This document shows, piece by piece, positions 1 through 64,000 of a stretch of 64,000 bases of DNA. Both the position numbers and the translations under genes were made by a program. This DNA comes from Perna viridis (lineage: Eukaryota), in the NCBI GenBank assembly GCA_037379345.1, contig CM074516.1, forward strand, positions 37,423,626-37,487,625. The letters run 5' to 3'. The notes beneath the pieces are model-generated. The model was not told the origin of the DNA, did no database searches, and saw only the letters and a program-made list of their open reading frames with translations. Numbering within the stretch: position 1 is the stretch's first letter; each line of letters starts with the position of its first letter.

Positions 1-88
1 TGAGAGGACTGTTCATACAGATGTTCTGTTTGGTGTTGTGAAAAAGGCTCAAAGAGAAAGAAAGCATAAAGGTCTTAAGCAGATGAAG
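1..88 (+). CDS. DHX33: DHX33 exon (partial): [29 protein letters not shown]
   Basis: Follows DEAH motif II; donor aag|gtact. Confidence 0.9.
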
Positions 89-3000
89 GTACTATTCATG
101 ACATAATCTGGGTTGCTTTTGTCCCACCAAGATCTTTGGGCTATAAATTTTTATCTATGCAATTGTAAGTTCCTGCATTGTATGACACCTAAACATTTAC
201 CACAAAATATTACCTAGGTCACCATATCATATAATCCAATAGGTTAAAATTAATGACATCAAAGTTTGACCTTTGTTATACAATAAAAAGGTGATGATTA
301 TTACTGAATATATATAATCTACTGGTATTGTATGATATATATTGCCCTTACAAGCTTGTCTAATATAAAATACTACTACAATATTACCAAAGTCTTCATG
401 CAATTAACCTGAATCATTAAAACTCACTTTAAACTTTGCTAAAAATCAACTGGATAGTTTGAACAAATTTCTAATCACATATTGAGACTGTAAAGTTGCA
501 CAAAATTTGGCAATGATTTAATATTTTTGCTTAAGGTTTTCAATATTGGCTCAGTTATTGGTCCAAGGCTAGCCATATTGGATTGAGGCATAGCATAATC
601 AATATGGAAAACCTTACACAATTATACTTTTATTGACTTACTAGTTCAGTACATCATAGTGGCCTAGGCCAACATGTATTTTAACCAAGCCAGTATGATG
701 TTTTGGACAAGTAAAGCTGTATTGGATGGCTAAGTCCTGTATTAGTGCACTTTAGAATTTTGTATTGTATTAGCAGTTATGATCATATGTCAATAATACA
801 TGTACCTGGTACATTTTTTTTGTATTTTGTTAATTTTGTTTGTAGATTATAGTGATGTCAGCCACAATGGATGTAGATCATTTTTCAAATTATTTCAACA
901 GAGCACCTGTGTTATACCTTGAAGGTAGACAGTACCCTGTTCAGGTAAGCAGCACCTTGATTATACCTCAATCTGATAGAAATTTTATAGCAAGGTAAGG
1001 GATTATATTCAAATGTAAAAGAAGAAAGGCAATCTGTAAAGGGAGATAATCCAATTCGGGAGATCTGACAAAAATCTGTCCTTTTACAAAATATAGCAAA
1101 TATTAAATTCAATTTTAATTTTTTGTATGTTATGATTAAACCTGTACTGAGTGCTCCTGTATATCTGTTACAGGTATACTACTCTACAACAAGTCAGTCT
1201 GACTATGTGATGGCAGCTGTGGTGACTCTTTTCCAGATACATAAAGAAAATCCTCCAAAGTAGGTTTGACGTCTTGATTTGGAACATTAGATAGGGTTTT
1301 ATACTTTTTTATAACCCTCAATGATGCTGTCTATCAGTCTGTTCATCCTTTTGTACACAGTCTTGTTAGTGTAGTTTCTCTTAATTGCTCAATGGATTTT
1401 TATGAAACTTCATAGAAAAATTAGAAGTTATATTTCAATGACGGAAGATAATTATTGTCTCAGGCCTGCACTAAAAGAGTTTTACCTGTTCTTATCTGCT
1501 GAATGTGACACTTCCTTAACTACTCAATATATTCTGAAAAAACTGCATATGAGTTAAGACATCAATTAAGGAATGACGGTTCAATTTTTTCGGTCTATGA
1601 GGAAATAACCTTGATCATATGGTGCACACTAAAAACCGGTGTAGCATGTTATATTTAAGTGGGCACCATGGGCATTGAGGTTATTGTAAATAGACCGAAA
1701 AAGTATTGCGGTCATTCCTTATAATTCAATATTAGTCAGGGATCTCCATGGATCAAAATGAACATATGGTTCACTCTTTGGTTGGACAGATTCATGTAGA
1801 AAATAACTTGCCAATGAAAGTATGAAAAGGTTGAATGAAACGTATGTAATAACACAAGCTACAACATAGAAATTAATAATCTACAATGGTAAATCTTTCT
1901 GTCTGTACCGTGTAACTCAATTGGACCAAGGTAAACTTTTTTCTTCCTTAGGCTCTAGAGAAATTAAAATCACTGTTAGGTTTGGTCATTTTGTTGATAC
2001 CATTAAAAAGTTCTTTATAATTTAACCACAAGAACTTTAATAGTCAAATGTTGTTTTTGTCTGAATCTGTGCCATTAAACAATATTTTTGAGTTTTTGGG
2101 AGTTGATCCATCACCCTTTCAAAAAAATTCAGCAAATTGGATTGCTTTTCTGTGTCAGATAAATGCTGAGATCGTTAAGACCATATTGTATAAATTAAAG
2201 ATCGTCTCCACCCCCCTCTCCGATCTTTCTCAAATTTAATTCAACTCTTGATATTTTCTATATTTTATTATATGAAAAGTTATCAAATTTTATTAATTAA
2301 ATAAAACAGTAGAAATCATTCAGCTTATTTCAATTTTGAAGATTTTGACGACAGTGATAATTGCGAATTTGGCCGATCTGAGATTTGTTTACACGTGTGT
2401 TTCACTGCCTGACACAATAACCCCCTGGAAATTACCAATCAAAATATCGTATAATTACCATTAGAATAAACACTAGTGCCAATCATATTGAATTATGACA
2501 GATATAGGTGATTAATAAGCACCGGTAATTGGGAAATACATTGCCAATTTGCAATGTGTGGTTCAAATTTTAATACATGGCACAAGGAAAGTAACACAAG
2601 TGCAATGCCATGCAAAAAGATGTCATGGAGAACCCGGGTAGTATCAAATTTTAAGGACTAAATCAGCCAAAAAGTTGATGACGTCACAGTCACATAACAA
2701 AATTTGGTTATGAGATGATGGACACAATTTTTTATCCAATCAGAAAGTGTGTTACATCTGAAATTAAATTATATGTAGATATACATATACTTGAAGGGAG
2801 ATAGTTTATATTGTTGGTTGCCTGTAAAGGGATATTGTGCAATATAAGGCTACATGCATTACATATTAGAAGTCCAAGTGAACAGAGGCATATCAATTTT
2901 GTGAGCATGCAAACATTTTTTTGTCATTGCCGTCTGATGTCTTTTTTATTTTTCTCTGATTATTGCATAAGACTTTCTGTTTCTTGGAAAAGTTCCAGAA

Positions 3001-6000
3001 AAATGATATAGAAATTCCATTGGTTTGATTGGTTTAGAATCAAATCTTTATGTCAAATTGACTTGATTGAGTCAGCATATTATTTGTATTTGATTTCTAC
3101 TCTTTTCTGATTGTAGCCAAGATGTGTTAATTTTTATGACTGGTCAGGAAGAGATAGAATCAACAGTTAGATGTATCCGTGACATATCTAAAGATACAGT
3201 AGGAGCTCCACCCTTGGTTGTCTGCCCTTTGTATGCAGCTTTACCTTCACATTTACAGCTCAAGGTCTTCCATAAAACTCCTCAGGTAAGAAAGTTTATC
3301 TATTGCAAAATAATGGATTTTAGTAAGAATACCAGTTTTGATGCAGAAATTTTATAACATGCTGTTGTCCCTTGAATGATTTTTCTCAATTTTCATCATT
3401 GCAATTACATGTAGCAAAGTAACAATATCAACATATTGCTCCAGGTAATTTTATTTCCTTTTAAGTGCTAGAAACTGTATTTAAGGCAAAATTGAAAAAT
3501 AATGAACCATGCTTAGGAAAAAACCCACAAATGACTATATGGGCTCATAATTGTGGTCTATTGAAGAGGGTGTGATAGTTCTTTTGTCATAGAAATGTCA
3601 GAGGTTGCAGAAAAACAAGTAGAAAAGTGTGTTATCTCCCTTTGATGATGAATACATTTAATATAATTTATACCTTGCATTACTGACGCTTTTGAAAATA
3701 AATGAATGCCATTTCTACAATCTAGGTAACGGTAGAAATAAGAGTCGTGGAAAGACTTTTGTGTTATTTTCCTCCATTCTTCACCCATTACCTGATCTTT
3801 GTGAGAATAGCACTTAATCAGTCTGTAAGCATCACATGCTTTGACCTTTCTTTTTCACCTTGAATGGTTTGTATTTTTGGTCAAATTATAAAGATTAATA
3901 GTTGAATAAATATTTTTTTGTTGTAAAAAAAAACAATCTTTTCTCAGTGTTATAACAAATATATGTTTCAGGGATCCAGAAAAGTGATAGTAGCTACTAA
4001 TATTGCAGAGACTTCAGTTACTATACATGGTATCAAGTTTGTTATAGATACTGGTGTGGTAAAAGCAAAGTAAGTATTAATGATTATGCATGTATAAGAT
4101 GCTATATGATTGTAATGTTTTTTCTGCATTGAAAAGTTCACATCTGTTATAATTTTCACAATCCCTGGATATGCCATGTATAAGCATGAGGAATAACACT
4201 AGATGTTAGGGGGGTAAAAATTCACATTTCAATTTTTGCATCCCATCATCTATCACAAATACTGTATAGGGAAAATTAGAATTGCAGTGAAAAATCCATT
4301 ATATTGTAATCTCAGGACAAAATCAGTATTGGCTTAGATAGATAAGGACAAAATCAGTATTGGCTTAGATAGATGAGGACAAAATCAGTATTGGCTTAGA
4401 TAGATAAGGACAAAATCAGTATTGGCTTAGATAGATGAGGATAGGAAACTTTAATGAGGATTAATTGTTTCATTTTTTTTCAAATACATCATATTTATGG
4501 AAATGACAAACTACAGTCGACTCCACTTAATCGCATATCGCTTTATTGCATATTTCGGTTATTAGCATACTTTTCTCCTGCACAAAACCATTTCCTATTA
4601 TTCTATTAGGGAAAAAATCGCTTATTTGCGTAGGCCTTGCAGGTGCATTTCGGTTTATTGCATAGAGAATTTTGCCTCATCCAGGTAAAGACAGGTTTTT
4701 CCCAAATTCTATTTTAAGCCTTCGGGTCATAAATATGTCAATCATATTTATTGTTGTAAAAACTAGATTATCATCAATCAGGAGGTGTTAATAATGGATT
4801 AAAAACATAATGGACATAAAAGACAATTTAAATGATTTCGAATTACATTAAAATAAACAAGCACCTAGGTCAGCAATGACTTCTGACGACATGCCAAACA
4901 TCATCTTATGATGCGGCTTGGGGTTTGGCTTGGGGTATTTTTTGTCCCTATTTAAATTCTTCCGACTACAAATGATTATCAATGTAAATTTAATTTTCTT
5001 TAATGAGCTGAACAGTTTTTAGTGAGCTTGGGTTACTAGGCATAAATATCAACTGAAAATTAAAAGTCATCATTCATTCAGTACAATGTCTAACGAAATT
5101 CAACTACCCTAAGGTGCCCCATACTATCCACACTTCATAGGAATATATTGAGGTCAAAGACACGTATAATACACAACTATCAGTGTACAATGGTGATTGA
5201 ACAGAGGAATAAAAACACACAGACCATTTCAAAAGCCCAGAAACTGCAAACATTGATGAATATTACACTGAATCCTGGCTGAAATATGAAATATGGGACT
5301 TTCTTTCATAGAAAGGTCAGGAAATTACTTGACTATTTATAGATGAGAAACACGTGATTTTACTTATGAATACACATGACGTAAAGAAGGTCAATAAACA
5401 AGACAAACACAATATATATTATTATTTATTGATAAAAGAACAATACAATGTGAAGGTCTATAACAATTAAATACAAGATCAGAAATGTTGAACAGTGATA
5501 TCCCTGGTTGATCCACAGTATTGTCGTCTTACCTGAACTCACACTTTCGGTAAAATCGTAATTTTGGTTATAAGAATAGCCCGGTTATTTGCATAATTTT
5601 TATTAGCAAATAGGCTATGCAATTCAGCGGAATCTACTGTATTTATTAATATTTATACATTTTATATTATAATTTCATTTGTCTGTTGAAATGTTTAGTT
5701 CTTAAAACATGTTGTTATTCAGATTATTTAACCCAAGCAGTGGTTTAGACCTGTTAAAGGTTGTAAAAATCTCTAAAGCACAGGCCTTACAGAGGACTGG
5801 TAGGGCAGGAAGGGAGAGAGCTGGGGCATGTTACAGAATCTATACAGAGGACGAGTTTGATTCCTTGAAGAAAAATACAGTTCCAGAAATACTCAGGTAG
5901 TCAATGAAAATGCACTTCCAGAAATACTGAGGTAGTCAATGAAAATACTGCTGCAGAAATATTCAGGTAGTCAATGAAAGAACAGTTCCAGAAATACTCA

Positions 6001-9000
6001 GGTAGTCAATGAAAGAACATTTTCAGAAGTACACAGATAGTCAATGAAAATACAGTTCCAGTTATACTTAGGTAGTCAATGAAAGAACATTTTCAGAAGT
6101 ACACAGATAAACAATGAAAATACAGTTCCAGTTATACTCAGGTAGTCATTGAAAGAACAGTTTCTAAATTTAGACCTTCAATGGCCCTATATTCCTTACA
6201 ACTTCTATAAAAATCACTGTCTTTTTGGTACAGCCCTATGATTTCACTCAAAATGGCTTTTTTCCCTGTATTATCCATATAATTTGAAATTCCTTGGTCA
6301 CAAAGTAAAAAAAATTTTTGTTGTTGAAACCACTCTATATGAAGTACTCCCCAAATTTTCCCAAATCTTTCTGCTCAGAACCCATTTTTCATATTAAATA
6401 TACCCCACTTTACCCATGAGAAAAAAACAAACATACAAACAATAGAATATACATTTTAATGTACCTTTTATTTAATATGATATGGATTCCATGGTATTTT
6501 GGGCATAAAATGCTGGGTGAGCATTAAACAGTCCTTCCGTTTAGGTTGAAAGGAAGTCAAGATATATACAGTTTGAACACACAGATTGATACAGTGAGAA
6601 CAAAACTATCTTTCAGTGTAGGTCAACTTTGTATTACAGGTGTAACCTTTCCAGTATAGTATTACAGTTACTGGCTCTTGGAATAACTGATGTTCTCAAC
6701 TTTGACTTTATGGATAAACCTTCAAAAGAGGTAATTTTTGCCATAATACTCTTTACCAGTACGTTAGATGTTCAATCAAAATTAGTAATATGAAAAAGCA
6801 GATATTTATTCAATAACATATTACTACATGTACATAGCATTAAGTGTTTTCTTGTATATTTCAGTAGAGAAATGTAAGATGACAACTTTGGAGTAAATGT
6901 TTATATTTGCATACAAACTACCCCCTTTTTATGAAAATGTCTGAAATTAACTCCAATACAATTTCTTGGTCATATATAGAAACAAAATGGCTGTTTCTAG
7001 TCAATTGAATTCCAAATGGCACTAGTCAACTAAATACTGTTAACATATTAATTTTCATGGTTTTCTGTCCACTACGAAAATAGGGAAAATTATTAGACTG
7101 TGAAAATTAGTTCTTTAACATTACCAGAAGATAAATATTAAAAAAAAAAAAATAAGATTAGGATATTTTCTAAAACCAGAAAAAGATATCAGAATTGAAT
7201 TGTATTCTGCAATACCTGTAGTTAGATTTGATAATTAAATTGATAATTGAACTAGTTAAGCAGAGATTGATAATTGAACTAGTTATCTGTGTTGATAATT
7301 GAACAAGTTTAGCATTGATTGATATTTGAACTAGTTCAGCAGTGTTGATAATTGAACTAGTTAAACAGTGTTGATAATTGAACCAGTTTAGCATTAATTG
7401 ATATATGAACTGGTTAAGCACTGATTGATAATTGAACTGGTTAAGCAGTGTTGATAATTGAAGTGGTTAATCAGTGTTGATAATTTAAGTTAACTATTTA
7501 AGCCATGTAAAGCAATATTAAATTTTATTATTTATGATGAATTCCTCTTTTTAGTCATTGGTAGCTGCTATAGACCAGTTACATAACCTTGGAGCAGTTG
7601 AGAAAGAACCCGCTTTGAAGGTAATCAACTCTTTAAAGTTATACATTTAATATTCAAATTAATAAATTTTGGTTTTCATGAATGTTTAACATGTTTCATA
7701 TGAATTACGTAAATATTTGTTGGAAATGCAACTTTCTAGTTAGAGGAATTATATATCCAAGATATTTATTATTAAAAGAAATGAGTGAGACCTCTATAAA
7801 ATTGGAGATCTTTGAAATCAAAAGTATTTACTATTGAAAGACAGTACAGTCAAACCTCAGTTGCTCGAACTCCATGGGACCATTGAATGTGCTTGAGTTA
7901 TCTGGAGTTTGAGAAATTAAAGTTTGAATTTTCTAGATTTCTTTCGTTGCCATTTCAAATCTACTGTATCATTAGAAATGCTTACTTCCTATGAAGTTTT
8001 GTTTGTTCTTGGATATTTTTCATTTGCTTTCGGAAGGTTATGTTGATTTGTAGACATTAAAAATACTGTGTTTACTTTGAAAAAACTTATTCTCTAAGAT
8101 TTATTGCCAAACAGACTGGCTAGTTATTTCAGTTTGTTTGAGAAATTGAAGTATGAAAAATCCAGGGTGATCATATTGATTACATAGGAGAAAAGTTTGG
8201 TATTTAGGATTGTGTTCAAGAAATCCCGGGTGTTCGAGCCATCCGAGTTCGAGCGAGTGAAGTTAGGAAAAGTTTGGTATTTAGGATTGTGTTCAAGAAA
8301 TCCTGGGTGTTTGAGTCATCCAGGTTCGAGCGAGTGAAGTTAGGAAAAGTTTGGTATTTAGGATTGTGTTCAAGAAATCCCGGGTGTTCGAGCCATCCAA
8401 GTTCGAGCGAGTGAAGTTAGGAAAAGTTTGGTATTTAGGATTGTGTTCAAGAAATCCTGGGTGTTTGAGTCATCCAGGTTCGAGCGAGTGAAGTTAGGAA
8501 AAGTTTGGTATTTAGGATTGTGTTCAAGAAATCCCCGGTGTTCGAGCCATCCGAGTTCGAGCGAGTGAAGTTAGGAAAAGTTTGGTATTTAGGATTGTGT
8601 TCAAGAAATCCAGGGTATTCGAGCCATCCGAATTCGAGCGAGTGAAGTTAGGAAAAGTTTGGTATTTAGGATTGTGTTCAAGAAATCCTGGGTGTTTGAG
8701 TCATCCAGGTTCGAGCGAGTGAAGTTAGGAAAAGTTTGGTATTTAGGATTGTGTTCAAGAAATCCTGGGTGTTTGAGTCATCCAGGTTCGAGCGAGTGAA
8801 GTTAGGAAAAGTTTGGTATTTAGGATTGTGTTCAAGAAATCCTGGGTGTTTGAGTCATCCAGGTTCGAGCGAGTGAAGTTAGGAAAAGTTTGGTATTTAG
8901 GATTGTGTTCAAGAAATCCCCGGTGTTCGAGCCATCCGAGTTCGAGCGAGTGAAGTTAGGAAAAGTTTGGTATTTAGGATTGTGTTCAAGAAATCCAGGG

Positions 9001-12000
9001 TATTCGAGCCATCCGAATTCGAGCGAGTGAAGTTAGGAAAAGTTTGGTATTTAGGATTGTGTTCAAGAAACCCTGGGTGTTTGAGTCATCCAGGTTCGAG
9101 CGAGTGAAGTTAGGAAAAGTTTGGTATTTAGGATTGTGTTCAAGAAATCCTGGGTGTTTGAGTCATCCAGGTTCGAGCGAGTGAAGTTAGGAAAAGTTTG
9201 GTATTTAGGATTGTGTTCAAGAAATCCCGGGTGTTTGAGTCATCCAGGTTCGAGGTAGTGAAGTTAGGAAAAGTTTGGTATTTAGGATTGTGTTCAAGAA
9301 ATCCTGGGTGTTTGAGTCATCCAGGTTTGAGCGAGTGAAGTTAGGAAAAGTTTGGTATTTAGGATTGTGTTCAAGAAATCCTGGGTGTTTGAGTCATCCA
9401 GGTTCGAGCGAGTGAAGTTAGGAAAAGTTTGGTATTTAGGATTGTGTTCAAGAAATCCTGGGTGTTTGAGTCATTCTTGTTTGAGCGAGTGAAGTTAGAC
9501 TGTATATGAATTATGGAAAATATTTGTTGGAAATACAACTTCAGTAAGAGATCTTAATGTTCCTTGAAACATGATATTGTATGCACGGAACTGTCATAAT
9601 TGTTTTATTACATTGCTTTGTAGAAATTTTAAGATTTTTCACTTTTCGTGTTTATTTTTAGAAAAAGTATTTTGGTATACATTTAATGAAGTTCAATCAA
9701 AAAGATAGCGAGCAATATCACATGTAATGAAAATATCTAACATGCAACATTACACAATATGGGTGTGTCAGTAATACATTGTTTAAATGGAAACTTTAAA
9801 GTATGAAGTGTAATGATTTTTTTTATTGCAGTTAACTCCTCTTGGAAGACAGATGGTGTCTTTCCCATTGGACCCCAGACTAGCAAAATCTATTTTAGTG
9901 GCAAAAGATAACCATTGTGTGTAAGTAAATACTGCATAGAATATATAATAAAACTGAGAAATAATCAGACTTGATCCGAATATTACTTTTATGTTTTTTT
10001 TTACTGTACATCTACTTCTGATTTCACCAATTTCCAATTTTTTGTTGGCTGAGGAAAATCATGTATATATTATTGCTCTGTCTTTTACTTCTGTTTTTCC
10101 CCCAATCACTCTTTTTTGCACAGCTTGCATTTCGATTGTCCAATTGTATGACATATTCTGTGAGTTTGATGAAAATAAAACTAATATTATTTTGTTTTTA
10201 TCAGTGACATTATACTTAATTTCACATAACGGTAACAATGTAATTGGAAATTACTTACTAGAATTAGAAAAGTAACTTGAGATCAGAAATATGTAGTAAG
10301 AACAATGACAAAACATGAAAGTTAGGGATAAACGGAATAACGACAGTTTTGAAGTCATCAAAAAACATCATCGTACCGAAATATCTGATATTCTATAGAG
10401 GGGTTCAATACGGGTGTTGTTCAGTTTATTAACAATGTCACAGTTGATATAACTTTGTTGTCAGAATTTACCCATATGTTTTAGTATCATTTGATAAAAA
10501 AATATCAGGCAGTGAGAACAATGAAAAACTGAGTACTGGTTAGTTTCCAATAAATTAAATTGGGGTTTGAAGGAATAGACACTCAAAGTTTGAACATTAA
10601 GTGTCACATATATTTAGTGGTATAAAAGTGTGAAGAGTTTTGTTCATTTGCATATGTATTTCCTCTAAAGTACATGTGGGAGTGCATGACTTTTATATGT
10701 ATTTATATTTTTTTTTAATGTCAATATATTTTGTAGAGAGGAAGTACTGAGTATTGTGAGTATGCTGTCTGTGGACTCCATTGTGTTTACTCCACAGAGT
10801 AAGGTAAGTGGAAAATGATAAGTAGGGTTGTTCCTGTTTAAATCTTCCATCAAACAGTGAAAACACTAAACTTTGATTGAGAAATTCAGTCTCAACATTA
10901 AGCAAAGCAAATGAAAATAACAACTGTAAATTTCCGTGTACACTTGTCGTTATGATTTTGTTGTTATAGTCAGACTCTAGCAGTTTTGATTTTAGAAATT
11001 AAGAAAATCTTTTTTCAGCAATACCCGTAGTTAGAATTCGAAATAAAAACCCTTATAGTGATACCAAAACAATCCTATTTTCTGCAGAGATAAAAAAAAA
11101 CCATTGCTGTATGTATGATTATGCTATATATTTTTTACTGCTAATTGGAAAGTTTATTGTCATTTTGAAATCTCAAGAAATCTTGTTGAAGTGCGAAACA
11201 TTTTGTAGAGAGAAGAGGCATTAGAAACAAGACAGAAGTTTATATCCAGTGATGGTGACCATATAACCTACCTCAATATATACAGAGCATATAAAGGAGT
11301 CAAAGGAAACAAAGTTAGTAAATCTGCTGGAGGTGGGGGGTAGGGGGGGGGCTTACTTATCTCAATATATACAGAGCATATAAAGGAGTCAAAGGAAACA
11401 AAGTTAGTAAATCTGCTGGAGGTGGGGGGTGGGGGGGCTTACTTATCTCAATATATACAGAGTATATTAAGGTGTCAAAGGAAACAAAGTGAGTAAATCT
11501 GTGCTGGAGGGGGCTTACTTAACTCAATATCTACAGAGTATATAAAGGAGTCAAAGGAAACAAAGTGAGTAAATCTGTGCTGGAGGAGGGCCTACTTACC
11601 TCAATATATACAGAGTATAAAAGATGTCAAAGGAAACAAAATGAGTAAATCCAAAGGAATCTGTGCTGGAGGGAGCCTTACTTACCTCAATATATACAGA
11701 GTATATAAAGGCGTCAAAGGAAACAAAATGAGTAAATCCATGCTGGAGGGGGGCATACTTACCTCAATATATACACAGTATATAAAGGTGTCAAAGGAAA
11801 CAAAATGAGTAAATCCATGCTGGAGGAGGGCTTACTTACCTCAATATATACAGAATATAAAAGGTGTCAAACGAAACAAAATGAGTAAATCCATGCTGGA
11901 GGGGGGCTTACTTACCTCAATATATACAGAGTATAAAAGGTGTCAAAGGAAACAAAATGAGTAAATCCAAAGGAATCTGTGCTGGAGGGAGCCTTACTTA

Positions 12001-15000
12001 CCTCAATATATACAGAGTATATAAAGGCGTCAAAGAAAACAAAATGAGTAAATCCATGCTGGAGGGGGGCATACTTACCTCAATATATACACAGTATATA
12101 AAGGTGTCAAAGGAAACAAAATGAGTAAATCCATACTGGAGGAGGGCTTACTTACCTCAATATATACAGAGTATAAAAGGTGTCAAACGAAACAAAATGA
12201 GTAAATCCATGCTGGAGGGGGCTTACTTACCTCAATATATACAGAGTATAAAAGGTGTCAAAGGAAACAAAATGAGTAAATCCATGCTGGAGGGGGGCAT
12301 ACTTACCTCAATATATACAGAGCATATAAAGGAGTCAAAGAATACAAAGTGAGTAAATTTGTGCTGGAGGTGGGGGGCATACTTACCTCAATATATACAG
12401 AGCATATAAAGGAGTCAAAGGAAACAAAGTGAGTAAATCTGTGCTGGAGGTGGGGGGCATACTTACCTCAATATATACAGAGGATATAAAGGAGTCAAAG
12501 GAAACAAAGTGAGTAAATCTGTGCTGGAGGGGGGCATACTTACCTCAATATATACAGAGTATATAAAGGTGTCAAAGGAAACAGAGTAAATCTGTGCTTC
12601 GGAGGCTTACCTACCTCATTGTAAATGCAGAGCATATTAAGTTAACCATAATATTTGTTTCACATGTAACCTCATCCACCTCATTTTCTTTACATTCAGT
12701 CAATGATATTGTTTTTCAGTTACATTAACAAATCGGCTTTGAAGAAAAAAAATATTTACCGTATTTTTTTCCAGACTATAAGTCGATGTGGAGTATAAGT
12801 CAAATTGCCTAATTTTAACCAAAATCTACGGAAAAAAACACAGATAAGTCGAATTTGGCGGATAAGTTGAGGGTCAGTCGTGTGCATTTATATCGTAGGT
12901 GTCAGCGGAAATCTGATTTGAGTGGTTTGTTTTCAACAGCATATTATTCCAGCGATGTTACTAAGTATAGTATTTCTGACTTAAATTGATATTTGTGTTT
13001 TTGTTTAATTGTACTTTGTTCTCAACTTCAATTATTTTTATTGAATGGCGTGTCAATGGCTCTGAAGCCTTAGATCATCAGGTCTACGAAATCATAAACA
13101 TGTCAAACACTAGCACCCATGTGTGAAATAAGCTGGAAATTCGTTTGATGAATTGGTCATAATTACAAGCTTTAATTAATAAATGCTGGATGACATTGTT
13201 AAGTAAAAATGAGGTCGTCTTTGGTCAGATCTGGTCTATAACAGAGGTTATACTGACTTATGAATCTGAGTGATCTGACTATTTGAATCAATTTTTTTCT
13301 CTCAATCATCTAAGGTAAAAAACTAGGTGAATGAGAATCTGAATAATTCTTCCTTTAGGATTTATCTCATTATCTTGATATAAGAATATATTTTTGACAG
13401 GAATGGTGTCATGAGAATTTTATCAACTTGAGGAATATGAGATTAGCCATGGAGATCAGAAAACAGTTGAGAGGAATATGTGAGAACCTCAAGCTTCCTC
13501 TAGAATCATGTAGACAAGATACCAACTCCATCAGGAAATGTTTATGTGCTGGATTCTTTATGAATGCTGCTGAACTCCAGAGAGAGGGAGAATATATTTC
13601 CGTAAGTATGAGAGCTGTTTCTCATAGAAAAGGAGAATATAGTTTTGCAAGAATGAGCATTGAGTTAGGGAAAAATACAAATGAAGCTGAGCTCCAAAGA
13701 GAGTGAAGGGAAAATATTTCTGTAGAGAGGTTACTTCTAGAGAATCTTTCACTTTCTTTAGTTAATATGATATTTCTTTTTTTTGTATACAAACCCTACT
13801 CCAACTTTATTTATACACATTCTGAAAACCAACATCTTGTTGGTAACTGATCTTCTATTTTTGTTTCCCTGTAATTCTTGTTGAAAAGTAATTGTTGAAT
13901 GATAGATTTGTACAGTTTTGTTTATGGACTGACATTTAGTTCAAAGTCCTTCTCTTGTTGATAGCTAGACAAAAATACATTCCCTCTTGTATTCTTTCAG
14001 TTAATAATTAAATATTTTACTTAGCGGTAGATTCCCAGTGACAGAATAACGTTCTCTGTTATTCTGAAGATTTTTAACAATGCTTAAAGATGTATTAGTA
14101 CACAGACATAAACATCATTATATGCAGTTTCAACTGTTTGTACCTGGTGGCAACAGTTGTTTATACAGATATCACTATGAGACTTGATGTTGAGTTGTGA
14201 CAACACTTTGAGACATGTGGTGATGAGCAGTGATGTGTGTCTGACATATGTTTATACAGATATCACTATGAGACTTGATGTTGAGTTGTGACAACACTTT
14301 GAGACATGTGGTGATGAGCAGTGATGTGTGTCTGACATATGTTTATACAGATATCACTATGAGACTTGATGTTGAGTTGTGACAACACTTTGAGACATGT
14401 GGTGATGAGCAGTGATGTGTATGTTGACATATATGTTTATACAGATATCACTATGAGACGTGATGTTGAGTTGTGACGACTTTTTGAGACATGTGGTGAT
14501 GAGCAGTGATGTGTATGTTGACATATATGTTTATACAGATATCACTATAAGACGTGATATTGAGTTGTGACAACACTTTAAGACATGTGGTGATGAGAGT
14601 GATGTGTATCTGACATATCTGTTTATACAGATATCACTATGAGACGTGATGTTGAGTTGTGACAACACTTTGAGACATGTGGTGATGAGCAGTGATGTGT
14701 AACTTGACATATATGTAGAAAGTGATATTTTGTATCAACAAGGTTTCATCACATGGGAAAATCTTCATATTTTGCAGATTTTGACAATTAAAGATAAATA
14801 TTTATATCTATGTTGTATTGATAATGTTATCCATATTTTTATGATATAGCTGTCCTGTAGGAAGACAGTAGCCATTCATCCATCCTCAGCATTGTTCAGA
14901 TGTAAACCTGCCTATGTTATATACAATGAATTGATCAAGACAACTAAATGTTACATGAGGTAGGTGTACATAAAGAGTCACTGGTCTCATTCTGATTACA

Positions 15001-15707
15001 AGGAAGATGTAGGTAGATATTAATTAAGTTAGGTGTACATATAGAGGCACTGGTCTCATTCTGATGACAAGGAAGATGTAGGTAGATATTAATTAAGTTA
15101 GGTGTACATGAAGAGGCACTGGTCTCATTTTGATTACAAGGAAGATGTAGGTAGATATTAATTAAGTTTTATAATTTCTCTCCTGTTCCTCACCTTTCAG
15201 TCCTTCCAAATGTTATTGGTTTTATAACTTTATTTTGTATGAATGGATTTTTATGAAACTTGCACAGATGGAGGCTTGACAGACAAGAAAGAAATCTTTT
15301 GACATTTTAATTCAGTAGGTCAATTGATAACATTTCAATAACTTAAATTAGAAATTTGTTAGACCAGATTTAGTTTTGTGTTTTGTTTTACTGAGAACAT
15401 TTTTAAAGTCTTTACTGTCAACTGTAGTTTTTTTGTAATTACACAAAAATATAATTGGGCTTGAAATACATTAATAAAAACTACATGGTGGTATTATTAT
15501 GTTACATAAACTAAATTATTCTTGATATTGCTGTCATTATAAACTTATTCCAGTCTTAAATGACAAATAGTAATGTTTACCACAATTGTTGAGTCAGCAT
15601 ATTATGAGACATCTTTATTTTACAGAGACTTGAGTGTAGTTGATCCTGATTGGTTGTATGAAGCTTCTCCACAGTATTTCAGAAAGAAGAAGCCAAACCC
15701 TGGATGA
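1..15707 (+). CDS. DHX33: ATP-dependent DEAH-box RNA helicase DHX33 (5'-partial, 14 coding exons in window)
   Basis: Exons 1-88, 846-944, 1174-1259, 3117-3285, 3972-4069, 5723-5896, 6640-6730, 7555-7620, 9832-9920, 10737-10803, 11209-11313, 13401-13601, 14850-14959, 15626-15707 all have GT/AG ends and compatible phases. Motifs: (DEA)[48 protein letters not shown]2/OB-fold region, C-terminal [13 protein letters not shown]. These resemble remembered vertebrate DHX33. Confidence 0.95.
846..944 (+). CDS. DHX33: DHX33 exon: [33 protein letters not shown]
   Basis: Motif III SAT; tgtag| and |gtaagc; 99 nt. Confidence 0.93.
1174..1259 (+). CDS. DHX33: DHX33 exon: [28 protein letters not shown]
   Basis: ttacag| and |gtaggt; phase 0 to 2. 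Confidence 0.88.
1567..1721. mobile_element. Small foldback/MITE-like element
   Basis: Nested inverted repeats taaggaatgac/gtcattcctta and tttttcggtctat/atagaccgaaaaa. Confidence 0.5.
3117..3285 (+). CDS. DHX33: DHX33 exon: [14 protein letters not shown]...[20 protein letters not shown]
   Basis: Motif IV; ttgtag| and |gtaaga. Confidence 0.93.
3972..4069 (+). CDS. DHX33: DHX33 exon: [32 protein letters not shown]
   Basis: Motif V; tttcag| and |gtaagt. Confidence 0.93.
4314..4442. repeat. 31-bp tandem repeat, about 4 copies
   Basis: Unit aggacaaaatcagtattggcttagatagat(a/g). Confidence 0.95.
4514..5639. mobile_element. Non-autonomous Tc1/mariner-pogo-type DNA element (about 1.1 kb)
   Basis: TA|cagtcgactccacttaatcgcata ... 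tatgcaattcagcggaatctactg|TA; imperfect ~24-bp TIRs, TA TSD, subterminal gcata repeats, no ORF. Confidence 0.75.
5723..5896 (+). CDS. DHX33: DHX33 exon: [11 protein letters not shown]...[18 protein letters not shown]...VPEIL
   Basis: Motif VI; attcag| and |gtagtc. Confidence 0.93.
5873..6165 (+). repeat. 35-bp minisatellite (about 8 copies) made of DHX33 exon end + splice donor
   Basis: Unit aaaatacagttccagaaatactcag|gtagtcaatg; the first copy is the real exon/intron junction. Confidence 0.95.
6640..6730 (+). CDS. DHX33: DHX33 exon: [30 protein letters not shown]
   Basis: ttacag| and |gtaatt; in frame. Confidence 0.92.
7228..7490. repeat. Degenerate 26-27-bp tandem repeat, about 10 copies
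   Basis: Unit approx. ttgataattgaactagttaagcagtg. Confidence 0.85.
7555..7620 (+). CDS. DHX33: DHX33 exon: [22 protein letters not shown]
   Basis: ttttag| and |gtaatc; HA2 start. Confidence 0.9.
7847..9502. mobile_element. pogo/Tc1-type MITE carrying an internal 77-bp satellite
   Basis: TA|cagtcaaacctcagttgctcgaac ... gtttgagcgagtgaagttagactg|TA. Confidence 0.8.
8189..9497. repeat. 77-bp tandem repeat, 17 copies
   Basis: Exact 77-bp period (8266, 8343, 8420 ... 9421); unit ggaaaagtttggtatttaggattgtgttcaagaaatcc...ttcgagcgagtgaagtta. Confidence 0.97.
9832..9920 (+). CDS. DHX33: DHX33 exon: [29 protein letters not shown]
   Basis: ttgcag| and |gtaagt; HA2 signature LTxLGxxMxxFPLxP. Confidence 0.93.
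10737..10803 (+). CDS. DHX33: DHX33 exon: [22 protein letters not shown]
   Basis: ttgtag| and |gtaagt. Confidence 0.92.
11209..11313 (+). CDS. DHX33: DHX33 exon: [35 protein letters not shown]
   Basis: ttgtag| and |gttagt; GDH motif. Confidence 0.92.
11267..12620 (+). repeat. About 75-90-bp minisatellite (about 17 copies) made of DHX33 exon end + donor + G-run
   Basis: Unit tacctcaatatatacagagcatataaaggagtcaaaggaaacaaa|gt(t/g)agtaaatc..gctggagggggg; the first copy is coding. Confidence 0.95.
12759..13265. mobile_element. Truncated pogo/Tc2-like MITE remnant
   Basis: Starts TA|ccgtattttttccagactataagtcga with repeated tataagtc motifs; right end degraded and boundary uncertain. Confidence 0.45.
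13401..13601 (+). CDS. DHX33: DHX33 exon: [16 protein letters not shown]...[16 protein letters not shown]
   Basis: tgacag| and |gtaagt; 201 nt. Confidence 0.93.
14159..14716. repeat. 91-94-bp tandem repeat, 6 copies
   Basis: Unit gtttatacagatatcactatgagacttgatgttgagttgtgacaacactttgagacatgtggtgatgagcagtgatgtgt... Confidence 0.96.
14850..14959 (+). CDS. DHX33: DHX33 exon: [36 protein letters not shown]
   Basis: OB-fold IHPSS motif; atatag| and |gtaggt. Confidence 0.92.
14960..15168. repeat. 69-bp tandem repeat, 3 copies, starting at the splice donor
   Basis: taggtgtacat at 14961, 15030, 15099. Confidence 0.93.
15626..15707 (+). CDS. DHX33: DHX33 last coding exon: [26 protein letters not shown]
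   Basis: ttacag|; TGA at 15705-15707. Confidence 0.93.
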
Positions 15708-16406
15708 ATGATTGACATTGTTTACATGTGATGCCTACTTAAATTCTGTGATATTGTGAAAATACACAATAATCTCATCAGGTACTCCTGTGCCTTGAAT
15801 AATCCTCAGGGTTATGATGATTGCAATTATTCAAGGTTCTTAGTTAAATTATGGTAAACCCCTGTCTGTCTGTCCACTTCAAAACACTTGAAGGGATTTT
15901 AGGTACAGTGTTTGCTTTCATGTAAAGAAAACCTGTTTTGTTTTTTTTTTCTTTATTGGTGATTTTTTGTTTCATAGTTAAAGGAGTTAACACTAAAAAA
16001 GAGAGTGAGTCTAGCAGTTACTTTAGCACATCTGTTTACATTGCAAAAATGACAATTAGTTTTTTATTTGGTTCTTCATCATTTTCTTAAGACCATTGTC
16101 AACTTTTTGGTATAAAGTTCAGGTATCTTGCTAGCTAAAAAAACTATGCTCATGGTTGGTAAAAATAACAGTATGCTCCATATACAAAAATGTACTCTGA
16201 GCAAGTAGGATGCACATTATAATTTGTGTAGAATTGTTATTCATCTAAAATACCTTCATGCAGGATTTAGAGGTTGTTATTATTATAGTAAAATGTCTCG
16301 TAAAGACCAAAACCATGATTTTTTTTTATCAACTATAGAAAAAGAAATGAAAATGTTCAGTGGTTAGTCTATATTACATATTGCATTGTTATTATTTATG
16401 TTATTG

Positions 16407-16412
16407 AATAAA
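16407..16412 (+). terminator. Candidate polyadenylation signal for DHX33
   Basis: AATAAA about 700 nt after the stop; a second one at 16524-16529. AT-rich context makes this weak. Confidence 0.4.
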
Positions 16413-16690
16413 AGAACATGTAAAAACTTAGTACTGAGTAACTCTTTAATTGACAAAAATGATTTATTTAGGCATTATAGACTGGTAAGTGTTGAACAGA
16501 GACAATCTCGGTAGAATATTGCAAATAAAGTATTAAATGCATTTATTACACTAATTGTGATATAAAGGCAATAGTCCTATTTCATATTTAGGGAATGCAA
16601 GCCATTTAAGCGAGTTTTTTCAAAGGGACATAACCCACCAACACATTACAACCTGATTGGCAGTCTCATTGGAAGAACAATTAAACTTAA

Positions 16691-16902
16691 GGAGGTAGAC
16701 CTAGGGTAAGGGACATAACTCATGAAATCATTGATATGTTTGTATCGTATTAAATTTCACTAATGTCTTCTAAGCTTTCATTTGAAACCGAATGAAATCC
16801 GTCCAAGTTACTTTGATGCTTGCATGAGATTGATGTAAAATGGTAAATGCAAAAGTTCCAATGATTTGTAAGAGTAATGTCCCTTACCCTAGGTCTACCT
16901 CC
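16691..16902. mobile_element. 212-bp MITE with TTAA TSD and 31-bp TIRs (Kolobok-like RR termini)
   Basis: TTAA|ggaggtagacctagggtaagggacataactc ... gagtaatgtcccttaccctaggtctacctcc|TTAA; 1 mismatch between TIRs. Confidence 0.88.
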
Positions 16903-17026
16903 TTAAATTATTTGCACTTCAGTAAGTGGCTAAATGGTTTGAAATATATTATTAAAAAGTATCCAAGCACTTACCGCTGCTACAATAAATCAAATATTTA
17001 AATTTGAAGTCTACTGCTTTCCAGTA

Positions 17027-17218
17027 GTTTTTTTGCATATATCTCCAAAACCATTATGTTTAGCCAAATTCTTTCTATTGCCGAAATGATCCTTATTATA
17101 AGGCCTAAAAAAGTTTCTTGTGATGAAAGTCGTCAGATGAATCCTTGTAAGAGTTATTGCCCTTTAATGGTTAAAAATGACTAGGTGAGCAATTCAGGCT
17201 TCTTGAAGCCTCTTGTTT
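17027..17218 (+). mobile_element. 3' fragment of Helentron/HINE-like interspersed repeat
   Basis: Shares ttttgcatatatctccaaaac..tttagccaaattct and the end aggtgagcaattcagg...gcctcttgtt with the copies at 44851 and 56376 (opposite strand). Confidence 0.65.
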
Positions 17219-17690
17219 ATTGTTTGTACATATTCTTTTAAGAGTTATGTGAATTAAACATCAAATAGCACAAGTTGATGAAAATGTACGGGAAGGTTAG
17301 CCATCATAGTTAGATACATTGTATGCATGATGAAATATGATTATTGTCAGTGAAGTCTACAGGGAAATAACTTTTCAAGTTCACATGTTTTATAAACCTC
17401 AAAAGCACCAAAAACTCCTAAATTCAAGGGTTTTTGAAGGAATATGCATCATTTGTAAACATGCATGAAGGAATATTTGCCCAAAGGGAGGTAATCCAAC
17501 TTTAGGGATGAAATTTAAATCCAGTTAATCTTGGGATGTTCTCATTGAGAGCTTGCTCACAGTATTTCTTGTTTCTGAATTTACAGTGTCTATATCAAGT
17601 GTTTTCTATTAACATTGAAAAATTGAAAAGACACTAATAATGAAGATATATACAATAAATGGTGACTCATTTTGCAGTTTTTGCCTGATG

Positions 17691-18773
17691 TTATTTCCCT
17701 TTCCATCCAAGTAATCTTTTAATGTAGTGTCTGAATTTGTAGTCAAAGATGCTGTAAATATATGGATTGACTGTATGTTCTACAATAAATAATCGATTCA
17801 TGAAGATCAGAATATTGAGCTCTACACCAGGAAGTTTAAACCAGAAATGTTTGTCTTGAGTCGTGATAACAAACATAACAATTGTCGGCAGATATGATAG
17901 AAGATAAAAAAAAACTAGTGTCAAAAACATCAGGTTAAAATTAACCTTGCACCTTCTTATTTTCTTTATACGATTTTGTTTGTACTGAAACCTGATTTCA
18001 CTCATGGTTGTGTTCCCTTGTGAATTCGACCTTGTTCCTACAATGGCTTCGTTAGGATGTGTTTCATTCCCTCCATTAGGAAGATAAGTATGTTTCCATT
18101 CTCTAGAAAACTTGGATCTTTTGTAAATGACTCTCCCAATTGGAACATATACACTCACAGTCACCAGAATATTAATGATAAGTATGGCCAAGAGAGCTAT
18201 ATAGTATGCATGATTATTAAGGAAAGCATTACTATGTGCTATAACTGAACAGGAGTGTCCAGTAATATTGTTTTCATTGAATACCCAGTCCACATCTCTG
18301 ACTCCACTGGCCACCAAGACAGGAATGGAATAACCAAGTGAGATCATGAGAATTATAATAAAAGCTGCCTTTTTTCTCCACTTTGTTATTTTTGTCCCAT
18401 GTTCTGTACAAACTTTCATATATCTTTGGATGCCTATAACAAGGAGCATGTGGGCAGATCCTGTAGATGTAAAACAGCTAAAAAAGTTCAGTGTGCGACA
18501 CATTACATCTGAAGGGTAATTCACAAAGTAAAAATAGTCACTCACATGAATAATAGTACTGGAAACAATGGCTATGAGGTCTAAAGCAGCAAGTTTAGGT
18601 ATAAAACATCTGTCCTCGTTCTCACATTTCAGTCTCTGAGAGTACACAAACAGAACTGTAGTGTTCCCAACTAGTCCAAATATCCGGCAGATGATATTTA
18701 TAACAGTGTTTGGTAGGAGTATCATTGTGTAGTGATGGTTCCAGTTTAATGTCAAGCTGTTGTTAAAAGCCAT
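17691..18773 (-). CDS. Intronless rhodopsin-family (class A) GPCR, orphan/CCK-receptor-like, 360 aa
   Basis: Seven hydrophobic segments; GN in TM1, LAxxD in TM2, Cys before TM3, QRY in place of DRY, SYLP in TM6, NPYIY in TM7, N-terminal N-glycosylation sequon. First ATG is at 18773; the ORF-track start at 18785 is a GTG. Confidence 0.9.
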   Translation of the reverse strand: MAFNNSLTLNWNHHYTMILLPNTVINIICRIFGLVGNTTVLFVYSQRLKCENEDRCFIPKLAALDLIAIVSSTIIHVSDYFYFVNYPSDVMCRTLNFFSCFTSTGSAHMLLVIGIQRYMKVCTEHGTKITKWRKKAAFIIILMISLGYSIPVLVASGVRDVDWVFNENNITGHSCSVIAHSNAFLNNHAYYIALLAILIINILVTVSVYVPIGRVIYKRSKFSREWKHTYLPNGGNETHPNEAIVGTRSNSQGNTTMSEIRFQYKQNRIKKIRRCKVNFNLMFLTLVFFYLLSYLPTIVMFVITTQDKHFWFKLPGVELNILIFMNRLFIVEHTVNPYIYSIFDYKFRHYIKRLLGWKGK

Positions 18774-19356
18774 CTTCAATGACACAAATTATTTCACTCT
18801 GCTAGATGGTATTGTTCTCTTTTCTCTTTTTAGTAGTCAAATTGTACAGGTTTTATATTACAGAATTAATGGTTTCATTGAGATAAAAACAATGAATTTG
18901 TTCCTTGATTTTTAGATATTTAATGACAGTATTTACAGAGCAATATAACATCATTTATAAACAGAGCCCTATTTTTGCAATGATTCTGTTGTAATTAAAA
19001 GTATCTTGGTCAAAATCAAATGAAGTGCTAGGCAAACTAAAAACAGTTATTGAAACAAGAGTCCACAGATTTTGCCCTAATTACAGCATTGCCCTGGTAG
19101 TTCCTGACCTAGTTAAGAGCCTTTGTAGTATTGAATGATACAACAAATGATTCTCTTATTAGGAACTGGGTTATCAGTATTCTTTATCTTAGTTTTAATG
19201 GGATTTTTTAATGTGGTAGTAGGAGTAGTTTTATTAGGTTGAATAAACATTGAGTCTCTATTACAGTATTACAGAAAAACTTGAGTAAAATTGTCCAAAC
19301 AGATTAAATGTGGGATATAAGTCAGTTGTTCTGTTTCAAGTATTTTTTGTCCAGTT

Positions 19357-20915
19357 GGATTCATTCTTGTTCTTGGTTGTTTTAGGCAGGTGTTATGGGT
19401 TCATTCTTCTACTTACTTGCTTTAGGCAGGTATTATGGATTCATTCTTCTGCTTGTTTGAGGCAGGTGTAATGGGTTTATTCTTCTTCTTGCTTGTTTGA
19501 GGCAGGTGTTATGGATTCATTCTTCTTTTTGCTTGTTTTAGGCAGGTGTTATGGGTTCATTCTTGTTCTTCTTGTTTGTTTTAGGCAGGTGTTATGGGTT
19601 TATTCTTCTTCTTATTTGTTTTAGGCAGGTGTTGTGGGTTCATTCTTGTTCTTCTTGTTTGTTTTAGGCAGGTGTTATGGGTTTTTTCTTCTTCTTGTTT
19701 GTTTTAGGCAGGTGTTATAAGTTCATTCTACTTCTTGCTTGTTTTGGGCAGGTGTTATGGGTTCATTCTTCTTTTTGCTTGTTTTAGGCAGGTGTTATGG
19801 ATTCATTCTTCTTTTTGCTTGTTTTAGGCAGGTGTTGTGGGTTCATTCTTGTTCTTCTTGTTTGTTTTAGGCAGGTGTTATGGATTCATTCTTGTTCTTT
19901 TTGCTTGTTTTAGGCAGGTGTTATGGGTTTTTTCTTCTTCTTGTTTGTTTTAGGCAGGTGTTATAAGTTCATTCTACTTCTTGCCTGTTTTGGGCAGGTG
20001 TTATGGGTTCATTATTCTTTTTGCTTGTTTTAGGCAGATGTTATGGGTTCATTCTTGTTCTTCTTGCTTGTTTTAGGCAGGTGTTATGGGTTTATTCTTC
20101 TTCTTGTTTGTTTTAGGCAGGCATTATGGGTTCATTCTTGTTCTTCTTGCTTGTTTTAAGCAAGTGTTATGAGTTCATTCTTCTTCTTGCTTGTTTTAGG
20201 CAGGTATTATGGGTTCATTCTTGTTCTTCGTGCTTGTTTTAGGCAGGTGTTATGGGTTTATTCTTCTTGTTTGTTTTAGGCAGATGTTATGGGTTCATTC
20301 TTGTTCTTCTTGCTTGTTTTAGGCAGGTGTTATGGGTTCATTCTTCTTTTTGTTTATTTTTGGCAGGTGTTATGGGTTCATTCTTCTTTTTGCTTGTTTT
20401 AGGCAGGTGTTATGGGTTCATTCTTATTCTTCTTGGTTGTTTTAGGCAGGTGTTATGGGTTTATTATTCTACTTACTTGCTTTAGGCAGGTATTATGGAT
20501 TCATTCTTCTGCTTGTTTTAGGCAGGTGTTATGGGTTCATTCTACTTCTTGCTTGTTTTAGGCAGGTGTTATGGATTCATTCTTGTTCTTGGTTGTTTTA
20601 GGCAGGTGTTATGGGTTCATTCTTGTTCTTGCTTGTTTTAGGCAGGTATTATGGGTTCATTCTATTTCTTGCTTGTTTTAGGCAGGTGTTATGGGTTCAT
20701 TCTTGTTCTTCTTGCTTGTTTTAGGCAGGTGTTATAGGTTGATTCTTGTTCTTCTTGCTTGTTTTAGGCAGGTGTTATGGGTTTATTCTTCTTCTTGTTT
20801 GTTTTAGGCAGGTGTTATGGGTTCATTCTACTTCTTGCTTGTTTTAGGCAGGTGTTATGGGTTCATTCTACTTCTTGGTTGTTTTAGGCAGGTGTTATGG
20901 GTTCATTATTCTTGT
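19357..20915. repeat. About 38-44-bp minisatellite, roughly 35-40 copies
   Basis: Unit gttttaggcaggtgttatgggttcatt(ctt)n gctt; explains the spurious ORF 20252..20485. Confidence 0.96.
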
Positions 20916-23900
20916 TTTTGTTCATACCTGTTCATGTTCAGTTAAGACTGGTGTTATCATTGTTCTTCTAAGGCATAGACCATATTCTTCTCAAGGAAGG
21001 CCTGGGATTTGATGTTGAGTTAGAATTTGTTTTTGTGCAAACATGAAAATATTTTTTTTCAGGAACAGCTGGAGCTAATAAATTTTATTTGAAAATCCAA
21101 ATTGTTAAGTGATGGGGGAAATATTGAATCATATCTCATTGCTGTCCACGGCTGAGTAATAAAATTTTTTGCTCAAATTTGAAATTATTGGGTTTTTTTC
21201 AAAATAATCCCAGGCTCCCCTCAGTATAATATGGTAGGTGCCTAACCTAAATTTCTGGTATATTTATACCCCACACAACAAAATTGTGTAGGGTATAATG
21301 TTTTAATCCTTCTGTCCCTCCCTCCATCCAATTCTACACAAGTTTTTTTTTCATTTCATTCCAATCAACTGATTGGACATTACAGATTTTCTGCACTATT
21401 TTCTTAACCCTTCCAAATATTGCAGTATTTTTTGGTATGTGTGATGTTTCTCTCTGTATAATTATTAATGCCATTTGACTTTGAAAATTTCATAGAAATT
21501 ACAGTGTTCTACAACTCTTGCAGATATAGAGCTTAATATTGGTTTGTGAGTCTACCACCAACAGTTACAGATCAAGCTTATCCTTCATTTTGTTCCAATG
21601 ATTTTTACAGAAATAATGGTCTTTGGACTTAGAAAATTTTGAGGGTCCAATATGTGGGTGCGTGGGCTTATAAGCATGTTCACTAAGGTTCTTTAATTAG
21701 TAGTTGATTTAGACAAGTTTCATTGCCATTACTTTTAGAATGTGAACATGATAGTGACTCTCTTTAAAGGGAACAAAAAATATCAAACAAAATAATCAAA
21801 GCATTTAATCTTGTTAACAAACAGCCTTTTGCACTAAAATTTGAATTCTAACAAACAGCAACAGTGTAGTACCAAGAAATTAATTAACATTGTATTTCAA
21901 AACATCAATAAACAAATATACAGTACATTCCTTGATAATTTTTGTAATATTCTTTAGGTCTGACTTTGAAAATGCAATAAATTAATCTGTCAACATATTG
22001 TTAGGTTTAACATAAATCAATAAATAATATTTAAAAGAAAAAAGAATAATGCTTTTCATTACTTTTTGTTTACTTTACTTTCAACTTTATTAACTCATTG
22101 ATGACGTGTGTTTAGAAAATTATTTTCTGTCTTTGCTCAAAATACACAACATTTTTGAGGAGATGACTTACTTGATTCCATAGAAAATTTCTTATTCCAA
22201 ATCTGATTTGAGATTGAAAGATAAAGTGTACTATTACATAACCATATAATGATAAATGCATAAAGGCAGTGTTTCTATCTATTGCTGAGCTAAAAAATCT
22301 CCCTATCAACTCATTAATAAGGCCTACTCTATGATAACAGTGTTGTCATTATCCAAAACTCAAATTAGTTTGACCTTAGTGTAAACTAAGTGTTTAAATA
22401 ATACATGATTATTTAAATAGAACCAAATCTAATTTTAAAATTTAAAATATTTTATATGTTATATTTTGTGGTTTATTCTGAAAATATATTACATGCCACA
22501 AAACACTTAAAGTGCAAAAAACTGAAAGTGAAAATGTAGAAGAGTCCCAACATCTGCATATTCATGTTTTCTTAGATGAATTTTAGATGTTATCCCTGCC
22601 TTTGGAAAATAAAATAAAATAAAATAAGAATAAAACAAGAAAAAATATATTACACTATAAATTGCATAAAAGAAAGAAAACTAAACATTCCATGAATTAA
22701 TTTACAGTACAGTGATAATGTATAAAATAATTTAAATTACTGACAATGTTTCTTATTAGACAAACCTATAACTAGGTCGACAAATAAAGGTCGTGTTACT
22801 ATACTGTAAATATGTAACTTAATAATAACAAACTAGGACTGACACCCTCCTATTAAAACTACACATACATTAAATCACTTCAAAGTAAAGTAACAATATG
22901 ATTAAAAAATGGAAATTAAGTTGAAGGAGGGCTACAAGTACAAGGATTGTGCTAAGAATCAGTGTATTGTAATTATATTCCAGTGAATAACATCCAATAA
23001 GTAAATGTTATTTAGCTAAAAAAGAATGATACTAGTATGTAATTGACATGTGCTACAGACATAGAATTCAAATGTTAATTTTTTTTTTTGATAATCAGTT
23101 TCACCACAAATAAATGAGGTCATTGAAAATTCTACAAAATGAAAATGAATAATGTACAAAATATACACCAAATTCAATGGTCATCTTAATAACTAAGTTT
23201 TTAATTTTACTTTCATTACAATGTATTATAGCTTATTCCAACCTATTTATTATTGGACTGTTACACAGTATTTACAAAAGTGAAAATAAATGACAAAAAT
23301 CTCCAAATTCTAAAGCAGATATGAAAAAAAGCACAGTAAGCAAGAATAATAAAAGTGGTTGATTATCAGATTTAAGGTGGGTTCTTAGTTTGATCATCTT
23401 TAAAACAGCTTACTATTGCCAACACAAAGTGAGAGAAATACTGGATATATAAGTAGAACTTACTATAAAACACGAAAATATCACAGAAAATGTATTAAAA
23501 ATAAAATATATGTTTAGCATTATATAGTACAATGAAAGCTGTGAAAAAAATAAAGAATAATATATTATCCATCAATAATTTAATATTATCAATTAAAACA
23601 ATTAAAAAATTGTGTTTCTAATTAGATACTTATAACTGTTCTTATTTAACATTAATTTATTCCCCTAAAAAATATAAACAAATAAATAAAATTGGAAAAG
23701 TATTGACGCAAATCTGATTTGTAGTATAGAAGATGTCCAGGTAAATGTATTTTAATGAACTCTAATAAAAACTACAGATGTAAAAAGCATAAACAGTGTT
23801 TTATGTAAAAAGTGAAACAAGAAAAAAAATAGATATCATTTTATAACAAAACCATAACAGTCAGAGAATATAGAAAAACAACTCCAAACAAAGCTCAGAC

Positions 23901-24367
23901 ATACTACTATAGGCAAACTTCATACCACCGTACATTGTATCTATTATCATCAGACCCTATAGAAAGAGCTTCATTTAAGTTTTTGATGGAATGGAACAAA
24001 AAGGACAATCTCAATATAATTGTTTCCATGGTTTCATTTTAATTGTTACATCCAGTAATGTTTAAGCTTATAAGCATACATTCTTAAATTTTTTATTAAA
24101 AATATGGTGTTGCGAGACAATTTTATAAACATATCAATGATTTTAAATATATTTCATTGCATGTTCATTCAATTTTCCTGATTATTTATTCAATTCAAAA
24201 CACTGCAAAAAGAACCTATCAACATTTGAATCATAATAGTGTTCTCATCTATAATTTTATTGGGGTTCAATACTTTTAGTAACAATTTGAAGACACTTGA
24301 AGCACCCTTAGCCTATAATGCAAAAAATATCAAAAAATTAATAATAACCTATTGGCCTAGAGCAAGT

Positions 24368-24516
24368 TTAACTTTTGCCACAATCAGGGCAGATAACTTG
24401 TCCTTCGTTCATCAGGAAGCCACGACCAACCATGGAAGCCTCACATTTGCTACAGACAAAACAATCACTATGCCAGTGACGATCTTCAAAGGAAATAAAC
24501 TTAGTTCCACCGAAAC
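24368..24516 (-). CDS. Lmpt: LIMPETin last exon: GFGGTKFISFEDRHWHSDCFVCSKCEASMVGRGFLMNEGQVICPDCGKS*
   Basis: tttcag|; TAA at 24370-24368; FHL2-like LIM6. Not in the ORF track. Confidence 0.93.
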
Positions 24517-27500
24517 CTGAAACAAAGAAAAAACTTTAATAGAGTGGGAATCAAAATATGACAATTTATATACCTGTCCATTTGTTCACTTAAGTACGAG
24601 ACAACTTGTGACAGTAAAAAATTACAACTACATTATATCAACATGTCCAAACTAGTTTAATTGTTCTTACTGCCTGATATTTAGTTAGCTGGAATGCACT
24701 ACATAATTTATCTTGTCATTTTTATTTCTTACATAACCATTCAAAATGTATCTCTGTTTACTGTGCTACTAGTATATCAGCACTAGCATTTTAACCAGAA
24801 TTGTTTTCTAGGAATTTTTCATGCATTCATTCGATATGAAAGTTCTGCAAATTATTTTAGGTGTCGTCTGAGGGCTAAGTGAGCGACTCCAGGGCGACTA
24901 TTTCGCCCGAATCACCCAGTAGTGGAGTCCTGTACTACATGCCTGACTCATACATGGACTTATACTTAATGAACGTATTAATTTGTTCAAGTCTCTCTTG
25001 TTTATTTTAATGTTATTGATATAATACTATTTACCTGAGATGGGTTGTTCACATCTACAGCATTTCTTTGCAAAAAGATTTCCATAGCATTCAGCACAGT
25101 ATGGTTTATCTTCCTTTGAAGTAAATTTCTCTTTGGCTAACTCCTTGCTACAACTAGTACAAGTGAAACATTCTCTATGCCAGGGCATGTTCTTGTACGC
25201 CACACCTCCTTTGTTAATCACCTGTAATATGGAAAATGGGTTATTTAGAATTTGTAAACTTCTTATAAATGTCTAACAGGAATGTAAAATATTTTCTTTT
25301 ATTAATTACATTGAAACCTGTTTAAACTAAAAGCACAATAAACAATTATAAACAAGTAAATATTTCAGTCCTTTCCAATTTCAATACATATAGAACTGAT
25401 ATAAACCTAACAAATCCTTCTGCCCAAATGGGCCTCATTTAGACAGGTTTTACTGTGTGCATGATCAATTATGTGTAAGTAAATATTTTCTATACTGTAT
25501 ACATGTATTTTAAATACTTTGTCACTCTTCAGGATTTCATGGAATTTGAAATTTACTTATGAATTGGTTTATATCTGTTTTTCATATTTATACTAAACCC
25601 GAAATACACTCTGAAATTTAGACCATGTTTATTCATTGGACTATTTTTACTTCAGCTTTTGTATTATAAGTTTGAGAGTACGATCAGTGGTCACTTGTAG
25701 GAATGGTAGGTAATTATGACAAAAATTAAAACATATGACCTCCAGTAAAATGAGTCCTATTTCATTCAAGATAACTTACTCCATTACACTTAGTACACTT
25801 CTGGGCGAATTGATCTTCATAACAGGGTACACAGACAACTTCGTTATCACGTGGGATAAAACTCTTGGTTCTGATTGGCTCCTTACAAATCATACAGCAG
25901 AAACAGTCCTCATGCCATTGTTTGCCCTTGTACTCAAACTTTTTCATGCCTGCAAACATAGAATATAATAGATTAACAAATAACCATGATCAAGGGGACA
26001 TAACTCTAATTTAAACAAAACAATGACACAAACTCAGGAAGAAAACAAATTCTAAAAGGATTTCTATTCTACTTAAGGATAAAATATCCTAGCAGTCACA
26101 GGTTTCAAGAAATTTTCTGAAATGATCACACAAGGAGAAAATGTAGGGGTAAAAAGCAAAATTTTGGAAAATGCAAACTGCAAGGTGTCTTCCTATGTGC
26201 AGTGTATGATGATGAACATAGGTAAACTATAACAAAAGGGAGTGGGTTGCTAACTAACCAAATGCCTCATTTAGTGATGAAACTAAGTGCTTTCACAACA
26301 TTTCAATGCTTCCAAGAACATAAGCCAGCTGCAACCCATAAGAACAGAGGACCCTTAAATTCATTATAGATCAGATGCCATGAATAGAAATCATTGAATA
26401 TTGAGACCCTAACGTTAGAGAAGACCAAAATTGGTAAAATGAAAATTATGAATCTGATATACTTCAGGTTTTTAAAAATACTGCAAGATGGTGGATAAGG
26501 GGTTTCTGGTACATGAACTCCTGTAATATCATGGAACATATGAAAAGATAACCCAAGCAATAATTGGGGGTATGAACTGATGTTTACTTGATATTATATA
26601 ATTTACAATCTTATGAAAAATCTGAAAAAGTACTTAATCTTCAATATGCAATACAAAGAACCCCCTTTTTTATCAGACTATTTCATAAAAGTTCTTAAAG
26701 CTCATAATAAAAAGCTTTAAAATTCTAAGAGACATCCAGGCATATTGTACAGAATATTGCATTGTAAACATGAAGATGCCAAAATAAAGAGGGTATCTTT
26801 AAAGGGAGCTGCACAATAGGAAACACCAATAGACTTCAATAGGAATAAAGCCTTGGTAATAATTCTATGGGATTTACATGCTGATCAGGGTTAAAAATGA
26901 CAAGACTCAATTTATCATTACCAAAATGAGGTGTGAAAAACTGAAGCAAATTGTTCAACTATAAAGGGAGGTCATGGTGAAAATGTGTGTAGTTAGAAAA
27001 ACCTCCATGTTTAGAAGGCTGTGGGATGCATCAATGCAAGATCATCATCTCATGTATGTGGCTACCTAAAAGCTAACTTAGGCATAAAAGTATAGTAAGC
27101 ACCTATATCAAAACTAACACTTGAACAACCATTATTACATGACTATTGTAACAATGTATATAATCTTTATGACTATATCATGCTCTAAGGACAACATCTT
27201 TTGACCTATATTTACACCTTACATAGATGTACTTTACATTTTAATCTAGTCTACTGTTTAAACTTCTAATTCAAGTGAAATAAAAAGAACAATTATCACA
27301 AAATTGTATTTCTAAGAATATTGAATACACTGAAATCAAACCTGAAATCGAGTTTGTATTCGCTCATCATAAGATATCAGAAAACTTAAAGAGTTATCTC
27401 CCTTAAAAAAATTCACCCCCACTGCTACAATTTTTTTTTTCAAGATTGAAAAGTTTCCTGTAATGGTCAATTTACATAGAAACAAGTAAATCAGTCATAA

Positions 27501-30500
27501 ACTTTCTCAAGTAAAACAAACAATTTCACCCAAGAAAAGTTTGATATTAAAACAATTCACTCCTAATAATTTTAGAAGGACTGATACTCATTACATACCA
27601 AGAAAAGAATTAAACAAAAACATGGCATTTTATTCCCCAGAATGTCTGATGACTCAATAATTCCAATTTGTTCAGCTGTCAGTTTAGACAATAAATCTAT
27701 AGATTTGAAAAATGAGAGATCACACGCCTGAACCCATACATGTTATATGAGAAAATCAAGAACAAACTAATAATATATCACTATAATGTGAACACACCAA
27801 AATAGTTAGCCAGACCCAGAAAGTTACAGAATGAGTGTGATAAAAGGTGAAACAAAGCAAGTTATATATGTTTTTGAAATATGCAATTATATAAGGCTCA
27901 CCTAAAACACATTTAACAAGTACATTTAGAATGTATTGCTCTTAAAGAGGAAAATCATATATTCAATTATCAATCATTAAGTTTCTTTCTTTTTAAATCA
28001 CAACTATGTATATGTTTATCTGATTATTCATCAGGGTTTTTTCCATATTTTTTTGTATTTTGATTATAATTCTTTATTTCCTCAAAGAAACTCATAAGAC
28101 AGACACCAAGTGACAGCAAATAGTGTTACCATATCCTCAAGTCCAGTAACCGAAAGAAAATAAAAAAAAATACATGATGCTGATCACCAATGCTGTAAAA
28201 CTGAAGCCACATTGAGCGGCATGCTATAGACTGACCTTCTTGTCCTAACCTCTCATCTCCTGTGTAGGCACGAAAAATATAGTTAGCACTGTAGCTTTAT
28301 ACATTTACAGTTAAACCTTTGCTCAAGATTTCAATATTGGTACATAGTGTATTGGAGTTTTATTATTTATTTTGTCAGTAAATGAAGTCATAGATTCATT
28401 AAAAAAAAAACATCTTTAGAGCTAAAAACCAATCAAAAAGAGATTCAAATAAAAATTCAATAATTAAGTTATAAATGATTCATCATTTCTGGGTTTTACT
28501 GTAAATGGGATAGAATAGTTACCAAGCAACAACAAAACACTGTCTAAACTTAGCAACTGAATTAAACCTAAATAAGTATTGCTAGGCCAATTCAAGTTAG
28601 TGTTTCGATTCACATCCCTGCCTTCCCATTTACAATCATATATGTTTAATATTCAATCTTTTTTAACTTAAAACTTTTTTTTTCATTAAAAGATACAAGA
28701 ATAAAACCCTATGTTCAACCACTAATTATTTAGAAAGGGGACAGGAATCTAACAATTAACATGAAGTGGCCTTAAATAGGGAAGTTAAACACAACCTAAA
28801 ATAAATATTAAAATGCATAAAAAAAGACACCAAATGAAGGCTAATAAATGGTAATATAATGTATCTGAACATGTAATGGTATCCATGGTATGATACAAAA
28901 AGAACTTTTATTCACTGGTATCATTTCTTTTCAGTAATATGTAGTTGGTTAGTCATTTTTTCAGGTAAATCTGAAGGGTGTTTTGTGGAAGAAGAAAAAA
29001 CAGAAATCTTATTTCAGTTTTAAATTAATATAAGCTCTGGAAATAAATGTTTAGAAAGCATTATGAAGGGAAGATAACTCTTCATTTGTAATAGAAAGTA
29101 TAAGTATTTAAACATAAATATTTAAACATAGACATCTGTCTTGTTCTAATTCATTTTCAAAATCTGACTACATTTTTAACAGAACTATGAAAGGGATAAA
29201 ACAGGAACATAAAGAGTCAAGGATATAATTTTTTTTCTGTGAATCACTAATGTTAAGGGATATGCCTGGTTTTTAGAAATAGCTGTCCGTTTTGTTCATT
29301 TAAACTTTAATGGTCTAGTGTCTAATCTCTTAAGGTACAAATAGCTCTAAAATCCATCTGGAGTTTCTCTATATGGTCAAAAGCTCCCAAAATCAAAAAC
29401 ATCATGGGAAATATGCGCCCACTAAAACCTTTTCAGTTTTTTATAAGCAAACAATGGAATTCTTCTTGAACACATTTAACAATATAAATAAGTCATTTAT
29501 CTTCACTGGTAGAATTATTTACACAGGGACAAAAATATCCAGATGATACATTAGAAAATAAATAGTGAGCAAAGAAAATAAAATGTCAAGAATTAAAACA
29601 ATCTTTAATTTTGCTGAAACAAAAATCTCATTTATTACTAACTATAAAATGCTGCAACATAGAAATCAAAGATTTATTAGTCATCTGTTTGCCTTAGAAA
29701 CAATAAAGAGTAAAGAATTATGTAATGTTATGTCAGAAGTGATACTCATTACAGAAATTTTATCAGAAGTTGCTTTTCTGGACTCGGGTTAAGGGTATTG
29801 CTGAGATCAGCATTATGTTTGCAATATAGAGTAATCCAGTAAAGCAATAATGTCACTAAGTGAAGATGACCTATAAACATGTCTACCTCTAATTCTGGTG
29901 TATGTTGGTTTTATTTGCACTTATTGCTATACATGACTAGAACTTAAAGTTTCTATATAGATTTCAGATATGCTATTCTAGCAGACTGCAATTAAATTGT
30001 TGAATGAGCACAGTCTAAGTTCTTATTTTGTTTCATTTGGCATACTTTGTTGACACATTTTTGGATATTATCCCATAATTATACAGGATTAAATACACTG
30101 TGGTTATCAAAGAAAACTCCTCAGATAAAACAGTCAGTGTGAATCAAAATATCAACAAAGCTAATACTGTGAATGTGTTATTGTTGGTGGGACACCACTT
30201 TTTGTGTTTTTTTTGTGGGTTCCACACTAAGCAATTCTCCTAAGCTAATCTAAGGAAAAAAATTCCCAACAGATGTGAAGATAGGGCAAATCTAACAGAG
30301 TTAAGAAAACAAGGCTATTGTTTGCTGAAATCGTAGAACTCTCTCATGATAGATCATTCTACATTGTTTTGTGTATTTAAGAAGCAGACATGTCAATCTC
30401 AACACAGCATCAATACACAAACAGGTTTTAGAAATTAATTTCACTAATAATTTGGTTCCAGCCTCCTTTAATTCTATAATATAAATACATATAATGTGGA

Positions 30501-33500
30501 TTTCATATCTTTCACAATATCATAGGAATAAACTTACAAGTGTAAGACAATTATTCAAAATTGAGACATAATGTCAATACAATAAACTTGTTCTTGGGGA
30601 AAACAACATAGAAAGAGCAATACATGTATCAGTAACCCCCAGACTGAATGGTATATCTCTACAGCATTGTAAAGAAATGATTCAATCAAGGACCAAAATA
30701 GATAAACAATAGAGATAACAGTAATAGTTCTTTTGGAAGTATCTGCAAGCTTTTGGTCTGGTTAAATGGCAAGTCTTCAAACATGGAGAAGTCTGTTGGT
30801 TAGAATTACTCATTTGAAAACAGTTATATAGGGTCCTTAAACAATTTTAAATAAAGGTCTTTTAGAATAAGCACACTGTCAATCAGGTATTCACAATCCT
30901 TAATTGTGAACAAAAGGTGTAAAGGAAAATAAATTATGAAAAAGAATTTTTTTTTTCAATTCAGTAAAATAAAAAAAAAGAAACAACAGTGAAGTCCCAT
31001 CAGTCAATGTATTCAATCACTCAATATCAATTGAAAAATTTTACATGAAAGAGTTACATTCCCTTACATGTTAATTTGCAGTAAATAACTCAATTTACTG
31101 AAATGATAACTTACACTGTAAAGAGATAGGTTAATTCATAACATGTTACCCCCACTGCCTGGTTTTTAGGGAGTCTGACACTAAGTGCTACATGGCATGA
31201 TGGTTAAAACAAGTCATCAGCCTCTAATGAATTCAATGAAGTTGGCATTTGTTTCAAAGACAAACTAAAAAGTGTGTACCAAACAGAATATGATGGATTT
31301 ATCAAATAATTGATAATATATCAAGATGTCACTGTTGATTATTATATCATAGTATTTTGCACACGACACTTAGATCAGTAAGGCTCATGCTGATCCTTAT
31401 TTGCTTTGCACCAAACACATTTGGCTTTGGACTGTATTTCACTTTTTGCACACGACACCTGAAAGTTCTGATGCACAAGCTCCAGACCAGAAAGTGCACC
31501 AGGAAGATTATGGAAGATTATTGCCTGTTATAATTAGAAATGACAAAGAAACTATCTCATCTGTAATTAATTACTGTTTGTTGGGTATTTATCACTGCAA
31601 AGACATTATGTATGATGATGTAAAATAAAGGGGCAGACAACCACTGCAATGACAGAGGTCAGAAATAAGGTACAGCTTGCGTTCAGAAAATTCTGTTACC
31701 TACATGAAGTTACAGACAGTAGTATCTTTGGTATTGTGTTTATTGATGACTTCCATCCACACTCTGGATAATGATATCAATTAATGTAATTAATCTGCAT
31801 GTAACTGGCTCATTATTACTTTCATTGCTTTGGTGTTACATAAAAAAGTATGCAACCATATGCAATTCCAATATTACTAATAAGACCGTAATCATACAAA
31901 ATATCTAGAAATACAATGTTTTATGAAGGACAAGATAAGTAGACCAGTCTACAGTGTGTGTCATAGAATGGTTAATATAATCAGACACTAGATTATAAGT
32001 GTTTTTTTTTTAAATGACAGACCAAAACAGAAAAAGTCTACAGAATTATTTAAAATAAAAAAAAACTTAATTAATTGAAATAAAAGACAAGATTGAAGCC
32101 TAATCAACAGTTATCTACCTTAGTTTTTAAACGATGAACTAAATACACATCTAAAATGTAATCAAAATCAGAACTAAGATGAGGAACAATTAACATTTGG
32201 GAGAAACATAATTATCTGGCTGATCTGTTTCATTGATGAGAAGCACCAAGATTCTAGTAAAACAGATGGCTAAATGCTTTGGTTACCTGACAAAAAACAA
32301 CATCATTAATAAATGAAAACATTACTATTATATGATGTAGAGAGAAATAGAATGTCTGCTGAGCCTTTTGATCTAGGAAGAATATGACCTTCAGAAAAGT
32401 ACAAACAAACAAAATCTATCTATGACCAAATTGGTAGTTCTACGTCAGTTGACGTCAAAGAAAGCCTTGGTAGGTTTACAGCAAAACAGAACTTTGCACA
32501 CGGCACTACTGCAACTTGTGTATAAATATAATTCATATTTGTTAATTAACAAGATGACAGAGAATGGTAATGAACAATTTGAGAAGACAAAGATCTTCCG
32601 CCTACTGTGGATACCTAACAAAGTAACAAGCTCAATTCACAAGGAATAATGTTTTCTTAACATTTGTTCTGGCACAAACTTACATTAGAAATATGCAACT
32701 TAATGAGTCATACTGAAGAAATTGTTACAGACATTTTGCAACAGAAATTGTCTAATTAATGCCAAATTTTATAATTTGTTACACAGAGAAAGTCAGCAAT
32801 TATTTTATACATGCACTAAAGAAACATGTTTAGTAAAATGATGTATAATTCAACACCAACATCTTCAAAAGATAGACAAGATCCTCAATTAACAGAAACA
32901 AAGATGATGAGACATAATTATTATAATTGGCTTTCATTTTCCTTTCTGAAAGTGTAAAATTTAGTTTAAATGCAAAACTCATACTACAGAGCAGTGTAAA
33001 ATTTTCTAAGATTATAGTTTTAGCAATATAAAGAAAGGTAGACCAAAGAACTGGTGTATACTGGTAATTGTTCTTCATCCTGACAAGTCCTGAAAGAAAA
33101 CTGCAAAACATAGTATTTAGTCGGTCAAATATGAAAAAAAAAGCAATACAATTTAAACTAAATTTACATCCAACTAAAGAATCTTCTTAATTCAAATGAT
33201 AGTTACCTCCCCTGAAAGGCTCTCCACATCCATCACATCTAGCAGCAAACTTGTTATCATGGCAGTCGGAACAGAAAATCTGGTCATTCTTAGGAGCAAA
33301 GGCTTGATCAACTAAAGACTTCTGGCACTCACAACATTTAAAGCAGAATTCATGCCAATGACGATCTTTGTACGACAAATCCTGAAATAAAAATGTATAT
33401 TGTGAATGTGATGCACTAATACTGGTATGAACTCAAGAAGTGGATAAAAGTACACATATAAAAAAAATACTTCATTACAAATAATTTGGATATCAGTAGG

Positions 33501-36500
33501 TATGTACAACAGTACTATTTGAACTGTGAATGTTTTTGTCACTTTGTCAAAAGCCATCAATGGCCACCAACCACAAAAAAAGAGTTCGACAAAAGCCATT
33601 TTAGTAGGAGACCATAATAGGATTATAACATGCTAAAAATTAGTCAGAATTATGAGTATATTAAGTAGGACTCCAGATAAGAATCATGTAAAATGTGATA
33701 CATGGTTGGAAAGCCTACATATTTTTATTTTTGATATTTTGTTTAAAATGCTTCGGTAAACAGAAATTAACATTTGGTTTTTCGTACAACCCATGCTCAT
33801 AGGAGATAAAAAATTGTATAGAATGCACTGTAGAATTCAAAATTAAGGGACATAACTCTGTAAATGACAATCAAATACAATAGAATCTACTGGATTTTTA
33901 ATGTTGATTATCTCTTAAGAGCAGGTAGATTTGAATGAATAATTACATATTTCATAATATAGACCCATAAAACAACTTAATTACAAAAATAAAATATGTA
34001 GCCTTTTTTGGGGTGTATCACATTTTTCAGATTTTGCATGATTCTTACAGACAGCTACTTAACAAGACTGACTACTTGAACACTAAATGAAATACTAGAA
34101 TAAAAAGTTCATCTGTAAATGTATGAACAAATAACATTCATAGCCTGTGAAACATAAAAACCATGAAATATTTACACCCAACAAAACATTAAAACCACCT
34201 AACATTTACAGCAGAGTACCATCAAAAAAAACATATTGCCAAATTGAAATATCGTGTGTATAGAAAGTGCTTCCTCAGCTGAAGGTAGATAATTGGAGCT
34301 AGACCAAGTATTCTCATGTACATCTAAAAATTAGGATGTAATTCCTACAAGGAATGAAAATTCACAGACAGGTGATGAAATTAATTTGTACAACTGTATT
34401 ATATCCTCAGTAAGCCATAACTAAAACAATATTGTTTAGAAAATCAACAAAGTGACGTCTAGAAGAATTTCTACAGAATGCTAGGTGTGGGAACAATTGA
34501 TGATTATCAACTACTTTTTATTCAATGTTACTGCATTTTATGCATTCTGTTAAAATAATTGTCTATAGAATATTTTTAATGTGTTTAAAAACAAGTAACA
34601 GAGACATAAAATTGTTGTGATAGGTATACAAATTTACTGCAACTAATTATCAAGAGTGAAAAATAGGAGTCACACCAAGAGGAATCAGACAGTGACCAAA
34701 ACTGCTTTAATATGTATATACTGTACAAAGTTTGAATATACTGGTTCAATACTTATTAAGTTATATATTACACAACATAATTACCATCCACAACATAAAG
34801 TGGCCAAAAAAAAACCACGTTACTACATGAAAGTATCAAACATCAATGGGAATTGGGAATAACAAAATCCACAAAAAATGGTTAAATATGGGAGAAATAT
34901 TTACACAATATGATTTAGTTTACAATTAAGTTACATCATATTAGCAGTTGTATACTGAAACATATGTAAATATAATACACCTTAAGTAAGCCACAAAAAT
35001 GTTTTATGTAACATCCTCAATATGTGTCTTACGAGAGATGAGAGAGATGGGTGACTACTGTAACAAATGGAATGAGTAATGAATCAATATGCAAGGTTTA
35101 AGTGCACATGACGATTTTTGAATTTTACATTGTGTACAAAGTAAACTCATGACATAATCAAAGACCTGAAATGATGTCACATAGTAAATAATGTTGACTT
35201 AATCATATTTGTGGTACTTAGCTTCAAACACAGAATTATGTTCAAACAATATGGATGAAAATTTTGAATCCTTGAATTGTACCATTCTACAAAAGAATAA
35301 CCAATGGACATCCAATGGGAATTTAGGTGTTCAGAGAAAATAACTCAAGATGATATATTCTAGTTAGATAAAATATTAATAAGAAATAGATTCTAACCCA
35401 AAATTTAATTTACACATGAAGCAGTAGTTCTTTTTTTCAAAACATATGTTAGGCTTTTAGACAAACAAGCATCCTTTTAAGATGGTGTATGGATAAATGT
35501 AACACTGTATGCTGCAAAAAACAGAAACTCTTAATTCTTTTATACATAACTTGCTTTATTTTGTGGGTTCATGATTATAAAGAGGAACATACTTCAAATC
35601 CAATAGAATCCATATAAGACTGTCATGCATTCACAGTGTATAAGATATAAGCATTATCTTGATATTGATCAGCAGAGAAATAAGGAAGCGTGTCCCCAAG
35701 GCCCTGGTAACCCTTACAGTGACCATTGTAATATCTGATTCTTCACAGGAAACTAAACTAAGAAGTGATAATTCTACCAAATGAAAGGTAACTGCTCCTT
35801 AACCTAATCCTTACCTAACATATTATCTAAAGTGATCTGAATCAGCAAAGAAAACATGAACACAACAATTGGCAGACCAAACAATTAACTTGGGCCAAGA
35901 AGTAAATAGTTCAAGATCAGGCAGATGTATCTAAATACTCAAAGACAATCTGGAAGCCAGCTGGCATTATCAGCTCATAAAACCATTAAAGAGCCGAGTC
36001 ATCATTAACAACAAATGATGTCATAATGAGGATGAGAGATAGATGTTTAGGGAGGTAATACATACATGATTGAAGGTGGAATGAGGAAATAACTGAACCA
36101 GCTGTTACAACTCCTATAAATGTCTCATGCTTCTAATTATATAATGAAAGTGTGAGAAAAGTATCAATTAGGCAACAGCCAATAGGACATGACAGAGGAA
36201 CTAAGTTGAATCATTCAGACTTAGTTTTGGCTTTGCCGGAGGTCTTAAAAACTCATTTTTTTCACTGACACTGAAAGCAGTGCTCATATTGACTAATGAG
36301 GAAATAATCTGATTGTCCTTTAAATTAGAAACATTCTATCTGCAATCCTGGCCGTGAAAGCACTAATCACTATGCACTAATGTGTAACACCTAATTTATT
36401 ATTTGTAGATTATCTTAAACCTAGTGCAAGGTTGTATCATTGTATCTGTATTGATTTAATTATACTAAGAAAGATCTGAGTAATACTCATGCAAGCTTCC

Positions 36501-39500
36501 ATAAGAAAACCTTAAGTTATATTATCTCCCCTTGTAATCATTCGATAACAATTATCTACCTTATTGCACATCTAAGTATGATGCACAACTTTCATCAAAA
36601 TCAACAGGACTGTTAAGAAGGAGTTTATGAGGTACAAGGATGGATATTTTGATTCCTATATTTAAGGCCTCCAAATTGTTTACAATTTTCCTGAGACCTT
36701 ATCTCAGGCCAGAGAATAACACACATCTATAAAGTTATTAATTAGGTCTCATCATGTTATGATGCTTCATAAACCCAATGGGAAGGAAGGAATTGTGATA
36801 AAATAGGAGATGTGCTATGTTTATAAATATATACCCACTTCATGTGACCATGGCAATAGAAGTGGACAATACAGACGTCCTTGACATTACACATTACAAT
36901 AAGCCAATCAAACAGAAAACCTGATTTAGTGATATGGGAAGGGTTGTCATTTAAGTTGGGAGATGCACCCTGTCTTGAAAGGGGCTACATATATACCTAC
37001 TAGACCAAAGCATTATCAGGTCCCTACCAACTAAAGTGTTATTGTCTAGATTTTACCAAATAAAAATACAGAAATATGAGAAGAGACTTTTTCTAACAAA
37101 AAGAGTCTATAAAATTTTCAACAAATATTGTATGGTGGGTTATTTTTGCAATTTTGAAGCAAAAGATATATGAAAAATTTTGCCAAGCCAAGAGAATATA
37201 GTTTGTGGAATTAATTTTGGCATTTTCTTTTGACAGACTGCAAAAGTATGCAAAAATAAGCACACCACAGAAATCACCCACTATAGAGTATTTGAGCTTG
37301 TCACTGGTACCAATGAAGTTTAAACACACTTTGTAAATGGTGGCCATCAAATACCATCACACCCCTGATGTGTTACCAACGAAAATATTATGATTACATT
37401 AATGGTAAATAATTCATGTCTACATTCAATAATAATTTGATTACCATATCTAAAATTCACAAGGAAACACAGAACAGACATTACAGCATTGACAGTAAGT
37501 CTCTTGACAAAACAGTTTAGAAAAGAATCAATAAAATGCCTGCTTTAGTATTACAGTTATTCAGATGATAAATGTCAAATTCTGAACTTTACAAATTATC
37601 CTACACGATGTACTCAATTACGAATTTCAGATCACCAAAATGATGATGAGAGACTGCAACAAACATGAAGAACTGGTAAATAAAAATATTGAGAAGCCCT
37701 TTCGTCTTAGAACTTCAAACTAGAGAAACTCTGAATGACTATAAATATATGTAATATATAAACAAAGGAAAGTTGGAGATACAAGTATGGTACTTGGGTT
37801 TGTAGACTTAAAGGTAGGAAATGATTGAAAGGCAAGAAATTCATTGAAAAACAAAATGGAATTTAAACTATAATGGGTAAGGCGGGTAGATAATTAAATT
37901 TTCCTTAATTTTAGCCAGTCTTTCTAAAAAGTCTTTATTTTCTGTTGAGCTTGTATTTCCCACTATGCCAGCATTTTCATAGTTAAACACAGGAACTTAG
38001 AAATATGTGCAATGTCTGTGAAAATGACCATTGGTCTAGAAGAGTAAATACCCTGGCACATAAATTGGACCAAACGTTTATTTCAGATAAGAAGACCTTG
38101 AGATAGACCATTGATACAATAAGTTGAAAGGTCTTAATAACAATGAACTCTAACTTAAGTATAGATATACCTTATAGTCTGGACCAATAGGCTTCTTGCA
38201 TTCTTCGCAGTTGTGTGCAAAAGTTTCTTGGTAGCAGGGAATACAATATGGCTGTTCCTCTTTCAGTATGTACCGACAGGCAACCAGTTTCTTGTCACAC
38301 TGGTGACAAGCAAGATGGTCTTTGTGGAAGTTCTGGTCCATGGCTTTTGTGTATTCCCCCGAAAATATAAGCTGGAAAAGAAGAAAAAATCTGATAAAGA
38401 ATGAGAAAAGTTATCATTAATGCACCAACACACCAACTTTGATGGGCAGTCTCAGGGATCATTGTCAGCAAGGACAAAATCATACATTCTAACCTATGCA
38501 ATATGAAATACAAGTATCTTACCGACAGTGCATCAAAATGGAACAAACACTTCAACAAATGCAACATGTGCAAATCCCATTCACAAAACACTAAATCCAA
38601 GATAGATCTCTGATATTGTCTTCTCCTTTTGTAAGCACTACCTAGTTGCATTGACCTTTAGATGTACACCACACCTATACCCTCCAACTGTACACAACAC
38701 CCTATGATGCAGTTCACTTGCATACTACATCTTTAACCCCTCCCCCTACTTGCATTTTTTACTCCCTTGTTGTAAACTTACAAAGCAGTTGTTAGATAGT
38801 TACTGCATACAGTTTCATTCACAACACGGAATAATCCTATACTGTGTCATTACTGAGTTATCAAAATTGATTCCATAAATGGAAACAGTGGTTAATATCC
38901 TCACCGTTGGTTTGTCTGAAACAAGTCCCGATATATATACAGTTAATCACAAGTTATGAGTTCTTTGCTTCATAATTAATTAGCCTAACTTGGGTAATTT
39001 CCTTAATTTTTCCAAAACAGAGTACATTCTTTCTCGTGTAAAATCAAATCTTCTAATTCCTGCTGGGTACATGCAACAATGCTTAAAATTCAAATAAATT
39101 TCAATTTATATGTGAATAATTTAACCCATTTCAGTTTAATTGATTCATAGCTTTTTGTGCCAGCTACTGTTCACATTCTGTTTACAGCATTGCTCAAAAG
39201 GATAAAGTTACAATTTCCATCCCCTTATCAAGATATAAAATAAGTTTTAATGATTAATACAAATTGATTATGCATGGTAGTAAAACAAATAGTGTAATTA
39301 GAGCCCACACAACAATGCCAACCATACTGAATAGAAATGTCAACTGACTTTTTAAAGATTTGACATTTTCACAAACAGGGTTATTTTCTAGATAAAGATA
39401 AGAGGAAAGGATTAGATTCTATAATTTTATTGATCTGGACATTTTTCTGATTAATCTACAAAAACCATCCATATTGGGATATGACCTATAAACAACAGCT

Positions 39501-42500
39501 TCATAAAGAAAATTTACAATAATCAGAATTTCTCAGTGAGAAACTTCTGACAATTATTGTAAAGATCCATGAAGCTGAAAACTCAGGAATTGGACAAAAA
39601 CTCAATGGAATATGATTTCCGATTCATTAGTTACTAATAAAGAATGGCTTTAATTTCGATAAATTGGTCTGATCAGGCCAAAAAAAAAAAACAAAAAAAC
39701 ACAGAAACTTAACCAACCCTGCTTAGAGTAAATAAACCACTTTTTGCCCACTCTATACACTATATGCATAGTTGTCATTCCTTCTGCAAATTGCAAAAAA
39801 CATTTTCTAAAGAAGAAGATTTTACCTATCCACCATAAAAACTTTTTTTTTTAATAATTAGAAGTAGCTAGAAAAAAAATATTATCTTGTTTTGGCCTCA
39901 GATAGATAGCAGTAGAAACCAAATAAATCCAGATGAAGAGCACATAAATTTAATTTCAGAAAACCTAGTTCTGACATGACCAAAGGATTGTTTTATTACA
40001 GACAATTTACACCTTGTTTAAAGAGAAGGAAACTGAAAAAAATTATTCATACAATGTCATTTCAGTCTTGACACTAAATTACCAAAAAACAACAACAAAA
40101 AATAATAAAAAAATACTTAAAAAAAAAGACCCTAACGTGAAAAAAGCTAAGGAAGATAAACTCCATGTAAATCTGAATTCTGAATCAAAATGTGGAAGAA
40201 TGCAACTGGTTAACCTTTAACAAGGGTAAAAAGGTTGTATTTGCCATTTCTGCTTCATGTCACATAAAATCTAAAATCCCATAACCAAGTTATACATTTG
40301 GCTTTATAGCAAACATTGTGAAAACTTGGCAACAGTAGAACTAATTTATTAGTCTGTATCATAAACATGGAACTTTCATTGTCTCTCAATAAAAATCAAT
40401 GGGGCAGTTAATTCCCCAAATAGCTTGCACAACTAATGGAGAAATATATTTAAAGGGTGTCCATTTAGTTTGATATCATCCATCATTCTGACTGCTGAAT
40501 CTGATTGAGATATAAATAAAAACTTTTTGGTTTTTTGTAAACTAATCCTAGAGGATAGATGAGAAAGAGTGGGTCACGAAGGCCTATCCATCATGCAGTT
40601 TATCAATACTCAGGGTGGCACCATGATTGATTATGTATAGAAATCATGTTATTTTTTCCATTGCAGACTCTCAGACTACTAGTATTGCATTGCACAACCA
40701 TATAATGGTGTCATAGGAGATGTACATAATGCACTGTGAAACCTGTCTAAACCAACCCCTTACAAACTAAATGGTTTGGTTTAGGCAAGTCCTTGGTTTA
40801 CACAAGTTCAAAATGCAATGAAACTGATATTAAGGGACTTCAGAAGATGGTTTTCTCTTTACATAGATTCGGGAAGGAGAAGATTTCACTGTAATAAAAA
40901 CAAACTGCAGACAACATTACAGTATGATGTTTCATTGACAACTATAGACGTCATTTACCCCTACTTTGTAGGAGCTATAGTGATCATGGTGTCTGTCTGT
41001 TTGTCTGTCCACAACTTGTTTATTACTGCAACTACTCATAACAGCCACTTTTATTTGATTTCAGACTTAAGCGAGATCAACTTCCAATTTGACAACTTTT
41101 TGTTTATTATTTTACCATATGCAACAAAGTCACTGGGAATTGTCTTCCTTTTGATAAGTTTTGCTTATAGTTTTTCTAATTATTTAAAGGTTCTTAAACT
41201 TTACTGAAGGAGAGATTAGAAGAATCATAAAAATGGTGAATGGAGTTTGGTACTAATTCAGCATAGGATTTCATGCAAAAATATAGTTTATTCCAATTAT
41301 AGTGGTATATGGTAGATTCTTCTATTCACTAAACTAAAAGTATTTTATTCCTGTAATACATTTACAGCAAGTAAAATAGTTAATTTCAAGGGACAGATAT
41401 GGTCTTTCTTGAACAGACAGTTGACAAGAAGATTTTCAACTTCCTGTTATTCCATAGGCGTACAAGTTCTTCTCAACTGTGCAGTTAACTATACTTATCA
41501 CAATTCATCTGGTATCCAAGGAAGACTAAATCTATCCAGTGAAGTTAACTGTTTTATTCACTATAAAATGATGTTGCTTACAGACAGAATAATAAACAGA
41601 CATACAGTCTCCAATGCAAAAGCAACAGAAGTTTACCACACTTTCTTTACAATAATGCAAAATTGCTTCAATATCCTATTACATAAAATTGAAAACAAAA
41701 TCTTTGAAATGGCAGTTATCAAAATAACTATCATTAATGAAACTGTCAATAAATAGCCCTTCATTATCAAAAATAATGAATTAAGTAATTATAAACATAT
41801 GTTAAGCAATTATATCAGATAAACTTACATACTTTAAATTCAGCTACATACAGGATATATTATAGATATCTGATTAAAGATTCCCTATAGATCTTCCAAA
41901 TTTAGAACCAAGATAAAATTTTACAGAAACACATGCAAACTCACCTTGAATTTTTACCTGGATGATAATGAACTAAGAGCCTGATGCAAAATTAACAGAA
42001 TACCTAGAAAATCATCAATTTCTTTATATGTAATAGACATAGAGGGTAGTGTGCAAAACTGTGTGCAAACTATTTCCTACATAGTAAGTGAGAGTTAACA
42101 GTTACATTCTTCATGATAAATCTCCACAATCAATCAGACATATTAATCTGGCTGCAAAACATCTGCATAACTCATCTGTTTACTATCATAATATAGATTA
42201 TATGGTGGGATGAAGAGTACTGCCCGAGGACAGCAGGCTGAGAGAAAATAGCCTCATTGTTTATTTCCATTATATATACAGTTGAGATAAAAAAAGAAGT
42301 TCATTAGCACTATCCCAGAGCACTTTAGATAATAGAGATCAAGGTGTGAAAGTCATGATAAAAACTGCATAATTCAGTATGAACTAACAGTTTGGTAGCC
42401 CTAAAATTATAACACAAATATTGTCTGAGAATGGAAATAAATATTGAAAGTTCTAAATGAATGAAGTAAACCAATATCAAGTTTCTGAGAGTAAGAAAGA

Positions 42501-45500
42501 AATATGCATTGAGGATATATTATTCCAAGTCATATTGATAAGACACCAAGACAACATTACTGATTATCCTAAATTATGTATGGGTATAAAAATGCATGTT
42601 GTAATCTGGTTAATTAGCTGACATTAAAAAATACATGTATTCCACAGAATGTTTAAATCACAAGAACTATTCAGCAGTAAACTTCTTTATTCAAACCAAG
42701 TAAATACATGTACAAGGGAGTTTTCCTCATTAAGAAAATAACTTGATATTTTAGAAACGCAAGTGTATTTAATATCAAATCTTAAATAACAAGGATAAAC
42801 AGCACACTATAAATTAAATCCTTAAAAACTAACTAGAATTATATGACAGTGTTAAATGAGGTCGTTACAACCATGCACATGTATTAGTTACAGAGCAAAG
42901 AAAAACCCTCCCTACTGATACCTAATATCTGAAACAAAGGAAGTATGCTTTTCAACCAGCAACTATCCTGTACGTAGGAAACAATGTTGTGAACAAGTAT
43001 GCTTTATGTAGACATTTTTGGTATAAAAATTTAGGTTATACTAGGAACAATTTTTTTAAAACTCCATACATTCACTCGGCAAGCATGTTGGTTAATTACA
43101 GGAAAAATAAATTTGTTAGATTATTAAAGGCAAAAAACAATCATTTGATCTTGACTTGAACTAGTCTTGACTCTATAAAGTGTCTTGTGATTGCTCTGAA
43201 TGAAGATTATAATGATTTGAAAATATATGCCCCATGGTGTAACATACACATTGAAATTATCTAAGGCCAAGGATAAAAATAATCTAACCTTGAGATCAAT
43301 GGTGAAGGAAACATTAAGGTCAATGGTCAACATAGTGCATGACAGGAATCCTTTCTGGAGATAAAACCACTTACTAAAGATCTAAGGTTAAGGTCAAAGG
43401 AGAAATAAATTCTACTTTAATGGCCACCATGGAATGCTGGCACAATTGTTCATATTCTTACATTTCTGTGTATCAAAAACTTTAGGACTAAGTCAAAAGA
43501 GATAGTAATTGCCTAGAAAACTGAAAAACTCAACCTTTAAAGCTCACATGCAGTTGACCAAAAGATTAAAGGTCAAGAATGTGTAAAGGTTATAAAAGTA
43601 TGTAGATATCATCTCAAAGTGATAAAACACCTGCCATAGATCTTCTGCTTAGTCAGAAGGCAAAATGTTCTGGTCCATGGGAAGAACAAAAAGAATTGAA
43701 CAGATAAAACCCATCTTAATCAATACAACCCCAGTGTACGATCCTCTTCACAACCAAGTAAAACTATGGAATTTGACAGTGCATACGGGAAAATCTTAAA
43801 TACTTTAAAATAGAAATAAGACATAAAAACTGAAAAACCAAAGGCAGATTATATATTAAATCTATAGTTGATGAAATATTTGCAAATATTTTGCTGATAA
43901 AATAATAATTTATCAAGACTACTGGGACAGTAAGATATAATAACCCCTAACAATCGCTTTTGTTTACCAGTCACAGAAAGCATCATACATAAACCTAAGA
44001 TTTTGAATCAAATAATATGATATGCATACATAGTACCCCGTAGTATACTTACATAGTACCCAGTAATATACTTATAGGTTTACCATCACTATATTTTACA
44101 TTTTTTTGTCTGGTTGTTAAGAAGTACAGAATTGTGAGATGACTATAGGTAGTAAAGAACCCATCCTATCAAGCACACCCTTATGTGTTCAAATTGTTAA
44201 GAACTGTGATATCAGATAGATATATAAATTAATATTTCTGTACTACAGCTTTTCTCCTAGTCATAAAAAAACTAGCTTGTTCTTCCCCTGTCCATTACAC
44301 CCAACCCTAAAAAATATTGGAAACAATGTCGTGTTTTTAATATAATTCATGTTTCTGCAATATATGCAATTTACAATGAAATACATTTTATTTACATAAA
44401 ATAAGCAAAGTTACAGATAGAGACAACTTACAGCAGATTGTGTAACAAATAAAGATTAACAATAATACCTGGTCTGAGTTCTCCTCATCCATTTTAGATA
44501 AAGGTAAGATAATGTCCTCTCTTCACTCTGGATTGTGTAGTTGTTTAACATTCATACTGGCTAATTATAAACATATTCTAAATATTTTGCCAATAAACTA
44601 ATAGGAAATTGATAATTTCCTGATTGAACTTGAAATATGACACTTTGTAATTTTTTGTTACACAAATACTTTTACTCAGATGAAATTAAAGGAAGTCATT
44701 ACCCGTCATCCAAATGACCTTTCTGGCAAAACAGCACAACTCCTTCATAAAAAAATGGCTTCTGTTGGACTTGTAGGAATATTGAATGTAAGGTAATTTG
44801 CAGACTTAAAGGTAAAAATCTGTTTGAGGAGGGATATAATGATCCAAGCAAACAAGAGGCTCCATGGATCCTGAATTGCTCACCTGGTTACATTTTGCCT
44901 TTCAAGGGCAATAAATTTTACAAGGAGATGTCCAACAATTTTGACTCATGAAGACTTTGGTAGGACTTATCATAAGGATCATTTCAGAAATTCAAAGTTT
45001 CTTTCTATCATATTTTTCAAGATATTGGCTGAAAACGGTAAAAAAAAATGTCATTTTTCACCTTTCAAGGGCAATAACTCTTATTCGGAGTTGACTGATG
45101 ACTTTAATCCATGGAGACTTTTGTAGGCCTTATAATAAGGATCATTTCAGCAATTGAAAGAATTTGGCTAAACCTAACTGTTTTGGAGATAAAATATGCG
45201 AAAAATTACTGCCTGACCCCCTATGTTTTTAGCAGCCTTATTTTTTTACCTCAGTTCTATGCAGGATTCCCCAAAGAACATTCATACCAAGTTTGATTCC
45301 AATTGGTCAAGTAGTTTCAGAGGAGAAGATGTTTGAAAGATATAACATTAAACTTGAAAAAAAGACATTGACAAAGGGCAATAACTCCAACATGGCTTAA
45401 CAGATTAAAAAAGAAAACTTAGTCATTGATAGATTGCATCATGCTGAACACTTTTACTTTGTCAGAATTTGGCTAAACCTAACAGTTTTGGAGATATATG

Positions 45501-48500
45501 CAAAAAACTACAGTCTAACCTCTATGTTCTATATTTAGAAATGACAGCAATGTTTTGTATGGAACAAAAATCCCCACATCCGCTCTATGCAGGATACCCT
45601 AAGAAACATTCATATCAAGATTGGTTCCAATTGGTCATGTAGTAAAAGAGGAGAAGAGTTTTGAAAAATTGTTAATGACAATGACAACGATGGACACCAA
45701 GTGATGGCAATAGCTCACATGGCCTTTGTCCAGGTGAGCAAAGGGCAATGATGACACTCCCTTACATCAACAGTTATCTTGACTTTAATGACCTTTTATA
45801 CAGAGATGTCTTAATTGCTTTAGATGAAGGCCTGTCCTCCCAACTAACTCTATTTATTTGTTGAATTATAAACACAAGTAATTAAAATACATGTATAATG
45901 TTCTTTGAATTTTTAAGAGTTATGTACTTTCAACAATATCCTATTTCCCACTGCCCTATATAGACAAGGAAGTCCTCTTTGCTCTTGATCTGTATTTTAT
46001 AAATCAACTGACCTTTGAATGCTATTTGGTCTTTCTTCAAGAAGGTGGTTGAATTCAAAATAAACCTTGACTTAAAAACATTTAAAAAATCACTTTAGAA
46101 CAGCAATCTTTAGAAGATTTATAAATTTCTTCTTAATTTTATTTTAGGTTTGTATGTCTGTTCAATGAAAAAGTATGGAAATCAATAGGGATTAATAACT
46201 AAGATTCCTGAAGGAATGTTTCTTTTTCCACCTTTTAAAAAACACATTCTGGCAATTACTCTTCAGTTAGTTCTCTACATCTTTCAGTATAAAAAGAAAT
46301 TGAAAGGTGCGAAGAATTAATTGGAGAGGAAACTGAACTCTGGCTGAATCATTTTTCAAAGGTTAATTTATATTTCTATAAAATTTGAAATTTTGAAATG
46401 AGGTATTTAATGAGCATTAATTCATTTTGTGTTGACCTGATCAGAGAGTCCCATTTAAGATGTAGGAGATAATATACCTTACATTGTAATCACAATCACT
46501 TATCAAGTCTAATCAGTCTACAGACTAACTATCTTTCACAGCAGAATGCAGGACAAAATTTCAGCAATTGGTCAAAAGAATTTACAAGACTGTATCATAA
46601 AACTTAATGTCTGTTTGTTAATAGTACAGCTGTGATTGTGAATTTTTCTCTGCATTACTCCAATGCATACAAACATACTGAGTGCAGTCAATCACAAACA
46701 ACAAACATGATAATCGCTGCTATCAGAAATATATCAACATTCTCTCAACAGGTGTTTTATCAATATAATCAATGATAAGTTATTGGCTATGCAGCACTAG
46801 TTTACCTATCTCTAAGGAGGATCAGTACAAATATATAGGTATTGTATGAACCACCTGTTTTTGAGTTCTTAATTTGGCTTTTATTTGCTTTCCTTGCTGT
46901 GGAAAATATGGGTATATGATACACAGATACTACAGTAGAACCTAACAACCTGAGTTTTCTTGAATAAGGTAGAATCTGATAATTGGTTTAACCTAAATTT
47001 GATACATGTTATTTTTTTTTTCAAACCACTGAAATCCACAAAACCTGTCTAATATTACATTTTTTTCTATGCCATGATGGATCATTTTAGGTTCTTCTTA
47101 AAAAGTTGTGTTTACACTTTGTGATAATCCAGACAAAAAACCTTTACCCTCAGTGCAATTAAGTCAACTGCACATATGTTAGCCACAGCCTACTTGATTA
47201 TGTACCTTTAAAGCAGCACTGAGCGCTTTTATACCAAATACAACTATGATCAGATGGATGGATTTCTAAAGCTATCCGGTCTAATAGTTAAAGATGTAGT
47301 GCCATATTAAAGCTCTTCTAATATTTACAAGGAATCAACATTAAATCAGATTTTAGAAAATACAACTGTTCGGGTGTTAATCCCCAACAATCAATGAATC
47401 AATCAGACTTTAGAGTACCTTTAAACAATTCAGTGCTCTGATCTATGGTACACTTTTTGATGACCTTTACTCTTCCACCCATCATTTCCTGTTAAAACTG
47501 ATGATACAGCCAATAGATCAGTAAAGGCCGATCAAAGACCCCTAACATACACAGACAGACAATTATTACACAATTATCAGACATATAGAAGTATTGCCAG
47601 TATATCTGAAAGTTAGCCAAAATAATTCGTTTTGTATTGTAGAGAATTTCTATAAAAAGAGGACATTCAGAACAATATTCTCCACAGTAATCTGTCACAA
47701 GAACAGACCTGTAATATATAATACATAACTGAAATAAGGACAAAGTCTCTGACGATTCTAGATCAGTTTTGGCAAAGAAATCCAACATACTTTGCTCCAT
47801 TAACTACTATTCATATTTAAATGGGGACCAAAAACTAGGCAGTAGCAGGTGAATTTCATCCATCTTTTACTTATGTCATCCTGTGTTGTGTGTATTTGCT
47901 TACTTTTAGAAGTTTCAGGAAAACCAATTTACTTTTGACTCAAATCTTTTGCTAATTTGCAAGTTTTCTCCAGTTTCCTGGGAAGCATAAGGAAAGTTGG
48001 ACAAATGATTTATACCTTCCCTATCACCTGTTTGAATGCTGCCACTTTTAATAACAATGTATTAAATAAATTAAGTAGCTGTCTTTGTAAGATGCTTTGT
48101 GATGCACCCCAAAAAAGGCTACATGTTTTTATTTTTGTAATTAAGTTGTTTTATGGGTCTATACTATGCAATGTGTAATTATTCATTCAAATTTGCCTGC
48201 TCTTAGCAGATAATCAACACTGAAAATCCAGTAGATTCTGTTGTATTTCAGCAGCATTTACAGAGTTATCTCCCTTAATTTTGAAATCTACAGTACATTC
48301 TACATAATTTTTACCTCCTAAGAGCACAGGTAATATGAAAAACCACATGTTAATTTCTGTTTACTATGACATTTCAAAAAAAAATATCAAAAATAAAAAT
48401 ATGTAGGCTTTTTACACATGAATCACATTTTGCATGATCCTTAGCTTGAGTGCTACTTAATTGTTAGTCAGAGTTCAGAAAATATTAAAACATGCAAAGA

Positions 48501-51500
48501 ATACAAGGCTATTTTCATCTGGCTTTGACAGAGGTTAAAATTTAATTTCAAATTTGGAACATTCTGGACTTATCCAACATTCAAACAAATGTCTAATCCA
48601 CATGAGGAAAATCAAAAGTTCATAATGAAGTGTCAATGGGCTGAAGATCAAAAACCCAAATGATATTTTAAAGGTCCTAGTTCAGGCTTTTGTATCTCAG
48701 ACCACCACTTATATGAACCCCTACTTTGAATATCAGAACATAAAAATCATCTCAAGAATAAGACGATGTTATAACTTAGTTATTAAGGTATGATGGATAA
48801 TAACACAATAAATTTTTACATGGTTTATTGTGAAACAATACCAGGCTTTGTACTAATACATACATGTATTTACATTTGTCAGCTTCCAGGTAGGAAGGAC
48901 CTCCCCCACATCAGAATACATCAGATATTTTACCTGGTAACAGGTATGAATTACACCTGAAGGTTATCTGTCTACTGTGCCATACCTTGTAATGGGATAG
49001 TAGTAAATTTTTATTACTTTGACCGTAAAAATGACACACCATTGTAACATATTTACTTTGCTTTTACATAGCTGATATTGACCACAGTCTAAAAGATTAC
49101 AACCATTTATTCAAACTTAAAATATGAGCTGTAAAAATACCAGGCATTATTACTTCTTAAATCTTTGGGTGTAAAGCTGATCTCTTTCAATGAAAATTTA
49201 CAAAGTCAAGTATCTATCAAACAGTACTAAAACAATAAAGTCAATAATCTGGAGAAGATTTGCCATTTTAATCCTATAAACAAGTAGAATCAAGTCCTAT
49301 TATATATGATGTCTCTGCCAAAATAAAGAATCGTGGTATTTCAAAAGTAAATTTCAATTGTATCTAAGTTTAGTAACACATAGTTAGGAAATTCAACAAA
49401 AACTGAATAGAATGTTAATAACTGTACAAAAATGAACAATAAAAGGTATTGTACATTTCATTTCCAATTACACCAAAGAATTTATAAATCTTATGTGTAA
49501 TGACTGAAACTTTAATGACATTTAAGACTTGTAATACGATGTCACAATTAATTCCCCTTGACTTTTCGTTGTATATGAATATAATTCCTTTTTTTAGTGT
49601 GTTTCTTCCTGATTTTTTTTCTTTGCTGCCGTGAACTTTATTGCTTAGTATTTACTGCAGAAATGTTGGGCAAGGATCAAATTTACAAGAAATTTTTTTT
49701 CATTCTGTAATTTTATGTGGAAGTTGTGATTTGGCCCTATGAAAGAAGGTCAAAATTTAGGACATTTGGCAGTGGTCACTTTTCATGTCTATGGGGTCTC
49801 TAGAGCAAAGTTGCTAAAAATAAAAAATGCTGGTGAATTTTTCTGGCACTCTTACAGAAATCTGCTTTTATAAATGTTTCCATATTCGTGAAGTTTTATT
49901 GAGTTTGAAGCGGTGGAATTTTTTTTATATGTCAAGATGGGTCTGTTGAAATGCACTACGAAATTACTTGTGTCCTCGTACCTGTAGGGTTAATAGGAAA
50001 GGTATCCCAATTAGTAGAAGGGAGGTAACTGAGGATTGCAAGTAGATCAAGACAGTTCACAATACATTAATCCTGCTTATCAGTTTTATCAACTCTATTA
50101 ATTTTGGTGATTCATATCAAAAGAATGTTCTATCTTATGAATGGCAAAAATTTCTTCTTTACAATGATATCTAGTAACAAAATACTAAAAAATAAATCTT
50201 ACATGTATTATTTCCTGATTCTTTTAAAAACTGAAGGAGAGTAGTAAATAGTAGTTATAGACAAGCTTCTTTTGAAGATTACAACAAAACATTCAATCTA
50301 AAATAAGTTGTTGGAAGTAAAACATAAGGTATTATAATGCCATATATTTAAAAAGAACAAAAATTGACATTCAAGGAAAAGTCTTCTATAAACTCATACG
50401 TTATGCCAGACCTTGCTGAAACTATGCAGATTTTTTGTATCGCACTAGAACTCTAACAAGTAGGCTTCTGGAACAGGGTTATGTTGCTACAAGATTGAAG
50501 TCTTCAATACAGAAGTTTTATGGTCATCATCATGAACTCATGGATCATTATGGTGTATCAATCTGCACCATGAAAACTGATTTATTCAACATGTCATAGT
50601 TTTCCTTTCCTCGTTTGTCTACCCCGGACTTGACTTTTTATGAGCAACTCGGTGGGTGTTTCTAGAAAAAGCAGAGGACGCTTACCCTACCGGTGTACCT
50701 GGTCCATGATCACAGTTTTTAGTGGAGTCCGAGTTGCTCATTTGCTTTTGTTGCTTTGTATGTATGATTTTAGTTACTTTATGTTCTTTGTTGTGTATGT
50801 CTGTTTTCCATGTCTGGTCTTTGTCCCTGGACTACATTCTTTTGATTACAGCTATAACCTTGGTTCCCTTGATTATTCTATTAATTTTGCATGGGCTGAA
50901 TTAGAGAAAATAGTTTACTGGGTTCAACGACCCAAAACAAAATCTTAAATAAGTAAATTTTACATCATTTGACCCCAGAAAAATACTGTAGATAGATAAG
51001 ACATATCAGACATTTACAGAGAGGGAACAGTAACTTTGTCTTGTGCAATACACCACAATGATTTTGCAATTGTCACAAACTGACAAAAGAAGCCATACTT
51101 CAAGGCTAATTGTATCTGTCTTAACCAAACATCCATTAACCTGAGGTATTAGTTCAGGTTAGACAGAGATCTCATTTATTTAGGTGACAGGTTTATACAG
51201 TGGTTTGTTTTGAAAATTTTAACTGTATTTTAACATTGTGATTTTAAGGACTGGTAGAATTGTGAACACAAAAATAAACATGAAATAAATGTTTATAGAA
51301 AACCACTGTTACTAATAAACTAAATATACAATTCTGTTACAATTGTCCTTTACATTCAACAAATCGATCGATTTATTTAGATGTTATGAAATAACTCCAC
51401 ATTTATCATAGTTCAAATGTTCCTAATTTTTACAAATATTCCCTGTAAGAAGAGACCCACCATGTAACAACTGTAATTATACCTTTTGTGTATGTGCATA

Positions 51501-54500
51501 CACTGGAAAGTATACATGGAAGGGATTCCCAATTGCAAAACATCCGGCTTGAAAGAGAGGTTTACTGTATATTTTGTAATTAAAACATATTTTTTCTACC
51601 TAGTGCCATCCCAGAATCTGTGCACTTAAAAACCATCCTACATAAATGTATCTTAGCAATTGAAGAATTAACTGATAAATCTCTGGTTAAGATGATGTTA
51701 AATTAATCTGACTATTTCCTAAAAAATTTCATCATTTACATTTCATTACAACTACAGAACTACTTTAAGAAAATTATTATTAAACTGCTAAAGATTAGAA
51801 AGATTAAACTTCAAAATGTAAACATTACAATCGATGTGTTGCAACACAACATCCATAAGTACATGTATTATTTACCTGAGGCTTTTTTTCTTCTTCCAAA
51901 TGTTTAAAAATGTTCATATCCGTAGTGGACTGAATGGCCGTAGTCTTAACACCATCCATTTTGTTGAAGATTTTTGACAACACTATCCCTTGTCAAATTT
52001 TACAGGTAAAAGTTAACAGTAGTAAAATCATTAAACTGGAATGACTCACATAGTTAAACTGAAAGTACAGTAGAAGACAGACTGAAGGTACCGAAGTTTA
52101 ACATCCAGGTGGACTATTTATATACCTAATAAAATTGTATTGACCAGAGACAGGACTTGGGCTACGTATACACTTTTTATTGACATTGGTTATTTATTAT
52201 TGATGGGTATCATTTCATTGGTATTGAGTAATAATGGTATCTGTTTCTATATAATTAAATTGACTTGGTAATCTTGTGTTAAATAACTTGAGGAGAAGAG
52301 TTATGTAAATGTTTGGACAACACAGGATTTAAAGTTATAATATGGAAAGCATGAGTGAAATAATAATAAGAACCCTGTCTATGTTAATCTAAATATGATA
52401 AAGACTATGTGGAAACAAATCTTATGCCATTTTCGTATACCTTCAAACAGACAGCATACAGTCAATATATTGGTTGGTACATGTGCTGTAGTAAAGTCAT
52501 ATGCACTATGAACTTTAATGTCAAGAAGTCATGGGTGTAAAACCATAAAAGATGCATTGAAAACAGATAGAAACAAATATATTTACTTCAAACTAGTTGA
52601 TGTGCATATGATCATAAAAAATGAAAAGATTGACATATTGTTTGCTTAGTAATGAGTGAAAGATGTTTAAGTGTTTATGCTACTATTTGATTCCCAGATC
52701 ACCTATTCATACACAAGCCCCTTGATCATTTGTAACCTACAACTAAAGCTTCACTGTATTTCTAAAGCAAGTTCAGAAAAAAAAAATGGTTTCCATATCA
52801 GAAAACACCTGTCTACCCAATACACAATAACCTGATATCCCTAATACACATCCTCTACTACTTGATAAATACCTGGTAATTGGTACAAATTATAAAGAAT
52901 ACAAATAATATCTATATGCATTAGTGAACTAGGGTTATTTCCCTTCAAGCTACATTCTTATCATAATTGTGTTTTAGTGAATAGCTGCATTATCTTTCAA
53001 ACTACATGTATTTATCTTTATCAGCAAAACACCTGTAAGGGAATAGTTCAACATTGATAGAGAAAATGTTCCTTTGTTTGGATTAAAAGATACAAAATGG
53101 ATATGCCCAAATACAAGCCTGTCAAGTTATATAGTATGAGGAATTAGGCATTGGAATATACAGATATATATATATTAACAAATTAAGTGATTAAGCATGA
53201 ATGATAAGCTTTTAGTAATAATAATAATCATGACTTAATTTAGCAATGAGTAACATCACCTAGTACAGAATCAGTGAACCTGGGTTAACATATAATTGAA
53301 AGATTAATGCTTGCTACAACACACTTATATAAAGTTGTTCAATAATTTTGAAGTTTAAAATGATCATATGTTCTATCAGATAGATGCCAATTTTTTTTTT
53401 TTTTTTTTTTTTTTTGGGGGGAGCATGTGTGCCTAGATATCCCCATTAACAGTTCAGTATCTTTCTAATAATATTATTCATAATTACAATAACAAATATT
53501 ACACCATATTAATGCAGAGTCCAGTCTGCTCAATAAACTGATATACAGGCCTTTCAAATCTCTATAAACTACAAGATAATAGATGCTTCTACTTTACAGA
53601 GTGGCTGACATGTTGAATGTTTTAGGGCAATGACACCAGTAATATGTATTTGAGTTGAAGCACTTGCAATTTCTTATCTTTGCAAAGACAACTTGTACAA
53701 GAAAAAAAAAACTTTGTACCATCAACTTCTTTCATATGAGAATGTACTGCCACCATTTAACACATCAAGTGGTGGTCTACACAGTTTACTGCAGTATATT
53801 AAAGCCCTGGGCACAAGAATCTTCAAAAGAGATGTTTGTACTTGACATTTTTGTAGATCTCTTGGTGAAAGAGTGAATTTCATTCCAAAGTTCTCCATGG
53901 AAAGCATATCTTATTTCAAATTTATGCCAGTCTTGAAGCCCACATTTGAATGATTTAACCCTTTATATGATAATTCAATGCACTCAGCTAGTTTACTATA
54001 ATTGTACAAGGTCAAATATACAAGATAAAGTGCAATGATTCCCAAACCTAATGTATAGACTGAAATTAAAAAATACTTTAATATAATTTTCTCAGAATTA
54101 AACACATTTGCAGTCAGCCACATAACTTTGAATTTTCAATCAAGGCTTTGTCTTCAATACTAATTAGATATGAGAAAAAGAACTCAATATAAAGGCAACT
54201 TTTCAACAATTAACTTTCTGATATCTTAAACAATGTAAAGTATTGTGGTTATACAGTTGAGAAACTAAAGCAGTTTGTTTTGTTTTCCAAAAATGTTTAT
54301 AATGCAGTGAAAATATCAGATTCTGTCAATTTTTTTTTCAGCACTTTAAAAACAAAAATGTACTACCTTAAATTGAATGTGAATACTGTGCTGAACTTCA
54401 CAAGTCCCTACCAAGGCTTAATAGAACAGCAAAGATGAAAATAACTTTAGGGTTTACATTCCATATACTTTCTTTTTACATGTCACTAATGAACAAAAAC

Positions 54501-57500
54501 TTTAACCAAGGAGCCAGATGGTCTCCTTAAAATTTTCAATAAAATTTTCTCATACAATATTCTCAAACATTAATAGAAAACTTATCTTATTATTTGTGGA
54601 AAAAAAACCACACAGATAACAATTACTAATCCCATAGAAAATAGCCGTAATACTAAAATAACTTGAATTATCTCCCTTTAACTGGCAATTTGAGACATTA
54701 CCACATATCCAAGTTAGTGGTAATTAAAAACTCCTTTCATCTTAATAGGTTGAACACATGTTTTCACTTGCATAAAAATCTGTAGCTGTTTGTGTATATA
54801 AAACAAATGATTTACAAACTATAAGTATAAAGCTAATAAAATCATGATTCATGTTTTGTAAAAGCTATTATCTTGAGAAAAAAAAGCCACTCTAATAGAA
54901 AAAAAAATATTCAAGAAATACAAATATTAAAAAGCAATTGTTTTAATTTAGTAGAGAAAACTTAACAAATACAAAAACTGAAAATACATATCTCTTACTT
55001 AAAGAAAGACTACATGTACAATTCTTGTTTCATATCAAGAGCATTCAAATTTATAGTTCATGTACTAAACAATATAGTTAATAACATATTTTACCTTCTG
55101 AATTAAGATGTCATTTGACGTTCGATATGAATGAACAAAAAACATAATATTCTTATGACTGAAAGGGCTGGATTCAAATCAAAACAAAAGTACAGACAGA
55201 AGGACAGAGAATGGTAAAACACTCTTCAAAGTTTAGGATGTAATTAAACACTGTGAAAGTACATACATTCATGGATACCAATTTGCCTTGGTTAAGGAAG
55301 AAACACAGGTTCATGTATTCTTGAATTCATGTCTTTGAGGTTTTCAGTATACAAATCTGTGGAAATCTTTCTTTTGGGAGCCAAATTTTGTTGATTAGCC
55401 TTCCCATAAAAACCCCAAAAATATGTAAACCCCAAAAATAGATACCCAACAAACAATAGTACTTTCATAGTAAACAAACAAGCAAAAACAAACCTTGCAA
55501 CTTCGACCAATGACCTTAAAATCAATATTGTTCAAGTTTTATCAAGAAATAAATTTTGTAATTATAGAAGAAAGAATATAGAGAGTAGAATGTTAATAAG
55601 GATGGCCACCACAGGAGCAGTAGTATTACTACATGTACATAGTAATCCCATAGCCACTTCATTATAGAAAGAATAATTTAAGCAAGATAACGGTAAGAAA
55701 ACCTAAGCACGAAGTATTTTTGCAATAAAGACTCCCCCAAAAAGAGAGAAAACAAGATATCTGGAAAACAAAACAAACAAACAAAACAAAAAACACAGTA
55801 GGAACAATTCAATTCAAATTGACATCAGTGAACTAACCTCATCACATGCTGGACATCGTGGACGAATTTTTTCTGCATAATGCCTCTCACACAGCAGTTG
55901 TTTTCCATGGCAACCATAGACTAAGTCTACCAGCAGTTCCTCACAGTCTGTGCATACAAAACATGCAGGGTGCCAGCAGACATCTTTGCCAATCTTACGA
56001 GCAAATACTACAAGATCTCCATCATCAATTTCACCATGGCAATGATAACAGGTCTTAAAATACAAATAAAAAAGATGATCCAAGAAAGTGTTCATTGCAA
56101 TTGTTACTAAAGAAACAAATATAAAGCAGAACATGTATTATCTGACCCCTTACAAATCTACTGTAAACATAAATTGCAAATCTGAAATTATTGGAAGCAT
56201 AATTTATTGTAATTTTGTCATTTTTGGCAAAAGTTCAATTTGAGTTATCGCAATATTGAGAAAAATTTAGAATATCTAAAGATGAAATTTCAATAACATA
56301 AGTTTAAACTATTGCAATATCAATCCATTCACATTCTTGACAATAAATAAAATAATCAAGATGTCCTGTCTCATTAACAAGAGGCTCCCTGAATTGCTCT
56401 TCTGGTTAAAGTTTGTCTTTCAAGGGTAATAAATTTAACAAGATGTCCAACAATTTTGACTCAACAAGACTTTGGTAGGACTTATCATAAGGATCATTTC
56501 AACAATTGAAAGTTTCTTTCTATCTATTATAGGTTTCAAGATATTGGCTGAAAGGGCAATAACTCCAACATGGCTTAACGGATTAAAACCAAAACTTGAC
56601 CAGAGATAGATCTCATCATGCTGAACACTTTTACCCATGTCAAAATTAGCTAAACTTAACGGTTTTGGAGATATATGTGAAAAACTACTGTCTGACCACT
56701 ATGTTCTATTTTTAGTAACGGCAGCCATGTTTTTCAATGAATCAAAAATCCCCACACCAGTTCTATGCAGGATACCCCAAGGAACATTTATACCAAGTTT
56801 GGTTCTAATCAGTCAAGTAGTTCCAGAGGAGAAGAGTTTTGTACAATTGTTAACGACGACTACGGATGAAAACGATGGACGACAACGACGACGACAGATG
56901 CCAAGTGAGCTAAAAATTGTTTTCCAGGTCAACGGTATGTGGGATCAAATAGGTTCTGTTAACTATAGCCAGGTTTTAAAAAGAACTGTGGTCTGGTAAC
57001 TCTATTAATAGTTAACTTGATATTTGATGCATGATAATTTTAAAGGTTTCTTCTGAATGAAAATGTAAAGTGCATGTTCAGATTAAAATCTTAACATGTT
57101 GTTAAAAAAAAAATGTTAGGATGAAACAGTCAATTGGAGATTTTTTAATGTTTTTTAATCTTTTTGAAACTTGGTAAAGACACGTTTGAACTACTGGATG
57201 TATACCTTCAGGAAGTGGCCAATATCTACTGTGTATAGATAAATTGACAACTACATGAAATTTATTGTGTTGCTAAAAGGGAGACAATCATTGATTTTTT
57301 TTCCATTTTATTACCGTTTCTTGATCAGATTCCTGTACATATCCTATATCTAATGCTATACTGTCTCGAAGTTCCCGGAAAATATTGTATTCCTTTTTTT
57401 CTAGGTCAGAATTGATCATCCTACAGTGTTCATGAGCTAAGTCTTGTTTTGGTAACTGTCGTATTAATTGTAAATCTCTGTAGCGTTCTCCAGCAGTGCC

Positions 57501-60500
57501 AATTCTTGGAACTTTGTGGTTTGGAAGTTGGTCCATGTAGTCTTCTACCTAAGAACATATTTAAGTACATTCAATTCACTACTACTTGATAATTGTTTGC
57601 TGAAGTAAAAATACATGTAAGAATCAGGCAGGTGGTGATTCCAATAAATTTGTTTGTAGAAATTTCTATTGTTGAAATTCAGTCAAGGTACCTAAAACAC
57701 TGGTAGGTAACGAAATAGAGGGACAATTTTGCAGAGCATTTCAAACAATTTGGATCTGTGCTATAAAAAAAATAATGTGTCCTTATGAAAACACTAATTT
57801 GTTTTGCTTGCAGTTTTTTGTTGACTGAATAAAATGTGGGTTAATGTGGAATGCTTGAGGATTTAACTCGTGTGCGGAACAAGTTTCGCACACAAGTTAA
57901 ATCTAGGGTTCTTTGGCACTCGTGATAATATTTTGGTTATTCACTCTTTCCAATTAATTATTCTATTAATATTTATGTTCTGGCTAAACTACAACAAAAA
58001 GGTGCAGTTAAAAATATTACTAGTGCAAAAAAAAACCCACCAACTTATATAAAGACAGCTTTGTTTAATGAAGTCAAACAAGTATCAAAAATACTTAAAT
58101 CCCTCAAAGTATTTTAGGGTTATAATATATGTGAAAATAAATATGTCTTTACTATATCTTTAGCCTACATTGACAGGAGCATATTTATTAGGAATCTGAA
58201 GTACAATAGTCTTCCTCAACCAAAGGTCATTGTTTAGGAATCTGAAGTACGATAGTCTTCCTCAACCAAAGGTCATTGTTTAGGAATCTGAAGTACGATA
58301 GTCTTCCTCAACCAAAGGTCATTGTTTAGGAATCTGAAGTACAATAGTCTTCCTCAACCAAAGGTCATTTATTAGGAATCTGAAGTACAATAGTCTTCCT
58401 CAACCAAAGGTCATTGTTCAAGTTGTTTTACATTTTTCTTATTACAATATCATGTCATGTTGAAACTTAGCAGACGTCATAACTGTAACACATGCATCAC
58501 AACTATTATATAACAGAGTAAAGCAATAACCTCCAGTAAAGGGAGGAATTCAGGCTGATCTAAAATCATCCCTATTGCTAAAGTTTTATATATTGTATCT
58601 CATATAATTGAATTAATGAACATTGATTTTGAACTATATTAATTACTGTGGTATCTACATCTGAGCATAGTTGATAAGAAAAGAATTCAGAAAAACCTTT
58701 TGAAAGAAACACTGTTACTATAATTACATTAAGGCTTTCATTGAAGTCCCCAAAAGGGGGTTTGCTCATTTTTCTTTCAAAGGTATAAGTGTTTTTTATT
58801 GTTTGTAATTAGATATTCCTTGGCAGACAAGTTACGCACTTCAGAACATTGCATTTCTCAAGTGAATACCAAGTGATATAATATGTACTAGACCAATACA
58901 CTTCATTATGTTATAATGTGCTAGCTAACAGAACAAACCAGGATGAGACATGTACCCTGCCCCTATAGCCAATCTGTTGTCAGACTAGGATGAGACATGT
59001 ACTCTGCCCCTATAGCCAATCTGTTGTCAGACCAGGATGAGACATGTACTCTGCCCCTATAGCCAATCTGTTGTCAGACTAGGATGAGACATGTACTCTG
59101 CCCCTATAGCCAATCTGTTGTCAGACTAGGATGAGACATGTACTCTGCCCCTATAGCCAATCTGTTGTCAGACTAGGATAAGACATGTACCCTGCCCCTA
59201 TAGCCAGTCTGTTGTCAGACTAGGATGAGACATGTACTCTGCCCCTACTATAGCCAGTCTGTTGTCAGACTAGGATGAGATATGTACTCTGCCCCTATAG
59301 CCAGTCTGTTGTCAGAATAGGATGAGACATGTACCCTGCCCATATATCCAGACAGTTGTCAGACTAGGATGAGACTTGTACCCTGCCCCTATAGCCAGTC
59401 TGTTGTCAGACTAGGATGAGACATGTACCCTGCCCCTATAGCCAGTCTGTTGTCAGACTAGGATGAGACATGTACCCTGCCCCTACCATCGCCAGTCTGT
59501 TGTCAGACTAGGATGAGATGTGTACCCTGCCCCTATAGCCAGTCTGTTGTCAGACTAGGATGAGACATGTACCCTGCCCCTACCATCGCCAGTCTGTTGT
59601 CAGACTAGGATGAGATGTGTACCCTGCCCCTATAGCCAGTCTGTTGTCAGACTAGGATGAGACATGTACCCTGCCCCTATAGCCAGTCTGTTGTCAGATT
59701 AGGATGAGACATGTACCCTGCTCTATAGCCAGCCTGTCGTCAGACTAAGATGAGACATGTACCCAGCCCTTACTATAGGTCTCACTAACCACTTCTAACA
59801 TTTTCATTACTTCACATGTAAACAATATTCATACACTTTTGTAGTAAATTACATATATGGTTTAAAGTACACATTCTCAGCTTTATTTTGACTACTTTTA
59901 ATCAGTATACACACAAATAATACACTTACAATGCATATGTCTAGGTTCAGTGTGTTTTTGGTACTACATTGGGGGATGGCCATTTGACCTCGGAAGTGGT
60001 TAGTGAGACCTTAGCCAGTCTGTTGTCAGACAAGGATGAGACATGTAGACATGTAACCTGCCCCTATAGCCAGTCTGTTGTCAGACTAGGATGAGACATG
60101 TACCCTGCCCTATAGCCAGCCTGTTGTCAGACTAGTATGAGACATGTAGACATGTACCCTGCCCCTATAGCCAATGTGTTGTCAGACTAGGATGAGACAT
60201 GTACCCCGCCCCTATAGCCAATCTGTTGTCAGACTAGGATGAGACATGTATCCTGCCCCTACTATAGCCAATCTGTTGTCAGACTAGGATGAGACATGTA
60301 CCCTGCCCCTACCATCGCCAGCCTGTTGTCAGACTAGGATGAGATGTGTACCCTGCCCCTATAGCCAGTCTGTTGTCAGACTAGGATGAGACATGTACCC
60401 TGCCCCTACTATAGCCAATCTGTTGTCAGACTAGGATGAGACATGTACCCTGCCCCTACCATCGCCAGTCTGTTGTCAGACTAGGATGAGACATGTACCC

Positions 60501-63278
60501 TGCCCCTATAGCCAGTCTGTTGTCTGACTAAGATGAGACATGTACCCTGCCCCTATAGCCGTCTGTTGTCAGCCTAGAATGAGACATGTACCCTGCCCTA
60601 TACCCAGCCTGTTATCTACAGGGGGAAAGGCATATATACATAACCTTAATACCTACCTGTTCCATTGCAATACCTAAGGTATACCCATGTATACCCTTAA
60701 TACAAGTTCCCATATAAGACCTAAGGATTACCCATGTATATGTATACCCTTATTTCTGTTCCCATGTAAGACTCAAGGATTACCCATGTACACTTTTATT
60801 TCTGTTCCCATGTAAGACTTAAGGATTACCCATGTACACCCTTATTTCTGTTCCCATATAAGACTTAAAGATTACCCATGTACACCCTTATTTCTGTTCC
60901 CATATAAGACAAAGGATTACCCATGTACACTTTTATTTCTGTTCCCATGTAAGACCTAAGGATTACCCATGTATATGTACACTCTTAATTCTGTTCCCAT
61001 GTAAGACCTAAGGATTACTCTTGTATATGCATACCTCTATTTCTGTTCCCATGTAAGACTTAAGGATTACTCATGTACACTCCTATTTCTGTTCCCATGT
61101 AAGTCTTAAGGATCACCCATGTACACTCTTATTTCTGTTCCCATGTAAGACTTAAGGATCACCCATGTACATCCTTATTTCAGTTCCCATGTAAGACCTA
61201 AGGATTACCCATGTACACTTTTATTTCTGTTCCCATGTAGGACTTAAGGATCACCCATGTGCACTCTTATTTCTGTTCCTATGTAAGACCTAAGGATTAC
61301 CCATGTATATGTACACTCTTATTTCTGTTCCCATGTAAGACCTAAGGATTACCCATGAATATGTATACCCTTATTTGTGTTCCCGTGTAAGATTTAAGGA
61401 TTACCCTTGTACACTTTTATTTCTGTTCCCATGTAAGACTTAAGGATCACTCATGTACACCCTTATTTCTGTTCCCATATAAGACTTAAGGATTACCCAT
61501 GTACACCCTTATTTCTGTTCCAATATAAGACTTAAGGATTACCCATGTACACCCGTATTTCTGTTTCCATGTAAGACTTAAGGATTACCCATGTACACCC
61601 TTATTTCTGTTTCCATGTAAGACTTAAGGATTACCCATGTACACTTTTATTTCTGTTCCCATGTGAGACTTAAGGATCACCCATGTACACTCTTATTTCT
61701 GTTCCCATGTAAGACCTAAGGATTACCCATGTATATAAACACTCTTAATTCTGTTCCCATGTAAGACCTAAGGATTACTCTTGTATATGCATATCTCTAT
61801 TTCTGTTCCCATGTAAGACTTAAGGATCACCCATGTGCACTCTTATTTCTGTTCCTATGTAATACCTAAGAATTACCCATGTATATGTACACTCTTATTT
61901 CTGTTCCCATGTAAGACCTAAGGATTACCCATGTATATGTATACCCTTATTTGTGTTCCCGTGTAAGATTTAAGAATTACCCATGTACACTCTTATTTCT
62001 TTTCCCATGTAAGACTTAAGGATTACTCATGTACATTCTTATTTCTGTTCCCATGTAAGACTTAAGGATTACCCATGTGCACTCTTATTTCTGTTCCCAT
62101 GTAAGACTTAAGGATCACCCATGTACATCCTTATTTCTGTTCCCATGTGAGACTTAAGGATCACCCATGTACACTTTTATTTCTGTTCCCATGTAAGACT
62201 TAAGGATCACCCATGTACACTCTTATTTCTGTTCCCATGTAAGACCTAAGGATTACCCATGTATATGTACACTCTTAATTCTGTTCCCATGTAAGACCTA
62301 AGGATTACTCTTGTATATGCATACCTCTATTTCTGTTCCCATGTAAGACTTAAGGATCACCTATGTACACTCTTATTTATGTTCCCATGTAAGACGTAAG
62401 GGAAGAATGTAAAGCATAATATCGGATCTTGAATAAAATAAAACTATGAAGACAAAAAAACAAAAATTATTATCCATTCTTAAAACCAAGGGTAGCCTTA
62501 TTTCTAGTTCCACAGTAAAGGATACCAAATTTTAGTTCATTACCTGTTCTAAGGTAAGACCAGGGGGTACCCATGTGTACCCTAATGATACTGTTTCCTC
62601 TTTTGTAGCACAATTAACAGGATCATCTAACCGTTTCCAACCAAGTCTGTCTCTAACATTTACAAAATTTAAGTTGTAGATGTCATGTAACTCCCGGGGA
62701 CATTTGCATATTTGACAAGTGTTTCTGGAAGAAAGAATAATATGGTTAAACACAAGGTGACCTACAAAAATCAAGATACATGTTTCAAAATGAAAACTTG
62801 CATTAATACACAACGTAGCTTGGTCAGCACTTTAAATAGTTGCAGTCCATGGAAAATGGCAAATACAAGTTTTATTTTCATACATATGAACAGAGTAGCA
62901 TAAAAACCATTGAATAGATAGATAATTGGAGTAGACCCTGCTTTATATGCTATTACACTCACACTAAGTATAATTAGTATGAACCCCCATCATGAGCTAC
63001 TTAGACTTACATACTAAATCAGTAATCTAACATGCTAGCTAAAAGGAATCAAAGCCTACAAGGAGACATGTATAATGATCCAATTTAAATGCATAATTCT
63101 GACTTTGTTATTAGAAGATACTCATGTAACATCCTGCATCACTTGCTACATAAAAATGACAGAAATGAATGTCCAAGATGATTTTGTTTTACCTCCATTT
63201 ATGTCTAGAGAAACCAGTGCACCTTTCTACACATGCTAAACATGGCTGACCCTCATCAACTTCTTCAACAATTATTTC
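24368..63278 (-). CDS. Lmpt: LIMPETin/Limpet-type protein: Cys-rich N-terminus + PET domain + six LIM domains (testin/prickle-like N-half, FHL-like C-half)
   Basis: Minus-strand exons 63278-63193, 62724-62544, 57548-57315, 56053-55838, 38371-38171, 33381-33207, 25949-25780, 25221-25035, 24516-24368 all have AG/GT ends and matching phases (532 codons + stop). PET motifs YTWVPPGL, KVP..G..GERYR..QL..QLP.QD; six CxxC...HxxCxxCxxC...CxxC/H units. Confidence 0.92.
25035..25221 (-). CDS. Lmpt: LIMPETin exon (LIM5/6): VINKGGVAYKNMPWHRECFTC...CCRCEQPISG
   Basis: ttacag| and |gtaaat. Confidence 0.93.
25309..25455. mobile_element. Short degraded MITE-like element
   Basis: cattgaaacctgtttaaa vs tttagacaggttttactg; related motifs near 40735-40890 and 51160. 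Confidence 0.4.
25780..25949 (-). CDS. Lmpt: LIMPETin exon (LIM4/5): GMKKFEYKGKQWHEDCFCC...CTKCNG
   Basis: ttgcag| and |gtaagt. Confidence 0.93.
31356..31458 (+). promoter_or_regulatory. Pair of extended metal-response elements (MTF-1 sites)
   Basis: TTTGCACACGACAC at 31356-31369 and 31445-31458 with unrelated flanks; further TGCAC cores near 31407, 31472, 31495. Confidence 0.65.
32441..32528 (+). promoter_or_regulatory. CRE + perfect MRE + TATA-like cluster
   Basis: TACGTCA 32441-32447, TGACGTCA 32450-32457, TTTGCACACGGCAC 32493-32506, TATAAATA 32521-32528. Confidence 0.65.
33207..33381 (-). CDS. Lmpt: LIMPETin exon (LIM3/4): DLSYKDRHWHEFCFKC...CDGCGEPFRG
   Basis: tttcag| and |gtaact; DLSYKDRHWHE is FHL-like. 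Confidence 0.93.
33665..34058. mobile_element. TTAA-flanked MITE (about 390 bp), copy 1
   Basis: TTAA|gtag...taagaatcatgtaaaat / attttgcatgattctta...ctac|TTAA; homologous along its length to 48075-48456 in reverse. Confidence 0.8.
38171..38371 (-). CDS. Lmpt: LIMPETin exon (LIM2/3): LIFSGEYTKAMDQNFHKDHLAC...CEECKKPIGPDYK
   Basis: ttccag| and |gtatat; 201 nt. Confidence 0.93.
38523..38651 (-). CDS. Lmpt: Alternative first coding exon candidate: MQLGSAYKRRRQYQRSILDLVFCEWDLHMLHLLKCLFHFDALS
   Basis: ATG at 38651, 43 codons, donor tcg|gtaaga phase 0, 151-nt intron to exon 38371. Confidence 0.45.
41945..42069 (-). promoter_or_regulatory. Candidate internal promoter: two MREs (TTTGCACAC) + TATAAA + short non-coding exon with donors
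   Basis: On -: TTTGCACAC at 42069-42061 and 42057-42049, TATAAA at 42028-42023, donors ccag|gtaaaa (41958) and aag|gtgagt (41945), no ATG in between. Confidence 0.55.
44469..44492 (-). CDS. Lmpt: Alternative first coding exon: MDEENSDQ
   Basis: taaaATGg context, cag|gtatta phase 0. Confidence 0.5.
44851..45742 (-). mobile_element. Helentron-associated (HINE/DINE-1-like) non-autonomous element
   Basis: aacaagaggc..gctcacctgg at one end, (gac/aac)n microsatellite and gctcac..gtgagc inverted repeat at the other, internal duplicated blocks; family assignment inferred from architecture. Confidence 0.7.
48075..48456. mobile_element. TTAA-flanked MITE, copy 2 (inverted relative to copy 1)
   Basis: Reverse complement shares aagcctacatatttttatttttgatatttt, gtaaacagaaattaacat and agaatctactggatttt with 33665-34058. 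Confidence 0.8.
50600..50880 (+). repeat. Interspersed-repeat fragment with 13-bp stem
   Basis: GC/CpG-richer island; atgagcaactcgg (50640-50652) / ccgagttgctcat (50729-50741) followed by a T/G-rich tail. Confidence 0.55.
51876..51959 (-). CDS. Lmpt: Alternative first coding exon (FHL-type isoform): MDGVKTTAIQSTTDMNIFKHLEEEKKPQ
   Basis: caaaATGg context, 28 codons, cag|gtaaat phase 0 compatible with exon 38371; TATATAAATAG at 52124-52114. Confidence 0.7.
55838..56053 (-). CDS. Lmpt: LIMPETin exon (LIM1): TCYHCHGEI...WHPACFVC...CERHYAEKIRPRCPACDE
   Basis: tttaag| and |gttagt; prickle/testin-like LIM1. Confidence 0.92.
56376..56916 (-). mobile_element. Second, shorter copy of the same Helentron-like family
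   Basis: Shares agatgtccaacaattttgactc, aagggcaataactccaacatggcttaac, ctatgcaggataccc, (gac)n and gtgagctaaaaa; explains ORFs 56435..56638 and 56637..56999. Confidence 0.75.
57315..57548 (-). CDS. Lmpt: LIMPETin exon (PET domain): VEDYMDQLPNHKVPRIGTAGERYR...QESDQET
   Basis: tcttag| and |gtaata; 234 nt. Confidence 0.92.
58189..58418. repeat. 46-bp tandem repeat, 5 copies
   Basis: Unit taggaatctgaagtac(a/g)atagtcttcctcaaccaaaggtcattgtt. Confidence 0.96.
58935..60615. repeat. 47/50-bp minisatellite, about 30 copies, split by a MITE
   Basis: Unit cagactaggatgagacatgtaccctgcccctatagccagtctgttgt. Confidence 0.96.
59778..60010. mobile_element. 233-bp MITE inserted in the minisatellite (PIF/Harbinger-like)
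   Basis: Perfect TIR ggtctcactaaccacttc / gaagtggttagtgagacc; flanks ATA and TTA; the repeat unit resumes in register. Confidence 0.85.
60651..62400 (-). repeat. 46/52-bp minisatellite, about 35 copies, homologous to the 3' end of the adjacent PET exon
   Basis: Unit (on -) gggtgtacatgggtaatccttaagtcttacatgggaacagaaataa vs exon gggtacacatgggtaccccctggtcttaccttagaacag|gt. Confidence 0.93.
62544..62724 (-). CDS. Lmpt: LIMPETin exon: NTCQICKCPRELHD...GYTWVPPGLTLEQ
   Basis: ttccag| and |gtaatg; Cys-rich region plus PET start. Confidence 0.92.
63193..63278 (-). CDS. Lmpt: LIMPETin exon: EIIVEEVDEGQPCLACVERCTGFSRHKWR
   Basis: tttcag| and |gtaaaa; resembles testin-family GxPCLxCxxxCxGFxxHxWR; phase 2 fits the next exon. 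Not in the ORF track. Confidence 0.88.
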
Positions 63279-63366
63279 CTGAAAGTATAATAAAACTTAT
63301 TTGTTATGATGCACACAAGATTCAGGAAGATTAAATTTTCTGAAAAAATGAACATCAAAGACCAAC

Positions 63367-63468
63367 ATTTTCTTCAATACTAGGAAACGTTCTTTTCATT
63401 ATCAAGAACTTCAAGTAGTTCTTTGGTTGGGGCTTAATGGTTGTCAGTTTCTGAATATATCTTGTCAT
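63367..63468 (-). CDS. Lmpt: Candidate first coding exon of long LIMPETin isoform: MTRYIQKLTTIKPQPKNYLKFLIMKRTFPSIEEN
   Basis: ATG at 63468, phase-0 but weak donor aat|gttggt, 88-nt intron, upstream acceptor ttttttccag at 63530; no homology support. Confidence 0.4.
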
Positions 63469-64000
63469 TACTCTCCCCTTTAACATGATGCCCTCTCTTT
63501 GAACAGAGTTATAATTGTATTTTAATTTCCTGGAAAAAAATGAAACATGCTTCTCCGTAAATTTTACTGCCTTTTATTGATAACCAAGAGTTGTTCATAT
63601 CAATCAATTAGTAAAGTTTACTAATTCTGCACTTGCCATCTCACAAATGAACCATCTTTTACAGTGATGGTTCTAACAGTTAATATCTACACCATAAAAT
63701 ATGCATAATAATGCAAATAATATACATTCTCCAGAAGAATCTAAAAATGTTTTTTTTTTAATTTTTTTTATCACATCTGATTATGCTATCTACCCTGGTA
63801 ATATACAATGTTAAAGTTATGTAAGAAGAGTCAAAATGTCAACAACAGTAAAATGTATGTCCACCCATACTGTTTATTTTTGTAAGTCTTTATTGAAGAT
63901 GTAGCTTGGGGAATCTTTTTATCAATGTAATACAAGGTTAAAGATTGGCACTAGTTAATGAAGAAGTAAATTATGCAACAATGAAAGTCAAATACTTCAA

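Follow-up and report, generated by a model that had tools for sequence, protein, structure and literature searches.

To our knowledge, few MTF-1 targets have been described other than metallothioneins (MTs) and zinc transporters, and hardly any of them come from molluscs. A conserved intronic MRE cluster has been described in the Drosophila ferritin gene Fer1HCH; it came to light in a comparable search, aimed at clusters of extended MREs, and it lies in the first intron, near two promoters, at genes known to be metal-induced (PMC1635269). The same source names a LIM gene, csrp1, as one of the targets of MTF-1 in mammals (PMC1635269). The case of Zip10 shows that MTF-1 is able to repress as well as to activate (PMC3124522). 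The promoter of an annelid MT gene combines a CRE with MREs, and the ATF of this animal is phosphorylated upon cadmium exposure (PMC5485937).

We analysed a stretch of 64,000 nucleotides of Perna viridis DNA (the window), in which three MTF-1-type 14-mers lie in one intron of a predicted LIM gene. Like the Fer1HCH cluster, which is conserved between species (PMC1635269), the mussel cluster places three MREs inside an intron, and its host gene is likewise metal-related but no metallothionein; extended MREs recur in the corresponding intron of one relative. Unlike Fer1HCH, the intron is internal and approximately 9-11 kb from the nearest candidate promoter, and induction by metals is a prediction. 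The predicted host gene resembles mouse Csrp1, which is under MTF-1 control according to that source (PMC1635269), in being a LIM-domain, zinc-binding cytoskeletal adaptor gene; however, Csrp1 has two LIM domains and is of the CRP type, whereas the host gene has PET and six LIM domains and is of the FHL/Limpet type. The arrangement is also similar to that of mouse Zip10 (Slc39a10), in which the MRE is intragenic and downstream of the transcription start (PMC3124522), although Zip10 has just one site, at +17, which affects promoter escape, and the window contains a distal intronic cluster. Our literature searches returned nothing on the exact 14-mer and nothing tying FHL/Limpet genes to MTF-1 or to metals, including cadmium, in mussels.

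Seven minus-strand exons of the host gene were mapped, comprising a PET-motif exon (62.5-62.8 kb) and six exons that match Pfam LIM; read one by one, the exons complete six LIM domains. The 12-zinc LIM gene proposed in the preliminary description is in keeping with these six Pfam domains, which correspond to 12 Zn. The intron that bears the sites and the adjoining exon are as follows.

25950-33206, minus strand: host intron of 7.3 kb, between the exon finishing LIM3 and the exon finishing LIM4
33207-33383, minus strand: LIM exon directly upstream, in the sense of the gene, of the MRE-bearing intron; Pfam LIM E = 6e-10; single copy in the genome

A gastropod protein named "four and a half LIM domains protein 2" in its source has 48 of 58 residues in common with the product of the exon at 33207-33383. 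As predicted from its exons, the host gene is a minus-strand PET and six-LIM gene of FHL2/Limpet-like type.

RNA contigs from four RNA runs (four studies) covered this exon at a depth of 50-3400, and a loose contig end at 33206 continues into the exon that begins at 25949. Since the contigs splice 33207-33383 to this exon, the intron is genuine and contains the sites, which are oriented antisense to the gene; this upholds the earlier placement of all three in one LIM-gene intron. The intron itself was present in RNA contigs at low depth, at least over the part between 29800 and the exon edge, and unspliced contigs bridged the donor at 33206; read-through past this donor would append six residues before a stop and yield a PET and three-LIM product. 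On the opposite side of the exon, the sampled stretches had no RNA depth except at a repeat, but holes in contig coverage prove nothing. A search for RNA genes in the intron found no Rfam family, the only hit being a sub-threshold match to mir-996 at 29881-29957 (E = 0.21).

The three 14-mers and the elements around the third were located as follows.

31356-31369, plus strand: MRE1, an exact TTTGCACACGACAC, the same as one site of the C7 MT-like promoter; CpG kept at 31364
31445-31458, plus strand: MRE2, an exact TTTGCACACGACAC, 89 nt past MRE1, with flanks unlike those of MRE1
32493-32506, plus strand: MRE3, an exact TTTGCACACGGCAC and thereby the extended consensus in full; this 14-mer is also present in the orthologous intron of a relative (L038)
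32443-32447 and 32450-32457, no strand assigned: half-CRE CGTCA and palindromic CRE TGACGTCA, 35-50 nt upstream of MRE3
32521-32528, plus strand: TATAAATA, 14 nt downstream of MRE3, in promoter-like geometry

The positions and the common orientation given for the three sites in the preliminary description were exact, all three being on the plus strand. The third site is 1.05 kb from the closely spaced first two, and all three fall within 1.15 kb. No fourth copy of the 14-mer was found in the window, even with one mismatch permitted, and 100 dinucleotide-preserving shuffles of the window yielded no exact 14-mer. The core TGCRCNC is satisfied by all three sites (each TGCACAC), and each has the form TTTGCACACG(A/G)CAC, with T's on the 5' side, A at core position 6, and G past the core. 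The refined Drosophila MRE is described by these same three features (PMC1635269). The 14-mer had been described as the extended MTF-1 consensus, in agreement with this refined Drosophila MRE and with the MREs of Perna viridis MT promoters. The JASPAR HT-SELEX core for MTF-1 is quoted as TGCACACG, and a CUT&RUN study of cadmium-treated human cells has raised doubt as to whether this motif mirrors MTF-1 binding (PMC10047149). That doubt is met here because the MREs were matched within the species' own MT promoters.

A cluster of mussel MT-10/MT-20-type metallothionein genes was located at 7.527-7.552 Mb of C1, one exon of which shows 78% identity with "metallothionein 20-III-like [Mytilus edulis]" (E = 9e-7). 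Three of these MT genes carry, upstream and on their own strand, a tandem pair TTTGCACACGGCC / TGCACACGGCAT with 12-nt spacing, and the order of their promoters is half-CRE TGACG, approximately 20 nt, the MRE pair, 12 nt, TATATAA, approximately 95 nt, and then ATG with a short first exon. On C7, a Cys-rich MT-like gene carries three to four sites, one of them the exact 14-mer of the window, and downstream of these come a TATA-like box and a first exon that is short; its MT-like identity is judged by composition, because homology searches with its exon gave no matches and the atlas gave only weak leads. Since the three MT genes and this fourth, MT-like gene carry the same sequence in MRE-TATA promoters, the 14-mer is predicted to be a working MRE in this species; by the species' own standard, the site in the window is, judged by sequence, the MRE that Perna viridis MT genes carry.

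The module in the window resembles these MT promoters in its extended site (TTTGCACACGGC...), in the presence of several copies in the same orientation, in a CRE or half-CRE upstream, and in a TATA box placed 12-15 nt beyond the final site. It differs from them in lying deep in an intron of a large gene, in antisense orientation, with no Cys-rich exon following it and no start seen in RNA contigs, and its sequence homology to the MT promoters is limited to the motifs. A second, related element was found in the same gene, in this case in the sense orientation.

42020-42069, minus strand: two MREs in tandem, spaced by 12 nt and followed at 15 nt by TATAAAGA; the element points along the LIM gene's own sense strand

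The C1 MT genes have 12 nt between MRE and TATA; the corresponding gap is 14 nt for the C7 gene and 15 nt for the 42-kb element. The genome contains 28 MT-type tandem MRE pairs, of which three belong to MT promoters, one to the C7 MT-like gene, and one to the 42-kb element.

We counted patterns (the 10-mer, the 14-mer, and controls) in the 723-Mb genome. The 10-mer TTTGCACACG occurred 633 times compared with 628 for the reversed control, or approximately once per 1.1 Mb; at this rate, the genome-wide expectation for a triplet spanning no more than 1.15 kb is approximately 3e-4 (8e-5 for a single orientation). The full 14-mer was present in 21 copies versus three for the control. The cluster in the window is the sole multi-copy cluster of the exact 14-mer in the genome, and nowhere else do two exact copies fall within 5 kb of each other. 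An earlier rough estimate had put the expectation at well below 0.001 such 14-mers per window; the rarity stands, but the figure is slightly higher, since 21 copies per 723 Mb correspond to approximately 0.002 per 64-kb window. The corrected rate leaves the conclusion on the cluster unaffected.

Nine of the 21 copies of the 14-mer are located in a segmentally duplicated region of approximately 28 kb on C10, eight of them with near-identical flanks, whereas the flanks of the copies outside this region are unique. A repeat family was ruled out on these grounds, only the C10 copies having flanks in common. The flanks of the three sites in the window had been called unrelated, and we found that their similarity stops at 14-20 nt; a BLAST of 31.0-33.2 kb against all 14-mer loci and the MT loci, the check proposed for a repeat family, returned nothing beyond 14-18 nt. 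TRF detected no tandem array at the sites, and local tandem duplication was ruled out by this result together with the unrelated MRE flanks. A relic of a duplicated MT promoter or coding exon was also rejected: BLAST likeness to the MT loci is limited to the motif, and there is no Cys-rich frame around the sites. The cluster is neither chance nor repeat, because approximately 3e-4 triplets are expected and the flanks match nothing. From sequence, we regard it as almost certainly a selected MRE module.

The palindromic CRE and half-CRE that were reported next to the third site were both found, and full CREs numbered two in the window versus 0.14 expected. The gap of 14 nt between MRE3 and the TATA box is inside the range of approximately 12-17 nt of a metallothionein-type core promoter. 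The element TATAAATA falls within the span of the preliminary description, which did not mention it.

The region around the sites is poor in CpG (observed/expected 0.19-0.21). Of the ten CpGs of 31.0-33.2 kb, five belong to the three MREs and the CRE/half-CRE, which bears out the proposed retention of CpG in CpG-poor DNA. That the motif CpGs were kept would fit protection from methylation-driven decay or purifying selection.

For the comparison with relatives, exon-sized gene calls from other assemblies led to contigs of four related lineages (A-D). Lineage A is represented by L038, a 72.8-kb contig and the only relative contig that reaches far into a long intron. Its two collinear orthologous exons are 87-98% identical in protein; the exon DNA is 86% identical, with differences at 25 of 178 bases but at only one of 58 residues. 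The introns of L038 did not align with those of the window. The orthologous intron of L038 nevertheless contains an exact TTTGCACACGGCAC at a distance of 2.5 kb from the exon and a second extended MRE, GTTGCACACGGCCC, at 1.6 kb, both on the same antisense strand; the probability of an exact 14-mer by chance in the 10 kb of L038 intron available is approximately 3e-4. Although MAFFT drew collinear blocks, the likeness between the flanks of MRE3 and those of the L038 site was not above that of shuffles. What recurs is therefore the presence of sites, and a particular site may or may not be orthologous. At the matching places, L038 has no TATA box (CCTAAATC instead) and no full CRE; only a half-CRE occurs, 70 nt away. 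The contigs of lineages B and C end 0.8-1.1 kb into the intron, and the 1.8-kb intron of the distant lineage D has no extended MRE outside the coding sequence. The short relative contigs L034-L037 and L039-L043, which extend only 0.2-2.4 kb past the exon, were uninformative or negative. The cross-species comparison called for in the preliminary description thus gave a divided answer, with extended MREs in the L038 intron (one lineage), but none in the short intron of lineage D and flanks that cannot be aligned.

These results suggest, with moderate confidence, that the three sites form an MTF-1-type intronic enhancer module of the PET and six-LIM host gene. This reading is preferred because the MREs, the feature kept in L038, are taken as primary. 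Free zinc would rise directly or through displacement by cadmium or copper, and the zinc-finger factor that drives the MT genes of the species would then bind the three high-affinity sites, probably assisted by an ATF/CREB factor at the adjacent CRE. The module would serve as an intronic enhancer for the promoters of the host gene, one of which may be that at 42 kb, with its own metallothionein-style MRE pair and TATA box. We infer the binding of MTF-1, the enhancer action, the LIM gene as target, and the direction of the response; the target of the putative enhancer could also be a different gene. The preliminary description had inferred a heavy-metal-responsive enhancer or promoter that couples the LIM gene to zinc status. 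The sequence-level part of the enhancer inference found support in the match to the species' own MT promoters, the sole multi-copy 14-mer cluster, and the recurrence in L038, whereas the promoter option gained no backing from the RNA contigs or from L038.

On this evidence the LIM gene is a good candidate for metal-regulated expression. A LIM adaptor that binds 12 zinc and has the densest cluster of perfect MREs in the genome would, as a candidate, link zinc status to cytoskeletal or muscle signalling. Mussels are standard sentinels of metal pollution, and a LIM gene with an MRE cluster and an MT-style internal promoter could be a biomarker gene. The calibration within the genome, in which the MT promoters define the MRE of the species and the whole-genome counts define the background, is reusable for finding other targets.

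The third MRE, the CRE, and the TATA box might instead constitute a metal-inducible, MT-style promoter on the plus strand, antisense to the gene, with a start at approximately 32550 and with MRE1 and MRE2 as a distal element; its product would be a non-coding or very short transcript through the exon at 33207-33383. The order of CRE, 35 nt, MRE, 14 nt, and TATAAATA resembles that of the MT promoters (half-CRE, approximately 20 nt, MREs, 12-14 nt, TATA), and the three sites point in one direction. The chance of TATAAA in the 15-nt slot after MRE3 is approximately 0.02, and jointly with that of a full CRE at 60 nt or less (0.002), the arrangement has a probability of approximately 4e-5. However, the RNA contigs of the four studies were flat across 32550 at a depth of 3-8, with no start, joint, or step, and one contig covered 32067-32886 at a single depth. 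The plus strand downstream holds only a 31-aa ORF without a family, with no Cys-rich or coding exon and no Rfam family, and L038 keeps the MRE but lacks the TATA box and has only the distant half-CRE. RNA contigs are strand-blind and say little about starts, and the animals sampled had probably not been exposed to metals; for these reasons we consider an antisense promoter unlikely but do not rate it lower.

We regard it as distinctly improbable that the cluster has no part in metal regulation and represents a neutral accident, sites of another factor, or an RNA-level role in a retained or read-through intron. The low-depth presence of the intron in RNA is compatible with an RNA-level role, and the 10-mer is not enriched genome-wide over its control. 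Against this stand the small number of triplets expected in the whole genome, the identity of the sites with those of MT promoters, their recurrence in L038 despite introns that cannot be aligned, the retained CpGs of the motifs, and the second MT-type MRE element in the LIM gene at 42 kb.

By analogy, the cluster might also act as a metal-operated switch between a PET and three-LIM (testin-like) product ending in this intron and six-LIM/FHL-type products, through MTF-1 bound at 31.3-32.5 kb or through antisense transcription from the CRE-MRE-TATA unit, which we consider very improbable; if it were true, the amount and kind of zinc-binding LIM scaffold would follow the zinc load. Least probable is that metal-loaded MTF-1 within the gene would be a roadblock to the elongating polymerase, yielding less of the full-length six-LIM product or more PET and three-LIM transcripts that pass the donor at 33206 and stop within this intron: mouse Zip10, in which MTF-1 bound downstream of the start site blocks Pol II, offers a precedent (PMC3124522), and the unspliced contigs across the donor, the intron coverage, and the read-through stop are compatible with it, but the Zip10 site is at +17 and not tens of kilobases into a gene, and low intron coverage may be ordinary pre-mRNA, the holes in contigs proving nothing.

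The enhancer reading concerns a part of the gene in which related motifs accumulate: TTTGCACAC occurred six times in the window versus 0.70 expected, and all six copies, one of them coding, are within 31.3-42.1 kb of the LIM gene. As a separate observation, the 14-mer read as its reverse complement codes for V-V-C-K, a string that is also part of the MT motif CKVVCK.

Outside the MRE-bearing intron, a second arrangement of metal response elements (MREs; MTF-1 sites) was found in the LIM gene:
Window 42020-42069, minus strand (the sense strand of the LIM gene): tandem pair of MREs with 12-nt spacing, plus TATAAAGA.
This pair is one of 28 such pairs genome-wide, a set that includes three metallothionein (MT) promoters and an MT-like gene on C7, a sequence of the 723-Mb genome. 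The MT loci considered here were as follows:
L029-L031 (G000:C1:7527000-7551999), both strands: cluster of at least four MT-10/20-type MT genes.
L026 6194-8300 (G000:C7, approximately 24.987-24.989 Mb), minus strand: MT-like gene.

In the C7 MT-like gene, a TATA-like box accompanies three to four MREs; the first exon encodes MSSTATG, and the second has 16 Cys within approximately 60 aa. A word search of 5.8 billion proteins revealed no homologue, and the atlas leads were weak, with nothing better. This gene may represent an MT type that has not yet been described. In the C1 cluster, the sequence of one copy, whose exon lies near 12106-12249 in the joined stretch, suggests a pseudogene, because W and F stand at positions occupied by C in the other copies. 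The coding motif CKVVCK, read antisense, corresponds to an MRE-like 12-mer; therefore, part of the MRE matches in the C1 cluster are coding sequence.

The exact 14-mer of the intronic MREs was also mapped to the following loci:
L012-L020, L027 and L028 (G000:C10:10.66-11.47 Mb): segmentally duplicated region of approximately 28 kb with nine exact 14-mers.
L023 3466-3513 (G000:C1:16861465): exact TTTGCACACGGCAC, followed after 20 nt by TTTGCACACAGCG.
In eight of the C10 copies, the site is followed by 6 nt and TATAAAA (a variant of it in two copies), and an ATG-initiated ORF begins approximately 22 nt beyond this box. No Pfam match was obtained for the ORF; the duplicated ORFs may constitute a metal-responsive gene family. 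At L023, a TATA-like stretch lies downstream of the two sequences.

Contigs from four RNA runs (four studies) were compared with the window. The MRE-bearing intron was covered at a depth of 3-7 over 29800-33206 (minus strand), continuously with the exon at 33207-33383, and unspliced contigs bridged the donor of this exon. Read-through past the donor would add G-N-Y-H-L-N before a stop codon, yielding a product with PET and three LIM domains. This intronic RNA could stem from ordinary pre-mRNA, from retention of the intron or from transcripts with an alternative 3' end. None of the three intronic MREs had a listed variant letter in the contigs of the four runs; a 23-nt insertion polymorphism was present at 31563 in contigs from two studies.

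Near the same exon, an interspersed repeat of approximately 405 bp (33660-34065) has no fewer than 6096 candidate genomic loci, with 91-95% identity for the copies scored and no Rfam match. RNA contig depth across the repeat was 1e3-6e4, with numerous internal joints; its appearance is that of a young SINE- or MITE-like family with abundant transcription. One further ORF was located 5.6 kb past the 3' end of the LIM gene:
Window 17691-18785, minus strand: ORF of 364 aa without introns that matches 7tm_1, a GPCR domain of the rhodopsin family (E = 7e-22).

What the first reader, a model, noticed from the sequence alone, without database searches (positions are those of the whole stretch)
41945..42069. 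Metallothionein-like internal promoter (MRE-MRE-TATA-exon-donor) that would drive an FHL-type 4.5-LIM isoform
Seen, on the gene's sense (-) strand: two tandem TTTGCACAC sites 12 bp apart, TATAAA about 20 bp downstream, an ATG-free stretch, then donors cag|gtaaaa and aag|gtgagt followed by a TGCATG (Rbfox-type) motif. The next acceptor (38371) has no ATG until gccATGg at 38341, giving a 283-aa protein (MDQNFHKDHLACHQC...) with half-LIM + 4 LIM, the FHL architecture. Known: TGCRCNC is the MTF-1 element, TATA-proximal MRE pairs typify metallothionein promoters, and each LIM binds two Zn. Inference: a zinc/cadmium-inducible promoter nested in LIMPETin makes a PET-less, roughly 9-Zn protein.
Basis: partly seen in the sequence, partly recalled or inferred. 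Interest (0 to 1): 0.8.

Follow-up and report, generated by a model that had tools for sequence, protein, structure and literature searches.

The report
Metal-response motif pair in LIM-gene intron
Two metal-response-like motifs plus a TATA box sit inside a mussel LIM-protein gene and match this genome's own metallothionein promoters, but the RNA I could check shows no transcript starting there, and the short FHL-type protein is made from a different internal exon.

Summary
Observation confirmed. On the - strand, TTTGCACAC lies at 42069-42061 and 42057-42049, TATAAA at 42028-42023, donors after 41958 and 41945, and TGCATG at 41937-41932.

The motif layout is rare in the 723-Mb genome. It matches the promoters of the genome's own metallothionein genes: an MRE pair 12 nt apart, then a TATA box about 20 nt on.

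The host gene also has three 14-nt extended MREs at 31.3-32.5 kb, out of only 21 in the whole genome.

The promoter-exon model has no transcript support. In probable RNA contigs, acceptor 38371 joins three upstream partners:
- the LIM1 exon, ending at 55838;
- an ATG-bearing exon, 51959-51876;
- a minor exon ending at 38782.

No contig joins 41958 or 41945 to it. One low-depth contig runs colinear through the MREs, the TATA box and both donors.

So a PET-less FHL-type isoform exists and is abundant, but it comes from the 51.9-kb exon.

My reading:
- a real MTF-1 site pair, enhancer or conditionally used promoter: about 0.5;
- chance: about 0.4;

Metal induction and conservation were not testable here. 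The scan had already noted the 31-32.5 kb MREs and the alternative first exons on this same window.

The parts
42061..42069 (-). MRE-like site 1, TTTGCACAC. Core TGCACAC with a T-rich 5' flank, followed by A rather than the G usual in extended MREs.
   Evidence: The string agttTGCACACagt also occurs in the MT-like gene promoter on C7 (L005).
42049..42057 (-). MRE-like site 2, TTTGCACAC, 12 nt after site 1 and followed by T. With site 1 it forms an 11/12-nt tandem duplication.
42023..42028 (-). TATAAA, 20 nt after site 2. The distance is the same as in the genome's MT promoters (17-22 nt).
41945..41997 (-). TGCATG follows at 41937-41932. No transcript evidence for it.
   Evidence: Sequence. No joint from here in the four runs laid. 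Contig 41882-42098 of run X4 is colinear across it.
38171..38371 (-). Shared exon: the second half of LIM2 (the FHL 'half LIM') plus the first half of the next LIM. The acceptor AG is at 38373-38372 and the internal ATG at 38341-38339.
   Evidence: Pfam LIM E=1.7e-9; LIM_FHL2-3_N scores 33.2 bits, below its 35-bit cutoff.
51876..51959 (-). Coding part of the alternative exon actually used for the FHL-type isoform. It holds an ATG plus 27 more codons, in frame with exon 38371, and its donor GT is at 51875-51874. A TATA-like TATATAAATA lies at 52124-52115, but the true 5' end is unresolved.
   Evidence: The loose end at 38374 in runs X1 (depth 22.7) and X19 (depth 191.7) equals window + strand 51879-51908.
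55838..56050 (-). LIM1 exon of the PET-containing isoform. Its donor follows 55838, and it is the canonical partner of acceptor 38371. The upstream boundary is approximate.
   Evidence: The loose end at 38373 equals window 55840-55869. Pfam LIM E=1.3e-9.
38782..39075 (-). Minor upstream exon, at least 294 nt long with an unknown 5' end. Its GTAAGT donor is joined to 38371.
   Evidence: Joint 38371-38782 with GT..AG on the - strand, seen in one contig of X1 at depth 4.4.
31356..32526 (+). Three extended MREs (TTTGCACACGRCAC) at 31356, 31445 and 32493. The last is preceded by the CRE TGACGTCA (32450-32457) and followed 19 nt later by TATAAA (32521-32526). They lie in a downstream intron of the same gene, on the opposite strand.
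   Evidence: (3 of 21 genome-wide).
57288..57536 (-). PET-domain exon of the long isoform (open frame containing the exon). A further PET exon with the TWVP motif lies within 62532-62813.
   Evidence: Pfam PET E=1.3e-17. ORFs.
24400..33381 (-). Downstream LIM exons: about 33381-33207, about 25949-25775, about 25221-25030, and a last exon near 24.4-24.55 kb whose open frame ends ...ICPDCGKS, then a stop. They complete the four LIM domains.
   Evidence: Each exon matches the C-terminal part of the Pfam LIM profile.

Best explanation
The element is a tandem pair of MTF-1-type metal response elements with a correctly spaced TATA box. It lies in the 17.5-kb intron of an Etes/LIMPETin-type gene (PET plus six LIM domains) of a mussel. 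With three stronger MREs 10 kb downstream, it gives this gene an MT-grade set of metal-response sites.

The likely mechanism is inferred, not shown. Zinc-loaded MTF-1 would bind the pair. It would then either boost the gene's real promoters or fire the adjacent TATA box only under metal load.

What is shown is that this element is not the source of the FHL-type isoform in the available RNA. That isoform comes from an ATG-bearing exon at 51959-51876 spliced to 38371. It is at least as abundant as the PET isoform at that junction.

The 0.5 confidence covers both the enhancer and the conditional-promoter sub-cases.
For: - The motifs are present.
- The same layout occurs at three MT genes, which match the mollusc MT signature as I recall it (C1; L002, L009, L010), and at one MT-like gene (C7; L005). 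In each, the MRE pair is 12-13 nt apart and a TATA box follows 17-22 nt after the nearest MRE. In L005 a third MRE sits between the pair and the TATA box.
- The layout is rare. There are 4 TTTGCACAC pairs in 723 Mb: one at the MT-like gene, two that are copies of one repeat family, and this one. There are 4 pair-plus-TATAAA composites, against 0 for the reversed control. My rough chance expectation is 0.8 for pair plus TATA, and about 0.03 if both T-rich flanks are also required.
- The gene holds 6 TTTGCACAC sites in 10.7 kb, against 0.1 expected from 6467 genome-wide. It also holds 3 of the genome's 21 14-nt extended MREs.
- The refined fly MRE has Ts on the 5' side and A at position 6. LIM genes csrp1 (mouse) and Mlp84B (fly) depend on MTF-1, and MREs sit before an alternative ZnT35C start (PMC1635269).
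- The real FHL-type junction 51876|38371 is documented.
Against: - Both cores lack the G that usually follows true MREs here and in flies; they are followed by A and T.
- The two sites are one duplication event, not two independent ones.
- The pattern definitions were chosen after seeing the site.
- In flies, about half of the extended-MRE clusters lie away from any transcription start (PMC1635269).
- There is no RNA start or splice from the element in two informative runs (X1, X19). The only contig over it is colinear and low-depth.
- Conservation, MTF-1 binding and metal response are untested.
- Two other composite hits (L003, next to transposon-like frames; L004) have no obvious metal link.
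Confidence: 0.5

Rival explanations
1. Chance. A neutral 12-nt slippage duplication in an AT-rich intron happened to create two MRE-like cores upstream of one of the very common TATAAA strings and donor-like GT sites. It has no function.
For: - TATAAA occurs 1.16 times per kb per strand, and donor-like hexamers 0.5-0.6 times per kb.
- The core TGCRCNC is not enriched in the window.
- I estimate that about half of the 26 non-MT TGCACAC pairs in the genome are expected by chance. The reversed control is even more frequent: 213 against 30.
- Similar 12-nt tandems exist with no promoter context (L013), and two TTTGCACAC pairs are repeat copies (L011, L012).
- There is no transcript evidence.
- Neither core is followed by G.
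Against: - The expected genome-wide number of pair + T-rich flanks + TATA at 10-35 nt is only about 0.03.
- The geometry equals that of the MT promoters.
- The same gene holds the densest cluster of 14-nt MREs outside one tandem array. That is very unlikely to coincide by chance.
Confidence: 0.4
2. A zinc/cadmium-inducible promoter starts transcription near 41995. A 40-55-nt non-coding first exon splices from 41958 or 41945 to 38371, and translation begins at 38341. The product is a PET-less protein with a half LIM plus four LIM domains, made mainly under metal load. This is a sub-case of the best explanation, and its 0.15 is counted inside that 0.5.
For: - The TATA box sits 20 nt after the second MRE, as in real MT promoters. 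For an enhancer-only element this spacing would be a coincidence of about 1-3%.
- There is a consensus donor aag|gtgagt, and no ATG after 42012.
- Acceptor 38371 demonstrably accepts several alternative upstream exons.
- MT-type promoters can be nearly silent without metal (general knowledge).
Against: - In X1 and X19 the acceptor's partners are 55838, 51876 and 38782 only. A junction of depth 4.4 was detectable, so any product from 42 kb is rarer than that.
- Contig 41882-42098 starts upstream of the MREs and crosses both donors unspliced.
- No initiator-like motif lies 25-35 nt after the TATA box.
- An FHL-type isoform is already supplied abundantly by another exon.
- Contigs can miss rare forms, and the exposure state of the samples is unknown.
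Confidence: 0.15

Closest known systems
Metallothionein promoters of the same genome (three MT genes at C1:7.529-7.548 Mb; an MT-like gene at C7:24.986-24.989 Mb)
   Same: A tandem pair of TGCACAC cores 12-13 nt apart, a T-rich 5' flank, and a TATA box 17-22 nt after the nearest MRE. The string agttTGCACACagt is shared with the C7 gene.
   Different: The MT sites are followed by GGC or GAC; these are followed by AGT and TAC. MT promoters lead within about 100 nt to an MT start codon. Here there is no ATG and no proven transcript, and the element is intronic.
Drosophila Limpet (Lmpt), Etes family, and vertebrate FHL proteins
   Same: One locus with a PET domain plus six LIM domains that also yields LIM-only transcripts. 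FHL corresponds to the last five LIM units (PMC6337844, PMC3305314). The TWVP motif is present in the PET exon here.
   Different: In this mussel the LIM-only form seen in RNA enters through exon 51959-51876, not through the flagged element. I found no report of metal control of Lmpt.
MTF-1-dependent LIM genes: mouse Csrp1 and fly Mlp84B
   Same: Zinc-binding LIM-only proteins whose expression depends on MTF-1 (PMC1635269). They are a precedent for metal-sensor control of a LIM gene.
   Different: They belong to a different LIM class (CRP/MLP, two LIM domains). Their dependence was measured, whereas here it is only inferred from motifs.
Drosophila ZnT35C and ferritin loci
   Same: MREs lie in introns or in front of an alternative transcription start of a metal-regulated gene (PMC1635269).
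   Different: In those loci metal response and MTF-1 dependence were shown by expression data. There are none here.

Membership tests
MTF-1-driven metallothionein-type promoter | Two or more MRE cores (TGCRCNC) close to the start site | tested here: met
   Two TGCACAC cores at 42067-42061 and 42055-42049, 20 nt before the TATA box.
MTF-1-driven metallothionein-type promoter | Extended MRE flanks: Ts on the 5' side, A at position 6, G after the core (PMC1635269) | tested here: inconclusive
   The 5' TTT and the A at position 6 are met in both sites. The base after the core is A or T, not G. Two cores of the C7 MT-like promoter (L005) also have AGT after the core.
MTF-1-driven metallothionein-type promoter | TATA box with a transcription start about 30 nt downstream | tested here: not met
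   TATAAA is present. No contig begins near 41995, and one contig (41882-42098) runs through the site. Contigs cannot map starts well, so this is weak negative evidence.
MTF-1-driven metallothionein-type promoter | Induction by Zn, Cd or Cu, and MTF-1 binding | not testable with these tools
   The runs are coded and their exposure state is unknown. No binding data are available.
MTF-1-driven metallothionein-type promoter | Conservation of the sites in orthologous loci | not tested
   The exons are too short (about 60 aa) for the length-limited word search, and the large search was discouraged. The genome has no close paralog.
Alternative first exon feeding acceptor 38371 (FHL-type isoform) | A splice junction from the exon's donor to 38371 seen in RNA | tested here: not met
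   There is no joint or loose end from 41958 or 41945. The junctions seen are 55838|38371, 51876|38371 and 38782|38371.
Etes/LIMPETin (PET + 6 LIM) gene with an FHL-like C-terminal part | A PET domain followed by LIM domains, with the exon after the long intron carrying the FHL-type half LIM | tested here: met
   Pfam, exon by exon: PET E=1.3e-17 and LIM E from 1e-9 to 8e-14 in five exons. LIM_FHL2-3_N scores 33.2 bits on exon 38341-38171, below its 35-bit cutoff. The last exon was read.

The most novel reading that the evidence does not exclude
A mussel LIMPETin/FHL gene carries a metallothionein-type, MTF-1-driven internal promoter. Under zinc, cadmium or copper load only, it produces a PET-less 4.5-LIM protein. 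That would tie a zinc-rich adaptor protein directly to the metal-sensing circuit.
Probability: 0.15. Interest if true: 0.65.

Novelty: new member of a known kind. Interest (0 to 1): 0.38.

Why it matters
Mussels are standard sentinels for metal pollution, and nearly all marker work rests on metallothioneins. If this LIM gene is a true MTF-1 target, it would be a non-MT metal-response gene with an unusually clear set of sites. It would extend the Csrp1/Mlp84B precedent to the FHL/Etes class.

The comparison also defines this genome's own MRE layout: a TTTGCACAC(G) pair 12 nt apart, then a TATA box about 20 nt on. That layout can be used to find other targets.

The core claim of the finding, a new promoter that makes the FHL isoform, is not borne out by the available RNA. 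One locus giving both PET+LIM and LIM-only proteins is already known from Drosophila.

Tried and rejected
- **Repeat or transposon origin.** Rejected: the 401 nt around the site are single-copy.
- **Homology to an MT promoter fragment.** Rejected: similarity to the C7 MT-like promoter is limited to the 23-nt tandem itself.
- **Nested Cys-rich (MT-like) gene in the window that could own the MREs.** None found on either strand.
- **Paralog-based conservation.** The genome has no close paralog of exon 38341-38171; the best other match is 39% identical.
- **Bacterial-type promoter and terminator scan.** Irrelevant and at chance level.
- **Literature on LIMPETin, or on FHL with metals in bivalves.** Nothing relevant found.
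- **Eight isolated 14-nt MRE sites elsewhere in the genome.** Mostly without a TATA box or a recognisable gene, so of little use for calibration.
- **Gene of the C10 tandem array.** Not identified.

Full report
**What is there.**
Read on the - strand, the window has these features:
- TTTGCACAC at 42069-42061 and again at 42057-42049, 12 nt start to start.
- TATAAA at 42028-42023, 20 nt after the second core.
- cag|gtaaaa, with the exon end at 41958.
- aag|gtgagt, with the exon end at 41945.
- TGCATG at 41937-41932.

The two sites read as AGTTTGCACAC followed by AGTTTTGCACAC, so they are one 11/12-nt tandem duplication. An ATG at 42015-42013 lies just after the TATA box. It is upstream of any start expected 25-35 nt downstream, so the ATG-free claim holds for the proposed exon. 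Acceptor 38371 and gccATGg at 38341 are as described.

**The host gene.**
Scanned exon by exon, the - strand carries:
- PET exons within 62532-62813 (with the TWVP motif) and 57288-57536 (Pfam PET E=1.3e-17).
- A LIM1 exon ending at 55838.
- A 17.5-kb intron, then exon 38371-38171.
- Four more LIM exons, down to about 24.4 kb.

This is the Etes/LIMPETin architecture of a PET domain plus six LIM domains. Its last five LIM units correspond to FHL proteins (PMC3305314). Drosophila Limpet is already known to give PET+LIM and LIM-only transcript classes from one locus (PMC6337844). Other agents' notes call this genome a mussel. I did not check that independently.

**RNA test.**
One search found 15 runs guessed to be RNA, from five studies. 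I laid four runs on 37700-43600: X1, X2 and X4 from that set, and X19, a run of unknown kind whose contigs are mostly identical to those of X2. All are Logan contigs. Acceptor 38371 has three upstream partners:
- A loose end identical to window 55840-55869. This is the LIM1 exon and the canonical junction (depth 26.5 in X1).
- A loose end identical to window 51879-51908. This is an exon ending at 51876 with GT at 51875-51874 (depth 22.7 in X1 and 191.7 in X19). verify the identity.
- A GT..AG joint from 38782, on a contig covering 38782-39075 (depth 4.4, X1 only).

The 51.9-kb exon carries an ATG at 51959. Its 28 codons are in frame with exon 38371.

No contig joins 41958 or 41945 to anything. 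The only contig over the element (X4, 41882-42098, depth 2.9) is colinear with the genome. It begins upstream of the MREs and crosses both donors. Similar low-depth colinear contigs lie all over the intron, which looks like pre-mRNA background.

The limits of this test are real. Contigs drop rare forms and cannot map starts. Only X1 and X19 cover the acceptor. The exposure state of the samples is unknown.

**Is the motif cluster more than chance?**
The bare core TGCRCNC is at chance level in the window: 19 found against 15.7 expected. The T-flanked 9-mer is not: 6 found against 0.7 expected.

| Pattern, whole 723-Mb genome | Count |
|---|---|
| TTTGCACAC | 6467 (one per 112 kb) |
| TGCACAC, 3-8 nt, TGCACAC | 30 (reversed control 213) |
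| that pair with TATAAA 10-35 nt downstream | 4 (reversed control 0) |
| TTTGCACAC, 1-12 nt, TTTGCACAC | 4 |

I fetched the other hits, and they calibrate the layout:
- Three paralogous genes at C1:7.529-7.548 Mb encode proteins that match the mollusc MT signature as I recall it. All have tttTGCACACggcc(t/g)TGCACACggca, then a TATATAA box 17-19 nt on, and an ATG about 100 nt further.
- A Cys-rich MT-like gene at C7:24.99 Mb has agttTGCACACagtgttTGCACACgacac, plus a further MRE 22 nt before its TATAAA.
- The other two TTTGCACAC pairs are copies of one repeat family (L011, L012).

So 'metallothionein-like' is a fair description by this genome's own standard. From the counts above and the window's TATAAA rate of 1.16 per kb per strand, I estimate about 0.8 chance composites among the non-MT pairs. 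The estimate falls to about 0.03 if the T-rich flanks are also required. These patterns were defined after the fact, so the numbers are rough.

**Gene-level context.**
The same gene holds three extended MREs (TTTGCACACGRCAC) on the + strand at 31356, 31445 and 32493. Only 21 exist in the genome. Ten of those lie on C10 between 10.66 and 11.47 Mb, most of them copies of a roughly 28-kb tandem unit, and one is at the C7 MT-like gene. Their flanks are unrelated to one another, so they are independent sites.

The site at 32493 sits between a CRE (TGACGTCA, 32450-32457) and a TATAAA 19 nt downstream. Counting all sites, there are six TTTGCACAC in 10.7 kb against 0.1 expected. One of the six is coding, at 38213. 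That density matches the MT cluster on C1. It makes it reasonably likely that this gene is a true MTF-1 target.

There are precedents (PMC1635269):
- Mouse Csrp1 and fly Mlp84B are MTF-1-dependent LIM genes.
- MREs sit before an alternative ZnT35C start.
- The refined fly MRE has Ts on the 5' side, A at position 6, and usually G after the core.

The same paper cautions that about half of the fly MRE clusters are not at any transcription start. Both cores here lack the G after the core.

**Weighing.**
- Shown: the motifs exist, they match the genome's MT promoter layout, and the layout is rare.
- Shown: the PET-less isoform exists and comes from exon 51959-51876. No spliced product of the flagged element is detectable where a depth-4 junction was.
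- Inferred: the pair binds MTF-1.

My odds are:
- about 0.5 for a functional MTF-1 element.
- about 0.4 for chance.

The remainder is open.

**Novelty and score.**
One locus giving both LIMPETin-type and FHL-type proteins is known. MRE clusters outside MT genes are known, and so is MTF-1 control of LIM genes. At best this is a new member of a known kind, or a new variant if the metal-only promoter proves real. Interest is moderate (0.38). The motif case is better than usual because it is calibrated against the genome's own MT genes. But the central mechanistic claim lacks transcript support, and the decisive tests could not be run here: metal-exposed RNA, conservation and MTF-1 binding.

Noticed in passing
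window 51876-52124 (- strand): ATG-bearing alternative exon (ATG at 51959, donor after 51876) that RNA contigs join to 38371 at high depth. A TATATAAATA at 52124-52115 and a TCAGT at 52085-52081 look like a core promoter. However, one 464-nt contig extends 433 nt past the junction, so the true 5' end, or a further upstream exon, is unresolved.
   Followed up: partly
window 38782-39075 (- strand): A minor exon with a perfect GTAAGT donor, spliced to 38371 in one run (depth 4.4). RNA contigs cover 38.6-39.4 kb more continuously than the rest of the intron. This may be another alternative 5' exon.
   Followed up: no
window 31356-32526 (+ strand): Three 14-nt extended MREs, 3 of only 21 in the genome. 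The last one lies in a CRE, MRE, 19 nt, TATAAA arrangement that points antisense to the LIM gene. It could be an enhancer or an antisense promoter.
   Followed up: partly
L002, L009, L010 (G000:C1:7.527-7.551 Mb): A cluster of three MT-10-like metallothionein genes with a nearly identical promoter: an MRE pair 12 nt apart, then TATATAA. The cluster has six TTTGCACAC sites in 18 kb.
   Followed up: partly
L005 (G000:C7:24984300-24990300, - strand): A second, different Cys-rich MT-like gene (one open frame of 68 aa, 25% Cys). Four MRE cores lie within about 250 nt upstream of its TATAAA, and a fifth about 1 kb downstream.
   Followed up: partly
L006, L007, L008, L022 (G000:C10:10.66-11.47 Mb): A tandem array with a unit of about 28 kb. 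The units fetched carry one or two MREs about 64 nt apart, and L006 and L007 have TATAAA 11 nt after the second MRE. The gene they serve was not identified.
   Followed up: no
window 50435-50948 (+); also L003, L004, L006, L014, L016: Open frames of one widespread repeat family, with motifs such as LLEQGYVATRLKSS and a Cys/Phe-rich hydrophobic frame. They recur in the intron and beside several of the fetched loci. It is probably a mobile element common in this genome.
   Followed up: no
window 800-15700 (+), 17691-18785 (-), 8197-9492 (+): Exons of a DEAH-box helicase-like gene on the + strand. An intact 364-aa single-exon frame that looks like a 7TM receptor. A 77-nt-period minisatellite at 8.2-9.5 kb. 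More tandem repeats at 14.0-14.8 kb and 19.3-21.0 kb.
   Followed up: no
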